NCBI GenBank assembly: GCA_019358935.1
Contig: JAHHIK010000020.1
Coordinates: forward strand, 26,806-90,805
Length of the DNA: 64,000 nucleotides
Source of the DNA: Tolypothrix carrinoi HA7290-LM1
Lineage (GTDB): Bacteria; Cyanobacteriota; Cyanobacteriia; Cyanobacteriales; Nostocaceae
Direction of reading: 5' to 3'
Shown: piece after piece, positions 1 to 64,000 of the stretch
Position numbering within the stretch: the first letter of the stretch is position 1
How the letters are laid out: each line of letters starts with the position of its first letter
Notes under the pieces: model-generated
What the model was told of the DNA's origin: nothing
Database searches by the model: none
What the model saw: the letters and a program-made list of their open reading frames with translations, nothing else
Translations under genes and position numbers: made by a program

Positions 1-1362
1 TTCATCTATCAGTTTCTGTAATTTTTTTATCAAATTTGATACATTGTAAGAATCTGGATTTTGTCTAATTGCAAGTGACTCCTGAGAGTAAATGGTTTTT
101 AGCGGAGTGACATGCTCATTACATATTATTTTGTAGCGGAAGAAGACCTTCTCTAAAATCTGTACTATTTCTGAAAAACGTTTATGGTCGAGCTTATAAG
201 CGGCTAGAAATAATGGAATAGATAATTCATGCTCAAGTTCTTTTAGAAGAAGATTTAAACGAGTCCTATCCCAACTAGTAATGGGTTGTTTTGGTTCATA
301 TAGCCACTGTCCTTTAACCAGTAGTCTACAGCTTTTAATATCCACATGTATATCACTTACTGTTTTATATACTTTTTCAACCTCATTTTCTGTAAAATTA
401 CCCGTTTTATGATTCTTATGCTGAGGAAAAAATTTATCGATAAACATATCAAATAAAGAATCTTGCCTAGCTCTGTTACCCTGATAAGACTCGTAAATCC
501 AATTCAAATATTTTTCTGTATCTGATGGAGTATCTGCGAGTATATCATCCCATAAATTTTCAACACTGTCTTGATATTGACTAAATCCTTCTACAATTTC
601 TAAAGTTTTCGCCTTTAAGAAATCTCCTACTGTTAGATTTGTACCTCTATCATTAATAACCTGAAATAAGCGGAATGCATCTTCTTTACTATCAGTTACC
701 ATATATAGTATTGTAAAATCATTATCTATAATATTTTGGATAATTTCAATATTATCCATTTTTTCTTCTAATGTGGAACTATTAATGATATCTGTTACTG
801 CTTTAAGTAAAGCTTTATATGCATGAAAAATTTTGTTATGAGAGTCTCGTGAAACTAATGGATTCATACCTCGAATAAGTTCTTTATAGAAAGGATGATC
901 TCTCCTTGAGAGTCTCAAAACTTCTACAGAATTTATTTTTCTTTGAACCTCTTGGCTAAACTCTATGAACCTTTCAGAAAGAATTTTAATTCGACCTTCA
1001 AGTATAAGTTGATTTCCAGAGTCTTCTGACTTCTTAGCTTGTTGTTTTAACTCTTGATATATCTTGATGAGACAAGATACTAATATACTGAAGGTTGCTA
1101 TTCTTTGCTGACCATCAATAATTTCATATTCATGTTGATTTACAGTTCCTGCAACAGGATATCTTACACAAAGAACCCCTCCGAAAAAGTGATTAACAGG
1201 AGAGTTTGTTTTTCTTCTGTCAAAGCAGTTCTTTAAATCTTTTATAAAGTCTTCTACGGATTCAGAACTCCATGCATAAGCTCTTTGATATTTAGGGATA
1301 AAAAACATGGGTCTGTATTCAAAGAGGCTTCCTACAGAGGTATATGTTGGTTCAATCTTCAT
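1..1362 (-). CDS. DUF262 (ParB-like/GmrSD-type) domain protein, putative restriction/defence nuclease; runs off the left edge of the window
   Basis: Not in the ORF track. Manual translation from ATG 1362 gives MKIEPTYTSVGSLFEYRPMFFIPKYQRAYAW...EIIDGQQRIATF, with the IPxYQRxYxW and DGQQR motifs of DUF262. AT-rich; no HIP1 site seen. Confidence 0.85.
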   Translation of the reverse strand, partial: MKIEPTYTSVGSLFEYRPMFFIPKYQRAYAWSSESVEDFIKDLKNCFDRRKTNSPVNHFFGGVLCVRYPVAGTVNQHEYEIIDGQQRIATFSILVSCLIKIYQELKQQAKKSEDSGNQLILEGRIKILSERFIEFSQEVQRKINSVEVLRLSRRDHPFYKELIRGMNPLVSRDSHNKIFHAYKALLKAVTDIINSSTLEEKMDNIEIIQNIIDNDFTILYMVTDSKEDAFRLFQVINDRGTNLTVGDFLKAKTLEIVEGFSQYQDSVENLWDDILADTPSDTEKYLNWIYESYQGNRARQDSLFDMFIDKFFPQHKNHKTGNFTENEVEKVYKTVSDIHVDIKSCRLLVKGQWLYEPKQPITSWDRTRLNLLLKELEHELSIPLFLAAYKLDHKRFSEIVQILEKVFFRYKIICNEHVTPLKTIYSQESLAIRQNPDSYNVSNLIKKLQKLIDE

Positions 1363-1409
1363 GCAAATTTTACCGTGTAAACTGTGTCTGATAGTTTACA
1401 CTAAGTGAG

Positions 1410-1515
1410 TATAGCAATTCTATTTTAGTTGTGAAAATTGACTTTTCTTCAGATCCCCGACTTCTCCAAGAAGTCGGGGATCTTGTTTTTTCACGAATCA
1501 TTTAGGACTGCTATA
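1410..1515. repeat. MITE/REP-like palindromic element
   Basis: Imperfect terminal inverted repeats (TATAGCA...GTGAAA / TTTCAC...TGCTATA) around the hairpin AGATCCCCGACTTCT-CCAA-GAAGTCGGGGATCT; the same core occurs at 37955-37987 and as a half copy near 3738. Confidence 0.65.
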
Positions 1516-1854
1516 TCATTAGCTTGATTAGACCTCACGCATTATTTAGCATTCAAAACCTCATCAACCTGAAAAGCAAATTCGGAAATGGGATGTAGCC
1601 AGCTAAACTAATCAATGCAGGAACTCTCGTCTTGATTTCGTTTGTCTTTCTGCTGTTGCCTCTTCCTATCGCTGGTTTTGTATAACAATAAGCTAAGGAG
1701 AAGCGTCAACTGCCTAGCTTTTATGTAAAGTATAGACACGCAAAGAATACTAAGAGTGTTCTTTGCGTCCTTGACTTCTTGGTGAGTCCAGCCCCCGACG
1801 GGCGCGGTTTAGAGCGATCGATGGGGGACTGGCTCTCCCGTTGGGCGGTTCGTT

Positions 1855-3387
1855 TTACCTCGGTCTTCCTAGAGTTGTGATGTAAACAACTGCTTCCTCA
1901 GCAGGAATACCTAAAACATCATTTACATGGTCGTCGAAGAAGCCACCGATACCGCTGACACCCAAATTGAGGCGAATAGCCGCTAAATTCAGCCTTTGCC
2001 CCAAATGACCGGCATCCATATGTAAATAACGGTAAACGCGATCGCCATATTGACCCACGGCGTTTTTCAAATCTGCCGTATGGAAAAGCACCGCAGCCGC
2101 ATCTCGCCCTAATTCTTGTCCCAAGCAGAGATAGTGTAATTCTCGCTGGAAGTTTTTAAAGCGAATTTGTCTTAATTCTTGCGCTAGTGGTGCGTAATAA
2201 TAACAGCCTGCGTCAAGTCCTTTCACTCCAGAAACAGCAATAAATGTTTCGATGAGATTCAAATCAAAGTAGTCTGGTTGTGGATCTAAACCTTGGTCGA
2301 TGTAACTTTTCGGCTGGTAAGTAAAATTGAGTAAAGCTTTCAGTTCATCAAAAGTTAAATTGCTACCGCTGTAAGCACGGGTAGAACGTCGCTTCAGGAT
2401 GTTGACTTCCAGTTCGTCTAGCTTGTTTCCCCAGTCGATGGGTGTGGTAGCGGTAGAAATTTTTTGACAAAAAGGAAAGTTGTATTTATCTTCTAGGGAT
2501 TTTTCTTGTTTCACCTCTGGTAAGTTGAGCTTGCCAGTGGTGCCTGGTAAGATTTTTGTGGAGGTATGGAAATATCTCAACAGTTCGCCATCGGGTATTT
2601 GCGGATAATCAATTTGCGTGGCGGATGGTAAAGCGGTTCGTGCTAAAGGCAGATTTTGTTTGACATCCAATAAGTCAGCCAAAGGCAGAACAGCTACTGC
2701 CCCTTCTTGTTGTGAATCGATATAAAGTAGTTCGTTCACCGCATCATCGACAAAACCGCCGATTAAATGAGGGCGATAATCTGTAATTGCACCAGCTAAC
2801 TCAATATTGCCTAAAAGATGTCCGGAATCGAGAAAAATCCGGCGATAAGCGCGATCTTCATAGCGCCATTGCGAACGATAGAAAACCGCAGTGATGACAA
2901 TCGCCAATTGGGTATTTTCTAATGTCGGATGCCACAAACAAGCTGATTGCAAAGCTTGCCAAACATCACTTTCCCAATAATGCATCAGCGAATGATTGCG
3001 ACACTGATAATTGTATAATCCAGGTGGTAACAACGGCGTACCGCGAGAAACTACATATACCTCAGCCGGATACAATCCACCCGCACTCGGCGCGGATCGC
3101 AGATAAACTGTGCTTCCCATCGAAGGCATTTTCGCCGTCAGCCCATAACTACAAAATAGCAGCCGCGAAAGTCTTTGCCACCATTGAGCATCTGGGTTAT
3201 CGGCAAATTCCTCATGTGTTTCTTGGATGTAGGGTTTGAGATCGAAGTCAGAGCCAATTTTGTACTCTTTAAAAGGCACAGGCTGCTTTGCCCAGTCAAT
3301 ACTGTGACTTTTCGAGGCAAGTGTTTGCGGATCGTATTTAGTGCGATCGTGGTAGTGCTGGGCAATTGATTGGCGTAGTTCTGGCAT
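1855..3387 (-). CDS. SagB/ThcOx-family FMN nitroreductase-like dehydrogenase (two domains)
   Basis: RSAPSAGGLYPAE, RYEDRAYRRIFLDSGH and second-domain RRSTRAY / YRYLHMDAGH motifs. Confidence 0.9.
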   Translation of the reverse strand: MPELRQSIAQHYHDRTKYDPQTLASKSHSIDWAKQPVPFKEYKIGSDFDLKPYIQETHEEFADNPDAQWWQRLSRLLFCSYGLTAKMPSMGSTVYLRSAPSAGGLYPAEVYVVSRGTPLLPPGLYNYQCRNHSLMHYWESDVWQALQSACLWHPTLENTQLAIVITAVFYRSQWRYEDRAYRRIFLDSGHLLGNIELAGAITDYRPHLIGGFVDDAVNELLYIDSQQEGAVAVLPLADLLDVKQNLPLARTALPSATQIDYPQIPDGELLRYFHTSTKILPGTTGKLNLPEVKQEKSLEDKYNFPFCQKISTATTPIDWGNKLDELEVNILKRRSTRAYSGSNLTFDELKALLNFTYQPKSYIDQGLDPQPDYFDLNLIETFIAVSGVKGLDAGCYYYAPLAQELRQIRFKNFQRELHYLCLGQELGRDAAAVLFHTADLKNAVGQYGDRVYRYLHMDAGHLGQRLNLAAIRLNLGVSGIGGFFDDHVNDVLGIPAEEAVVYITTLGRPR

Positions 3388-3502
3388 ACGAGCTTTAATA
3401 TCCTTCTACTACCTATCTTGGCACTTGGGAGCTTATAAGTTTCGTCTTCATTGGTACAAATGCTGAGTGGGAAAGTTAATGCTTAAGGCACGTTTTCAAA
3501 CC

Positions 3503-3736
3503 CCAGTGGTTACAAAAACATCTTCCTCTGTGTTTAATAAAGCTTAAGCTGTGGTTATGAAAACATCACATGGTATAAGTAACGCTTAAACTGTAATTAA
3601 ATAAACATAAACTGTGCTTATATATGCATCAGCTGTGGTTATGAAAACATCACATGGTATAAGTAACGCTTAAGCTGTGAGAAATAACGCTGAAGATGTG
3701 GTTATGAATGCATCAGCTGTGGTTATTTATAAGCTT
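3503..3736. repeat. Degenerate 21-bp tandem array (~10-11 units)
   Basis: Units start at 3527, 3548, 3569, 3590, 3611, 3632, 3653, 3674, 3695 and 3716 (e.g. GCTGTGGTTATGAAAACATCA); exact 42-bp duplicate at 3548-3589 and 3632-3673. Confidence 0.8.
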
Positions 3737-3848
3737 CAGATCCCCGACTTCAAGTGAAGATACACAAGCGCGATTTAGGGTGTCGGGCAAAAGCGTGCAA
3801 CACGCTATACCACAGAACGAGTGCGATCGCTCTTCTTGAAATTGGAGC

Positions 3849-4634
3849 GTGTGTTTAGCCCAAAATGCCGGTATAATGCTTTTCACAAGCCAAACAAGGA
3901 TTTTTAGCTTACGGAAGTTATTACTCATGGTTATGAATTCTTTTCCAGCCACTGACAACATCATGAGTGATGTCGCCATTGGTAACTTTCAACGTGTTAT
4001 TCAAGAACAGGGCTATCTATATCTTGAAGAATTACCCGATAATTTCGACCATCTAGCATTCGCAGAAAAATTTGGCACTCTTATCCCACACAGATACAAC
4101 GGCGAATATATATTCTCAATCAAAGTCGAGCCGAAGCTGGGAGAGCGATACCCTGCATTCACTACAAATGAGGTTGAACCTCACACCGAGAACTATGAAT
4201 ATGAGTATGTTCCTCTACATTATCAATCTTTGTGGTGCGTCACTCCGGCAAAATGTGGCGGTGGACATACACTATTAGCCGATGGTTACGCTTTTGTCAA
4301 CTCGCTTAGTGATGAAGAGCGCGAATACATTACAAAAAACAAGTTTGATTTTATTACTCCTTCGGGCAGCATCGTCAAACATCCGCTTTACGATGTTGAA
4401 TCGCACTCTCAACCGATAGTCAGGTTCAACTTCAGCAACCTCAAACGTGAGGACAATGCATATTTGGACGACATCGCAAAGCGTTTTTTACAGTTCTTCG
4501 ACGATGAAAAAATCTCGATTAAGTGGTCGAAAAACGGCTTTTTAATTTGGGATAACTTTCGGATGCTGCACTCACGAACTCAATATCAGGATCGCGATCG
4601 CGAACTGAAGCGAGTTTACATGAATGATAAGTAG
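3849..4634 (+). CDS. TauD/TfdA-family Fe(II)/2-oxoglutarate dioxygenase (true start possibly ATG ~3963)
   Basis: PHTE iron ligands, GGHTLLADG, and WDNFRMLHSR...RELKRVY. Confidence 0.85.
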   Translation: MCLAQNAGIMLFTSQTRIFSLRKLLLMVMNSFPATDNIMSDVAIGNFQRVIQEQGYLYLEELPDNFDHLAFAEKFGTLIPHRYNGEYIFSIKVEPKLGERYPAFTTNEVEPHTENYEYEYVPLHYQSLWCVTPAKCGGGHTLLADGYAFVNSLSDEEREYITKNKFDFITPSGSIVKHPLYDVESHSQPIVRFNFSNLKREDNAYLDDIAKRFLQFFDDEKISIKWSKNGFLIWDNFRMLHSRTQYQDRDRELKRVYMNDK

Positions 4635-4668
4635 CACTCTCTCAAACTGCCTTTTCCCTGTTTTCCTT

Positions 4669-4753
4669 TAGGACTTACGCTTTTAAGACCAAAAAACGAA
4701 CCGCTCCAGAACGCAGAGAACACAGAGGAATAGGAGGAGCGAGAGAGTTTTTG
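4669..4753 (+). repeat. Dispersed repeat (TAGGACTTACGC...AAACGAACCGC...GAGAGTTTTTG)
   Basis: Inverted copy at ~5992-6074, full copy at ~12453-12545, partial copies near 11280-11325 and 22940-22995. Confidence 0.7.
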
Positions 4754-4811
4754 CACTCATTCCTGCCCTTTTTCAAGTAAGGTCAAACTGACAGAACATA
4801 AATCTAAATAA

Positions 4812-5870
4812 ATGACAACCACACCAGTTAGCACGTCTTCAATCGAAGCTAAGAAAAAACTTTTTGATATGGTTTTGGCTTTTGTAAAAAGCCAGTGTAT
4901 TTATACTGCTGCTCGTTTAGGGATATTTAACCTGCTTCAAGACGAGGGAGAGCAAAGTCTGGAAACTATAGCCGAAAAGACAAATACTAAACCTGAAAGG
5001 CTTTATTTTGTGCTTCGTGCTTTAGCTCATTTAGACGTGTTAAAGCAAAAGCCAGGACGAGTTTTTGCTTCTACTGAACTCTCAGACTTGCTTGTAACTA
5101 ACAAAGGTCCTTCGATGGGTCATTTTGCCATGCACATCATCGAACCCGCTCAGTGGGACGCTTGGAAAGTGCTGGAAGATGCTTTGCATACTGGTGAAGT
5201 GCCATTTGAAAGAGCAAACGGTAAGGGTGTTTATCAGTTTTGTCAAGACAACGAATGGAGTGGTGATGTTTTCATCAATGCTATGAGTTTCTTGACAAAT
5301 CACGCCGTTGATGCATTGATGGATGTGTATGATTTTAGCCGCTTTGAGACAGTAATGGACGTTGGCGGCGGACAGGGTGGACTAATTGCGCGAATTGTCA
5401 AGCGCTTTGGCTGTAAAGGAATATTATTTGAAGTGCCTTATGTAGCCGAAACAGCCGCAGCTTATTTGCAACAGCAAGGAGTTGACAAAGATGCGGTGCA
5501 AATCATCACAGGGGATGTATTTGTAGAAATTCCTTCATGTGCGGATGCGATCGTCATGAAATATTTTATCTCAGCGTGGAATGACGAAGACGCGATGAAA
5601 ATTTTGCACAACTGCAAGCAAGCACTACCACCGCACGGAAAAATAATTCTATTGCAAGCTTTCGTCCCCGATTTAGATGAGCCGAAAGTTGCTCCCGATG
5701 GTGTAATGCCGGGAGTATTTGCCGTACAAGTTAATGTAGCAGTTCCGGGGGGCGGATGGCGCACGCGGCAACATTTTCAAGAGTTGTTTGAGAAGTCTGG
5801 TTTTGTGTTAGAAAAAGTGGTTGACACGCAAACCAACCTTTCAGCAATGGAATTTGGTTTGGTGTCTTAA
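4812..5870 (+). CDS. SAM-dependent O-methyltransferase (dimerisation domain + Methyltransf_2)
   Basis: N-terminal AARLGIF dimerisation region, VMDVGGGQG SAM motif, GDVF...ADAIVMKY. Confidence 0.9.
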   Translation: MTTTPVSTSSIEAKKKLFDMVLAFVKSQCIYTAARLGIFNLLQDEGEQSLETIAEKTNTKPERLYFVLRALAHLDVLKQKPGRVFASTELSDLLVTNKGPSMGHFAMHIIEPAQWDAWKVLEDALHTGEVPFERANGKGVYQFCQDNEWSGDVFINAMSFLTNHAVDALMDVYDFSRFETVMDVGGGQGGLIARIVKRFGCKGILFEVPYVAETAAAYLQQQGVDKDAVQIITGDVFVEIPSCADAIVMKYFISAWNDEDAMKILHNCKQALPPHGKIILLQAFVPDLDEPKVAPDGVMPGVFAVQVNVAVPGGGWRTRQHFQELFEKSGFVLEKVVDTQTNLSAMEFGLVS

Positions 5871-6156
5871 TTACTGCCTTTTTGCTCTGCAAAAGTGAAA
5901 ATAAGGTAGGGTGTGTTAGACGAGAGTACGGCACCTTGGATTATTGATGGTGCGTACGCTCACGCTAACGCACCCTACAATTTAAATTTCTCAAAAACTC
6001 TCCCAAACTCTTATTTCTCTGTGTCCTCCGCGTTCTGGAGCGGTTCGTTTTCTCATCATTCTGCGTAAGTCCTAAAGATAAAGGATAAAATAGGTATTCT
6101 TTGAGTATAAAGAAAGTAAGACGCGCTTTTACAACAATATTAAGGGATAGAAGGTA

Positions 6157-7347
6157 ATGCGGCGAGTTATCTGCATCATGGTTCTGTTTTATTTAATTCA
6201 AACTTACGGAAGTCTTCCAGGACTTTTTGGACTTCCGCTTACCATTTATCTCAAAGAAAACCTGCAACTTTCACCGGCACAGTTGGCAAGTTTTAGCAGT
6301 TTAGTTTTTACTCCTTGGATGATTAGACCACTTTACGGAATTATTGGTGATGCGATTCCGATATTTGGCTATCAGTTCAAAAGCTATTTCTTTATTTGTT
6401 ATACGCTAGCGCTGGGAATCTTTTTAGGATTAGCTGGCTTGAAATCTTACACGATTAATTTGCTGGCGATCGCTATAATTTTAGTCAATCTATCTATAGC
6501 CTTTAGCGACGTCCTTACAGATAAAATTATGGTCGTTCAAGGCAGGATTTTTAACAACACTGCTGCTTTACAAGCGGCTCAATGGACTGCTCTTGGTTTT
6601 GGGAAAGCGCTGCTGTATTATATTAGCGGCTGGCTGGCTCAAAATTCTACTTTAGCGATCGCGTTTGGCATTAATGCAATTGTGCCCTTGATTGGTTTAG
6701 TCGGAACCTTTGTGTTACTTGGGGATGAAAAAAAGCAGAAAGAAAAAGTTTTAGTCAAAACTAGTCTAAAATCCCTTTGGTCAGCAATCAAATCACCGCA
6801 GTTTCTAGCTGTTGTTGGCTTTATTGCTTGCCTTGAATTTACTCTCGTCCCGCCTCTTGTCAATTACATCATATATTACTATCAAGATGCTTTAAACTTA
6901 GATAAACAATCTTTAGGTATTTTGGGTACATATGAAGCGATCGCTAATGCTTTAGGTGCAATTGTTTTTGGCATCTTTTCTTGGAAGATTTCCCGACAGT
7001 TACTGTTAAATATGGCGATTGGATTAACTGCTATTTCCACACTCGGTTTGTTATTTATATCTAATATGCAAACCGCTAGCTTGGTGAGTATCTTTTTTGG
7101 ATTTTTTGCCATGATAGCCATGCTGGGTGTATTAGAAATCGCTGCTAGAGCTTGTCCTGTTGGTGCAGAAGGTTCAGCTTATGCATTGCTAATGTCTGTA
7201 TATATCTTTGCTAAACAACCAGGTCCAATCTTAGGCGGTTACTTATATAATTGGGGAGTTGCACCTTCAATTCTTGTTATTATCAGTGCAGGATTTACAG
7301 CGCTGTGCTGGTTTCTAATTCCTCTACTTAAATTAAAGCAAGAATAA
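6157..7347 (+). CDS. MFS transporter, folate-biopterin (BT1)-like
   Basis: About 12 hydrophobic segments; PWMIRPLYGIIGDAIPIFG and CPVGAEGSAYALLMS motifs typical of the BT1 family. Confidence 0.8.
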   Translation: MRRVICIMVLFYLIQTYGSLPGLFGLPLTIYLKENLQLSPAQLASFSSLVFTPWMIRPLYGIIGDAIPIFGYQFKSYFFICYTLALGIFLGLAGLKSYTINLLAIAIILVNLSIAFSDVLTDKIMVVQGRIFNNTAALQAAQWTALGFGKALLYYISGWLAQNSTLAIAFGINAIVPLIGLVGTFVLLGDEKKQKEKVLVKTSLKSLWSAIKSPQFLAVVGFIACLEFTLVPPLVNYIIYYYQDALNLDKQSLGILGTYEAIANALGAIVFGIFSWKISRQLLLNMAIGLTAISTLGLLFISNMQTASLVSIFFGFFAMIAMLGVLEIAARACPVGAEGSAYALLMSVYIFAKQPGPILGGYLYNWGVAPSILVIISAGFTALCWFLIPLLKLKQE

Positions 7348-7379
7348 TTGAAAGTGGAACTCTACTTAACTATCAAGAA

Positions 7380-7595
7380 TTATGATTCTGATTCCAACTT
7401 TCTTATTTGCTCCTGAATTAACTCTGGTAGCTTTGCAAAATCTTCTGGAGTTTTCGGAAATGGATGCCATCCTGGGTCTTTTGGGTCAGCTTTAAAACGG
7501 TCAACAAACTTGTAAAAAGCTTCTTGGTCATGCGTATGAGTAACTATATAAGCTCTCAGTTCAGCTTTGCTCATCTTGTCAAAATCTGGTTTCAT
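7380..7595 (-). CDS. DUF6887-like small protein
   Basis: MKPDFDKMSKAELRAYIVTHTHDQEAF; its ATG overlaps the TGA of the upstream partner (ATGA). Confidence 0.7.
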   Translation of the reverse strand: MKPDFDKMSKAELRAYIVTHTHDQEAFYKFVDRFKADPKDPGWHPFPKTPEDFAKLPELIQEQIRKLESES

Positions 7596-7771
7596 ATTAT
7601 AAATATCCATGTACCATCACGACTAACTTCGATTTCAAGTTCATCCCCAGCTAGGATGTATATGTTGCCTGTACGTTCATCTAGACGTAACAGCAGTATC
7701 GGTTTATAGAAAGTCGTCAAGGACTGACAGAGAATGATGCAAAATAGTCCTTGGTCTGCTGTTGGAAGAAT
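7592..7771 (-). CDS. DUF6888-like small protein (59 aa, non-canonical ATT start)
   Basis: Manual translation ILPTADQGLFCIILCQSLTTFYKPILLLRLDERTGNIYILAGDELEIEVSRDGTWIFII*; GGAG 5 nt upstream; coupled to the DUF6887-like gene. Confidence 0.65.
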   Translation of the reverse strand: MLPTADQGLFCIILCQSLTTFYKPILLLRLDERTGNIYILAGDELEIEVSRDGTWIFII

Positions 7772-7870
7772 ACCTGCTCCTCTAAAACTTCATTGTAATT
7801 TCCATAAAGTTCATTATAGAGGCAGGATTATGGCAAGTGCAATTGTTCTAACTATTACAATAAAAAACTT

Positions 7871-8899
7871 ATGCCTTGGTATCCTCGAAACAAATATTGC
7901 TGGGATTTCTGGTTTGCTTGGCAAGGGCAAACACTACACGTTTTCTACCTGCAAGCCTCACAATTACTTTGTGCCTATAATGCCGAAAGAAGGCACGGTT
8001 TAGCATCAGTTGGTCATGCTGTCCTCACTGATTTTGGTTGGAAAGAAATTGATCCAGACAAGCCAATATTAGAAAAAAGAGAGGGTAATTTCTGGGATAA
8101 TATGGCGATTTGGACGGGAAGCATCATTCAAGAAGATAATCTTTACTATCTGTTCTATACAGCGCGACGTAGAGAAGATTTGTTGGTAGAAACACCTCAC
8201 GAACGCCGTTTACCCCAAAACATTGGTGTTGCCACTTCAAAAGATTTAAGAAATTGGACAAGAACACCTGCCACTTTAAAAAAACCTGTTATTCCCAATC
8301 CGGGAATCAAGAGTGAATTTGATGGCAGTAACTGGCGCGATCCTTATGTGATTAAAGATGATACTGACGGAAAATATTATGCTTTTATCTGTGCGCGTCC
8401 TAGAGAGTCGGCAGCGGATGTGGGGGGTGTTATAGCAATTGCGACTTCATCCAATTTGTCGGATTGGCAAGATGAACCCTATAAAATTTTGTATCAGAGC
8501 GATCAATTCTATTTGATGGAAGTGCCGCAAGTTTTTTGGCGGAAGACGAATGATGGTAAATACTGGCGCTTTTACCTTTTGTTCGGTCCTCATTGGAGTC
8601 CTTTTTTTATTAGTAAAGTGCCAATAGGAGTAACTTACTACGTTTGTTCCCAGCCGATAGAAGATAGAAGCAAAGTTAGTTACGATCGCATTCCTTGGGA
8701 AAATGAACCTGCGAATATACTATGCAAAAATTACTATGTTGGTAAGTTTGTCAACCCGGAAACCGAAACTTACCCAGCGTTCTTTGGTTTCCGAAAACAA
8801 GATGAAGGCGGACACTTTGTCGGCGGAATATCCGATCCGCAGTGGGCGACTTTCGCTGATGATGGCACTATTAGTTTATCCGACTTTAAGCCCAATTAA
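7871..8899 (+). CDS. Clan GH-J (GH32/GH68-like) five-bladed beta-propeller glycoside hydrolase
   Basis: WDFW, WTGS, WRDP and MEVP motifs in the expected order; no signal peptide. Confidence 0.75.
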   Translation: MPWYPRNKYCWDFWFAWQGQTLHVFYLQASQLLCAYNAERRHGLASVGHAVLTDFGWKEIDPDKPILEKREGNFWDNMAIWTGSIIQEDNLYYLFYTARRREDLLVETPHERRLPQNIGVATSKDLRNWTRTPATLKKPVIPNPGIKSEFDGSNWRDPYVIKDDTDGKYYAFICARPRESAADVGGVIAIATSSNLSDWQDEPYKILYQSDQFYLMEVPQVFWRKTNDGKYWRFYLLFGPHWSPFFISKVPIGVTYYVCSQPIEDRSKVSYDRIPWENEPANILCKNYYVGKFVNPETETYPAFFGFRKQDEGGHFVGGISDPQWATFADDGTISLSDFKPN

Positions 8900-8914
8900 T
8901 AAATTCGCATTCAA

Positions 8915-10084
8915 ATGAAATTAAATAAGTTACAACAAAGAATTGTCAGTATTCTTGAGCCTTTACCTATGGAAAACAAGCATTTGGCTCCAACAGGCAC
9001 TCTGGAGGCGCTGCAAATTAGGATAGGCGAAACTGTCACAGGTTGGTTGCGATCGCTTCGTCGAGGTCAACCGATGCTCTGGGACCCTTGGATACTCAAA
9101 GATGGTGATATTTATCGTATGTATTACTTACAAGCGCTAGAAAGAGAAGACCCTTGGTGGAAAAATAGTAACATCGGCGCTGCGGTTTCTACTGATATGA
9201 ACCACTGGGAAGATTTAGGAATTATTCTAGAGCCAGAGCCAGCTAATTATTGGGAATCGGGAAGAGTCTGTGCCGGTTGTACCTATAAAGAAGATGGTAT
9301 CTACTACCTGTTTTATTCAGCAGGTGGCAAAGAACCACCACACTTGAGGAATGAAGCGATTGGTTTAGCAACATCAACCGATGGCGTACACTTTTCACGT
9401 TCTAGCGATCGCCCTTTATTAACTCCAGAAAATGATGACCCTTGGTATGGACGCAGTAACTGGACAGAGCATTTACACTGGCGCGATCCTTATATTTTTA
9501 AAGATGAGCAAACTAATAGTTACTACATGTTCATTTGTGCCGGCTCTAGAGTAACTGGTAATTTTCAAGGATGTGTTGGTTTAGCAGTAGCAGACAAAAT
9601 TACTGGTCCTTACAAATTACTACCACCTGCTGTAGAAGCACCTGTAGATGCTGTAGATTGGCCCTATTACCATTTAGAACGTCCTCAAGTCATTTATAAA
9701 AACGGTAAATATAATTTATTCTTTTCTTGCTTTAAGCAGTTTTTTAATCCAGATTGGCTGCAAAAATTAAAGCATAAAAGAGTAACGAATTCTTCACTCT
9801 ATTGGTATATTTCTGATAATATTGCCGGACCTTATCACCCAGTAGACGATGATGATTTTATCGTTAAAGGAAGCGAAAAAACTGGAATGTATGGAACTAA
9901 TTTTCTGAAAATATCAGATGAACCAGAAGAATTTATAGCCTATGGCTGGTATCACAGACTTCACGCCTTACAAGTTTCCCAAGCATTTCGAGTGAACTGG
10001 AAAAACACCAGCTTAGACGAAAGCAGTTATCAACACCATGACATTCTGGAAATTTTGCTGACTTCAGGTAAAACTGCTAGGTGA
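8915..10084 (+). CDS. Clan GH-J (GH32/GH68-like) glycoside hydrolase
   Basis: WDPW, WRDPY and LERPQ motifs. Confidence 0.8.
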   Translation: MKLNKLQQRIVSILEPLPMENKHLAPTGTLEALQIRIGETVTGWLRSLRRGQPMLWDPWILKDGDIYRMYYLQALEREDPWWKNSNIGAAVSTDMNHWEDLGIILEPEPANYWESGRVCAGCTYKEDGIYYLFYSAGGKEPPHLRNEAIGLATSTDGVHFSRSSDRPLLTPENDDPWYGRSNWTEHLHWRDPYIFKDEQTNSYYMFICAGSRVTGNFQGCVGLAVADKITGPYKLLPPAVEAPVDAVDWPYYHLERPQVIYKNGKYNLFFSCFKQFFNPDWLQKLKHKRVTNSSLYWYISDNIAGPYHPVDDDDFIVKGSEKTGMYGTNFLKISDEPEEFIAYGWYHRLHALQVSQAFRVNWKNTSLDESSYQHHDILEILLTSGKTAR

Positions 10085-10205
10085 AATTGTATAGACGTTC
10101 ACATATTGTAGAGACGTTCGGTGTGGAACGTCTCTACGATGGTTATGGTGTTTTTATTACTATTAATTCAACCGCTATAATATCGGAGAAAAGCGAAAAT
10201 TTATC

Positions 10206-11126
10206 CTAATCAGAATTAGTATCTGGTGTTCGCGTCAAACGTGGAGAATGTCCTCTCCGCCAACGATTAAACCCATAACCAACCGCTGCCAAAGCCAAGA
10301 AATAAGGACTGTAAACCATTAACCAAATACCCAACTTCAGCAAACCAACAGTAAAATCACCAAAAGAATTAGTAGATTTATTCCAGCTTTCTTGAAGTTG
10401 TGAACTTAAAGCGCGTTGTGTTCCGTTGCTAGAAACTGCGGCTTCTAATTTCAAAGTAATAGTTGAATAAGCAACTTGATTAGTTAAGTTTTTTAATTGA
10501 GCAGCAATTTGTTCTATAGATTGTCGCACCTGACTAAGTTCTTGGGCAACACTTAACACATCCCTAACAGAACCAGCGCGATCCATAATTTTCTGTAAAT
10601 TCGCTTCTGTTTTTCGCAAATTAGTTAATCTCGCTTGAATGTCCACTAAGCGATCGCCTACATCTTCAGCGCTAATATTGCGACTTTGTACCGTTCCCAA
10701 TTTAGCTAATTCATCTAAAGTAGGTTGCAGCAAGTTTTGCGGTACTCGCAACTGTATTGATGCGGTGTGACGAGCGTTTGTTTTTGTCGGTTGTTGTTCT
10801 TGTAAACTAATTAAATCTCCTTGCTGTTTATTGATAATTTCCGAGACAGCATTAACACTTTTATCTACAGAATCAACAATCAAACTCATTGCCGCTTTTT
10901 TGATTAATTGCGGACGAGAACGAGGTACTTGTGCAGTTGTATCAGCCGTTTCAAATGTTGCAGCATCACCTGCGAGTGATGCTGCGGATTGACTTGCTGT
11001 TGTCTCATTCTTCAGTGCAGCCTCACCTAGATTAGGTGCAGAAGCACAACTTGTAAAAATTACCCCTCCCATCAGCAAAGTCAAAAATAAAGTCGGTTTT
11101 CGCGTCGCATCAGTCAAGCTGTTCAT
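10206..11126 (-). CDS. DUF4349-domain lipoprotein
   Basis: Lipobox FTSC, LIKKAAMSL, LRVP, AEDVGDRLVDIQARL coiled coil, C-terminal TM helix. Confidence 0.85.
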   Translation of the reverse strand: MNSLTDATRKPTLFLTLLMGGVIFTSCASAPNLGEAALKNETTASQSAASLAGDAATFETADTTAQVPRSRPQLIKKAAMSLIVDSVDKSVNAVSEIINKQQGDLISLQEQQPTKTNARHTASIQLRVPQNLLQPTLDELAKLGTVQSRNISAEDVGDRLVDIQARLTNLRKTEANLQKIMDRAGSVRDVLSVAQELSQVRQSIEQIAAQLKNLTNQVAYSTITLKLEAAVSSNGTQRALSSQLQESWNKSTNSFGDFTVGLLKLGIWLMVYSPYFLALAAVGYGFNRWRRGHSPRLTRTPDTNSD

Positions 11127-11481
11127 AACCTACCCTCGGATAGTTGAAGTTAAGGCTAGTATGGCTCAATCGAAAACAGGTTTCTGGCTTTGTTGCAGTT
11201 TATGTAACACAGATAAAAATGAGCGCAAAAACCACCGAAGCTTTGATCGGAGGTTTCCTCCGCTCAAACTTCTCTCTCTCAACTCTCAACTTCTGTGTTC
11301 TCTGTGTCTCTGCGGTTCGTTTTTCCATAATTTTCTCTAATTTTGCGCTCATTCCTGAGAGGATAAATTTGTAGTTGGGGTTAAAGCGCTAAAGCGCTTA
11401 CTACGAACAGATAAGCCTAACGACGGATGAATTAGGAAAAACGCTATGACTAGCTGGTACATAAGTAAATGAACCAGAAAC

Positions 11482-12348
11482 ATGGAAACGAAACAGCTAG
11501 GAAAATCGGGTGTATATGTAAGCGCGATCGCTTTGGGTGGTATGCCAATGTCGTTAAGCTCACGACCTCCCGAATCCGAATCTCTCCAAGTCATTCATCG
11601 CGCTTTAGATTTAGGCGTTACTTTCATTGACACCGCCGACTCTTACTGCAAAGATGAATCAGATAAGCACCACAACGAGAAACTAATTCACAAAGCTTTG
11701 CAGACTTACAGTGGTGATGCCAGCAATGTAGTTGTTGCCACCAAAGGTGGTTTGATGCGTCCTAATGGAAGCTGGACGCGCAACGGCAATCCAGAACATT
11801 TACGCAAAACGATCAAAGAAAGCTTTGAAGCTTTAGGCGGTGAGAAACCGATTGATGTTTGGCAATACCACTCGCCAGACCCGGATTATACCATAGAATC
11901 AGCCCTAAAACCTGCTTCTGAAGCAGTAAAAGAAGGTTTGATTCGCTTTGTGGGAGTTTCTAACTTTTCTGTCGAACAAATCAAGCAAGCGCAAGATGTC
12001 GTGGAAATTGTCTCAGTGCAAAATCAATATAGCCCTTGGTATCGACAGCCAGAGAAAGACGGGGTGTTGAAATATTGCGAACAGCAACAATTAACCTTTT
12101 TACCTTGGAGTCCCTTCGGTGGTAGTCGGCGCCATAGTGACTTGCAAGATATTAAAGCGATCGCCCAACTAGCCAAAGAAAAAGGCGTATCCGTGTATTG
12201 TATAGTCTTAGCGTGGCTGCGTTCCAAATCGCCCTGCATCCTTCCCATACCCGGTGCTAGTAAGGTTTCTAGCATCGAAGATTCGGTGCGTGCTGTTGAT
12301 GTAAAACTCTCAGATGAAGAAGTGCAAAGAATTGATCGGGAAACTTAA
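11482..12348 (+). CDS. Aldo/keto reductase
   Basis: FIDTADSY, VATKGG, GVSNFS, LPWSPFGG and PIPGAS motifs. Confidence 0.92.
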   Translation: METKQLGKSGVYVSAIALGGMPMSLSSRPPESESLQVIHRALDLGVTFIDTADSYCKDESDKHHNEKLIHKALQTYSGDASNVVVATKGGLMRPNGSWTRNGNPEHLRKTIKESFEALGGEKPIDVWQYHSPDPDYTIESALKPASEAVKEGLIRFVGVSNFSVEQIKQAQDVVEIVSVQNQYSPWYRQPEKDGVLKYCEQQQLTFLPWSPFGGSRRHSDLQDIKAIAQLAKEKGVSVYCIVLAWLRSKSPCILPIPGASKVSSIEDSVRAVDVKLSDEEVQRIDRET

Positions 12349-12693
12349 TTGTCTGGTAGTTAGTTGATGGGCATTTTTTGCAAACGCATCTAAATCAGCA
12401 CTTACGCATTATTCGCTGTGCGAAGTATAAGCCCTTCGGGCACGCTTCTCTACTAGGACTTACGCAAAGTCGTGGAAAAACGAACCGCAGAGGACGCAGA
12501 GTTTACAGAGGAATGAGGAAGAGAGAGAATTTTTGCGTAAGTCCTGTCTACTATCCGGCTCCTTCATGTGCGAACGCACTCGTGTTATTTTTCGTCACGA
12601 GTGCGTAAGTTCTATAAATGTTAGTAGACCCAAAAATGAATGCGATCGCCCTGCTTGTCCTAACAAAATGACTTGGAAAACTGTTAGCATATC

Positions 12694-14049
12694 CTAATTT
12701 TTCAACTTGAGAATTGCTGCGGACGAATTACTTGCAAACGTCTTTGGTAACTGAATTCCAAGTACCAGCATTCTTGTTGCCATAAACGCTGAAACAGCCA
12801 ACCATAAAAGATGGTTACTGTGAGCCGACCACGCCCAAACAGCCACAGGTGTAAATCCTAACAAAATTGCTGTGAAAGCGGCGTAACGCAAAAATTGCCC
12901 TTTTGCTAATCCCGCAAAATACCCCTCCAGAATCCAAGCAATTGAAAAACAAATCAAAATGGGAACTAACCAAGGAACATAGTTTTTAATTGGCTCTATG
13001 ACTTCGGCATGATTGGTTAACAACCCAAATACAGTTTCCGGTAACAGAATGCACAATCCTGAAGCGGCAACTCCCACTAGCAAGCTAATGAAAAGCGCAA
13101 TCTGCAATAAAGGCAATAACTGATTTTTGGCGGATTGACCTTGAAAATTTCCGGTTAAAGTCTCCGTAGTAAATCCTATTCCCTCAATGAAGAACGCTAT
13201 CAGAAATATTACCTGTTGGAGCAAGGTATTTTCAGCTAAGACATCTGTCCCCAAAGTAGCACTCAGATTAATAAAAATTGTCCAAATTGACATATAGACT
13301 AAAGAATTAATCAATAAGTCTTTATTGAGGATAAAAGTATTTTTAAAAGCTGACCAGTCCCAAAACTGCCGAACTGCTGTTCGCAACTCTTGCCACTGGA
13401 TGGAGCGGCTCGCCAACACCACACCTACTAATAACATCAAATACTCGCTAAAGGCTTGAGATATTCCAGCTCCCGTACTTCCCAAATTCCACTGCACAAT
13501 CGAGAAGTAGTTCAGCACAACATTAACGACGTTGCCCACAAAGGTCAACAACAACACTTTGCCACTTTGTTCCTGTCCTAGAAACCAGCCTATGAAAACG
13601 AAATTGAGCAAAACTGCGGGTGTTCCCCAAATCCGCGCATTAAAATAAGCTAGTCCGATAGACTCAACCTCAAAAGAGCCATTCAATAGGCTAAACCCCA
13701 GCGCTCCTAGAGGATACTGCAATATCAAGATGAGAACGCCGAGTACTAAAGCGATGAACCCATTCCGCAGTCCTGCTAGTAACATTGCCTCTCGGTCGTT
13801 CCGTCCGACAGCTTGAGATGTTACTGCGTTAGTTGAAATCCTTAAAAAGAGCAAGTTCTCGTAGATGTAGCTGAATATAACTGTAGCCAAACTAACTCCT
13901 GCTAAATAACGGATTTCGGTGAGATGACCTAAGAATGCAATACCGATCAAACCCGCTAAAGGCTCTGTGAGATTGGAAAGAACATTGATAACCGCCAATC
14001 TGGAAAAACGACGTAAGAGGTCATAATTGGGTTTTTCATAGTCAAACAT
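12694..14049 (-). CDS. MATE family efflux transporter (DinF-like)
   Basis: SNLTEPLAGLIGIAFLGHL N-terminus and about 12 TM segments. Confidence 0.88.
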   Translation of the reverse strand: MFDYEKPNYDLLRRFSRLAVINVLSNLTEPLAGLIGIAFLGHLTEIRYLAGVSLATVIFSYIYENLLFLRISTNAVTSQAVGRNDREAMLLAGLRNGFIALVLGVLILILQYPLGALGFSLLNGSFEVESIGLAYFNARIWGTPAVLLNFVFIGWFLGQEQSGKVLLLTFVGNVVNVVLNYFSIVQWNLGSTGAGISQAFSEYLMLLVGVVLASRSIQWQELRTAVRQFWDWSAFKNTFILNKDLLINSLVYMSIWTIFINLSATLGTDVLAENTLLQQVIFLIAFFIEGIGFTTETLTGNFQGQSAKNQLLPLLQIALFISLLVGVAASGLCILLPETVFGLLTNHAEVIEPIKNYVPWLVPILICFSIAWILEGYFAGLAKGQFLRYAAFTAILLGFTPVAVWAWSAHSNHLLWLAVSAFMATRMLVLGIQLPKTFASNSSAAILKLKN

Positions 14050-14149
14050 ATAGCAGCAGTCCGCCTAAAGCTGTGTGTCGATACGCTTATTATCTCTACA
14101 TATAAACACGCCATACGGAAAATTCTGGCGGCTGAATCGTCGCTATTGA

Positions 14150-15259
<1,110 letters not shown>

Positions 15260-15393
15260 TTCAATTTTGGATTTTGGAGTAGACTCGTTCCCAGGTTATA
15301 CCTGGGAATTTGTTTGCACAATTTCATACCGTCAATCAGCAACGCCTTGAATTTAATTTTTGGTAAATTTTCCCTAAATAATTAAGACTGTTT

Positions 15394-15422
15394 TATAATA
15401 TATGTACATAATTATGTACATA
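15394..15422 (+). promoter_or_regulatory. TA promoter/operator: TATAAT followed by two TGTACA palindromes
   Basis: TATAAT at 15394-15399; TGTACA at 15403-15408 and 15415-15420, just upstream of the antitoxin. TGTACA cores are the known YefM-type operator. Confidence 0.7.
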
Positions 15423-15427
15423 AACTG

Positions 15428-15760
15428 ATGTTTTCCTACAAAATCACATCTCCAACCGATGCCAGAAATGACTTTTTTAAGTTGTTAGACCTGGTAGTAG
15501 AAAATCATCAGGTGTATATTATCAACCGTCGCGATGCGGAAAATGTAGCTTTGATTGCTGAGTCAGATTTGATAAGTTTGGTTGAGACAGTTTATTTATT
15601 GCGTAGACGCTATGCGTCTTGTCGTCAGACATCGCCTGAAAATGCGCGTCGCTTATTTGATGCAATAGAAGAGTCGAAAACAGGAAAGATCCAATCTCAA
15701 ACTATCGCAGAACTTCAGCAGGAGTTGGGGATTGAGCAAGAAGAAGAAAAAGAAAGCTGA
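15428..15760 (+). CDS. Phd/YefM-family antitoxin with a 9-aa in-frame insertion
   Basis: ARNDFFKLLDLV...VYIINRR...ETVYLLR[insert]SPENARRLFDAIEE. Confidence 0.85.
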   Translation: MFSYKITSPTDARNDFFKLLDLVVENHQVYIINRRDAENVALIAESDLISLVETVYLLRRRYASCRQTSPENARRLFDAIEESKTGKIQSQTIAELQQELGIEQEEEKES

Positions 15761-15989
15761 ATCTGAGGAAATTAAGCCAGTTATAATTAATCGAAGTCCT
15801 GGTTTTAGTTCTAAATTCAAAGAAGATAAGAAGTGGTGGTTCAAACAAGATTTTGCGAAAGCATCGAAAATTTTGGATTTGATTACGGCAGTCATGCAAG
15901 ACCCATTTGAAGGGATTGGTAAACCGGAAGCATTAAAGTATATGGACGCAAATATTTGGTCACGGCGAATTGATTTAGAGCATCGTTAA
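15732..15989 (+). pseudogene. Txe/YoeB-family toxin, C-terminally truncated
   Basis: DPFEGIGKPEALKY...WSRRIDLEHR* ends before the conserved LVY strand and C-terminal His-Tyr; sequence switches directly into an EndoU fragment. Confidence 0.75.
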
Positions 15990-16167
15990 TCCTAACCGAT
16001 TTAAAAATCTTTTATCTGCAAATCCACAAGTATTAGATAAAATTCAGCAAGTCAGTGGGGGAGAACTTCGCGCAGGAAGGCGTAGAAGGTCAGATTTTCT
16101 GCAAGATTTAACTAATATTTGGTTTAAAAATAAAGGCTTTGAACATATTTTTTGTGGCGAAATATAA
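15988..16167 (+). pseudogene. EndoU-type nuclease, 5' fragment
   Basis: Manual translation NPNRFKNLLSANPQVLDKIQQ...DLTNIWFKNKGFEHIFCGEI* with the GFEHIFxGE motif. Confidence 0.75.
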
Positions 16168-16570
16168 AGTTGTTCATGTTGTGTTGCCAGTACTGACAAC
16201 TCCTTAAGCTTTGCAACGCTTCTGCCAGCACTTTTAATAAGCGTCTCTGTGGGATACACTTAAAAATTATTTTGATTGGTCAATATTGACATTAAATTTA
16301 TCAGGATTAACCAAACTTGGTTTATTGTCTTGTGTCCTTATATAGTGTTGGGTGGTTAGTGTGTTCGGCTCGATTGCTTTGGTCATCCGGTTTGCGTCCG
16401 GTGTTCATTCCTTTCACTCTTTCAATATAAAAAACTGCATAACAATTTGAAATGCAAAATGCATAACAGCTATCTATGCTCTAAGCCAATAATGCATATC
16501 AAACGTTATGCATTGTGCATCACACCTGTGATAGCATGATGAAAAATCGCTCAAACAAGGTTGTGTAAGT

Positions 16571-16813
16571 ATGAACAGTAAGACCGAACGAAGGTTAAAT
16601 ATAGGTCTAAGGCTACCTGAAACCATTATTAATAAAGCAGATGAACGCGCAAAAGAATTAAATATAAATCGTACAGATATTGTAGAAAAAGCTTTGCGTT
16701 GTTATTTAGGTATTACTTTTGACTCAGATTGTGCGAATCAAACCGAATTAACACAATTAACAGAATTAGTACAAACTTTAATCACTGCAAATAATTTAAA
16801 AACAGAGGTATAA
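16571..16813 (+). CDS. Ribbon-helix-helix (CopG-like) DNA-binding protein
   Basis: IGLRLPETIINKADERAKELNINRTDIVEKALRCYL; repeated TGCATAAC boxes upstream at 16436-16515. Confidence 0.75.
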   Translation: MNSKTERRLNIGLRLPETIINKADERAKELNINRTDIVEKALRCYLGITFDSDCANQTELTQLTELVQTLITANNLKTEV

Positions 16814-16854
16814 GCAATGACTAACGCTAACAATAAGGAGGAAACTTAAAAGTA

Positions 16855-17028
16855 GTGCCTACTACAGAACAGCTAAAAACCTTTTTCCGTATATGTGTAC
16901 GGGCAAGTAATCTATTAAGGAATATTGAATTAACAAGATACGATACACGCTCACAGCGAATCGTTGTTTTAATAGGTCAATAAATTCAAGTAGAAATTTT
17001 GAGTAATGGAGAGGAAATAATTCAATGA
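16855..17028 (+). pseudogene. DUF6888-like gene with an internal stop
   Basis: GTG start MPTTEQLKTFFRICVRASNLLRNIELTRYDTRSQRIVVLIGQ*IQVEILSNGEEIIQ*; in-frame TAA at 16981; ATGA overlap with the next gene. Confidence 0.6.
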
Positions 17029-17225
17029 GTAACACTAACTATCAACAATTAACAGAAATTGAACTGAGAAATTATATTAAACAACATCCGGAAGATGAGG
17101 ACGCTTTTCAACACTACCTTGCTATTATGCGAGCAAAACCGGGTAGAGTTGTAGTTAGCACGGAAGAGCAAGCTGTAATTGAATTTCAAAAGAGAATACA
17201 GGCAGAGTCAAAACACCAACCATAA
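17025..17225 (+). CDS. DUF6887-like small protein
   Basis: NYQQLTEIELRNYIKQHPEDEDAF, similar to the 7380-7595 product. Confidence 0.7.
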   Translation: MSNTNYQQLTEIELRNYIKQHPEDEDAFQHYLAIMRAKPGRVVVSTEEQAVIEFQKRIQAESKHQP

Positions 17226-17459
17226 ATTATAATGACCATAAAAATTAAGCGTGATGAACGTCAAGTGTTTACTGGTGATAGTTTTGTAATGACTTCTACA
17301 GTACTTATAAAAGTGGAAGATAACCGCTGAACTTATGTAAAACCTATTACTAGTAAATCACAAACTTTTCTCACTAAAGCGATCGCTGAAAAATTTTGTA
17401 GTCTACGATACTTTTCCCTCTTTCCGTTGAAGCAATTTAACTTTAAAAAGGATACTTTC

Positions 17460-17639
17460 ATGAATGATGAAGAGTTAAAAAAGATAAATCGAAAGCTAAC
17501 AGGTATTGCTCTATTATTGTTTTCAATCACATTTGCAACAGTAAACATAAATATTAATGAATTTTCATTAGCTATATTTGCTATCATCTTTGGTTTGATG
17601 GGAATCTTTACGGCATTACGAGGGACTTCCAAAGATTAA
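17460..17639 (+). CDS. Small two-TM membrane protein, hypothetical
   Basis: MNDEELKKINRKLTGIALLLFSI...IFAIIFGLMGIF; AAGGA upstream. Confidence 0.5.
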   Translation: MNDEELKKINRKLTGIALLLFSITFATVNININEFSLAIFAIIFGLMGIFTALRGTSKD

Positions 17640-17731
17640 ATTCTTCATCTTTTGAAAGAAGTATTTTTGCCCATCCTAAATAAAAATTACCCACCATTAC
17701 CCACCTTTCTTACACGTCTGCGAGAATTGAT

Positions 17732-18124
17732 TATAACGAAAATGATATTGGTGGGTTGCATTTTTCCGGTAGATATTTACAATTACAAAATCAAGGAATT
17801 GCCGGAAGGTTGCCAAATAATTCTCAAAGAGAAGAAGTTGTTCCCGGTGTAATTTATACAATGGGTGTGGAAATTAAACAGGGAAACCGCATTATTAGAG
17901 ATGTTATTAAAGGTTACGGCTATTTGAGCAACGCTGAAGAAATACTTGTAGATGCCACAAAAGCATTTAAACTACAAGGAAATCTCGAAGGAGCGTGTAT
18001 TTATAATGTCAGGGATGCAGAAACTGGAAAAACTTTTCCGACTATTTTTGTGAGAAAAGAAAACGCAATTATCACCTACTATCCTGATGCTACACCTAGC
18101 GGTAAACAGTGTAAAACTTCTTGA
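17732..18124 (+). pseudogene. EndoU-type nuclease, 3' fragment
   Basis: YNENDIGGLHFSGRYLQLQ...KGYGY...AIITYYPDATP; GGLH second His and terminal TxYP. Confidence 0.75.
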
Positions 18125-18171
18125 AACCATAGTAGGGTGCGTTACGGCTTTGCCGTAACGCACCCTACAGT

Positions 18172-18789
18172 CTAATTCTTTTCTAGATAGTTTACTTTTG
18201 TTCGCTTTAATATGAACCCCATTGCGATCGCGCAAATGCCAATTACGCTACTTGGTTCGGGAACAGAGATAGGATTTCCAGTTTCTGAGTTGAAGAATAC
18301 AACTTTACCCTCACCACCACCACCAACAACTCCTAAATCGGGACGTTCATCAAATAAATAAGAAAAGTCTACAAATTTGAAGTTGATACCATCTTCCGAA
18401 CTGTAGGAAGAAAAAGCAAAAGTATAAGGAATTTCCGGGTAAGTGTCATAATTACCTCGAAAAAAAATTGATTTCGGTTTCCCATTAAAAAATGACACCT
18501 GAGTTCGATTGCCGGGGTCGTTAGTTTCATCGTATGGTCCGCCATAAAAATCAAAGAAGAATGATAAACCCTGATCGGAACTAGTAATATATTCGTTTCC
18601 TTGTCCGGTAAGGAAACTATCATCAAATTTCACGTATCCATCAAAAGTTTGACCCGCTAATATTCCCGTTAAATTCCTGACTTCAAAATCATAGGTGACT
18701 GTCTTTGCTAGTACCCGACCACCGCTAATCAAACCTAAACTCAACACCAAAGAAGCAGCGGCAGTTTTCAGTAGATTTTGCCAAATCAT
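18172..18789 (-). CDS. PEP-CTERM sorting-domain exported protein
   Basis: N-terminal signal peptide; C-terminal VPEPSS + hydrophobic helix + basic tail. Confidence 0.88.
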   Translation of the reverse strand: MIWQNLLKTAAASLVLSLGLISGGRVLAKTVTYDFEVRNLTGILAGQTFDGYVKFDDSFLTGQGNEYITSSDQGLSFFFDFYGGPYDETNDPGNRTQVSFFNGKPKSIFFRGNYDTYPEIPYTFAFSSYSSEDGINFKFVDFSYLFDERPDLGVVGGGGEGKVVFFNSETGNPISVPEPSSVIGICAIAMGFILKRTKVNYLEKN

Positions 18790-19126
18790 AATAAAAATGT
18801 TTTTTTCTATCCGAATAATTATCTATAGTAATTACACGGCAATACAGATGTCACTATTATTTGATGAAGTAAACATGAATAAATAACATTTTTTCTGCTA
18901 AATGATAATGAAATAATTAAAAACTAATTAAAAAGCTTTTGTAAAACAAAGTTATTTAATATATCAGTAGGTGGGTTGAATTAAATATAAAACCACCTAC
19001 GCTATCTTCTTGCAAAATTTCGCCTAGCTGCATGAAAATCAAATTAATGCCTTCTATGAGCTAGCTCATAGACGTTATTATAAATTCCTGGGAAATTGGG
19101 GTTAGTTGTTTTTGGAACTATAAATT

Positions 19127-19232
19127 ATGCAATCCACACTCCCAACTTTCACCCAACACTTAGATTTACCCTCAACTCAGTTAGAAGCATTACTCTCAAA
19201 AAGTTTATCTGAGTGCCTGAATTCACCTGAAC
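19127..19232 (+). pseudogene. N-terminal fragment of a hypothetical protein, fused to the antisense of the Crp fragment
   Basis: MQSTLPTFTQHLDLPSTQLEALLSKSLSECLNSPEL then runs into the reverse strand of the Crp gene. Confidence 0.45.
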
Positions 19233-19520
19233 TGTTGCTGGAGAAATGCCATTTCCTAACAGTGCAGGAGCCGCAAATATTTCTCCGGCAGAAAGCGTGC
19301 GAAGAATCGTTTCTTTGCCGGTGTTTGCTGTTTTGGTGATTTGAATTGAACCGCTGATAATAGCATATAGTTTGGCTGGTAGGCGATCGCCTTCATGCAG
19401 CACAATCTCTCCTTTGCTGTAACGCTGCACTTTGGTGTGAGGTTGCAGATTTATTCGATCTTGCGTTTCTAAACCAGCCAAAATCCTAACTTGCGAGAGT
19501 TGTTCTATTGTTGCCTGCAT
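19228..19520 (-). pseudogene. Crp/Fnr-family regulator, truncated (partial cNMP-binding domain, no HTH)
   Basis: YSKGEIVLHEGD...ISGSIQITK...GKETILRTLSAGEIFA...SPATV, after which similarity breaks off. Confidence 0.75.
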
Positions 19521-19530
19521 AGCGATCGCA

Positions 19531-20934
19531 TTATGTCGCAAATGCTGGAGGATGCGAAATCCCAGGTTGCGCTGCTTCCAGTTGTGCCGCAAGGCTGATG
19601 AGAGTAGCTTCAGCCGCAGGTTTGCCGATTAACTGAACGCTCATAGGTAAACCGTTATCGTCAAAACCAACCGGAATGGCGATCGCTGGTTGTCCAGTAG
19701 CATTCGCGGGTGGACAAGGTGCAATCCAGTGTATAATTCTTTGGAATGTCTCTTCTGCACTCAAATTTGCCCATTCCCCAACGCGGATGGGTGAATGCAG
19801 ATAAACTGGCAATACCAACACATCCACAGTGTCAAAAAACGCCACGATTTGCCGCGACACCATCTGCATTTGAAAAACTGCTCGCAGATATTCACCAGCC
19901 GAACCGGTTCGCGCTAATAAAAAGCGATTCACGGGTTGCAAAACTTCACCCGGAATTCCGGACGCAGCCACGCTAGATTGCCAGACAACTTGAAATGGTT
20001 CAACTAAACCGCTAAAATCCGGGCATTGTTCTTCAACTGTATGACCGAGTTCTTCTAATAACTTAACTGTTTGCATCACAGCTTGCTGACACACTGCGTC
20101 AGCTTTTCCTAAGGGAGGAATGCTAGTCCCAAAGGCAATTCGCAAAGCACCGATTTTTTCCTTACTTGCAGTGAGAAATGATGGTTTGGGATCGGGCAAC
20201 CAGTAAGGATCGCCGGTGACATAGCCAGACATCACATCCAAAAGAGCGGCTGCATCAGCTACATTACGGGCTATCGGACCATTGGTGGCAATTCCACTGA
20301 GGCGATCGCCTGCTGGTGCATGAGACACTCTACCACGGGAAGGCTTGATGCCCACTAAACCACAACAAGCCGCAGGACCGCGAATCGATCCACCACCATC
20401 GGAACCTTGAGCGATCGCAGACAATCCCGCTGCTAATGCTGCCGCTGCCCCCCCACTTGAACCACCGGGAGTATATTCCAAATTCCACGGATTTATCGTC
20501 GCGGGAAAACCCGTAGGCTCTGTGTAAGGAAATGAACCAAGTTCGGAAGTTGCAGTTTTGCCCAAAAGAACAAACCCAGCCGAGCGTATCCGCGTCACTG
20601 TGCCATCATCGTACTCAGCTATCTGATTCAACAACGCCGGATTCCCGTAGGTACAAGCGACACCAGCCACCGGGTTAAGGTCTTTAATCGAAATCGGCAC
20701 CCCAAAAAATGGCGGTAGGGATGAATCCCCACCCCCAGACAACATTTCTGTTTTGGCTTTAGCATCGGCTAAAGCACTCTCTGCCATTACCGTAAAATAA
20801 CTTCCTAATTGGGGATCTAAGCGCTGAATTCGTTCTAGATATAATTCCACCAACTCCAACGGTGACACTTGACGCTGACGAATTAATTCTGCCTGCTGCA
20901 ATGCTGGGCTAAAAGCTAAATCAATTTGATTCAT
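19531..20934 (-). CDS. Amidase (amidase-signature family)
   Basis: GVPISIKD, GGSSGGAAAA, GSDGGGSIRGPA. Confidence 0.93.
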   Translation of the reverse strand: MNQIDLAFSPALQQAELIRQRQVSPLELVELYLERIQRLDPQLGSYFTVMAESALADAKAKTEMLSGGGDSSLPPFFGVPISIKDLNPVAGVACTYGNPALLNQIAEYDDGTVTRIRSAGFVLLGKTATSELGSFPYTEPTGFPATINPWNLEYTPGGSSGGAAAALAAGLSAIAQGSDGGGSIRGPAACCGLVGIKPSRGRVSHAPAGDRLSGIATNGPIARNVADAAALLDVMSGYVTGDPYWLPDPKPSFLTASKEKIGALRIAFGTSIPPLGKADAVCQQAVMQTVKLLEELGHTVEEQCPDFSGLVEPFQVVWQSSVAASGIPGEVLQPVNRFLLARTGSAGEYLRAVFQMQMVSRQIVAFFDTVDVLVLPVYLHSPIRVGEWANLSAEETFQRIIHWIAPCPPANATGQPAIAIPVGFDDNGLPMSVQLIGKPAAEATLISLAAQLEAAQPGISHPPAFAT

Positions 20935-21169
20935 GCGTTAGTTAAAAGGTAGTTTTATCTATTCGTACCATTTTATCTGCAATTTTCACGCTTGAATTGT
21001 TATTTTCGCCTAATTCTTGGGAACTTTAAATCTATAGCTAAGATTTGCAACTTAAACATTCTTTAAGAGTTAGGCAGCAAACTTTGACTATTAATGTAGC
21101 TACAACCTCGCTTAGTAGCTGACAATTTTGTTTTTCTTCATATTTAGGTCATCTACTTTCAGAAAATTT

Positions 21170-22693
21170 ATGGCTGATTTCAAAGAACTTATTAATGAAC
21201 TTCCCAACCTTGCTGATAGCCTGAAATTGAATGTTGGCGATGCTAATGAAATCAGCCAGCAAATCGTACACATAGGTAATGTTCAAGATAAATTACGGAA
21301 AATTCAAGAGGATATTGAAGCCGAATTAGGTAGGGAAACATTTAAGAAGAAAGCAATGGGTGTGCTACCTTTTTTAGGCACAGTAGTAGCAAGCGTTTTT
21401 ATTCCTGGCGGTTTTTTAGTAGATGCTGCAATTACAGCAGGTGCAGGATTTATTGCCGAAAAATTTGGCAATTCCGAAACAGAATTAATCTTAAATGATT
21501 TACAAGTAAAAATTGAAGACTTGATTGACTGGGGTGAGTGGCTCAAGGATACAGCAGAAGATATTTTAAGCGATTCTGAAGTGATTAATCAAATAATTTA
21601 TCAACATAAAAAATTCAGCTTACCTACTCAATTCCAAAGAGTTGATGAAAGCTTAATGATTAACTTAGCTTTTGGTGAACCTAAAGTTTTACAGCAGCAA
21701 ATTCGGCAAATCATCGAAGCTCAGGAGGATTTATTGCAAGTAAAGCAGAGATTGAATGAAGTTATCAACTATATTGAAAATGGTGAAGATATATTAAAAA
21801 TCTTACTAGGTTTTTCAGCTTTTTTTGGTAAATCTGGTTTCGTTTTAGAATGGCTTGATGATGAACATGGATTAATTATATCTAGCAATAGTCAACTTCA
21901 AGCCGTAGCAGATGTTATCGATGAGTGTGTCTCTTTAAAAGAAAAAACTAGTGCTTTAATTTTACATGGTAATACTTTTAGAGGACAAGCAGAACAAGCG
22001 CTGAAAAATCTGGAAAGCCAAAATAAGAAAGTAGAAGCAAAAAAAACTCAAACGATAATAGCACCGCAGACGTTAGAACAAAGACCAAAAAAATCAGCTA
22101 ATATAAAACAGTCTATTTTGGTCATCGGTTCAAGTTTAGCAATCTTCGGTTTTGGTGGTTGGATGTGCCGGGACAATTTTCCGCAAGTTCAGCTTCAAAG
22201 CCTCAGTTTCAACCAGGAAGGAAATGTTGTAACAAATCTTCAATCTGCTCAAAAACTTGGCATGGAAGCTGCTGTTATGGTTCAAAATCCACCTCATCCA
22301 ATAGAAGTTTGGCAGCAAGCACAATATAAATGGCAGCAAGCGATAAACTTGTTAGAAAGTATTCCTGAAGGGACATCAGTTTCTGCTCAAGCTCATAAGC
22401 AACTGCTTAACTATCGTGTTAACCATCATGCTATCAGTCAAAGACTTATGACTGAAAGTAAAGCAGCAGCAAACTTGGAATCTGCCCAAAAATTGGCAAT
22501 GGAAGCTGCTGTTATGGTTCAAAATCCACCACATCAAGAAGAAGTTTGGCAGCAAGCATTCTTCAAATGGCAGCAGGCAATCAATATATTAGAAGCTATT
22601 CCATCAGGTACATTTGCCTCTCAAAAAGCTAAAGAAAAGCTTTCTATTTATAAAATTAATTATGCTGCGATCGCTACAAGACTCAAATATTAA
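21170..22693 (+). CDS. Hypothetical membrane-anchored coiled-coil protein with two C-terminal helical repeats
   Basis: Gly/Ala-rich hydrophobic segment near the N-terminus, TM helix ILVIGSSLAIFGFGGW, duplicated AQKLxMEAAVMVQNPPHxxEVWQQA..KWQQAIN.LE.IP.GT. Confidence 0.7.
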   Translation: MADFKELINELPNLADSLKLNVGDANEISQQIVHIGNVQDKLRKIQEDIEAELGRETFKKKAMGVLPFLGTVVASVFIPGGFLVDAAITAGAGFIAEKFGNSETELILNDLQVKIEDLIDWGEWLKDTAEDILSDSEVINQIIYQHKKFSLPTQFQRVDESLMINLAFGEPKVLQQQIRQIIEAQEDLLQVKQRLNEVINYIENGEDILKILLGFSAFFGKSGFVLEWLDDEHGLIISSNSQLQAVADVIDECVSLKEKTSALILHGNTFRGQAEQALKNLESQNKKVEAKKTQTIIAPQTLEQRPKKSANIKQSILVIGSSLAIFGFGGWMCRDNFPQVQLQSLSFNQEGNVVTNLQSAQKLGMEAAVMVQNPPHPIEVWQQAQYKWQQAINLLESIPEGTSVSAQAHKQLLNYRVNHHAISQRLMTESKAAANLESAQKLAMEAAVMVQNPPHQEEVWQQAFFKWQQAINILEAIPSGTFASQKAKEKLSIYKINYAAIATRLKY

Positions 22694-22802
22694 AAGGCAG
22701 ATTATCAGCTATTTCAACTCTCCCCAAACGAATTTCTGTTTTTTCCATTGTTTGAATACCGCAGGCATTTTAAACAATTATAAAATACAAAAAAAAGGGA
22801 TA

Positions 22803-22912
22803 ATGATTATGACCGCTACTAAAAACCGTTTGTGGACAGTAGAGGAATATCATCAGCACCTTTAGCTTTTCCGGAAATTGAAATGCCTTTTTCGGAATTA
22901 TTTCTTTCTTAA
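22803..22912 (+). pseudogene. Uma2-family endonuclease remnant with a large internal deletion
   Basis: Typical N-terminus (MTATKNRLWTVEEYH) joined out of frame to a typical C-terminus (APLAFPEIEMPFSELFLS*). Confidence 0.7.
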
Positions 22913-23128
22913 GTACAGCATGAGCGTAAAAACGAGCGCGTTTTTAAACGCAGAGGGACGCAGAGTAAGCGCAAAGTAACGCAGAGTTTTTTTGAATTTA
23001 ATTCGTTACGAATTTGTGCAATGTTGTATTAAATTTATTGAATAAAAAAAGCGATGTTTGAGATAAATCGTAGTCAGGACTTTAGTCCTCATAGAAATGA
23101 AATAAGGACTAAAGTTTTTACTACAAAG

Positions 23129-23956
23129 TTAAACTAGAGAACGGTCTGTCAAAATCTCATAGCCAGTATCCGTCACTAACACGGTATGCTCAAACTGAGC
23201 CGACAAAGAATTATCCACCGTTACAGCAGTCCAGCGGTCAGATAAAGTCCGCGTCACCTTAGAACCCGCATTCAAAATTGGCTCAATAGCCAGCGTCATT
23301 CCTGCACGCAGCTTGACATTTGGCATTTCCCGCGTGCGGAAGTTGAAAACTGAAGGTTCTTCGTGCAAGTTGCGACCAACACCGTGTCCGGTGAAATCTT
23401 CTACTACACTAAAGCCATTAGCTTTCACATGGTCTTCAATTGCTCCAGCAATATCTATAAGGTAATTCCCGGCTTTAACTTGTTCAATGCCTTTGAAAAG
23501 CGATTCTTCAGCTATGCGAATCAGTTTCGCAGCTTGTGGGGTGACATCTCCCACGGCAATAGTAATGCAGGAGTCACCATGAAAACCTTGATAAAAAGCA
23601 CCTGTATCTACTTTTAAAACATCCCCCAAACGGATGACTTTTTTCGGACTGGGGATACCGTGTACAACTTCATTATTAATGCTGGAGCAGATAGAACCAG
23701 GAAAACCGTGATATCCTTTAAAGCTTGGTGTTGCACCCATTTCTCGGATGCGTTTTTCCGCATGAGCATCTAAGTCAGCAGTAGTCATTCCTGGCTGTAC
23801 CAACTGAGAAATTTCTTTCAAAACGGTAGCGACAATTTTTGCAGATTGCCGCATAATTTCAATTTCACGCGACGATTTAATTTCAATTCCTCGGCGTTGT
23901 CGTTTGGAAACATTAGGCTGAGTTGATTGAGAAAGCAGGTTACTGAAAATGTTCAT
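23129..23956 (-). CDS. map: Type I methionine aminopeptidase
   Basis: [36 protein letters not shown]. Confidence 0.96.
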
Positions 23957-24060
23957 GGGATATTAATAATTATTTGCGCCTTGCCGCTTAAGAGTCAATG
24001 ATTTTTTTAGATTAGTTGAGAAACAATATCTATATTTAAGTTAGCTTATTTGGTTGTTAG

Positions 24061-24240
24061 TGGGCATTGGGTAATGGGTAATCGGTAATGGGTAATGGGT
24101 AAGAAAGAAGAAATATCTCTCAAGAAAAGCGATAAGATTGCTCAAGAAAGCTTAAGAAAGCTTCCCCCTTGTCCTCCTTGTCCCCCCTGTCCTCCTTGTC
24201 CCCCTTGTCCCCTTGTCCCCCTGTCCCCCTTGTCCCCTCT
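24061..24240. repeat. STRR arrays (GGTAATG heptamers, CCCCTTGTC nonamers)
   Basis: Visible tandem repeats between map and the M16 peptidase; similar arrays near 27655, 29090, 32537, 48086, 51470, 52710, 57295, 60260 and 62460. Confidence 0.85.
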
Positions 24241-27069
24241 TCAAATGCCTTGTGCTAAGACAGCCGGACCTGCTGTGACTACTACAATTTTATCTGGATG
24301 AAGTAACTCACGAGCAGCAAGATTTACTTGGGCAAGATTGACTGTCTGGATTTTTTGGGTAAAAGAACGTAATTCCATTTCATCCAGTCCATACACTTCG
24401 TTCATGAGAATTTTTTTAGTTAATTCCTGTGGGTTTGCAAGAGTTACGGTGTAGTTGCTGATTAAGGTGCGTTTGGCTGTCTCTACTTCTTGGGTGCTGA
24501 CACCATGAGTATGCAGTTGTTGTAGCAGATTGCGGGTGCTAGCGATCGCTTTACTTGCATCTTCTGGGCTAGTTTGCATTTCTATCAAAAATGTGCCTAT
24601 ATTTTTCCCAGCTTGGAAGTAGCTATAAATTCCATAAGTCAGACCTAGGCGATCGCGTACTTCTGCACCCAGTCTACTCGAAAGTGTATCACCACCCAAA
24701 ATCTGATTTAATATTAAAGCCGCATAAAATCGCGGATCTTGACGGTTTATACTTATGTAACCCATATAAGTAATCGCTTGCGCTTTACCAGGCAGCACTG
24801 AATTGACACGGACTACTTTTTCTGGTATAGATACAGCCGGATATTTTAATTTTGGTGGTTTACCGCTAACTTGCCAATCACTAAACTCGGTTTGAAGAAG
24901 CGATCGCACTATCAATGGTTCAAAATCTCCCACCAACACTAACACTGTTGTATCTGGACGATAATGTTTTGCTTTGAAATTAAGCACATCTTCACGGCTA
25001 ATTTTTCGCAAACTCTTTTCGGTGGGAAAGGTGTGTGAAGGATGATTTTTCGGATAAATAGATTGTACAAATGTTCTTTCTGCTACTTCCGATGCATCAT
25101 CTAATTCCAGTTCCAAAGCATTCAAAGCTTGTTGGCGAGTCAATTCCAACTCTTTTTGCGGAAAAGTCGCATTTTTTACTTTATCAGCTAAAGTCTCAAT
25201 CAAAACAGGCAAATCTGCGGCTAAACTATTACCTTGAATTCGCACACCTTCGCGATACGTTTCCAAATCCAGATTTGCTCCGCGTTCTTCCAAAGCTTGG
25301 GCAAGAGTTAAAACATCCTTGCTTTTTGTACCATTCATCAAGTTGTCTGCTACAAGAGATGCCAATCCTGCTTTATCCTCTGGATCAAATTCTGCCCCAG
25401 CTTTGAGATAACCACTCAACGTTACCGTGGGAGTACTTTTATCCGGCAGCAGCAATACCCGCAAACCGTTGCAAAATGTAAATTTTTGTGGTAATGCCAG
25501 CGTTGCCTTTTCTAAGGAGGTTTTCTCCACAGATGGTAAATATTTCATCACCTCAACCGAGGCTACAGGTGCTAAGGAAGTAAAATTTTCTGTAGTTTGT
25601 ACAGAATTTGCTTTGCTGCCATTTCCTTTAACCTGCTTCTGAGTCGGTTCAAAAAAGCCCACCGTGCGTGCTTCTTGTTGGAGATATTTATTTACCACAC
25701 GCCTAATATCCGCCTCAGTGACTTTGCGAACCGCTTCTAAATAGCGTTCTGTGTAGAGATAATCACCAGTAGTTAGCTCATCGTTAGCCAGTTGCATCGC
25801 TTGATTGGTGATATCACGGTTACTCAAAATTACAGAAGCTTCTAACTGCGTCTTGGCTCGTTTCACTTCTTTTGAAGTCACCCCAAAAGCCAGCTTACTG
25901 ATTTCACTATTTAGTACTGAGTCAATTTTCCGCAAATCTTGATGAGGTGCTGCTGTCACCGATATCTTATACCAGCCAGACCAAAGCAAGCTAGTAACAG
26001 AAGCAGTAACATCATTAGCCAAACCTGATTCTACTAATGCCTGATAAAACCGAGAATTCCGTTTTTCTGTCAAGATGTAATCCATCACTGACAACGCTGG
26101 CACATCCGGATGATTCACCTGTGGCAGTGGGTAGACTGCTTGTAACAACCCTGCCGATCCCGGTTCTCGCAAGACGATAGAAGAGTTAGGTAGAGACGTT
26201 CCACTGGAACGTCTGTACGAAAGTGAAGAGTTAGGTAGAGACGTTCCACTGGAACGTCTGTACGGTATTTTCCCAAATATTTCTTGTACTGCTTTGAGGG
26301 TTTTTGCGGTGTCAAAATCGCCGACAATCACCAAAACAGCGTTGTTGGGAGTGTAGAAGTTACGGTAATACTTACGTACTTGCTCAACTTGAAATTTCTC
26401 GACATCGGCTTTGGTACCACCCACAGGCAATCCGTAAGGACTCTGGGGAAATGCTGCTTGCATTACGGCGCGGTTTAGGCGGTAATCAGGACTATTTTCG
26501 TAACCTTGCAACTCGGAAATTACTACTTGTTTTTCACTCGATAATTGTTCGGCATCAATCAGAGAGTTTTGCATTCTATCTGCTTCCAGCACTAAAAGAG
26601 CTTTGAGCTTTTCTCGTTCTAAAGTTCCATAATATGCTGTTTGATCGTAGCTAGTGAAGGCGTTCGAGTCGCTACCCAAAGCACTAAACAATCGTCCAAA
26701 TTGAATTGGACGGTTGCGAGTGCCTTTAAACATCATGTGTTCTAACTGATGGGCAATGCCATTCACTCCTGGTTCTTCATTGCGCGAGCCGACTTTATAC
26801 CACACTTGCACAGTTACAACTGGCGCAGTATGCACTTCTTTTGTGAGGACAGTCAGACCATTTTCCAGCACCGTTTTGTTAACGTTTTCTGTCACTGTTC
26901 GGGATGTTGGCTTTTTTGCTATAAGTATTTTCTGGGTACTTACCTGGTTGTAAGCAACCATAAGCTTGCTATCAGCAGGTTTATGACTGAGAAACAACAC
27001 CGCAATCAGCCAGACGCTCAACATTAATAACAAATAACGATACTTACGTAGCGTGGAAAATACTGGCAT
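24241..27069 (-). CDS. M16 (pitrilysin-like) zinc peptidase
   Basis: GIAHQLEHMMFKGT inverted HxxEH motif, NAFTSYD, SSRLGAEVRDRLGLTY; N-terminal hydrophobic anchor. Confidence 0.93.
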   Translation of the reverse strand: MPVFSTLRKYRYLLLMLSVWLIAVLFLSHKPADSKLMVAYNQVSTQKILIAKKPTSRTVTENVNKTVLENGLTVLTKEVHTAPVVTVQVWYKVGSRNEEPGVNGIAHQLEHMMFKGTRNRPIQFGRLFSALGSDSNAFTSYDQTAYYGTLEREKLKALLVLEADRMQNSLIDAEQLSSEKQVVISELQGYENSPDYRLNRAVMQAAFPQSPYGLPVGGTKADVEKFQVEQVRKYYRNFYTPNNAVLVIVGDFDTAKTLKAVQEIFGKIPYRRSSGTSLPNSSLSYRRSSGTSLPNSSIVLREPGSAGLLQAVYPLPQVNHPDVPALSVMDYILTEKRNSRFYQALVESGLANDVTASVTSLLWSGWYKISVTAAPHQDLRKIDSVLNSEISKLAFGVTSKEVKRAKTQLEASVILSNRDITNQAMQLANDELTTGDYLYTERYLEAVRKVTEADIRRVVNKYLQQEARTVGFFEPTQKQVKGNGSKANSVQTTENFTSLAPVASVEVMKYLPSVEKTSLEKATLALPQKFTFCNGLRVLLLPDKSTPTVTLSGYLKAGAEFDPEDKAGLASLVADNLMNGTKSKDVLTLAQALEERGANLDLETYREGVRIQGNSLAADLPVLIETLADKVKNATFPQKELELTRQQALNALELELDDASEVAERTFVQSIYPKNHPSHTFPTEKSLRKISREDVLNFKAKHYRPDTTVLVLVGDFEPLIVRSLLQTEFSDWQVSGKPPKLKYPAVSIPEKVVRVNSVLPGKAQAITYMGYISINRQDPRFYAALILNQILGGDTLSSRLGAEVRDRLGLTYGIYSYFQAGKNIGTFLIEMQTSPEDASKAIASTRNLLQQLHTHGVSTQEVETAKRTLISNYTVTLANPQELTKKILMNEVYGLDEMELRSFTQKIQTVNLAQVNLAARELLHPDKIVVVTAGPAVLAQGI

Positions 27070-27206
27070 TAATTTTGTAAACTTTCTCTGTAAATACTAT
27101 TACAAATTTTTTTGTAATCATAATAGTTTAATCTTTTTCTATAAGTTATTGCGTAGGCAACACTACAGAGAAAGATTATTTTAGAGTTAATGGAAAGTAG
27201 AGGCTA

Positions 27207-27653
27207 CTATTCGCCGATTTCTGATAAAATCCGTATAAATTCGAGGGGTAATCCGTCAGCATCGGCAATAAAAGCAACTTCGTAAATACGCGATCCTATT
27301 TGCTGCTGTGTTGGTTCTAAAAGCACTACCAACGGTTGCGATTGTTCGCTTTGAGATTGTGAGGCGATCGCCATACGTTCTTTGAGATTTGTTAACCAAC
27401 TAGGTAAATCTGTGGTTATTTGTGTTAAATCAAATGACAGATGATAATACCCCACATAATGTTCATCTGCGAATGCATCCGGGGCTTTTTTTGGTTCGGG
27501 AATTTGGATGAGCTCTATTCTGCCGCCTAATCCTTCCATCCAGCAAGCCAGAGTATAGCCTGTAGTGAAGCGTTCTGTGACTGTAAACCCCAAGTGTTCG
27601 TAAAAGGCGATCGCTCGATGAATATTCGCGGTACGAATAGAAGCGTGGTGCAT
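27207..27653 (-). CDS. VOC/glyoxalase family protein
   Basis: MHHASIRT...AIAFYEHLGF, GYYHLSF, FIADADGLPLEF. Confidence 0.88.
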   Translation of the reverse strand: MHHASIRTANIHRAIAFYEHLGFTVTERFTTGYTLACWMEGLGGRIELIQIPEPKKAPDAFADEHYVGYYHLSFDLTQITTDLPSWLTNLKERMAIASQSQSEQSQPLVVLLEPTQQQIGSRIYEVAFIADADGLPLEFIRILSEIGE

Positions 27654-27795
27654 AGGATTTTGGATTTTGGATTTTGGATTTTGGATTTTGCGAAAAGTTT
27701 GAGCGCCGATGTCCGGCGATCAAAGCTTTTCAAGACGGATGCGTGGATTTGCCTTCAATCCAAAATCGCAAATCTAAAATCTAAAATCGCCAAAC

Positions 27796-28308
27796 TTACT
27801 CAAACAACCGAAAATAAGGATAGCGTACAGGCACACCCGGCTCTTTTTCTAAATCAAAATTTATCACTTCCCAGCAGCCTTCTTCTGCGGAATCCGGGCT
27901 AAACTCTACTGGTAAGCCGTAAAGCCGCGCAGATGTTGTCTCTGCTTGACCAGAACGCCAAGGTGTGCTGCGTTCCAAATAGCCACTCATCAATTCTTGA
28001 TACCGTTTGGCAATAATCACTTTTGTTGCTCGGTATCCTTGAGTATACAGCTTGTCTAGCGCTTCGTGAATTTCAAAGCGAATGCCATCGGGATGCGTAT
28101 GTTGCCGATACCATTCATTATTCCATCTTCGCCAATGACGCCCGGACTGAAGATGAATCAATTCACCATCTTTCGGATTCGCTTCAAAAGCGCCATGCCG
28201 AGGACATAGATATGTGTCAGTTAGTGTCAGTGCCGGAATTGTTTGACGGCAGTGGGGACACTGGATTTCTGGACCAAATATTGGGTACTGCAAGCCTGGA
28301 TTCATCAT
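27796..28308 (-). CDS. Conserved cyanobacterial protein (TIGR02652-like)
   Basis: YPIFGPEIQCPHCRQTIPALTLTDTYLCPRHGAFE zinc-finger-like N-terminus. Confidence 0.8.
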   Translation of the reverse strand: MMNPGLQYPIFGPEIQCPHCRQTIPALTLTDTYLCPRHGAFEANPKDGELIHLQSGRHWRRWNNEWYRQHTHPDGIRFEIHEALDKLYTQGYRATKVIIAKRYQELMSGYLERSTPWRSGQAETTSARLYGLPVEFSPDSAEEGCWEVINFDLEKEPGVPVRYPYFRLFE

Positions 28309-28546
28309 GAAGTGCGTACAAACATACTTTTGTTTTCACCCGCAAAATTGGTTTTAGTTTACACTTCTACTCCGCCTCCTTGGGCTAATTAGTTATTGTT
28401 GCACAGAGATTTCGTTGCGCTGTCGGTTTCCACAAAGCGTATCCTCTGAACATCAAGGCTTAACACCGTGATATCCTGTTGAATGCAACCAACTTCCAAG
28501 GTTGGAGTTTTTCCAGTGTTCCTGGGTACCATATTCATATTCTATC

Positions 28547-29080
28547 GTGTCTACCGCTTCTTACTGGTCTTCTCCTGATATTTCTCAAGCTGCCTTCGTT
28601 GCAGCTAATGCTGTGGTTATGGGTTCGGTAAACATAGCCGCTGGAGCGAGCATTTGGTATCAAGCTGTAGTTAGGGGAGATGTGGAAAGCATTGAAATTG
28701 GCGAATGCACCAATATTCAGGATGGAGCAATTCTACACGGCGATCCGGGCTTTCCGACAATTTTAGAAGATTATGTCACCGTAGGGCATCGTGCTGTGAT
28801 ACATTCTGCTTACATTGAACGTGGCTGCTTAATTGGAATTGGCGCAATTATTTTAAACAATGTGCGGGTAGGCGCTGGTAGCATTATTGGTGCTGGTGCA
28901 GTCGTAACGAAAAATGTACCTCCTTTATCTTTGATAACTGGCATTCCGGGGAAAGTGTTGCGCCAAGTCACCCACGACGAAGCCAGAGAACTTATCGAAC
29001 ACGCTCAACGTTACCAAAAGTTAGCTTTGGTTCATGCTGGGAAAGGCACTGATATTGGTTTTACAAAGGGTGGGGAATAG
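28547..29080 (+). CDS. Gamma carbonic anhydrase family (hexapeptide repeat) protein
   Basis: VVRGDV, TNIQDGAILH, VTVGHRAVIH; GTG start at 28547. Confidence 0.9.
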   Translation: MSTASYWSSPDISQAAFVAANAVVMGSVNIAAGASIWYQAVVRGDVESIEIGECTNIQDGAILHGDPGFPTILEDYVTVGHRAVIHSAYIERGCLIGIGAIILNNVRVGAGSIIGAGAVVTKNVPPLSLITGIPGKVLRQVTHDEARELIEHAQRYQKLALVHAGKGTDIGFTKGGE

Positions 29081-29331
29081 GGCATCGGGCATTGAGAGAT
29101 GGGGAGAGGGGGGGATGGGGAGATGGGGAGAAAGAATTGTCCCCTTGTCTCCCTTGTCTCCCTTGTCTCCCTTGTCTCCCTTGTCCCCTTGTCCCCATTA
29201 CCCCATGCCCTAATAATAAATTTGTAAACATTCTTTACAAATGGGTCTGGAAAAATTTCCCACTTCGGCTAACAATAAAAATGAGAAGAGTTGACAAAAC
29301 TTTAATTTCTACTTAACAGAGGGTTCTAAAT

Positions 29332-29457
29332 ATGGACATCGATATGCGTGTTGCGATCGTTTTAGCACCAATTGCCATTGCTGCTGGTTGGGCAGTATTC
29401 AACATCGGTGCTGCTGCTTTAAGACAAGTTCAAGGCTTTTTAGATAGAGAAGCTTAA
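29332..29457 (+). CDS. psbY: Photosystem II protein Y
   Basis: Not in the ORF track. Manual translation [41 protein letters not shown]. Confidence 0.93.
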
Positions 29458-29519
29458 ACTCGACGTGGTTGTTAGTGGTTAGTAGTTAGTAGTTATTTGT
29501 TACAACTAACCCAACGGGA

Positions 29520-29654
29520 GAGCCAGTTGCTTCAAGTCGGCAGAGCCGACGGCAGATGCTTCAAGCCGGGAAACCCTTGCGGCAGTCGCTCATGGGGGGA
29601 ACCCCCAAGACCGCGCTGCCTTACCAACGCACTGCCTCCCCAACGCACTGGCTC
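29520..29654. repeat. Three nested small dispersed repeats
   Basis: Outer GAGCCAGT...ACTGGCTC, middle GGCAGATGC...GCACTGCC, inner GGCAGTCGC...GCGCTGCC. Confidence 0.7.
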
Positions 29655-29689
29655 ACCACTAACCACTAACCAATAACGACTAACTATTT

Positions 29690-31123
29690 GTGAATATCGA
29701 CTTATTACTACAACCCTTCCAACGCTTCGGCGTTAATCTGGGATTAGACCGCATTGTCAAACTTTTGGCAAATCTTGGCAACCCCCATGAGCAAGTTCCG
29801 GTAATTCACGTTGCTGGCACGAATGGGAAAGGTTCTGTTTGCGCTTATCTTTCTTCGGTACTTACTGAGGCTGGTTATCGCACAGGACGCTACACTTCAC
29901 CACATTTGGTCGATTGGACGGAACGCATTTGTTTGAATGAACAAGCGATCGCCTCCGATACATTGTCTCAATTAGTACTCCAAGTTCAAGCGGCAATCAG
30001 CCCAGATGAAGAATCACCAACTCAGTTTGAAGTAATTACCGCAGCCGCTTGGTTATATTTTGCACAAAGTAAAGTCGATGTGGCGGTAGTAGAAGTTGGA
30101 TTGGGAGGACGTTTAGATGCGACAAACGTTTGCTCGCAGCCTTTGGTAACTATTATCACTTCCATCAGCCGCGAACATTGGCAACAATTAGGTTCTACAG
30201 TCGCTGAGATTGCCAGAGAAAAAGCTGGGATTCTGAAAGCTGGATGTCCGGCTGTTGTGGGAATATTGCCACCGGATGCAGAAAAAGTCGTGCGATCGCG
30301 TACTCTAGAATTACAATGCCCGTATATTGCGCCTCAACCTGCCCGTCAAATATCTCCAGGATGGGCAGAGTATCAACAAGCAGGAGAGACAAGGGCGACG
30401 GGTGTGGGGGACAAGGGGGACAAGGGGAGCCAGCGCGTTGCGGAGGTCTCCTCCGTTGTAGCGACTGGCGTGGACAAGGGGGACAAGGGGGACAAGGGAG
30501 ACAAGGGGGACAACTTTCTCGTTCCTAACTCTGAAAATCGAAAATCGATTAAATATCGATTGCCCTTAGAAGGACAGATACAGTTAGCTAATTCAAGTTT
30601 AGCGATCGCTGCTTTAGAAATCTTACAACAAAAAGGTTGGCAGATATCACAAGAAGCCATTATCAACGGCATCGCCAAAACTAAATGGCTAGGGAGAATG
30701 CAATCGACAACCTGGAGAAATCATAAACTATTAATTGATGGCGCTCATAACCCAGCTGCGGCTCAAGTTTTACGCGAGTATGTAGATAGTCTGGATACTC
30801 CCAAAGTTAATTGGGTAATGGGAATGCTTTCCACCAAAGAACATGCGGAGATTTTCCAAGCTTTACTACGACCAAATGACAGTTTATACTTAACGCCAGT
30901 ACCAGATCATAGTTCAGCCGATACAAGCGAATTAGCGAAACTAGCTCAGAAAATTTGCCCAGAAATAAGTTATTGTCAAACTTATCCAGATTTATTATCA
31001 GCACTAGAAACAGCTTTTAGCGCAACCGATAATTTAGTCATTTTGTGCGGTTCATTATATCTCATCGGGCATTTTTTCGCAACCGTAAATACCCCTGACT
31101 TTAACCAGCCGCCGACACCCTAA
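29690..31123 (+). CDS. folC: Folylpolyglutamate synthase/dihydrofolate synthase with an in-frame repeat insertion
   Basis: HVAGTNGKGS, YTSPHL, EVGLGGRLDATN, DGAHN; GDKGDK repeat insert at ~30385-30515. Confidence 0.93.
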   Translation: MNIDLLLQPFQRFGVNLGLDRIVKLLANLGNPHEQVPVIHVAGTNGKGSVCAYLSSVLTEAGYRTGRYTSPHLVDWTERICLNEQAIASDTLSQLVLQVQAAISPDEESPTQFEVITAAAWLYFAQSKVDVAVVEVGLGGRLDATNVCSQPLVTIITSISREHWQQLGSTVAEIAREKAGILKAGCPAVVGILPPDAEKVVRSRTLELQCPYIAPQPARQISPGWAEYQQAGETRATGVGDKGDKGSQRVAEVSSVVATGVDKGDKGDKGDKGDNFLVPNSENRKSIKYRLPLEGQIQLANSSLAIAALEILQQKGWQISQEAIINGIAKTKWLGRMQSTTWRNHKLLIDGAHNPAAAQVLREYVDSLDTPKVNWVMGMLSTKEHAEIFQALLRPNDSLYLTPVPDHSSADTSELAKLAQKICPEISYCQTYPDLLSALETAFSATDNLVILCGSLYLIGHFFATVNTPDFNQPPTP

Positions 31124-31227
31124 CCCTCTCCTCCTCTCGTTCCCAGTCTGAGACTAGGAACGAGGTAAGGTAAACTTTCAACTCCTAACAACTAACAACT
31201 AACACCCAACAACTAACTCCGCTCCTC

Positions 31228-32529
31228 CTAACTCCTACTGCTATTCCACTCCTGCGCTGCATCCTCAACAGCTTTATCTACCGTTTTCTCACCCAGCATC
31301 GCTGCTTGCAGATTCTCATAAATTGCCTTTTGCAGCTTATTAAAATCCTTCAAAGTCGGAGTTAAAATTTCTGCTTGTTGCAACTCTTTCGCACTCATCG
31401 CCCGCGCAACTTCCAACGTTGAAGCACTAGCCGGCACATCTTTAAAGTAGCTGTCAGACAGCGCTTTGGTAGTCGATGGTAGAACATTTGCGGCTTTCGC
31501 AAACGCTAACTGATTCTCATCATTAGTGACAAATAGCGCGAATTTAACAGCCGCATCTGGTTGCTTAGTGTCGCGGGGGATAACTATATTCATCACAGCG
31601 ACATTTTTCTTACCCGTTTCACCAGTGATTTGCGGTGCGGTTGCGGAAACTTCAGCTATTTTCGGCGCATTTATGGCGATTTGCTTTAAAAATTCGGGAC
31701 CACTAGCTAGTATTGCCGTTTCTCCAGCTTGGTACAAATCGATCGCATGACGATGACCTTGAGTTAACACCTCTTGTGGTAAAAGTTTCTTCTTGTACAA
31801 GTCTACCCAATATTGAAACGCCGCTTTCCCTTGGGGAGTGTTAAAAGCCGCTTTGCCTTCAGCATCTACCAAAGTTACCCCCATCTGCACCAAAGACTCA
31901 ATTACTTCACCCGAATCTTGTGGTACGAAAGTCACAAAAAAAGCATATTTCCCAGTTTTTTCCTTAATTTGTTGAGCAAAAACTGCTAATTCCGTGTAAG
32001 TACTGGGTACTTTATTAATGCTTAACTGTTTTAATAAAGCGGTGTTATATATAGTTAGCCGCGTGGTGAGATACCAGGGAATCCCAAAACTCTTGCCATT
32101 AAGTGTGCTTGCTTTCCATATATTCGGCAGATATGAAGAGCGTGTTTCGTTTGGGACTTTTGCATCTAAATTCAACCAGGCATTTCGTCCTGCAAGTTGA
32201 GATGCAAAATCCGGATTTAAGTTCACAACATCAGGTGGCGTTTTTCCGGAGACAGCTGTTAAGATTTTGTTCTCCATCGCTGCCCAAGGTACATCAACCC
32301 AGTTTACCTTTATACCGGGATTTTGTGTTTGAAAAGTGGCAATTAAGCTTTGAAAGTAGTTAGTAAATTGAGGTTGGAGTTGCATTGTCCAAAACTCAAT
32401 ACTTGCCCCTGAAGAAGCTTGTTTTGTACTTGTGCCGACATTACCTGTTGTGCAGCTGACAATCCAACTGGTTAATAAGCCAAGCAGCACATAAACAGTC
32501 AATCGTTTTAACTTTTGAATTTGAATCAT
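31228..32529 (-). CDS. Sugar ABC transporter substrate-binding lipoprotein
   Basis: Start at MIQIQK, lipobox IVSC, IEFWTMQLQPQF, GIPWY; the longer ORF extension is only STRR translation. Confidence 0.88.
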   Translation of the reverse strand: MIQIQKLKRLTVYVLLGLLTSWIVSCTTGNVGTSTKQASSGASIEFWTMQLQPQFTNYFQSLIATFQTQNPGIKVNWVDVPWAAMENKILTAVSGKTPPDVVNLNPDFASQLAGRNAWLNLDAKVPNETRSSYLPNIWKASTLNGKSFGIPWYLTTRLTIYNTALLKQLSINKVPSTYTELAVFAQQIKEKTGKYAFFVTFVPQDSGEVIESLVQMGVTLVDAEGKAAFNTPQGKAAFQYWVDLYKKKLLPQEVLTQGHRHAIDLYQAGETAILASGPEFLKQIAINAPKIAEVSATAPQITGETGKKNVAVMNIVIPRDTKQPDAAVKFALFVTNDENQLAFAKAANVLPSTTKALSDSYFKDVPASASTLEVARAMSAKELQQAEILTPTLKDFNKLQKAIYENLQAAMLGEKTVDKAVEDAAQEWNSSRS

Positions 32530-32717
32530 CGTACTAATTGGTAATTGGTAATTGGTAATTGGTAATTGGTAATTGGTAATTGGTAATTGGTAATTCCTCC
32601 TTGTCCTCCTTGTCCCCCTTGTCCCCCTTGTCCCCCATTCCCCATTCCCCATTACCAATTCCCCATTCCCCATTCCCCAAATTAAATTTTCTACTAAACA
32701 GTGCGGCACGAAAAACT

Positions 32718-33827
32718 GTGGTTAAAAATTTCCAGAAATTCTTTAGCAAATCAAATAAAGGAGTTGGGATAGAACTTGCTCCTGAGCGGGTGAATATAGC
32801 TCAACTACGCAAGCAGCGTCAAGGCTTAAAATTAGACTCCTTAACATCGGTTCCGGTTCCAGAAGGCATTTTTGTTGATGGTCAAATTACCGACCCCGCA
32901 GCAATGGCGGAATTAATTCAGCAAGCGCTAGCTGAAAGTAAAATTAAAGCTTCTCGCGTTGCGACTGCTGTACCGGGACGAGAATCAATTGTACGTTTGA
33001 TTCCGGTGCCAGCAGAGTTAGATGACAAAGAACTGCGGGAAATGGTGCTTAACCACGAAGCCGGTTTGTATTTGCCTTATCCCCGCGAAGAAGCTGATGT
33101 TGATTATCAAAAACTTGGATACAAAGTAGATGAAGATGGCATTGAAAAAGTGGAGGTGCTTTTAGTTGCCACCCGTAAAGATATTACTGATTCTTACGTA
33201 AGTACGTTTGAGCAAGCGGGATTGCAAATTGATGTTTTAGAAATTAGCAGTTTTGCTTTAATTCGGACAATTCGCGAAAAATTGCGGCAATTTGGACCGC
33301 AAGAAGCGGCAGTGTTAGTTGATATCGAATTCGACAGTACAGAGATAGCGATCGTTGTTAACGGTGTGCCGCAATTTTCGCGCACAGTGCCAATAGGCAC
33401 TTATCAAATGCAAAATGCTTTGTCAAAAGCGATGAATTTACCGACGTCACGAGACACGGAACTGTTGCAGGGAATGATTATTCCGACGACACCGATGGAG
33501 GATCAAGGAAAAACCGGTGTTACTGGCGTTAATCCTGGTATGGCAGCGATGATGCGAGTATTGGGAGAATTAACAGATGAACTGCGCCGTTCAATCGATT
33601 TTTACCTCAATCAAGCTGAAAATTTAGAAATAGCAGAGATTATGTTGGCAGGTTCGGGAGGGGGACTGGGGCAGTTAAATGACTTTTTCACCCAAAGATT
33701 AAGTTTACCAACTACTCAAATCGATCCGGTGGGTGCGCTGTCGTTGGAAATTGACGAGGAAAAATATCCCTTGGTGCAACGTCCTGGATTGGGAATAGTA
33801 CTTGGTCTAGGAATGCGGGAGGCGTAA
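32718..33827 (+). CDS. pilM: Type IV pilus assembly protein PilM
   Basis: GVGIEL, EAGLYLPYPREEADVDY, ELRRSIDFY; first gene of the pilMNOQ run. Confidence 0.93.
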   Translation: MVKNFQKFFSKSNKGVGIELAPERVNIAQLRKQRQGLKLDSLTSVPVPEGIFVDGQITDPAAMAELIQQALAESKIKASRVATAVPGRESIVRLIPVPAELDDKELREMVLNHEAGLYLPYPREEADVDYQKLGYKVDEDGIEKVEVLLVATRKDITDSYVSTFEQAGLQIDVLEISSFALIRTIREKLRQFGPQEAAVLVDIEFDSTEIAIVVNGVPQFSRTVPIGTYQMQNALSKAMNLPTSRDTELLQGMIIPTTPMEDQGKTGVTGVNPGMAAMMRVLGELTDELRRSIDFYLNQAENLEIAEIMLAGSGGGLGQLNDFFTQRLSLPTTQIDPVGALSLEIDEEKYPLVQRPGLGIVLGLGMREA

Positions 33828-33831
33828 CAAA

Positions 33832-34599
33832 ATGTACAGTTTAGAGGTTAATTTTCTTAAAGACCGCAAACCTGAACCGAAAAATACGAGCAAGAAGCCA
33901 AGACAGGCAATTTCTCTTGGTGATTTAACACCGATATATATAGGAGTTACTGTTGGTGTGATTTTCCCGGCTTTGGTGGGGGGTGGATGGTGGCTTTTGC
34001 AAGCGAAAAATACTGAGTTAGGAGAGAATATAGCCAAACTGGAGCAGCAGAATCAAGAATTAGAGTCGAAAGTTGGGAATATTAACAAAATCAAGGAAGA
34101 AACGAACAAAGTTAAACAAGAAACTCAAGCTTTAGTGACTGTATTTGACCAAATTCGACCTTGGTCAGCGATGTTGCAAGATATGCGCGATCGCATTCCC
34201 GCAACTGTGCAAATTGAAAATATCAAGCAAATCGCACCCACTACCGCTGAAGGGCAGCAACCAGCCAATCCCGCTGGAGGAGTGGAAATTACTGGCTATG
34301 CTCGCTCTTTTAACGATGTCAACGATTTCTTACTCAGTCTGCAACAGTCGCGTTTCCTCAAATCCACCGAGGGCAAAATTACCACAGCAGAGTTAGTAGA
34401 TGCCCCCATACCTCCCGGTACTGTTCAACCGCCAAATAGTGTATTAATTAAACCACCACAACTAGTTAAATATACGATTCAATCCAGCATGAGTGATGTT
34501 CCGGCTTCTGAGTTAACCCGCGAGTTGGAGCAAAAAGGCACAGTCGGATTAGTCAGTAGAATTCGCAGTCTGCAACAAACAGGAGTCATTTCTAGATGA
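33832..34599 (+). CDS. pilN: Type IV pilus assembly protein PilN
   Basis: EVNFLKDR motif, TM helix, coiled coil, PWSAML; synteny. Confidence 0.9.
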   Translation: MYSLEVNFLKDRKPEPKNTSKKPRQAISLGDLTPIYIGVTVGVIFPALVGGGWWLLQAKNTELGENIAKLEQQNQELESKVGNINKIKEETNKVKQETQALVTVFDQIRPWSAMLQDMRDRIPATVQIENIKQIAPTTAEGQQPANPAGGVEITGYARSFNDVNDFLLSLQQSRFLKSTEGKITTAELVDAPIPPGTVQPPNSVLIKPPQLVKYTIQSSMSDVPASELTRELEQKGTVGLVSRIRSLQQTGVISR

Positions 34600-35351
34600 C
34601 CTACAGTGATGATTTAAATTTTGGCGAGCAAGACGGTGCATTTGAGGCGGCTGGTTCTGCTTATCCTACCGCATTTGGCATTACCTTCACACCAAAAATC
34701 ATTGGCATTTTGGCGGGGGTTTTGGGTTTGGGGGTAGCAGCTTTTATGCTTTTTAACTTAGTGATGCCGGCTTGGGACACCTTTCAACAACAGCAAGCAA
34801 AAAGCCAAGACTTAGATTCGCAAATTCAGCAAAAGAATGCCAGCATCCAACAAATTGGCAAAGTTAAAGAAGAACTAGCGCAATCAAAACAGCAACAAAT
34901 CCAAGTTTTATCTTTATTTGCGAATGAGAAAACCTTGGATACATTGCTACTTGATTTGAATCGCTTAGTTGAATCTGGTAATGCTCAAATTCCGGCAAAT
35001 GCAGTTAAGGCAAAACTGAAGAAGTTTGCACCATCCGGACAGAAACCAGAACCGATTATCGATAGTAGTTTTGGACCACTAGTAAACGGCAAGTTGAAAC
35101 GTAGCACTATTAATATTGAAATTCAAGGAACCTATGAACAAACACAATCGATTTTCCGCAATATAGAACGTTTACAGCCTTTGTTGCTAGTTAAAGATTA
35201 TCAATCAACTTTGGCACCAGAACCTCCTGCTGAACCAGGTAAAAGCGTGCGTCGAATTGGTCCAGCACCGCTTACTACATCCTTCGTGTTACAAGCTTTG
35301 ATGCCACTTAATGCCGAGGAAGTAGCAGCAGCAGCCAAAGCGAAGAAGTGA
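34596..35351 (+). CDS. pilO: Type IV pilus assembly protein PilO
   Basis: TM helix, coiled coil, GTYEQTQSIFRNIERLQPLL; synteny. Confidence 0.88.
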   Translation: MTYSDDLNFGEQDGAFEAAGSAYPTAFGITFTPKIIGILAGVLGLGVAAFMLFNLVMPAWDTFQQQQAKSQDLDSQIQQKNASIQQIGKVKEELAQSKQQQIQVLSLFANEKTLDTLLLDLNRLVESGNAQIPANAVKAKLKKFAPSGQKPEPIIDSSFGPLVNGKLKRSTINIEIQGTYEQTQSIFRNIERLQPLLLVKDYQSTLAPEPPAEPGKSVRRIGPAPLTTSFVLQALMPLNAEEVAAAAKAKK

Positions 35352-35364
35352 ATGAGACTCTCGC

Positions 35365-35482
35365 AAAGCCCTCAGGCTGGAAGCCTGGGGCTACACGGAC
35401 AAAGCCCACCTTCGTGGGCTGGATTTCTTAGCCCACGAAGGTGGGCTTCGTAAGATTAGCCCCAGGCTTATAGCCTGCGGGC
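35365..35482. repeat. REP/MITE-like multi-hairpin element between pilO and pilQ
   Basis: AGCCCACCTTCGTGGGCT and AGCCCACGAAGGTGGGCT hairpins, flanked by CAGGCT...AGCCTG hairpins in inverted arrangement. Confidence 0.7.
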
Positions 35483-35520
35483 GGGGGAACTAAATAATTT
35501 TATAAAGTGAGGAATGAACT

Positions 35521-37926
35521 GTGAAACTTCACGGTAATAGTTTTATATTGGCAGCCGCTGCTTTTGTCTTTGTAGCAGCTCAACCTGTGTCAGCACAGAC
35601 TACTGAAATTACTGATGTACAGTTAAATCCCGTTGATGGGGGAATTAATCTTGTATTAAAAACTTCTTCAGGTTCGCGCCCTCAAGTTTTTACCACAAAA
35701 CGCGGTAAAAGTCTAGTAGCAGATATTATTAATACGCAATTACGTTTACCTCAAGGTAATAGTTTCCGCCAAGATAACCCCGCACCGGGAATTACCTCAG
35801 TAGCAATCAATCAGCTTGATGCTAATAGCATTCGGGTAACGGTGATTGGAGAGAAAGGAGTTCCCAATACTCAGCCTGTGAAGCGAGGAGGCAGCGGAAT
35901 TACCCTCAGCTATAGCCCAGGAACGGAAGTAGCGGCAGGGGCACCAATTCCGACAGCGCCGGCTGCTTCTACCCCATCGCGATCGGCTCCTCTTGTCCCT
36001 AACCCGCAAGTGACGGTGGACGGGACACCGGCACAAGCAGCCGGTCCTGGTCAACCTGGGACAGCCGCACCGCCTTTTTTACCGAGAGCGGTTGCCCCAC
36101 CAGTTGGAGATATTGCGATTTCTAATACTGATGCTTCTCCGAGCGTGATTGATTTGGGAACTCAAGAACGTGTCCCCCGCTTGGTGTTACGAGATGCTCC
36201 AGTACGTGAAGTTTTATCACTGCTTGCTCGTGCTGCTAATTTGAACTTGGCTTACGCAGCAGGGGGACAAGGTGCTGATGGTAAGCCGGCTGCTGCTGCT
36301 GGGGGTGATGGACTGACAATTTCTTTAGATATTGAAAACGAGCCAGTGCAAGATGTTTTTAACTACGTTTTGCGTTTGAGTGGTTTAGAAGCTAACCGCA
36401 GCGGACGCACGATTTTTGTGGGAAGTAACTTACCCAGTGCCACCCGTGATACGGTGATGCGTAATTTGCGACTCAATCAGGTGACGGTAGGAGTCGCCGT
36501 AAACTTTTTGGTCAGCTTAGGGGCAGAAAGTGCCATCAGCCGCGAACGACAAGTTACCAGCGTTAATGCTGTGCCTGTAGGTGCTGGAGTTGCGCCAATC
36601 ACTCAATCTCAGACGACTACAGAAAGCAGAGTAGATACTCAACGTGTTGATTTTCAAGACTCAAAGCCATTACTAAGAGGTTTGCAAGCACTAGGAGACG
36701 AGCGCACCAATTCCCTAACTTTGATTGGTTCACCGAAGCTAGTTGAGATGGCGATGGCGCAACTAGGTCAGCTTGATATCCGGCGTCGTCAGGTAGCAGT
36801 TAACGTCAAAATTATCGACGTTAACCTCTTGAATACCCAAGACCAAAATACTAGCTTTTCCTTTGGCGTTGGCAATAACTTCTTTACGAGTGATGGTGGT
36901 GCAGCATCTCTGAATTTTGGCGGTTCCAGACCAGCTACTAGTGTTGAAGCTGCAAACAGTGTGACTAGTACGCCGGTCATCCAGAATCCAATTACAGGAG
37001 CGCCCTTTTTTGACCCAAACAGCAGCGTAAATGTTCCAGGGACTACGCCTGGTACGATTGTGGTAGATTCTAACGGCAATACTTTTAGAACTCAAAATTC
37101 AGGAACTGGCAGTTTTTACACACCTGTTGCGCCTACTGGTAATCCCTTACGACCTGGTTTTTCTAGCATCACTCCAGCAACAGATAATATCGTGACACTG
37201 AATGCTGATGGTACTACGAGTGTCTCACAAGGTACTCTTGGTTCCGCTGTTGCATCTCTCCCCTCTTTATACCAATTCCCCAAACGTTTTCTCGCGAGTT
37301 TGCAAGCTCAGGTGCAAAGTGGCAATGCCAAAATTTTGACTGACCCAACTTTAATTGTGCAAGAAGGTCAACAGGCTAATGTCAACTTGACACAGCAAGT
37401 GGTAGGCAATATTAAGAGGGAAATAGTTCGTGACGACAATATTGCTACAGAAACAATTTCCGCCGAGAAAGATAACGTGGGTTTAACCTTAGCTGTTAAA
37501 GTTGATCGGATTGATGATAACGGTTTTGTCTCTTTATCGGTAGCTCCTGTTGTCAAAGCACCCCAAGCTCCAGCTACCATAAATGTTGGAGGCGGCGGTA
37601 GTCAACAAATATTTTTGGTGTCTGAACGCTCCCTTAATTCTGGTTTGATTCGCCTGCGAGATGGTCAGACGCTAATTCTCAGTGGGATAATTCAAGATAC
37701 AGACCGGACAAGTGTATCTAAGATTCCCATTTTGGGTGATATTCCTCTGCTTGGTTCGCTGTTTAGAAAGACAAACAGACAGAATCAGCGTCAAGAGGTG
37801 ATTGTATTACTCACACCGCAAATTATGGATGACTCAGAGCGCTCCTCCTACGGCTATAACTACACTCCTAGCCCTGAGGTGCGGCGAACTTTGGAGCGTA
37901 GTGGCTTGAAGGTTCCAGGGAAATAA
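35521..37926 (+). CDS. pilQ: Type IV pilus secretin with AMIN domain
   Basis: Signal peptide, AMIN-like N-terminus, secretin C-terminus KIPILGDIPLLGSLFR...VIVLLTPQI. Confidence 0.93.
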   Translation: MKLHGNSFILAAAAFVFVAAQPVSAQTTEITDVQLNPVDGGINLVLKTSSGSRPQVFTTKRGKSLVADIINTQLRLPQGNSFRQDNPAPGITSVAINQLDANSIRVTVIGEKGVPNTQPVKRGGSGITLSYSPGTEVAAGAPIPTAPAASTPSRSAPLVPNPQVTVDGTPAQAAGPGQPGTAAPPFLPRAVAPPVGDIAISNTDASPSVIDLGTQERVPRLVLRDAPVREVLSLLARAANLNLAYAAGGQGADGKPAAAAGGDGLTISLDIENEPVQDVFNYVLRLSGLEANRSGRTIFVGSNLPSATRDTVMRNLRLNQVTVGVAVNFLVSLGAESAISRERQVTSVNAVPVGAGVAPITQSQTTTESRVDTQRVDFQDSKPLLRGLQALGDERTNSLTLIGSPKLVEMAMAQLGQLDIRRRQVAVNVKIIDVNLLNTQDQNTSFSFGVGNNFFTSDGGAASLNFGGSRPATSVEAANSVTSTPVIQNPITGAPFFDPNSSVNVPGTTPGTIVVDSNGNTFRTQNSGTGSFYTPVAPTGNPLRPGFSSITPATDNIVTLNADGTTSVSQGTLGSAVASLPSLYQFPKRFLASLQAQVQSGNAKILTDPTLIVQEGQQANVNLTQQVVGNIKREIVRDDNIATETISAEKDNVGLTLAVKVDRIDDNGFVSLSVAPVVKAPQAPATINVGGGGSQQIFLVSERSLNSGLIRLRDGQTLILSGIIQDTDRTSVSKIPILGDIPLLGSLFRKTNRQNQRQEVIVLLTPQIMDDSERSSYGYNYTPSPEVRRTLERSGLKVPGK

Positions 37927-38387
37927 GCCCTCGCGAATAAAATTGCGTGTTGCAAGATCCCCGACTTCTTAAAGAAGTCGGGGATCTGACCGTCACGAAT
38001 CGTAATATAAAGACAGATTCTCATTGCTACATTTCCTGATGCTTGAGAACGTTTGCGACAAGGTGAAGCGATCGCCGAAAGATCGCGATCGCCCCTAGTT
38101 CCACGTTTTTACTAAGTATTTTTTCCTAGTTTTTAGCCAAACAATCGCTTTATAAAGAGAAAAAATGCCGAAATCTATATAAATTAATGGTTTCATCTAT
38201 CCACATCTGGCTACAACACCTTAGAATGATTCTTTGAAAAGTGCAGTCTACAGGATTTACAGGCATTTTGTGTGGAATGCTCCGGTGCATGACGCTTTTT
38301 GTAAATCTTGAAACAGAGATTTACGCTGATGATGCGCTCAGTGAGCGTATCTGTAGACAATCGAAAGTAAACTTCAAGGAGTTTTAC

Positions 38388-38672
38388 ATGAACAAAGGTG
38401 AATTAGTTGATGCGGTAGCTGAAAAAGCTAGTGTTACGAAAAAACAAGCTGATGCTGTCTTAACTGCGGCTTTGGAAACTATTATCGAAGCTGTCTCTTC
38501 TGGTGATAAAGTAACGCTGGTGGGATTCGGTTCGTTTGAATCACGCGAACGTAAGGCTCGTGAAGGTCGCAACCCGAAAACAAACGAAAAGATGGAAATT
38601 CCCGCAACCAAGGTTCCTGCTTTTTCAGCTGGCAAGCTGTTCAGAGAAAGAGTTGCACCCCCAAAATCATAG
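38388..38672 (+). CDS. hup: DNA-binding protein HU
   Basis: MNKGELVDAVA...LVGFGSF...GRNPKT; AAGGAG RBS. Confidence 0.96.
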   Translation: MNKGELVDAVAEKASVTKKQADAVLTAALETIIEAVSSGDKVTLVGFGSFESRERKAREGRNPKTNEKMEIPATKVPAFSAGKLFRERVAPPKS

Positions 38673-38695
38673 GTTCTCTCTCAAGGAACTGTTTT

Positions 38696-40011
<1,316 letters not shown>

Positions 40012-40147
40012 ATTTGAGATTTTGGATTTAACCCATCCACTCATAAAATGAGGCTTGAGGATTTTGGATACTCAATCCAAAATCCTTAACTCCAAAATCT
40101 CAAATTCAAGTATCAAAGTCCTTCTCTTAACTCTTGACTATTGACTA

Positions 40148-41647
40148 ATGACTATTGACTACGATGTCGTAATTATAGGCGGTAGTCTTGCTGGACGCAA
40201 TGCAGCCCTTGCTGCTACTAATCTACACGCTACTGTTGCCCTAGTGGAACCCACAGTCAACTTGGGGTTTATTTATCACTACGCGCTTGGGGAAATTGGC
40301 AAACTTGCCCAGCGTGTTAATGCTGCGGCTAATTTTGGTATTCATTTTTATACGGATACTGCACAGGACAACTATTTAAACGGGAGAATACCCACAACAG
40401 TCTTCTCAGAAAAGTGCCAAACATCTGTAGAATGGGAAGAAGCGATGCTTTATGCTCGCGGTGTCGTCTCAAATCTTCAAGAACAAAATTCACTCGCCAT
40501 TTTAGCTGCCAAAGGTGTCGATGTCATCATTGGTAGCGGTGAATTTGTATTGTCACCTCATCTTGCTTTTGCCGTTAATAACCGTCAGCTTCGCGCACGT
40601 ACCTATTTGCTAGCTAGTGGTTCCCGTCCGGCAATTCCAGAGATTGAAGGATTGCAAACTACCGGCTTTTTGACTTTATCTAATATTTGGCAGGCTTTGT
40701 CTAAGTCTCCAACATTACCCAAAAATTGGGTGATAATTGGTGGTGTTCCCCAAAGCGTTGAAATAGCACAAACTTTAGCGCGGTTGGGTTGCAGCGTGAC
40801 GCTGGTTGTCAAACATGCCTATATTTTACCGAATCTTGACCCTGAGATAACCCAATTGCTGCAAGCGCAGTTAGAAGTCGATGGTGTGCGCTTGCTGACG
40901 CAAACAACCGTAACTCAGGTGAGACGAATTGATAACCAAAAGTGGGTTCAGGCTGGAGATAAGGCAATTGAAACTGATGAAATTTTGGTGGCAACTGCAC
41001 AACAGCCGAATATTGAATCTTTAAATTTGCCTGCGGTTGGTGTCAAATGGCATCAACATCGCTTGATAGTAAACGACAAATTGCAAACAACAAATCGCCG
41101 CATTTATGCTTGTGGTGATGTTATTGGCGGTTATGATTTTGTCAATCTTGCTAATTATGAAGCGAAAATTGCTTTAAAGAATGCTTTATTTTTTCCAGTT
41201 AGTAAAGTCAATTATCAATGCGTTCCTTGGGGGCTGTTTTCTTATCCAATGCTGGCACAAGTCGGCTTAACAGAAAGTCTTGCCAAACGTCGATATATTC
41301 CAGATGAAGTTTTCGTTTTGCGACAATATTTTAAAACAGTGACAGCAGCCCAAATCAGCGAAGAAACTACAGGTATATGTAAATTAATTGTTCTTCGTAA
41401 TGGGGAAATTTTAGGTGCTTCTTTACTGGGGGCAGAAGCGGTAGAATTAATTAATCTGATTGCGTTGGCTATATCTGAAAAAATTAAAATTAATCAATTA
41501 GCGAATTTATCTTGTGTTTATCCGGCTTTCTCGGAAATTATTGAACAAACTGCACGAGAATGGGAACGGCAAAAGTTAAATAGCAATATTGCTTTGCAAG
41601 ACTTTCTCGAAGGCTTCTTTGATTTTCGCCGCAATTGGAATATTTAA
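40148..41647 (+). CDS. Pyridine nucleotide-disulphide oxidoreductase-like flavoprotein (degenerate)
   Basis: YDVVIIGG, LLASGSRPAIP, IYACGDV and a dimerisation domain; no CxxxxC. Confidence 0.8.
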   Translation: MTIDYDVVIIGGSLAGRNAALAATNLHATVALVEPTVNLGFIYHYALGEIGKLAQRVNAAANFGIHFYTDTAQDNYLNGRIPTTVFSEKCQTSVEWEEAMLYARGVVSNLQEQNSLAILAAKGVDVIIGSGEFVLSPHLAFAVNNRQLRARTYLLASGSRPAIPEIEGLQTTGFLTLSNIWQALSKSPTLPKNWVIIGGVPQSVEIAQTLARLGCSVTLVVKHAYILPNLDPEITQLLQAQLEVDGVRLLTQTTVTQVRRIDNQKWVQAGDKAIETDEILVATAQQPNIESLNLPAVGVKWHQHRLIVNDKLQTTNRRIYACGDVIGGYDFVNLANYEAKIALKNALFFPVSKVNYQCVPWGLFSYPMLAQVGLTESLAKRRYIPDEVFVLRQYFKTVTAAQISEETTGICKLIVLRNGEILGASLLGAEAVELINLIALAISEKIKINQLANLSCVYPAFSEIIEQTAREWERQKLNSNIALQDFLEGFFDFRRNWNI

Positions 41648-41821
41648 ATGTTTTCTCAGCAGACCTAACCCCCCGACCCCCTTCCCGAAGCGGGAAGGGG
41701 GAGTCAAAGCCTCTCCAGTAATAAAAGCTGCTCCTCTTCCCTCCCCTTGTAGGGGAGGGTTAGGGAGAGGTAGGAGAGAGGTTTGGAGAGAGGTCTAATT
41801 ATTTTAAAACATCAAAATGCC

Positions 41822-42328
41822 ATGTTTTATCAGATAATATTAAGCTGCATATTAACGCTATTATTACTACTATCTTCGGGAGTATTTTTCGCAGATTCGG
41901 CGTTTGCTTTGTTGCGACAGCATCACGATGCACCTGGAGTTTTACGCTATCATTCTCATGTGTCTATTAAGGATGATTTCGGCTACACTTGGCAAGTGGT
42001 ATTGTTCAAATTATTTCCACCAGGTAAAGCAGTAGAATTCAATCTTAGGTTGGTCGGTTTTCCTGGGGTATTTGAGTTTGCTCATCCTCAATCTTTGGAA
42101 ATTGTCACGGCAAAGGGTAAACTGTTAAGCGCATCTGATGTGTATGCAGAAAAATCACCTTCTCCTAATGTCGGAGATTACAATTTAACAAATGTTTTAT
42201 TTAAATTGACAACAACCGATTCTCTAAAACTTTATGTACCGCTATCTGGGGAAGAACGTTTAGTTTTACAAATTCCGGCATCTGTGGTGACAGAATGGCA
42301 ATGGCTTGTAACTGATTTTAATTCATAA
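41822..42328 (+). CDS. DUF3122-like exported protein
   Basis: Signal peptide, WQVVLFK, LRLVGFPG...HPQSL. Confidence 0.75.
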   Translation: MFYQIILSCILTLLLLLSSGVFFADSAFALLRQHHDAPGVLRYHSHVSIKDDFGYTWQVVLFKLFPPGKAVEFNLRLVGFPGVFEFAHPQSLEIVTAKGKLLSASDVYAEKSPSPNVGDYNLTNVLFKLTTTDSLKLYVPLSGEERLVLQIPASVVTEWQWLVTDFNS

Positions 42329-44098
42329 ATTTTTATTTTTTCGTTCTGACAAAGATACACTACCAATACCTTGGAGAATACCACGACCGATTAACCCCAA
42401 ACCTCTACCAATTATTTGGGTGAGAACAAAAACAATACCGCTACCTGCGAAAGATAAAAGTGATTTTAGACGAGGAGCGATCGCATCCCGAAATTCTAAT
42501 GCTAATGTCACTAATAGCGGAATCCCAGAAAGTTGAGCTAATTCTTGATTGCGGGGAGCATAAATTGATATTTTCGCAATGCCGCGAGGGGTAAATACAA
42601 GTAGTTCATAACGACTTTCAAAAATCGCTTGAGCTTCGCTGACATAATTTCGCAAGCGATATTTCCATGATAAATCATTGCGGAAACGTTCGATTTCTCG
42701 CGTGGATATAAATTGGCGATCGTAAAAAGTTTGTTTAATTTTTTCTACATCTGCTAAAGTGTTAAGCAGTGGCTGCACTACACCATTTGCCACTTGAATT
42801 AATAAGTTTTCTAAAATCATTAAAGATTGCTCCATCGCCTCTACGCTACCCGCTGAGTAAATGGTATTATCAATAGATAAATCTGTTTGAAATAGTAGAT
42901 AAGAAAATAACTCTACTACCAGAGGAATCTTTAGAAGAATTTCTGTTTCTACAACTTTAGCAGCTTGCAACAAGAAAGTAACAATTTCTAAATTTTGATT
43001 ACCTACTTGCACTTTGGTAAATTTCCCAAAAAAATCTGTTGTTGATGCTTGCCATAAATCACGCAATATGATATTTTTTAACTCATATAATTGATAAACT
43101 TCTATTTGAGAAATACGCACTTCATCCAAAGAATTAGCAAGCTTTTGCAGAATGAGATAAAGTAACTCCCGTTTTTTTTCTTGGCGAAAAATGTCAATTT
43201 CTAAAGGTTCATCGCCCAAATTTTGTAAAGGTAATTGAAGTTTAGCAACACAAGATGAAAATAATGTTGCTTGCAGCGCTCTTGGGCTAAGTAAAGAAGG
43301 AGAATTTTGCTTTATTGGTGATATGACAACAGCACTATTAAGTGAAGGATTTGTTGGTGGTGAATCTTGAGTAGCAGCAAGCGCTGTTATTTTGTCATAT
43401 TGCCTTTCTTGGGGTGTGGCTAACAGCCGATTAACTAGCCAACCTGCTGCTAATAATTCGCGTCGCTGTCCAGCTAAAATAGCTCGATCTAGTAGCGGCA
43501 AACCGGGGACTTGCAATTGTGCCGTCACTTTTGCCAAAGTAGCGTTAATGTAATCAATTCCTGATAAACGCCAATTATTCCGCAGCCTAGCGAAAGGAAC
43601 AGGGGAGGAGTGAGGTAGAGACGTTCCTGAGGAACGTCTGTACGAAAGTGAGGAGTTAGGAGTTATTTTTCTCCCACTCCCCCCCTCAGACACTCCATCC
43701 CAATAACTACCACCAGATGCTAAGAGTTGCATCGCATCAAGCAACTCAGAAACAGGTGTCCCTTTGGGACAGTAGCCATCTACACCAGCATCTCTGGCTG
43801 CCATCAGTAGCCCTGGTTCGGAAACAGAACTGAGCAGTAAAATCGGTAAATTGGGGTACTCAACCTTGAGTTGGCGACAAAGTTGTAAATAACGACTGTT
43901 ACCTAGTTCCAAAATTACTAAATTCACTGCTTTTGGGTCTTTTTTGGCAAAGGAAGCCAATATGTGCAGCGCGACGGTATCTGTTTGAGCCTCTGCTGTA
44001 ACTTCTAAATGAGAAACTTGTTCCAAAGCTACTCGCAACCCAAGCCGGAAAATTGGGTCTTGGTCGATTAATAATACTTTCAGAGGGCGATCGCTCAT
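42323..44098 (-). CDS. ycf55: Ycf55/DUF3685 protein with N-terminal receiver domain
   Basis: Atypical REC domain (LIDQD, GYCPKG), STREIERFRNDLSW, IGRGLGLIGRGILQG. Confidence 0.8.
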   Translation of the reverse strand: MSDRPLKVLLIDQDPIFRLGLRVALEQVSHLEVTAEAQTDTVALHILASFAKKDPKAVNLVILELGNSRYLQLCRQLKVEYPNLPILLLSSVSEPGLLMAARDAGVDGYCPKGTPVSELLDAMQLLASGGSYWDGVSEGGSGRKITPNSSLSYRRSSGTSLPHSSPVPFARLRNNWRLSGIDYINATLAKVTAQLQVPGLPLLDRAILAGQRRELLAAGWLVNRLLATPQERQYDKITALAATQDSPPTNPSLNSAVVISPIKQNSPSLLSPRALQATLFSSCVAKLQLPLQNLGDEPLEIDIFRQEKKRELLYLILQKLANSLDEVRISQIEVYQLYELKNIILRDLWQASTTDFFGKFTKVQVGNQNLEIVTFLLQAAKVVETEILLKIPLVVELFSYLLFQTDLSIDNTIYSAGSVEAMEQSLMILENLLIQVANGVVQPLLNTLADVEKIKQTFYDRQFISTREIERFRNDLSWKYRLRNYVSEAQAIFESRYELLVFTPRGIAKISIYAPRNQELAQLSGIPLLVTLALEFRDAIAPRLKSLLSFAGSGIVFVLTQIIGRGLGLIGRGILQGIGSVSLSERKNKNL

Positions 44099-44605
44099 AG
44101 TCCACTCAAAAACATAGATGCTATTTTTCGCGCTTTTAGAAAACAGCTGTCATACTTAGTTTAATCCCCTCATTATTGCCCAATTCACACTCAAGCCTGA
44201 TACATAAATTCAACCAAAAAAAGCCGTTAAAACGTACCCAAGGCACATGGCTGGCGTTTCAAATTGCTTATCTACAAGCTTTGCAACAAGTTATAGACCA
44301 AGAAGTAAGTCTACAAAAACCTTGGTTAGACCGGGCAATTATCACAGGATAAGGGGACAAGAGCGACAGTGCAATCAAAGGGCGATCGCTCAAAATTTCT
44401 TTACATTCTTCAAACAAGCTGGGTTATTAATCAGTAAATCAAATTTAGGACAATTCCTATTCAGCGTACACCAGAAGCTCTGAAAATCTTACACTCGCAA
44501 CATTATCAAAGTATGAGAAAGTGGGGAGAGGGGGATGAGGCTGATGGGGGGAAGTGGGAGAACAATACTCCTGTACAGACGCGACCGGTCGCGTCTCTAC
44601 AACTC

Positions 44606-45055
44606 CTAACTTTCGGTTTTGTTCTGCCGATAGCCGTAAAAGTTAATATTGTATTCAGTAATTTTCACTCCGGTTTGTTCTTCAACTTGGCGGATAAAAT
44701 CTTCTGGTAGTTCGATATGAACATCGAGAATTTGATTTGTATCTATGCAGTTGACATGACTGTGGGAATCACTGATATTACCGTATAAACGTCCATCGCA
44801 GCGTTCGATGCACTCAATGATATTTTGACTGGATAACGCTTCTAAGTTTTGATATACAGAGGTATGTCCGATTTCTTTGCCTTCTTGATTTAGGCGATCG
44901 TAAATCTCTCTGGCAGAAAGATGCTCTTTTGCTTGCCACAGTAGTTCTAAAATAAAGCGACGCTGCCGGCTAACGCGCATACCCAGTGTTTGGCATCTGT
45001 CAATAGCATCTTCTAGAGAACGAATTGGTTTTGTAGAGATGACTTGTTTTTGCAT
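44606..45055 (-). CDS. Fur-family transcriptional regulator
   Basis: GMRVSRQR, HLSAREIY, IGHTSVYQNL, HSHVNC. Confidence 0.9.
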   Translation of the reverse strand: MQKQVISTKPIRSLEDAIDRCQTLGMRVSRQRRFILELLWQAKEHLSAREIYDRLNQEGKEIGHTSVYQNLEALSSQNIIECIERCDGRLYGNISDSHSHVNCIDTNQILDVHIELPEDFIRQVEEQTGVKITEYNINFYGYRQNKTES

Positions 45056-45347
45056 ATTTATTTAAGTTTCTTAACTGTTGGGGTTATTTTTATGTTTGAA
45101 CGTGTAATTGTTATTTTATTTATGCAATGTTTTTGTACTTTGCACTCTCATCCCTATATCTGTGTTTTTGCTTTTGATTGCTACGCAAGCACAAAGAAGA
45201 GCGATTAGTTTTTGTGCTTCTTGAGAGTTGCTTTTTCACACCCTAATCTAAAACAAACTCATTACAACTTTAGCTTAAAATCACGCCTTACGTCTACTTG
45301 AGGCAGGCGTTTCAGTTATATTAGGGGTATATAGATAAACTGGTGTG

Positions 45348-45860
45348 CTACTTGTGTAGGCGATTTTCCTCTAGGAGGCAAGTAATCATAGCGGTTCTGG
45401 AAGTGACACCGAGTTTGACAAAAATACGCCGCAGGTGAGTAGCGACAGTCCAAGGGCTAATTTGAAGCTTAATGCCAATACATTTGTTAGAAAGACCCTG
45501 TGCGACTAATTTAGCGATCGCCTGTTCGCGAGGGCTGAGATTAATTTTTTCTTCAGAATTATCAGGATACTCGTAAGAATGGTCTGCATCTCCATCAAGT
45601 GAAGGGTTTTCCTGGGATGGAAACGGTGGGTGGGAGATTGATTTTTCCTGGCTACAACGCACCAGGTAGTAATGTACACCATCTACATCAGATTCAAAAA
45701 TTACTTCATTAACCATCATGTTGGTGGTTTGAACCAGCTTGCGAGGAGGAGAACTAGTAACTTGTCTTACTAAAACCTTTAGCAGCGCTTGTTGTTCTAA
45801 CGCAAGCAAATTTTGATTTTCGGATGCAGCAACCAGTTTCTTCCTCTTGAAGGTCGTCAT
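45348..45860 (-). CDS. LuxR-family HTH regulator (no receiver domain)
   Basis: LSPREQAIAKLVAQGLSNKCIGIKLQISPWTVATHLRRIFVKLGVTSR. Confidence 0.9.
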   Translation of the reverse strand: MTTFKRKKLVAASENQNLLALEQQALLKVLVRQVTSSPPRKLVQTTNMMVNEVIFESDVDGVHYYLVRCSQEKSISHPPFPSQENPSLDGDADHSYEYPDNSEEKINLSPREQAIAKLVAQGLSNKCIGIKLQISPWTVATHLRRIFVKLGVTSRTAMITCLLEENRLHK

Positions 45861-46180
45861 GGTTCGTATTCATCCTGTTGATTTTACTGATACTAAATTC
45901 AAATATTTAGGCAACAGTTCCGCAACTAACACAAAAACTTTTTTTAAGTCATAACTTATTACACTATTTCAAATGGCAAATGTAATCACCCTAGTGTGTA
46001 CTTACAGTTTGCCACCAATAAACGTATAATTGAATCTTTTTGATACAACTCATAACAGTCACCCTCTGAGTAAATTACGGCTTACCAAAGCTAAATATAT
46101 TACTTTTACTACTGAATTAATCGCTAATTTTAAGCAGAAATATCACTAAAATAGTATTAATTCATACAGTATATCTTTGA

Positions 46181-46228
46181 TGGTAGCTCAAATGTGTGAC
46201 ACTCAACCGAGCTACCAAAAATGTGTTT
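46181..46228. promoter_or_regulatory. Candidate LuxR operator
   Basis: Inverted repeat TGGTAGCTC (46181-89) / GAGCTACCA (46209-17) overlapping two direct boxes, TAGCTCAAATGTGT and TACCAAAAATGTGT, in the divergent intergenic region. Confidence 0.45.
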
Positions 46229-46277
46229 CCCTAGAAAAAGCGACTTGTGGCAACGTTCCCAGAACAGTTATACCTAA

Positions 46278-47174
46278 ATGCGTAAGCATTCTCATCCACG
46301 GAGTCACAAGATGTTGGACGGAGAAACGATGCAGCATGAATTTGAAGATGAATTTGAAGACGAATTTGAGAGTGAATACTCCAACGAATTCGAGGATGAA
46401 TATGAAAATGAAGAATTTCTCGGTTCAATTGCCAAAAGCGTAGGCAATATGCTTGTGGGCGATGGAGAAAGCGAGTATGAAAACGAATATGAAAGCGAAG
46501 CCTTCTTAGGAAAACTCCGCCGACTAATTCCCAAAATAACTCCCATACTCAAAAAGATAGCCCCGGTGGCTGCGGGTGCTGTAGGTACAGCGATTGGTGG
46601 TCCTGCTGCGGGTGCTGCTTTAGGTGCGATTACCAGTAAGTTAGCTCGCGAAAGCGAATTTGAGTTTGAATTAACCAGCGAATTTGACAACGAGTACGAA
46701 TGGACAGGGGAAATGACCAGTGAGTACGAATACGAATCCGTACCACAATATGAAGCTTTGACAGAAGCTTTAGCCACCGCTGCCAGCAAAGTTGAAAGCG
46801 AAGCCGAAGCCGAAGGCTACGCCGGTGCTTTTACAGCCAGAATTATCCCCATCCAATCGCCAGCCATGCGTCAAATCACCCCAAGTTTGATTCGCGGTTC
46901 GGTCTACTTAACGCGCACCCTGCGGAAATCTCCGACTACTCGCCCATTAGTCAAAGTAATTCCCTCAATTGTTGACAGAACTAGTAAGACCTTAGTTAAA
47001 CAAGCAGCAAAAGGACAGCCAATTACACCCCGCACGGCTGCTCGTGTGATGGCTGGTCATACCCAAAAGGTACTTAGCAGCCCTGCAACCGTAGCCAAGA
47101 CGCTAATGGGTTCACCTAAACCAGGGCGGAAAATGAAAAAGCCTGTACCAGCTAAACGATCAATGGGTAATTGA
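46278..47174 (+). CDS. Acidic-spacer/amphipathic-segment protein A (start may be ATG 46329)
   Basis: EFEDEFE-type spacers alternating with FLGS.. / FLGK.. segments, a glycine zipper, and a basic C-terminal domain. Confidence 0.8.
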   Translation: MRKHSHPRSHKMLDGETMQHEFEDEFEDEFESEYSNEFEDEYENEEFLGSIAKSVGNMLVGDGESEYENEYESEAFLGKLRRLIPKITPILKKIAPVAAGAVGTAIGGPAAGAALGAITSKLARESEFEFELTSEFDNEYEWTGEMTSEYEYESVPQYEALTEALATAASKVESEAEAEGYAGAFTARIIPIQSPAMRQITPSLIRGSVYLTRTLRKSPTTRPLVKVIPSIVDRTSKTLVKQAAKGQPITPRTAARVMAGHTQKVLSSPATVAKTLMGSPKPGRKMKKPVPAKRSMGN

Positions 47175-47333
47175 TACTGGGAATTTAAACGCACAGTAGG
47201 GTGCGTTACTCCGTGAACGCACCCTACAAAGTTTTTAGGTAATCTTATACCGATAAGAGAGTAAGTACATAACAGCGTTGCATTATGCCTTGCAGCATTG
47301 ACAAGACAATTTAAACACAGGAGAACCTAAACT

Positions 47334-48086
47334 ATGTTTGAGTATGAACTGGAAAATGGTTTAGACCGGGAATTTGAGTTTGAATTTGAGAGTGCATACG
47401 AAAGCGAGTACGAGAGTGAGGAATTTTTAGGGAGTATATTGAGCAAAGTTGCACCAATGGCAATTAATGCTGTTGGTAGTCTCCTAGGTGGAGGAGACAA
47501 TGAATTTGAATTTGAGGACGAGCAAGAATTATTTTTGGGGTCAATTGGAAACGTAATTGGCGGTTTGTTAGGTGAGGGCGAATACGAGTTTGAGAGTGAG
47601 TTTGAATCATCTCAGGCAAACGAGTATGAAGCGTTGATGGAGCATTTGGGATATATGGCGGCTAACAGTGAAAGCGAAGCTGAAGCCGAAGCTTTTCTGG
47701 GTGCATTAATTCCCTTGGCTGCTAAAGCTTTACCTGGAATTGTGAAAGCTGCTTCTACGATTATCCCGAAGGTAGCGCCAAAACTAATTCAAGGTGCATC
47801 GAGAATCGGACGGGCAATGTTCCGCAATCGCAGAACCCGTCCGCTACTGAAAACTATGCCAAAGATAATGCAAGGCACTGTCAGCAATCTGGCTCGGCAA
47901 GCACAACAGGGCAAACCAATTACACAAAAGTCTGCGGTGCAAACTTTGGCGCGTCAAACTGCTCAAGTTTTAGGTAAACCGAAAGTAGCAGCTAATTTGA
48001 TGAAGCGATCGCGCGTTATCCATAGCAAAAGATGTCCCCATTGTCGTCACATCTCTAAACAGCCTGGGCAAGCAGTTTATCGGTAA
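47334..48086 (+). CDS. Acidic-spacer/amphipathic-segment protein B, paralogue of A
   Basis: AGGAGA RBS; three FLG-initiated segments; YEALxExL...AA..ESEAEAE and TRPL.K..P.I...T...L..QA..G.PIT shared with A. Confidence 0.85.
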   Translation: MFEYELENGLDREFEFEFESAYESEYESEEFLGSILSKVAPMAINAVGSLLGGGDNEFEFEDEQELFLGSIGNVIGGLLGEGEYEFESEFESSQANEYEALMEHLGYMAANSESEAEAEAFLGALIPLAAKALPGIVKAASTIIPKVAPKLIQGASRIGRAMFRNRRTRPLLKTMPKIMQGTVSNLARQAQQGKPITQKSAVQTLARQTAQVLGKPKVAANLMKRSRVIHSKRCPHCRHISKQPGQAVYR

Positions 48087-48277
48087 TGGGCATTGGGCAT
48101 TGGGCATTGGGCATTGGGCATAGGTTTGGCTGTGCGGTCTTGGGGATCACCTGCGTGGAGCACCTGCCGTCATTGGGCATTGGGCATTGGGCATTGGGCA
48201 AAATTCCTCTCCCCCTGCTCCCCCTCCTCCCCTGCCCCCCTGCCCCCCTCCTCCCCTATAGTTGACTCTTTGGACTA

Positions 48278-49657
48278 GTGGACGCATGTATGAACGGACT
48301 GTTTGAAACGCTGATAGAGGATACAGCGGATGACTGGGGCAATAATTATCAGGTTGCGTCATTATTGTCCCAAAATAATATACCCGCAGACCGCTTTGTA
48401 GAACCACCGAATTTCGATTTTTGGTTGCGGGTACAGGCACTAAATGTTACCAGACACGCGGCGGCGTTGCGTTCGTTTCGACACGATGAATTTGGCACAG
48501 ATGCTGCCAGTCCCAGCGATGCTCACATTGATGCGGTGAATCAACTTTTATTGCAGTTGCGATCGCATTTGCAACGGATATCAAAGACAGTGGGAAGAAG
48601 CGCCCAAGCAGCGATTCAGCAGCCGGATACAGATGTGTTGCAACAATTGATGAGTCATAAAGACCAAGCGCACAACTTAGTCCGAGCGATCGAGCAAATC
48701 TGGGATTTCTACTTAGAGTTATTCGGACAAAGACAGTCCCAATTTGGTAATTGGCTATTAGCTTGCGATCGCATCGCTCTCGATTGTTATCAGTATATTT
48801 ACATGGGCTTGGGACGCTCTCGGTCAATTCCAGCACCCGCGCCGTTTTCTTATATGAAAACTGGCTTTTCTCCGGCGACATTTCGGCGCGGTATTCCCTT
48901 AACTAAACTGAGTCAACAGATTAATCCATTTCCGTTGATTCAACTACCTTATCATCGCCTGGTCAACCCGTGGACATTGGGGGCAATTTTGCATGAAGTT
49001 TCCCACAATCTGCAAACCGATTTAAAACTGCGACAGACTATTCCTTACGCGATCGCTAAACGTCTCCTGAAAGCGGGAATGAGTAAATTTGTTGCCGCTA
49101 CCTGGACTCGTTGGCATAGCGAAACCTTTGCTGATATGTCTGGTTTGTTACTGGGGGGACCTTATGTTGTCGCTTCCTTAATGGATATTGCCGCGCGATC
49201 GCCTCAAGCTACCCTTAATTTTCACCCAGGCGCCCCCCATCCCACCCCGTATCTGCGAGTATTCATTAGCACCGAATTACTACGCCGCATGGGTTTTTCC
49301 AAAGCTGCAAATAACTATCAAACCATTTGGGAACAAATTTACCCCAACCCCAGCGCAGGCAATATTCCTAAAGAAATTCTCGAAACCTTTAGTAAAGCCA
49401 ATCCCTTAGTTGTAGACACCATTTGTTACACCCCTTACAAGGAACTGGGGGGCAAAACTTTAGCTGAGGTGACAGGATTCAAATTCCAACACCAGCAAAT
49501 GATTTTAGAAGCGGGACAACGTTTAGCAACAGGGAACGATCCGGGAATTATTCCAGAGCGATTTTTGATTGGTGCATCGCGTGCTGCACTTGATAAAAAG
49601 CTAGCAACACCTGGGGTGATTACTCAAAACTTTTACAAAGCCCTGGCAAGGAGATAA
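48278..49657 (+). CDS. Putative zinc metallopeptidase (gluzincin-like)
   Basis: ILHEVSHN, downstream ETFAD and HPTPYLR. Confidence 0.7.
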   Translation: MDACMNGLFETLIEDTADDWGNNYQVASLLSQNNIPADRFVEPPNFDFWLRVQALNVTRHAAALRSFRHDEFGTDAASPSDAHIDAVNQLLLQLRSHLQRISKTVGRSAQAAIQQPDTDVLQQLMSHKDQAHNLVRAIEQIWDFYLELFGQRQSQFGNWLLACDRIALDCYQYIYMGLGRSRSIPAPAPFSYMKTGFSPATFRRGIPLTKLSQQINPFPLIQLPYHRLVNPWTLGAILHEVSHNLQTDLKLRQTIPYAIAKRLLKAGMSKFVAATWTRWHSETFADMSGLLLGGPYVVASLMDIAARSPQATLNFHPGAPHPTPYLRVFISTELLRRMGFSKAANNYQTIWEQIYPNPSAGNIPKEILETFSKANPLVVDTICYTPYKELGGKTLAEVTGFKFQHQQMILEAGQRLATGNDPGIIPERFLIGASRAALDKKLATPGVITQNFYKALARR

Positions 49658-49663
49658 AAAATT

Positions 49664-51472
49664 ATGATCACATATCGGATTCGCGGTCAAGTACTTAAAG
49701 ATGAAAAAAATGAAAAACTGATTCCAGAAGCTGAAAAAAATGAAAAACTGATTCCAGAAGTTGTGCCTCTGCGAGTTGAGGCTTGGGATAAAGATGAACA
49801 CTTTGATGACCGGCTTGACAGCAGCAAAACTGATTTAGGCTTTTTTGACATCGAATTTACAGATGAAGATTTCAATCAAGATACAGAAGAAAGAGATTGG
49901 ATACCTGATGTTTTCTTCGTAGTTTATCGTGGCAAAGATTTAGTGGGTAGCACTGTTGAGGCTGACATTCCCGGTATTGTTTGGAAATATTTTCTCGTTG
50001 TGTCTCAGCAATCTCCATTTCTCCCTTCATTACCTCTAAAATTGAATGGACAAGAAACTAAATACTCAATTAAAATTCAGGCAGCAGGGATAGTTCCGGA
50101 AACGCCGACACAACCCAAACCTTTAAATGGGTTTCAAGTATATAACGATAATGTAGTTGATATTTTGCCCACAATCGAGAATGTTAACTCTCTAGCTGCA
50201 AGTCGAAATTCGGCTTTAGTTACTGTTGATAATAGTGGTGGTTCTTTACAGCAAATTGTCGATAATGCCCTCGGTCAAGTGCTGTGTAGAAGCTCTAAAA
50301 ATGACCCCAAAGCCTTTCTAGATTCGCTGACTAAAACCTTTACTCCTCAAGAAAGTAACGGACGCATTACTTATAATTGGACGCCTTGCAGCTACAACAC
50401 AGTCCAAACTGAACTAGGGGGGACAGTGAGTGGGGCACAAGCTAGCCTTTTTCATCGTGCCAAAACCTTATTAGATGATGCCTTGCGGCAGTTAGATAAA
50501 CTTTATGCCCTTAACCCCGCAGCCGATCCGCAGAATATGGAAGCAGTGCGATCGGTTGTTCGGACACAAATAGTTGAATTAATTAATGAATTGGGAACTC
50601 AAGGGGGACCACGCACTCAGCGCGTTGATAGTTTGTTTCAGCTATTGGTAGGAGATGCAGAAGAAAACGATAGCTTTGATAAAATTGGGGGACAGCTAAA
50701 AGATTTGGCTGAGATTTTTGGATTAACGCGATCGCGTGTCAACAACGTTGATGAAGAACAAAATTTCAGCAACTACCTAATTATCAAAGATTCGCTACTT
50801 TCGATCAGAGACAGTTGGAATGCTTTTAATGCTGATACTGGTGGTGGTGCTTACATTGGTACGCAATTGGTCTTGTTATCTCAAGCTTTGTCAGTCGTTG
50901 CCGAATCAGTTCAAGAAACTTATCGGATTATGGATAGTGTTTTCCTCGGTCCTGCCGAGAGACAAGCTGTTTGGATTGATTTTGCCAAAGCTAGACAAAA
51001 TCCCCCAAATCGCGATCGCAAGTCGGCATTTCCTTTACCAGATGGCACTCAATACACTATCGAAGAAACCAAACAATTAAAGCCGGCGATGACAATCGAA
51101 AAACTGTTGTCATGGACATTAAATTGGTCAACCAAAGAAGCCCCGACAATTGCGATCGCCGGTGGCAAATTAGGCATCGCCAAATCAATCGTCGAAACCT
51201 CAAACCGATTAATGATTTTGATGCAAGCGGCTTCTTTCGTGCGCGTTCCCAACACAGCATTTCAACGAGCAGGTGTAGTTCGTGCGTTGAGAGATTTGGC
51301 ATTCCAATTGTATGAAGTCAAACGTTTGGCAGTAGAACTAATTCCACCTTTAACTGGTGAAAAAATGCCTGATGCAGATGATGTGAAAGACTTGTTGCAA
51401 GATATCCGAGATTTGTTGAAAAATCCCCAGCGTCAAGCATTTATCAGGCAAATCATCAACCGCAACAGTTAA
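49664..51472 (+). CDS. Hypothetical protein: N-terminal transthyretin-like beta-sandwich plus large helical region
   Basis: LRVEAWDKD...DDRL...TD.GFFDIEF...PDVFFVVY; starts 6 nt after the previous gene. Confidence 0.65.
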   Translation: MITYRIRGQVLKDEKNEKLIPEAEKNEKLIPEVVPLRVEAWDKDEHFDDRLDSSKTDLGFFDIEFTDEDFNQDTEERDWIPDVFFVVYRGKDLVGSTVEADIPGIVWKYFLVVSQQSPFLPSLPLKLNGQETKYSIKIQAAGIVPETPTQPKPLNGFQVYNDNVVDILPTIENVNSLAASRNSALVTVDNSGGSLQQIVDNALGQVLCRSSKNDPKAFLDSLTKTFTPQESNGRITYNWTPCSYNTVQTELGGTVSGAQASLFHRAKTLLDDALRQLDKLYALNPAADPQNMEAVRSVVRTQIVELINELGTQGGPRTQRVDSLFQLLVGDAEENDSFDKIGGQLKDLAEIFGLTRSRVNNVDEEQNFSNYLIIKDSLLSIRDSWNAFNADTGGGAYIGTQLVLLSQALSVVAESVQETYRIMDSVFLGPAERQAVWIDFAKARQNPPNRDRKSAFPLPDGTQYTIEETKQLKPAMTIEKLLSWTLNWSTKEAPTIAIAGGKLGIAKSIVETSNRLMILMQAASFVRVPNTAFQRAGVVRALRDLAFQLYEVKRLAVELIPPLTGEKMPDADDVKDLLQDIRDLLKNPQRQAFIRQIINRNS

Positions 51473-51578
51473 TAGTCAACAGTAGTCAACTAACAGTCAA
51501 CAGTGAATATTTGGACTACTGACTACTGACTACTGACTACTGACTAATGACTAATAACTAACAGCCAGGAGACAAATT

Positions 51579-52706
51579 ATGTCAACGACAGGAGAAAATC
51601 AAGATTTATACGATCGCTTTGCGGCTTTAAAAGAAACCCTTGCAGATAGGCTAGCACCGCAACTCATCCAAAATCCGCAACTGGCTGATGCTTTGACTCA
51701 GCAAATTGAGGATCTGCTATCACAGGTACTGACAAATCAAGGGCAAATGGCAGCACCACCAGATGGTGGACTAGCCGAGTTAATTGGGATTGGTTCTCAA
51801 GCAGCCAGCAAAGTCAATTCAACGCGCTTGCCGCAGGGTGTAGAAGATTATGACGAACAGATAGCGAGCGATCGCATTCTCGCAGTTGCCGATTTATACT
51901 ATCTCTACCAACACGAAAAAGTCGGCGTTTTTCGTGCCGTGAGGAAACTCCAAGAACTATTCAACGCCGGTGCTGTCAGATTATCCAACGGTGACGGTGC
52001 TTATGGTTTGTATCGCTTCGATCGTCGTAGTGTGTTGCGCTACACCCAAAAAGAACGGTTGCAAACCTACCGCCGGGTATTTGGTTACACCACTGTCCCA
52101 CCGATGTCTAGCGCCAAACCGAATCCGCAATTTCACACTTTATTTACGCAGTTTATTAACAACGTCGCGGAGTTTTGGCGCGATAAACGCATCTCAGATG
52201 TAATTCGCGATCGCGCTTATGACCCCAGTTTTGGCAGCATTGCCACCGTGCGGCGAGCGGGTTTGGATTTGCGAAATAACCTGAAATGGTCTTCCTACGG
52301 TCACGTCACCGTCCTCAGAATTGAAGTTTTGCAACTGCTAGAAGAAGCCTTCAAAATCTTGGGTGCGGATGATGTCAAAAAACTCTTTGGTGCAGACAAC
52401 GCTTGGGATGTAGTCGAAGAAATTATGCTGCGCTACTTCAAACAAGATGTTAACGCCTCACAGCGACACCGCATGGCTGTTGCCGGACGCAGTATTATCC
52501 GCTGGTTAGCTCAAAAATACATCCTGAATAATTCACGAGCCGAATTTGAAGCCTTAGTCCGGGAAATTGCTGATGTTGCCGAAGAATGGCTCACCAGTGC
52601 CGAAACCTTGGGCATTGCTTTTCGCGGTCATACCAAACGAGTAGTTACCTTTGAACCTCGTCAAAATGGTCACAGACCCTTGAGGAGTGCAGGAGAAGGA
52701 TATTAA
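51579..52706 (+). CDS. Hypothetical helical protein
   Basis: 375-aa ORF with AGGAGA RBS; no recognised catalytic motif. Confidence 0.7.
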   Translation: MSTTGENQDLYDRFAALKETLADRLAPQLIQNPQLADALTQQIEDLLSQVLTNQGQMAAPPDGGLAELIGIGSQAASKVNSTRLPQGVEDYDEQIASDRILAVADLYYLYQHEKVGVFRAVRKLQELFNAGAVRLSNGDGAYGLYRFDRRSVLRYTQKERLQTYRRVFGYTTVPPMSSAKPNPQFHTLFTQFINNVAEFWRDKRISDVIRDRAYDPSFGSIATVRRAGLDLRNNLKWSSYGHVTVLRIEVLQLLEEAFKILGADDVKKLFGADNAWDVVEEIMLRYFKQDVNASQRHRMAVAGRSIIRWLAQKYILNNSRAEFEALVREIADVAEEWLTSAETLGIAFRGHTKRVVTFEPRQNGHRPLRSAGEGY

Positions 52707-52860
52707 TTAAAAGGGGAAGGGGGATAAGGGGGACAAGGAGGACAAGGGGGATAAGGGGGACAAGGAGGACAAGGGGGACAAGGAGGACAAGGGGGACAAG
52801 GAGGACAAGGGGGAGGGCAACTTAGTATGACACAGAACTCAGTACTCAGGACTTAGTATT

Positions 52861-54135
52861 ATGAGTAACACATTTACAGAGCAGCTATTAAACGGCTACT
52901 CAGAATTAGAGCAGGGTCAATTAGAACTACGCGGACAAGCAGGACGTAACCCTGCAAATAGGTTTGCCACTTACCTCAAGCGCCAAGGCTTCTTGCCGAC
53001 GGTGCATTTCCCTCAACGGTTCCTCAAGCGTGTTTTGTCTGCTGGTGTACGCTTTGACCCACGCACCTTTAAAAGTGAGTTTTACAAAGCAAAACACTAT
53101 CGCCAAACGCGGTCAGGTTACAACACCCGCATTGCTGTTGTCCGGGGTGTGCCGATTATCTATCGTCCTGGCGGTGAAGACGGCAATCGGATCGTGTTAG
53201 TTACAACTTTAGAACAAGGCGATAAATTGCCACCTGTTGAACCTGCCTCACCCCCAAGACAGCGCGAAATGGAAACGAATCTAGAGGCAGAATTAGAACA
53301 ACTTCTAGAAAAAATTGACGCAGCTATTGAAAGCGATGATTCCGAGCAAGTATCCTATGACCGATACATAGAAAACGAATATTTGCAGCGAAAATCGCAA
53401 AATAAATCTGAAGAAGAGGCAGAAGCCTTTGTTGTCGAGAACCGACTGCTGAAAATTCCCCCAGGACACGAAACCTTAAATAGTCAAGCAGCGCATGGTT
53501 TGCCCATTTCCAAGACTGAGTTAGACGCGATGAATCGGGGTGTCCGCAGAGTTGATACCGAGAAGCTATCAAACCATTTTAAACCCACCCAGCAACGACG
53601 CCATGCATTACGCCGCTACAAATGCCAAAAACTAGAAGAAGCATTAGCCGAAACTAGACAGCAATTGATGGCTTTGCATGGTAAAGTGCTAAGTGCAACC
53701 AAGCGCTCGAATGCCTTTGAATGGATTGGAGAAGCGCTGCACCTGATTCAAGACTCGTATTCCCCAGCACATACAGCCCGTGAACGTAGTGGTGCAGGTG
53801 CAATTATTTTTATTCGCTACTACGGCATTAAGGGACTTCCCTATCCGCAAGAACACCGAGTTTTTCCGATACGACAACCAGGTCGGCTGATTCCTCTGCC
53901 AGTCGATCCGCGAGATTATGTTAATGTTAGCAACCCCCCAGAAAAAGCTGCTATTGCTGCCAGCCGTGATTTCCTCAAGATGATGTTACTGCATTTGAAA
54001 GGGCGATCGCACCGTTACACTGCTGCTCAATGGAATACTAAACAGCGCAGTGACTTAATTAAATTCATGAACAAGTACTTAATATTAAGTCCGCGTCACA
54101 CCCCCACAAAAACCTTGTACCCAAAATGTCCTTGA
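52861..54135 (+). CDS. Two-module putative effector: small basic RNase-like domain, acidic linker, zinc phospholipase C/P1-nuclease-like domain
   Basis: HFPQRF...IVLVTT N-terminal module; SEEEAEAF linker; GHETL, VRRVD, HALR, GEALHLIQDSYSPAH. Confidence 0.55.
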   Translation: MSNTFTEQLLNGYSELEQGQLELRGQAGRNPANRFATYLKRQGFLPTVHFPQRFLKRVLSAGVRFDPRTFKSEFYKAKHYRQTRSGYNTRIAVVRGVPIIYRPGGEDGNRIVLVTTLEQGDKLPPVEPASPPRQREMETNLEAELEQLLEKIDAAIESDDSEQVSYDRYIENEYLQRKSQNKSEEEAEAFVVENRLLKIPPGHETLNSQAAHGLPISKTELDAMNRGVRRVDTEKLSNHFKPTQQRRHALRRYKCQKLEEALAETRQQLMALHGKVLSATKRSNAFEWIGEALHLIQDSYSPAHTARERSGAGAIIFIRYYGIKGLPYPQEHRVFPIRQPGRLIPLPVDPRDYVNVSNPPEKAAIAASRDFLKMMLLHLKGRSHRYTAAQWNTKQRSDLIKFMNKYLILSPRHTPTKTLYPKCP

Positions 54136-54385
54136 TAGAGCGTATAAAACTCAAAAAGGTACTGTTGTTTACACTTAAATTGAATTTAAAACAACCATAA
54201 ATTGCAGTAGATGCACGGATTAACATTCAGTCAGAGAAATCCGCATAATGACTGACAAACAAATCCGAAAAGCAGAAAATTCAATCGGTAGTTATTACAG
54301 ACAAAAGTAAGGGTACTGAGGAATGGGGAAAGACTTACTCCTTACCGCCCTTAATTAAACAAACAAGAATTAGAGAGGATAAAAT

Positions 54386-56623
54386 ATGCAAAGTAACGGC
54401 TATGGGATGTCTGGCAAAACACAACCGCAAAGCGAAGGTGGCAAGATGCCATCTTTGGGTATGGATTCGCCAAACTTTCCACGGGAGATGCCTAGCGGTG
54501 ATATGAACGCCAGTAATTCTCCTAAGTTGCAAAACGTGCTAGTAGAAATGCGCGTGCCTAAGACTCAAGGAGTATTGGGGGCATCACAGATGGCGGCAGA
54601 AATGAATGCGATCGGCTTTCAATTGGATACCAGCTATGAGCCAGTACCAGTCAGCGCGAGTCAAGATGCAGCCGGTTTATTGGCTGACAATCAAGAAATA
54701 GCGATCGTGCGCGGGGTGGTAGAGGAAAGCAAAATTGAAGAATTAGAAGCACAACCTAACGTAATTAAGGTGTATAAAGATACACCTATTGCCCCCTTTG
54801 AGAGTGCGTTGTTGGAGAAAGCAGACAAAGATTTAGTCATGCCAATGGATGCGACTGGTACATGTCCGATTGGCACATGTGACTGTTCTCCAACAACGGC
54901 AAAGGGAGCGATCGCCGATGTCGTAACTTACTTCGGTGTTGATAAAATATGGGCAGCTGGCTACAAAGGTCAGGGCATTGTCGTTGGTGTTGTCGATGGT
55001 GGCATCACCGCCGAAGGTCGCTACATAGGCGCTTTTGAAACCGATCGCACAATTCCCAACGTCATCGGCGGACCGGCACAGAACTGGGGAACAACAGCCC
55101 GCGCTTGGGGCGAACATGGTAATATGTGTGCTACCGATGTCTTGGGTATGGCTCCAGAAGCCAAACTCTACGATTGTCGCATTTCTGATGGCGGTGCCGT
55201 ATCCACTGCCTTAACAGTATACGAATGGGCAATCAAGCAGCACAAAACTGACGGTACACCTCACATCCTCACCAATAGCTGGGGAATTTACCAAAAAAGC
55301 TGGGATGAATTTTATGCCACAAATCCCGATCATCCTTTCAGCCGCAAAGTTGTAGAAGCAATTAACGAAGGAATTCTCGTCTTGTTTGCCGCTGGTAACT
55401 GTGGTGAAAGCTGTCCAAGTGACAGATGTGGCACCGATAATGGACCAGGCAAAAGCATTTGGGGAGCAAACGGACATCCTTTAGTTATGACTGTGGGTGC
55501 TGTCAACAAAGATGAACAATTTGTAGGTTACAGCAGCCAAGGACCAGCAGCTTTAGATCCTAACAAGCCTGATTTTTGTTCTGTTACTCATTTTCGAGGT
55601 TACTTTGCCTCTGATAACGGCACATCTGCCGCGACACCGATCGCTGCTGGTGTAGTCGCGTTGCTCAAAAATGCCAAACCTAACTTAACTCAAGAACAAG
55701 CAAAAAATGCTCTCAAGAGTACCGCGAAAAATATCGGTGAACCGGGTTGGGACCCGCATTCCGGTGCGGGTATTATTCAGCCAAAAGCTGCCTTTGACTT
55801 GTTGCAACCCCAGTCAGCACAGTGGTCAGAGTGGCAAAAATTAGATGGTAACTGTTTTTCTGCCCCTGCGGTTACGACTTCAGGAGAAAAACGCCTTGAC
55901 ACTTTTGTTCTGGGTGGTGACAGTGCGATATATCACAAGTCCTGGGATGGTTCTACTTGGAGCGAGTGGCAAAACTTGGGCGGATTTAGCTTATCAGCAC
56001 CTGCGGCTGTGACGTTGACATCAAACCGAATTGATACATTTATTATTGGTCAACAGCGCCAACTGCTTCGCAAGTTCTGGGATAATTCTACTTGGAGCGA
56101 GTGGGAAGATTTAGGCGGCTTTTGCAAGCAGGGTGTAGCTGTTTGTTCAGAAGCGAACCGCCTTGATGTGTTTACAATTGGTGCTGACAACGCCACATAT
56201 CACAAATCTTGGGATGGTGCTAAGTGGAGTGAATGGGAAAATTTAGGCGGCTTGTGTTTGTCTGCACCAGCGGCGGTTTCTGCGGGCGCTAACCACGTTG
56301 AATTGTTTGTTAGAGGTGGCGACCATGCGATATACCGCAAGTCCTGGGATGGCGCATCTTGGAGCAATTGGGAAAGCTTGGGTGGCTTGTGGTTATATTC
56401 GCCGGCGGTGACTTCTTGGGGAGCGAATCGGCTGGACGTGTTTGCAGTTGGTACTGATAATGCTTTGTACCGCAAAACCTGGGATAATTCTAGTTGGAGC
56501 GCTTGGGAGAATTTAGCAGGTTCATGCATTTCTGCTCCTGCTGCTGTTTCTACGGGAATCAACCGTATTGACACGTTTGTTGTGGGTGGCGATAATGCTT
56601 TGTACCGCAAATCTTTCAGCTAA
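54386..56623 (+). CDS. S8 subtilisin-like protease with prodomain and six-repeat PLL-like lectin beta-propeller
   Basis: VVDGG, HGNMCA, AAGN, GTSAATP; six WxxWxxLGG..SAPA..RLDxF repeats; no signal peptide. Confidence 0.88.
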   Translation: MQSNGYGMSGKTQPQSEGGKMPSLGMDSPNFPREMPSGDMNASNSPKLQNVLVEMRVPKTQGVLGASQMAAEMNAIGFQLDTSYEPVPVSASQDAAGLLADNQEIAIVRGVVEESKIEELEAQPNVIKVYKDTPIAPFESALLEKADKDLVMPMDATGTCPIGTCDCSPTTAKGAIADVVTYFGVDKIWAAGYKGQGIVVGVVDGGITAEGRYIGAFETDRTIPNVIGGPAQNWGTTARAWGEHGNMCATDVLGMAPEAKLYDCRISDGGAVSTALTVYEWAIKQHKTDGTPHILTNSWGIYQKSWDEFYATNPDHPFSRKVVEAINEGILVLFAAGNCGESCPSDRCGTDNGPGKSIWGANGHPLVMTVGAVNKDEQFVGYSSQGPAALDPNKPDFCSVTHFRGYFASDNGTSAATPIAAGVVALLKNAKPNLTQEQAKNALKSTAKNIGEPGWDPHSGAGIIQPKAAFDLLQPQSAQWSEWQKLDGNCFSAPAVTTSGEKRLDTFVLGGDSAIYHKSWDGSTWSEWQNLGGFSLSAPAAVTLTSNRIDTFIIGQQRQLLRKFWDNSTWSEWEDLGGFCKQGVAVCSEANRLDVFTIGADNATYHKSWDGAKWSEWENLGGLCLSAPAAVSAGANHVELFVRGGDHAIYRKSWDGASWSNWESLGGLWLYSPAVTSWGANRLDVFAVGTDNALYRKTWDNSSWSAWENLAGSCISAPAAVSTGINRIDTFVVGGDNALYRKSFS

Positions 56624-56807
56624 TCCAGATCGTCTCAGGGTGCATTTGTAGTAAGCACTTAAGTGCTGGAAAGAAGCGCTCTTCGCGCTTACTACGAATA
56701 GAGACGCGATATTCGTCGCGTCTTTATTTTAATCAATAGGTGTGGCGTTAGTACCTGAAAGCTGCTACTGTGTATTCTCGATCTGACTGTTGCACAAAAT
56801 CGTATGA

Positions 56808-57287
56808 ATGCCAATGACGATCGCGATCGCACTTAATACCGACTGCATTAACAATCTGGATCTATCACCCGCATCAACGGTGATTTCACAACTGCTGGAA
56901 GAAGGGGCGATCGCATCCCACGAACAGCAGCTGCACTTTGAGATAAACTATTCTCAAGAACCTGGCGATCCACGAGAACTTTCAGAAATTCCAGAGGTAC
57001 GCTTATGGTTTCTCCGTCTCGATGCTCGCTATCCTTGGTTGCCATTTTTACTAGATTGGAAAGCTGGGGAACTTGTTCGTTACGTCGCTATGCTTGTACC
57101 CCACCAATTCAGTGAAAAAGAAGGTATTCAGTATAATCCTGAAGCTTTAGAAATCTTTTTGATGCAGAGAATCTTTATTTTAAGCGATTGGCTCAAACAG
57201 CAAGGTATACCCAATCAATTCCGTCTCAAATCTATGGCTCAATTGCTAGGTTATGACTTAGATGATGCTTTGTTTGAGATGTTTTGA
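56808..57287 (+). CDS. CRR6-family NDH-1 maturation factor
   Basis: DPRELSEIPEVRLWFLRLDARYPW, YVAMLVPHQF, NPEALEIF. Confidence 0.88.
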   Translation: MPMTIAIALNTDCINNLDLSPASTVISQLLEEGAIASHEQQLHFEINYSQEPGDPRELSEIPEVRLWFLRLDARYPWLPFLLDWKAGELVRYVAMLVPHQFSEKEGIQYNPEALEIFLMQRIFILSDWLKQQGIPNQFRLKSMAQLLGYDLDDALFEMF

Positions 57288-57424
57288 AAAAATCGGGAAT
57301 GGGGAATGGGCAATGGGCAATGGGCAATGGGCAATGGGAATAAAGCCAAATCTCGATCTCAGCCCCATGCCCCATGCCCCATGCCCCATGCCCATTGCCC
57401 AATGCCCAATTCCCAATTACCAAC

Positions 57425-58186
57425 TCACTTTATACGATATATAAAACTTAATGCGGTATTGAAAGCGTATTCAACTGCTTTTGATTTACTTGGTAAAGCT
57501 TCCTGCCAGATTCGATAATCGTTATAGTCAATAATTATATTTACTATTTCATCAATCCTGATTTGATTCAGTATTTTGTATTGTTCAGCTTCAAAATCTT
57601 TTGCTGTACCACCAATTTCTAAAACTTCCTGTGCAGCTTTGATAAAGCTATCCAAAACTGCTTGCATGTATTTTTTGCCGGCATTTTCTGCAAACACGGA
57701 TGATGCTTTTAAAGCGTTAAATTCTGCTAAAAGCAAATCGGCAATTTCTCTTCCCTCGGAAGTATTCCAATTTAAAGGAAGTTGTATATCCAAATATTCA
57801 CATTGATTATATTTACAGTTTAGATAATCATGAATATTTTCGGCTAATCTAACCAGTTTTTTACCAGCTAATAATTCCTTGAGAAGATTTGTGCTTGTAT
57901 CGATAGATGAATCACGGAATACTTTTTCTTCCATGAGCGAACATTCATACACAAGATAAGTCCAAATTCCTGAGTTAGCTTCATTCTTCATTCCCGCTTG
58001 GTAAAAAGTTATTGTTGCGTCTTCTTTACACTTGAAATATGCACTTTTAGTATTTTCTAATGTAGAAAAACGCATCGGTGAAGAATAGATAATATGAAGG
58101 AAAACCCCAATGATATGATGAGTCTGAGTATCTACTTGGATATACCGTTTTCCACTGCTAATAAAGCCATGTAACCAAATCGCCAT
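57425..58186 (-). CDS. Hypothetical protein
   Basis: 253-aa ORF with AAGGA upstream; AT-rich; no recognised motif. Confidence 0.6.
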   Translation of the reverse strand: MAIWLHGFISSGKRYIQVDTQTHHIIGVFLHIIYSSPMRFSTLENTKSAYFKCKEDATITFYQAGMKNEANSGIWTYLVYECSLMEEKVFRDSSIDTSTNLLKELLAGKKLVRLAENIHDYLNCKYNQCEYLDIQLPLNWNTSEGREIADLLLAEFNALKASSVFAENAGKKYMQAVLDSFIKAAQEVLEIGGTAKDFEAEQYKILNQIRIDEIVNIIIDYNDYRIWQEALPSKSKAVEYAFNTALSFIYRIK

Positions 58187-59258
58187 TTATTTTTCCTTTT
58201 GTATAGTTAATCACATTTTTGGCTGATGCACTAGCATTTATAACGATAAATAAGCTAAGGAACACAAAATATGGCGCGTTAGATCCACCCAGAAGCTAAT
58301 TACACCAAGTAGTATCGGCAACCAGTGTTTGCTCTATAGCCGAGAATCCTTAATTTTGTGTATTAAGGTTTTAACTGAAATTTATAGTTGTTGTAAAAAA
58401 ACCTCATATTTCCTGCTGAATCAAAAAGCATATCTTGGTGTTCATTTTTTTTATCGAAAATTTAATTGATGTTTAACAGCTGGCTGTCAACTATGACACC
58501 TTGAACATTTACAATTAGCCATTTTCCAATTTTCACAACTGGGTTAAATGCATACTATGCACGAATGCCAAAGATATTGTTCCCACAAATATATCTAAAC
58601 TAACAATTTGGAAAAAATCTAATTTTTTTAACTTATCTTTGTCAATGATATATTTGTAAAGTATTATAAATAATGAGAGCGTAAATCCTGGCAAAGTGTT
58701 ATCAGAAATACTTGACAACATCTGCTTACAATAGTTATTTTTTTGTTTTAAACTAAAATTTGCTGCAAAATCAACTCAACTATTACAGCTAAATTTTTGG
58801 CAATGTAATCAGATTTTGTGTGGTGTTAGTTCGGAATTTTCGGCTATTCTAAATTGATTATCGAGTATGTTCTGACTCAATACTTCGGATGTGAAAAATT
58901 AAGATAGGAAAAATAGTATAGCGTATCTAACTTTGTCCCAGCTTGTGCAAGAAAAAGTTTGTCAAGTCGCTAATGTCACTGTGGAAAAATTTCCCCTAAG
59001 TAATAACTATTATATGAACTAGGGGAATGGAAACTCAAACAAAAGAATATTTGGCGATCGCTTAACGCTCCACACGTCTAAAATAACACTTCTCTAGGAT
59101 GTTCAAATATTCAAGTAAGGCAAATGTGGCTCACCTTGATATTGAAGGAAAGCGATCGCACTTCTTGCGGGCATTCCGCGCCATCGCACTCAAGAAAAAA
59201 AAGTAAACGAAATCATCAGCCAAGACGTGCAAAGCTGAAAAACACAATTATTGCAGTA

Positions 59259-60215
59259 CTAGCCACCCCAAACTTTCTGCAAAACTGTATTGGGTGAAAT
59301 ATCAGCGATTTTACCGGTAGGAGATTTGATCGCCAAAAATTTATCACTCTTGGGTAACAACTTGGCTGGCTCTGTGTCACCAAATAAAGCAATAGTATAA
59401 GTTTGTACCGCTACACTCAAATGCATCGGCGCACTGTCGGTACACAACATCAAATTTGCCCCGCCAATCATGGCGGCTAACTTGCCGATATCATCTGGGG
59501 AAGTTATTTTAACATCTTTGGAGGATGACTCAAGCGATCGCACCAATTCATCTTCAGCTTGTTTGACTGCTACCACAGGCATCTCTGGTTGCTTGCTGCG
59601 GAAATTTTGAATAATTTGCAGCCAACTTTGTACAGGATAAACTTCATTTGCCGGTTTGCTTTGGGCTAACTGACTAGAACCACCGTAAATCAAGATGTAA
59701 CCTGTTTCATGCACACCTAAACGTTTTTGTTCTTTTTCTGCCCAATCAATATCGGCTAAAGGTATATTGACCGTTAAATCTGGGCAAGTAGATTGAATGC
59801 CCAAACCTGTGAGGAGGTCATGATACATTGCCGCAGTATACTGCGATTGTTTCAGCGATACCGGGTTGGTCAGAAAAGCAGATCCTTTGCCTTCGTAGCC
59901 TATCCGTGTGGGGATTCCCGTCAACCAAAGTATAAGACCAATCAACCAGCTTTGTCCTAAAACAATGGCAACATCGTACTCGCGATCGCGAATCATACCC
60001 ACCAAGTTACCCCAATCTGCTAAACTGTTGCGGTCTTGGAAATCAAATGTCAGTACCTGGTCAACTGACTTGCTTACCCGGTAGGCAACTTTTGAGCGGG
60101 GTTCGGTAACAACGTCTATCAAAGCTGAAGGTAATGAGCGCTTCAGGTCATCTAGAGTCGGAAAGAAGAGAATTTGGTCGCCAATTGAGCCGGGAACAAG
60201 GGCTACTATTCGCAT
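59259..60215 (-). CDS. Glycosyltransferase family 9
   Basis: PGSIGDQILFFP, CTDSAPMHLSVAV...IALFG. Confidence 0.9.
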   Translation of the reverse strand: MRIVALVPGSIGDQILFFPTLDDLKRSLPSALIDVVTEPRSKVAYRVSKSVDQVLTFDFQDRNSLADWGNLVGMIRDREYDVAIVLGQSWLIGLILWLTGIPTRIGYEGKGSAFLTNPVSLKQSQYTAAMYHDLLTGLGIQSTCPDLTVNIPLADIDWAEKEQKRLGVHETGYILIYGGSSQLAQSKPANEVYPVQSWLQIIQNFRSKQPEMPVVAVKQAEDELVRSLESSSKDVKITSPDDIGKLAAMIGGANLMLCTDSAPMHLSVAVQTYTIALFGDTEPAKLLPKSDKFLAIKSPTGKIADISPNTVLQKVWGG

Positions 60216-60446
60216 AAGATTTATTTACGCTTACTCGCTACTTATTTTAGGAGAATATAGGGATTGGGGCATAGGGTATAGGGCATGGGGCATGGGGCAG
60301 GAGGAAGGGGGAAGGGGAAAAGGAAAAGGGGGAAAGGGAAAATATTTCTTCTTTCTTGTCCTTTACCCTTTACCCAAAACCCTTTTCCCCTCTTCAAATC
60401 CCCAGTCCCCAGTACCCAGTCCCTAATCCCTAGATTGAGGAAAACT

Positions 60447-61127
60447 GTGCATTTACTAATTCCAGCTGCGGGGATGGGACGAAGAATGGGAAGCGATCGC
60501 AATAAACTTCTGTTAAGAGTGCGATCGCAACCGATAATTAGTTGGACTCTCAAAGCCGCTGAAGCAGCTAGTTTAATCAGTTGGATCGGGATTATTGCGA
60601 ATCCTACCGACTGGCAAGACCTCCAGACAATTATTCAAAAAGAAAAATTAACTAAACCTGTGGAATTAATCGAAGGCGGCTCCACACGCCAAGAATCAGT
60701 TTACAATGGCTTACTGGCATTACCATCTGCCGCAGAGCAAGTTTTGATTCACGATGGTGCCAGATGTCTTGCCACACCGGATTTATTTGATGCTTGTGCT
60801 TTATCGATTCGCCATCATTCTGGTTTGATCGCTGCCATCCCTGTCAAGGATACTATCAAAGTTGTCGATGAAAATGGCATAATTCAAACTACTCCTGACC
60901 GACGGCGACTGTATGCCGCACAAACTCCCCAAGGTTTTGATGTCAAGTTGTTGAAACAATGCCACGCTGAAGGTGTCCGTCAGGGTTGGGAAGTAACTGA
61001 CGATGCAGCTTTGTTTGAAAAGTGCGGCTACAGCGTCGCAATTGTCCAAGGGGAAGAAACCAATTTGAAAGTGACTACCCCACAAGATTTAGCGATCGCC
61101 GAATTCATCCTCCAAGAGAGGGAGTAG
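60447..61127 (+). CDS. ispD: 2-C-methyl-D-erythritol 4-phosphate cytidylyltransferase
   Basis: PAAGMGRRMG, GGSTRQESV, IHDGAR, AQTPQGF, NLKVTTPQDL; GTG start at 60447. Confidence 0.95.
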   Translation: MHLLIPAAGMGRRMGSDRNKLLLRVRSQPIISWTLKAAEAASLISWIGIIANPTDWQDLQTIIQKEKLTKPVELIEGGSTRQESVYNGLLALPSAAEQVLIHDGARCLATPDLFDACALSIRHHSGLIAAIPVKDTIKVVDENGIIQTTPDRRRLYAAQTPQGFDVKLLKQCHAEGVRQGWEVTDDAALFEKCGYSVAIVQGEETNLKVTTPQDLAIAEFILQERE

Positions 61128-61348
61128 AAAGTGGGGAGTGGGGAGTGGGGAGTAGGGGGCAGGGGGCAGGGGAGCCAGTGCGGTCTTGGGGAAACCCCAA
61201 GTGAAGCATCTGGCGTGGCAGGGGGCAGAATTTTTTTACTTTGACTTAACTGCAAAATTATGATATAATGCCAAACACTTATGAGTTTGGCAATTGTCAT
61301 TCGCTCTGTTACCGCCTTTGACCAATGACTAATGACCGCCTTTGACCA

Positions 61349-61879
61349 ATGATTACAGGCACAGCGAACAAGATAGAAGCGATTCTGTATTTAAAAGGTA
61401 AACCCTTGTCGCTCGGTGAAATCGCCGAGTATGCCGCGTGCGATCGCGCTACTGTTGAGTCAGGCATAATTGAATTAATCGACAACTATGCCCACAGAGA
61501 CGGCGCTTTGGAAGTTGTAGAAACTCCAGCAGGTTACTGCCTGCAACTGCGGTCAGATTTTCATGAATTAGTGCAAACCATGATACCAGTGGAATTGGGG
61601 TTGGGGGCATTGCGAACTTTAGCAGCGATCGCTCTTAATAGCCCGATTCTTCAAAGCGACCTGATAAATGTGCGCGGTTCGGGAGTATATCAACACGTTC
61701 CCGAACTAGTCGAACTCGGTTTTGTCCGAAAACGCCGAGATAATGAATCTCGGTCTTATTCGCTACAAATTACTCCGAAATTTCATCAATATTTCCAAAT
61801 TGAGCAACTTCCCGAACCATTCGACCGCAGCCAAGAAGAACGACAACTAGAACTAGACTTGAAAACTGAACCAGAATAA
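61349..61879 (+). CDS. scpB: SMC-Scp complex subunit ScpB
   Basis: IEAILY, ALRTLAAIA, VRGS, TPKFHQYF. Confidence 0.9.
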   Translation: MITGTANKIEAILYLKGKPLSLGEIAEYAACDRATVESGIIELIDNYAHRDGALEVVETPAGYCLQLRSDFHELVQTMIPVELGLGALRTLAAIALNSPILQSDLINVRGSGVYQHVPELVELGFVRKRRDNESRSYSLQITPKFHQYFQIEQLPEPFDRSQEERQLELDLKTEPE

Positions 61880-62098
61880 AAGGAGTTAGGAGTTAGGAGA
61901 ACGGAGTAGGAGTTAGGAGAACGGAGTTAGGAGGACTTTTTCATAGTGCAAAAAAGCTAAAAACATCAGCCTCAGGACTGATGTAGAAGTGTCAGAGCTT
62001 GTCTTTCGGACAAGTTCCCGCCTAATACTTGTGGGGAATGCATTACCCTGGTTGAATGGTTTAGAGTAGAAATAGCAACTCAGCTAGCATAACTGCCA

Positions 62099-62446
62099 AT
62101 GGTGTTTAATCCTAACTTTTTGAATGACAACTCTGAGGAACACCCTAATCAGCTTGTTTCCGACAATTCTGACGAATACCCCAATCAGTTACTCAAATAT
62201 CTACAGCACCAGTCTCCAGAAGTTTTAGCCCGTGTCGCCCAGTCCGTCAGCCCGGAAATTAAACAAATAATTTCCCAAAACGTTCAAGGGCTTGTGGGAA
62301 TGCTTCCAGCGGAAAACTTCCATGTGCAAATTACAACAGACCGCGAGAATTTAGCTGGTCTTTTAGCATCGGCGATGATGACGGGGTATTTCTTGCGCCA
62401 GATGGAACAGCGGATGCAGTTAGAAAATTTGAGTAACAATCAATAG
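62099..62446 (+). CDS. DUF760-domain protein
   Basis: NQLLKYLQ, QNVQGLVGMLP, LAGLLASAMMTGYFLRQMEQR. Confidence 0.88.
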   Translation: MVFNPNFLNDNSEEHPNQLVSDNSDEYPNQLLKYLQHQSPEVLARVAQSVSPEIKQIISQNVQGLVGMLPAENFHVQITTDRENLAGLLASAMMTGYFLRQMEQRMQLENLSNNQ

Positions 62447-62664
62447 TGAGTGGATAGTGGGAATTTGAAGAGGGGACAAGGGGACAAGGGTTTTTGAAGA
62501 GGGGGAAAGGGGAAAGGGGAAAGGGGAAAGGGAAAGAATTATTACCAATGCCCAATGACGGCAGGTGCGCGTCTGCCGGGGAACCCGTCCAACGCACTGC
62601 CTCCCCAATGCCCAATGCCCATTACCCATTACCCATTACCCATTACCCATTACCCATTAACAGA

Positions 62665-63870
62665 CTATTTCTCAGGATAAGCCCCAGACACTACTTTGAG
62701 GGTTTGAATTTTCCCGTTGCGATTGACTTCCATCTCTAGGATGTCTCCAACTGAACTGGACTCTACCACCTTCTGTACTTGAGCCGCTGTTTTGACTGGT
62801 TTGCGGTTAAGTTTTTGAATCAAGTCTCCAGGAAGCAGTCCTCCCTTTTGTGCGGGTGATTTTTCTAGAACTCCCTTAACGACAACACCGCTGTCGTGCT
62901 TAATGTTCAGATTACTTTCTTGATTAATTTGCTGTTTTTTGGTAGGAGAAAGGTCTACCATTTCAATCCCCAAAAAAGGATGTTCAGCACGCCCTTTGGT
63001 AAACAGTTCCGATGCGATGCGGGCAGCGGTTTCGATGGGAATCGCAAAACCGAGTCCTTGAGCATCGGCGCGGATGGCAGTGTTAACGCCAATCACCTCG
63101 CCTTGGGCGTTTAACAAAGGTCCGCCGGAGTTACCGGGGTTAATCGCCGCATCAGTTTGGATAAAACTGACTCGCTTATCGGGGATACCGACTTGAACAC
63201 TAGTGCGATCGGTTGCGCTGATGATGCCAATAGTGACAGTATTATCTAAACCGAGAGGATTGCCAATAGCGATCGCCCACTGTCCGGGTATTAAGTTTTG
63301 TGAATTACCCAGCTTGACAGTTGGCAACTTATCAGCATTAATTTTTACTACTGCCACATCTGTAACCGGATCGACTCCCGACACTTTACCCTCAAAAGTC
63401 CGACCATCTTTGAGAGTAACAAGTACTGTGTCTGTATCTGCTACTACATGAGCATTAGTTAGCAATTGACCATCTTGACTCAAAATAAATCCTGACCCGG
63501 TACCGCGTTCAATCCTCTCTTGGGGAACTGGTTGTTCATCCTCGCCAAAAAATCGCCGCAAAAGCGGATTTTTTAAAGCATCAGAAATCGGATTGGCGAC
63601 TTTGCGAGTAGCATTAATTCGGACTACAGCAGGTCCGGTTTTTTGTACAGCAGTGGCAATAAAATTTACATTATCTCCGCCGATAGGAGCGATCGCTCCC
63701 CCAACAGGTAATGGTGCTACAGTTTGTGGAGGCAAAGCCACTGTCACAGCTTTTAAATCTTGAAACGGGCGACTTTGTGGCAGAATAAAGCGACCGCCTA
63801 ACAATCCTGCACCACCGCCGATCGCCAATAAGGACAGATAAACGGCTAGTTTTTTTACGGTTAACTTCAT
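62665..63870 (-). CDS. HhoA/HhoB/HtrA-family serine protease with PDZ domain
   Basis: GSGFI, TNAHVV, DVAVVK, QTDAAINPGNSGGPL. Confidence 0.95.
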   Translation of the reverse strand: MKLTVKKLAVYLSLLAIGGGAGLLGGRFILPQSRPFQDLKAVTVALPPQTVAPLPVGGAIAPIGGDNVNFIATAVQKTGPAVVRINATRKVANPISDALKNPLLRRFFGEDEQPVPQERIERGTGSGFILSQDGQLLTNAHVVADTDTVLVTLKDGRTFEGKVSGVDPVTDVAVVKINADKLPTVKLGNSQNLIPGQWAIAIGNPLGLDNTVTIGIISATDRTSVQVGIPDKRVSFIQTDAAINPGNSGGPLLNAQGEVIGVNTAIRADAQGLGFAIPIETAARIASELFTKGRAEHPFLGIEMVDLSPTKKQQINQESNLNIKHDSGVVVKGVLEKSPAQKGGLLPGDLIQKLNRKPVKTAAQVQKVVESSSVGDILEMEVNRNGKIQTLKVVSGAYPEK

Positions 63871-63890
63871 AATTCTTACAAAAAGGTAGG

Positions 63891-64000
63891 TTGAAAGCCC
63901 CGCGCATTCATGCCGGGGATGAAAACCACGTCGTGGGGTTTACCCCACAGTGGTGCTTTTTGTGCTATTATTACGCTATAGAGTTGAGCGTAAAGATGCT
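63891..64000 (+). mobile_element. Probable left end of an IS200/IS605-family (tnpB-type) element
   Basis: TTGA followed by the hairpin AAGCCCCGCGCATTCATGCCGGGG, a second hairpin GTGGGGTTTACCCCAC, and an ATG at 63996 at the window edge. Confidence 0.55.

Follow-up and report, generated by a model that had tools for sequence, protein, structure and literature searches.

What are the luxR gene and the seven co-oriented genes that lie between fur and CRR6 in Tolypothrix carrinoi HA7290-LM1, and do they belong to any system that has already been described? The original prediction, made from the letters of the window alone (the whole stretch of 64,000 nucleotides analysed here), was of a new LuxR-controlled locus. 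All of its ORFs were found where it had placed them (Table 1), with luxR on the minus strand and A, B, C, D, E, F, and G on the plus strand, confirming the divergent arrangement. Two findings had been named as telling against a new system, a lack of co-occurrence in other genomes and a match of the core proteins to a characterised one; both were looked for and neither was obtained. The system is real and apparently undescribed.

Table 1. Features of the locus, in positions of the window.
Feature	Position	Strand	Family or remark
Neighbour gene	44606-45055		labelled fur in the original prediction
luxR: LuxR/GerE-type activator, short family-specific N-terminal domain	45348..45860	-	PF00196
Candidate activator-type promoter	46185..46274	+	motif conserved among loci
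A: core pro-protein	46311..47174	+	ORF finder start 46278
12-pair hairpin separating A from B	47196..47227	+
B: A paralogue, three FLG segments	47334..48086	+
C: core soluble gluzincin-like metallopeptidase (putative), HExxH	48290..49657	+	ORF finder start 48278
D: core protein, 602 aa	49664..51472	+
E: core protein, 375 aa, all-helical (model)	51579..52706	+
F: polymorphic cargo, 424 aa	52861..54135	+
G: subtilase + lectin-like propeller, 745 aa	54386..56623	+	PF00082
CRR6, other flank of the locus			PF08847

Two of the start sites in Table 1 were corrected. That of A is most likely the tabulated one (giving 287 aa), because a GGAG lies just ahead of it and it is located downstream of the promoter; C becomes 455 aa long, and its Atlas entry begins at residue 5. 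Searches with A to F returned nothing above cut-off in Pfam, NCBIfam, PADLOC, or PHROG, and a crude hydropathy scan of A to G revealed neither an N-terminal hydrophobic stretch nor a transmembrane segment, in agreement with the predicted lack of signal peptides. Rfam had zero matches in the window, and a generic promoter and terminator scan performed at chance level. In one RNA run, 0.20 of the words were shared, by word comparison only. HIP1 sites, described earlier as frequent and as a sign of long residence, number 13 in 11.3 kb (1.15/kb, 0.99/kb genome-wide), a density that is consistent with long residence but ordinary rather than enriched.

The core of the operon consists of luxR and A-B-C-D-E. 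Wherever a locus had at least 8 kb of sequence upstream of E, A/B, C, and D were present (55/55), and the operon spans ten phyla, so that the suggested co-occurrence across phyla is borne out. Strong matches to C and to E coincide in the same five of 301 cyanobacterial genomes, and pairs of loci that are more alike in one of C, D, and E tend to be more alike in the others (Spearman 0.66-0.79, 69 loci). Outside the cyanobacteria, mostly in Acidobacteriota, the operon is linked to genes for an M20 peptidase (43/55), an amidohydrolase (36/55), and a glutamate decarboxylase-like protein (20/55); the corresponding counts in cyanobacterial loci are 0/25, 3/25, and 0/25, and none of these genes was found in the Tolypothrix genome itself. 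G is a passenger and not a core part: close orthologues occur in 20 of 101 genomes of the family, 17 of them without E, and G adjoins E in 1/80 loci. The order fur-G-CRR6 is found without the operon, and in most relatives G alone lies near CRR6. G also scores low for the acidic tag described below, and its PADLOC match is a generic subtilase model. Of the two proteases first proposed as parts of the system, C therefore remains and G does not; F but not G keeps its place as variable cargo, and the proposed core of D and E stands but has to be widened to C and A/B.

Among 61 scorable loci, luxR is divergent and upstream in 31, downstream in 23, and not seen in 7. An HMM of its N-terminal domain matched this gene alone among the 20 GerE-like ORFs of its own genome, and the linked LuxR is a probable dedicated regulator of the operon. 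The candidate promoter comprises repeated half-sites at 46194 and 46209, a core AAAAAGCGACT at 46235-46245, and a -10-like box at 46269-46274. Its motif is present in 47/64 loci, ~70 nt ahead of the first A/B start, and in 0/52 control windows (shuffle maximum 3), and the copy at this locus is the top-scoring PWM match genome-wide. The dedicated LuxR clade and the conserved promoter together support LuxR control, as had been proposed; the linkage and the promoter are seen directly, and the linked LuxR would be the protein that binds there.

A and B are indeed paralogues (33% identity over 275 columns, E 3e-39), with two FLG-started segments in A and three in B. Their spacers carry a net charge of -7 to -16 and their C-terminal parts one of +22 (A) and +26 (B). 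A runs from acidic spacers through a short FLG helix and a cationic helix-hinge-glycine-zipper segment (charge +7, hydrophobic moment 0.65) to a basic C-terminal domain. Across loci, A/B proteins are mostly 230-460 aa long, their cores look similar across phyla by inspection, and some B proteins end in His- and Cys-rich tails. The A-B hairpin is not conserved, a strong hairpin being present 3' of A in just 4/61 loci, and a search for fusions of the A/B domain yielded 3 longer proteins with no clear toxin fusion among them. The motif S-E-[AE]-E-A-E-[AG]-[FY], which had been derived from three proteins of the locus, two of them paralogues, was found in 3/7,997 ORFs of the genome, every one inside the locus and thus those same three; its Ser is not conserved among F relatives. 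Sharing by the three proteins was thereby confirmed, but the real common signal extends beyond those eight residues: behind an acidic spacer comes a large hydrophobic residue, which in most cases is Phe. Of 277 A/B junctions, 166 have Phe and 39 have Trp as their first large hydrophobic residue.

The gluzincin signature is an HExxH motif plus a downstream Glu ligand (ExxxD). C, whose HExxH motif was confirmed, fits this signature, with HExxH followed by 38 residues and then ExxAD; H239, E240, H243, E282, and D286 are invariant in 67 sequences, and the zinc-ligand pattern is retained in two distant relatives. This ligand layout matches that of M48 peptidases, and the closest Atlas clusters that bear a name, U49/M48 at 0.76, are no more than a lead. 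Profile searches did not place C in M48 or U49: PF01435 and PF10463 gave zero matches among the 67 C members at E up to 1, and hhalign of C to M48 gave a probability of 3.9%. A PDB sequence search with C came back empty. We propose C as the maturation protease of the operon.

D and E were originally put forward as an unrecognised core, and both lack a family match and are present in the conserved operon. The N-terminal region of D is variable and Ig-like or transthyretin-like (TTR-52 in 15/72 D sequences at E up to 0.1, with some matching CarboxypepD_reg, SdrD_B, Big_5, TIG, or PG_binding), and its conserved C-terminal domain of ~400 aa matches no known family. E is the most conserved of the core proteins. 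Its model is all-helical with a pLDDT of 89; an earlier AlphaFold run with 41 close sequences (pLDDT 42) was set aside. Foldseek with the model against PDB and BFVD returned nothing at E <0.001, and VIA gave a best Z of 6.2, for the N-terminal hairpin only, with none reaching 8. The absence of fold matches does not prove a new fold or exclude a family. With regard to shell folds (HK97, BMC, jelly-roll), the model is all-helical and no match to them was listed, and a complex prediction with two E copies scored 0.01, which is uninformative either way. PDB sequence searches with the E, C, and D profiles found nothing, an Atlas feature search with E gave scores all below 0.8, and E relatives are absent from IMG/VR viral contigs. 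An E-homologous domain also anchors a second, different operon type with a subtilase, four paralogous proteins, and a giant multi-hydrolase cargo, in which no counterpart of A/B, C, or D was detectable. D is not detectably paralogous to E or C, and in the divergent locus G204 the protein in the D position does not align to D. In distant operon types, a protease and an E-like protein still accompany acidic spacers that come with amphipathic helices.

The gene slot that follows E is polymorphic, its occupants being wall hydrolases, proteases, nucleases, and PLC-like enzymes. By Pfam, 40 post-E genes comprise 16 with wall-binding or hydrolase domains, 5 more proteases, 3 nucleases, 1 Het-C, and 15 without a name. 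An acidic score, designed after some cargos were already known, was at least 14 in 17/58 slot ORFs, 126/130 A/B proteins, and 1/460 other ORFs, and a signal-like start was found in 1/58 slot ORFs versus 95/392 others. The notion of a variable, tagged downstream slot thus holds insofar as the genes vary and the tag is over-represented, but many slot genes score low, and a near-identical F orthologue scores 13, under the cut-off. At least three loci (L030, L039, L044) have no cargo-like gene 3' of E. An acidobacterial tag model matched 2/151 genomes, both directly after E, the model having been built from such loci; one of the matched genomes was used for training, and the other may have been. 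No orphan tagged cargo was evident in the Tolypothrix genome, and no trafficking domain of a known secretion route (T5SS, T6SS, T7SS, PVC, MuF, Sec) was found by Pfam in the core or the scanned cargo. No dedicated immunity gene was evident after 11/11 cargos (a small sample, ATG starts only), as expected for pro-toxins.

F consists of an N-terminal domain (~52918-53280), an acidic spacer, and a C-domain that begins at Phe190 (53428). In 39 relatives the N-domain is joined to about 20 C-terminal types, including GIY-YIG, DUF2380, VanY, amidase, OmpA, and DUF4056; its 3 occurrences in 301 genomes all adjoin E, and it does not align to a second N-domain seen in cargo. The C-domain ligand pattern F1, H14, D43, H59, H105, D109, H115, H143 is conserved in 6/6 sequences and follows the published Zn-PLC order, given for PC-PLC as W1, D55, H69, H118, D122, H128, H142 (PMC10420013). 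Pfam matches are weak (best E 0.0085) and a PDB sequence search found none; together with the residue pattern, these scores suggest a zinc-PLC/S1-P1/Het-C-like domain. According to PMC10576769, a W1F variant of the PLC fold stays active and one extra N-terminal residue kills activity. The first aromatic residue has to be freed by a metalloprotease, Mpl in the case of the Listeria enzyme (PMC10420013, PMC10576769). Since the fold requires a free first residue, cleavage before Phe190 is strongly suggested. F resembles these enzymes in ligand order and in a first aromatic residue that would need release, but it lacks a signal peptide, a folded domain together with the acidic spacer makes up its pro-region, and it has no sequence match to these structures. 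The acidic-then-Phe start recurs in an acidobacterial relative and in a Het-C cargo, and two trypsin-like cargos start at a Glu to Ile-Ile junction.

Known systems provided no match for A to F, in line with what had been foreseen for secretion, RiPP, and defence systems. Sheath, tube, baseplate, spike, and ATPase genes of eCIS/PVC, T6SS, and tailocins matched none of A to F and were not among the conserved neighbours within 10 kb; PatA/PatG, a modifying enzyme, and an exporter were absent from the conserved neighbours, and PADLOC was blank for A to F with regard to anti-phage systems. Cyanobactin clusters encode PatA/PatG, YcaO, and precursors with repeated recognition sites. Our locus is similar in its cyanobacterial host, nearby signal-less subtilase, and repeated-site precursors, but the subtilase is unlinked (1/80 loci), no YcaO or PatG domains were found, and its precursors, at 250-450 aa and with conserved cores, are unlike the short, hypervariable-core precursors of RiPP clusters. 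Streptomyces umbrella particles combine an ALF-repeat toxin, a trypsin-lectin partner, and Tat signals; the idea of a multi-protein particle, a polymorphic toxin, and a protease-lectin fusion recur here, whereas A to G contain no ALF or trypsin domain, no Tat signal was found, and the protease-lectin gene is S8-type and a passenger. In the eukaryotic precursors of cecropin, melittin, and frog-skin peptides, and in the lytic peptides of non-enveloped viruses (adenovirus protein VI, birnavirus pep46), acidic pro-segments mask amphipathic helices that a protease releases. A and B resemble these in their Phe/Gly-started helices, helix-hinge-glycine-zipper, and proposed release by a dedicated protease, and differ in their bacterial operon, lack of a signal peptide, and conserved basic C-terminal domain; the searches for E relatives in IMG/VR and for viral folds (BFVD) gave no link to viruses. 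Polymorphic toxins, above all those linked to PVC/eCIS (Zhang et al. 2012, PMC3482391), swap C-terminal toxin domains (nuclease, Het-C, OmpA, peptidase) on a conserved N-terminal part and have a proposed processing HExxH metallopeptidase, and PVC toxins lack immunity genes. F is comparable in its N-domain with about 20 C-terminal types. In contrast, the operon lacks any sheath, tube, baseplate, AAA ATPase, RHS, WXG/LXG, or DUF4157-type domain, its peptidase is a separate core gene, D and E match no known family, and what its proteins have in common is an acidic spacer. No description was found in the literature searched, which covered the main texts of mostly open-access papers; the domains may figure in Additional File 1 of PMC3482391.

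The best reading, to which we give a probability of roughly 0.55, is an inducible, signal-peptide-independent weapon with which neighbouring cells are attacked or digested and which is armed by its own protease. The linked LuxR-type activator, whose linkage and promoter are observed, would turn on the A-B-C-D-E-cargo operon. A, B, and cargo have a pro-form architecture and would be made inactive, masked by their Glu-rich spacers. They might then assemble on D and E, with E as scaffold, D as variable target-binder, and the A/B basic domains holding the acidic leaders; assembly is the weakest step of the proposal. C would cleave N-terminally of the hydrophobic residue (mostly Phe) after each acidic spacer, which would release the amphipathic A/B helices to breach membranes and provide F and similar cargo with the free N-terminus that they need, an activation that the sequence strongly suggests for F. 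The armed material would exit without Sec or Tat, probably via producer lysis, and its wall hydrolases, nucleases, proteases, and lipases would then hit other cells, as judged from the type of cargo. A pure weapon does not explain the linkage of M20, amidohydrolase, and glutamate decarboxylase-like genes. More tentatively, the product could be a new class of attack particle whose maturation resembles that of a non-enveloped virus. E, with a new helical fold, would form its shell or scaffold and D its spikes, enzymes with acidic tags would be packed inside, and the gluzincin would unmask membrane-penetrating A/B helices and activate cargo; the E fold would then be the hub of a wider family of such systems, the second operon type among them.

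It is unlikely, although many cargo proteins have peptidoglycan-binding or hydrolase domains but no signal peptide, that the operon instead serves programmed self-lysis, in which A/B helices would form holin-like pores and cargo would turn on the wall, membrane, and DNA of the cell that made it, in the service of altruistic death, abortive infection, or the release of DNA for biofilms. The missing immunity genes fit such a role as well as they fit pro-toxins, no conserved transporter is found among the neighbours, and retention is patchy (5/301). Nevertheless, cargo turnover far exceeds what suicide would need (some 20 C-terminal types behind a single N-domain), the N-termini of D, variable and Ig-like, point to targets outside, PADLOC has no match for A-F, and the operon comes with an activator and promoter that look dedicated to it, not with a sensor.

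The linked peptidases bear on two further alternatives. A RiPP-like antimicrobial pathway, with A/B as multi-core precursors comparable to the prepro-peptides of frogs or insects, C as leader peptidase, the M20 peptidase and amidohydrolase trimming or recycling spacers, D/E as chaperones, and opportunistic cargo, would account for these genes and for the repeated alternation of acidic Glu-X spacers with Phe-started amphipathic helices. We regard it as distinctly improbable: the cores look conserved across phyla by inspection rather than hypervariable, A/B retain a large conserved basic domain, a modifying enzyme or exporter is absent from the conserved neighbours, and the same leaders sit on folded enzymes. 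Very doubtful indeed is an intracellular stress or storage body, in which polyanion-polycation A/B would condense with D and E into a glutamate, metal, or pH buffer drawn on by the peptidases and glutamate decarboxylase. The His-/Cys-rich tails of some B proteins, the absent export signal, and the M20, amidohydrolase, and decarboxylase genes that accompany the operon beyond the cyanobacteria, chiefly in Acidobacteriota, would suit it, but those genes are near-absent from cyanobacterial loci, with none found in the Tolypothrix genome, and nuclease, wall-hydrolase, and PLC-like cargo would go unexplained.

Bacterial protein delivery routes are rarely discovered, and this operon spans ten phyla, many of them soil groups about whose ways of competing little is known, with five core proteins of which none has a family name. 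It offers a regulator and promoter as a switch, a predicted cut site, and a candidate short loading tag, and cultured hosts include Tolypothrix, Scytonema, Silvibacterium, Streptomyces piniterrae, and Deinococcus altitudinis. If the weapon reading is true, it would account for many orphan hydrolases that have an acidic leader but lack a signal peptide, and A and B would be the bacterial equivalents of the precursors from which animals make antimicrobial peptides.

The locus between CRR6 and the gene labelled fur in the original prediction carries the genes, orientations and motifs described there: luxR on the reverse strand, then on the forward strand the acidic-spacer paralogues A and B, the HExxH metallopeptidase-like C, D (602 aa), E (375 aa), the cargo gene F and the subtilisin-lectin gene G. 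The same locus was found in a Tolypothrix genome at 91-100% identity. The HIP1 density of the locus in the window equals the genome mean. Among the locus genes, family matches were obtained for luxR (GerE) and G (subtilase, lectin-like propeller) only; searches of A-F against Pfam, NCBIfam, PADLOC and PHROGs returned zero matches above cut-off. Short tandem repeats such as those lying between the operon genes (see table) are typical of heterocystous cyanobacteria.

Features of the window and of collected loci (L) and genomes (G), with coordinates
Location	Coordinates	Feature
Window	46311	Probable start of A
Window	48290	Probable start of C
Window	48087-48257, 51514-51561, 52717-52814	Short tandem repeats (7-9 nt) filling gaps between operon genes
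Window	49698-49760	30-nt duplication close to the D start
Window	54386-56623	G: signal-less subtilase with lectin-like propeller, conserved at ~70% in one-fifth of the family and frequently next to CRR6
Window	1855-7347	Row of nitroreductase, TauD dioxygenase, O-methyltransferase and MFS transporter genes; possible small biosynthetic cluster
Window	32580-37926	pilM, pilN and secretin genes of a type IV pilus; ordinary
L023, L024	L023:11156-15703; L024:11135-12787	Genes in the cargo slot: long EYEG repeats, long basic repeats of Ala/Arg/Pro; also a second type of cargo N-terminal domain that is fused to nucleases
L032-L086, outside cyanobacteria		187-aa unnamed protein accompanying the operon, with M20 peptidase, amidohydrolase and glutamate decarboxylase-like gene
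L092-L171, second operon type	e.g. L096:1926-17462; L112:3083-17787	Activator (sigma54 or BTAD); giant multi-hydrolase of 1,000-1,700 aa (amidase, C70, C92, trypsin); unnamed family represented by four paralogues, tails rich in Ser/Thr; a subtilase; an unnamed protein of 350 aa; two E-like genes, one long and one short
L181 (G204), divergent type	4369-15535	Two acidic precursors, C, 660-aa protein, collagen-like protein, E, luxR downstream
L182 (G162), cyanobacterial variant	6276-14423	Distant C; 833-aa acidic precursor with long cationic amphipathic helices; weakly E-like 407-aa protein (48%, E 1.8e-4); protease cargo that has an acidic leader and repeated SPF motifs
L183 (G294), cyanobacterial variant	1-14422	Second-type operon in a cyanobacterium; very acidic proteins, acidic spacers, FLG helices; adjoins transposase-like genes (Tn7-like by inspection)
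L188 (G316)	440-1500	luxR and promoter motif retained, A-F deleted, G ~600 nt further on

Relatives of E made up 3,284 of 8,000 scored candidates, and the GTDB scan yielded 356 stretches, of which the best 80 were kept, so that the locus set is biased to close relatives. These best 80 of 356 loci cover ten phyla. The numbers of loci with each gene are D 74, C 69, A 68, B 67, luxR 60, F 6 and G 1. Since A/B, C and D are present in 55/55 loci with at least 8 kb upstream (five having a single A/B gene), the absence of C or D elsewhere is a contig-end effect. Conversely, of 301 cyanobacterial genomes in a single sample, six matched E and six matched C; five genomes were common to both, with the genes adjacent, and each search had one distant extra match. 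Co-occurrence of the core genes in other genomes, the check set by the original prediction, was thus upheld both ways. The system is rare: E was found in 2/151 genomes of an acidobacterial family and C in 2/250 further Actinomycetota.

In a quick tree of 78 rows (41 Acidobacteriota, 22 Cyanobacteriota), the cyanobacterial copies form one branch with support 99. Operon-adjoining flanks recur among the cyanobacterial loci (fur in five, CRR6 in seven), and operon loss is captured in one relative, L188, where luxR and the promoter remain but A-F are gone; together these point to long residence at the fur/CRR6 site with repeated loss. The L080 copy of the operon is part of a Deinococcus plasmid record, which hints at a possible transfer route.

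An N-terminal domain common to the operon-linked LuxR proteins is found in only 1 of 20 GerE-like ORFs of this genome. In 47/64 loci the motif AA(A/G)N-G(C/T)GACT is located some 70 nt upstream of the first A/B gene, as against 0/52 control windows and at most 3 in shuffles, and its best match genome-wide is the copy in the window. It is preceded by repeated half-sites and followed, 21-23 nt 3', by a -10-like box, a spacing typical of activator sites that overlap the -35 region. Three divergent loci and one complete operon-bearing genome gave no match to the motif. Control of the operon by the linked LuxR, as originally proposed, is well supported as a prediction.

Amphipathic segments alternate with acidic spacers in A and B; residues 76-123 of A form a cationic helix, a proline hinge and a glycine zipper, an arrangement that by inspection is similar in cyanobacteria, Acidobacteriota, Deinococcus and Streptomyces. 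Phe is the first large hydrophobic residue in 166 of 277 junctions. Thermolysin-like gluzincins usually cut before hydrophobic residues, and C, with invariant HExxH and ExxAD, is a candidate enzyme for acidic/Phe cleavage. Despite motif spacing as in M48 peptidases, profiles did not place C in that family.

F provides the best independent clue to the cut site. When its C-terminal domain is numbered from the post-spacer Phe, F1, H14, D43, H59, H105, D109, H115 and H143 are invariant in 6/6 relatives; His14 is a PC-PLC ligand, and profiles weakly support a putative PC-PLC-type fold. The residues used by PC-PLC are W1, D55, H69, H118, D122, H128, H142 and E146 (PMC10420013). For the Listeria enzyme, it is reported that the main chain of the first residue binds metal, that W1F keeps activity while one added N-terminal residue abolishes it, and that a metalloprotease removes the propeptide (PMC10576769). 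If F has such a fold, a cut exactly at the acidic/Phe junction would be required.

The original prediction took the last two genes for variable cargo, which holds for F, whose slot after E varies, and fails for G. Close G orthologues occur in 20/101 family genomes, E in 5 and both in 3; the order fur-G-CRR6 exists without the operon in two loci; and G has neither tag nor promoter motif. G is therefore a passenger and not part of the operon. Of the products of 40 slot genes scanned, 16 have wall-binding or wall-hydrolase domains; 5 more are proteases resembling trypsin or M35, 3 are nucleases, one is a Het-C protein and 15 are unnamed. The expectation that these genes vary yet keep acidic tags was borne out for variation and, for tags, in 17/58 slot ORFs (vs 1/460), the rest falling below the cut-off of a score designed after some cargos had been seen. 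Signal-like starts were found by a crude test in 1/58 slot ORFs vs 95/392 others. The N-terminal domain of F is joined to 20 C-terminal clusters among 39 relatives, neighbourhoods being checked for a few in the collected loci and for those in the 301-genome search. Of 11 cargos examined, none was followed by an evident immunity gene.

D joins a conserved unnamed domain to variable Ig-like or transthyretin-like N-termini, as would be expected of a putative target-binding part. The E model (pLDDT 89, pTM 0.80) shows an all-helical domain whose N-terminus forms a hairpin and an arm, and E may be a scaffold. A distant clade related to E (hhalign 99.9%) anchors the second operon type in metagenomes, for whose unnamed parts no Pfam names were found; the two types are bridged by the cyanobacterial variants L182 and L183. 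The 660-aa protein of the divergent L181 could not be aligned to D. The E-like protein recurs together with a signal-less protease, hydrolytic cargo and amphipathic helices in masked form.

By the defining features of each, the operon fits none of the eCIS, T6SS, RiPP, umbrella or PADLOC systems, in agreement with the original reading that no known secretion, RiPP or defence system is present. No description was found in the main texts of openly accessible papers, nor in the accessible part of a polymorphic toxin survey (PMC3482391).

That the products form a true particle is less likely than not. The precursors resemble animal antimicrobial peptides and viral lytic peptides. Self-lysis is an unlikely purpose, and a peptide antibiotic pathway is less likely still. 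Outside cyanobacteria (n=55) the operon is linked to an M20 peptidase (43), an amidohydrolase (36), a small helical gene (34) and a glutamate decarboxylase-like gene (20), which may recycle the Glu-rich spacers and are absent in Tolypothrix carrinoi; that the operon makes a stress or storage body is very improbable. The system itself is real and widespread, apparently undescribed so far, and the mechanism we infer is that of an inducible, protease-armed weapon (probability about 0.55), which would work as polymorphic toxin systems do, with activation by proteolysis.
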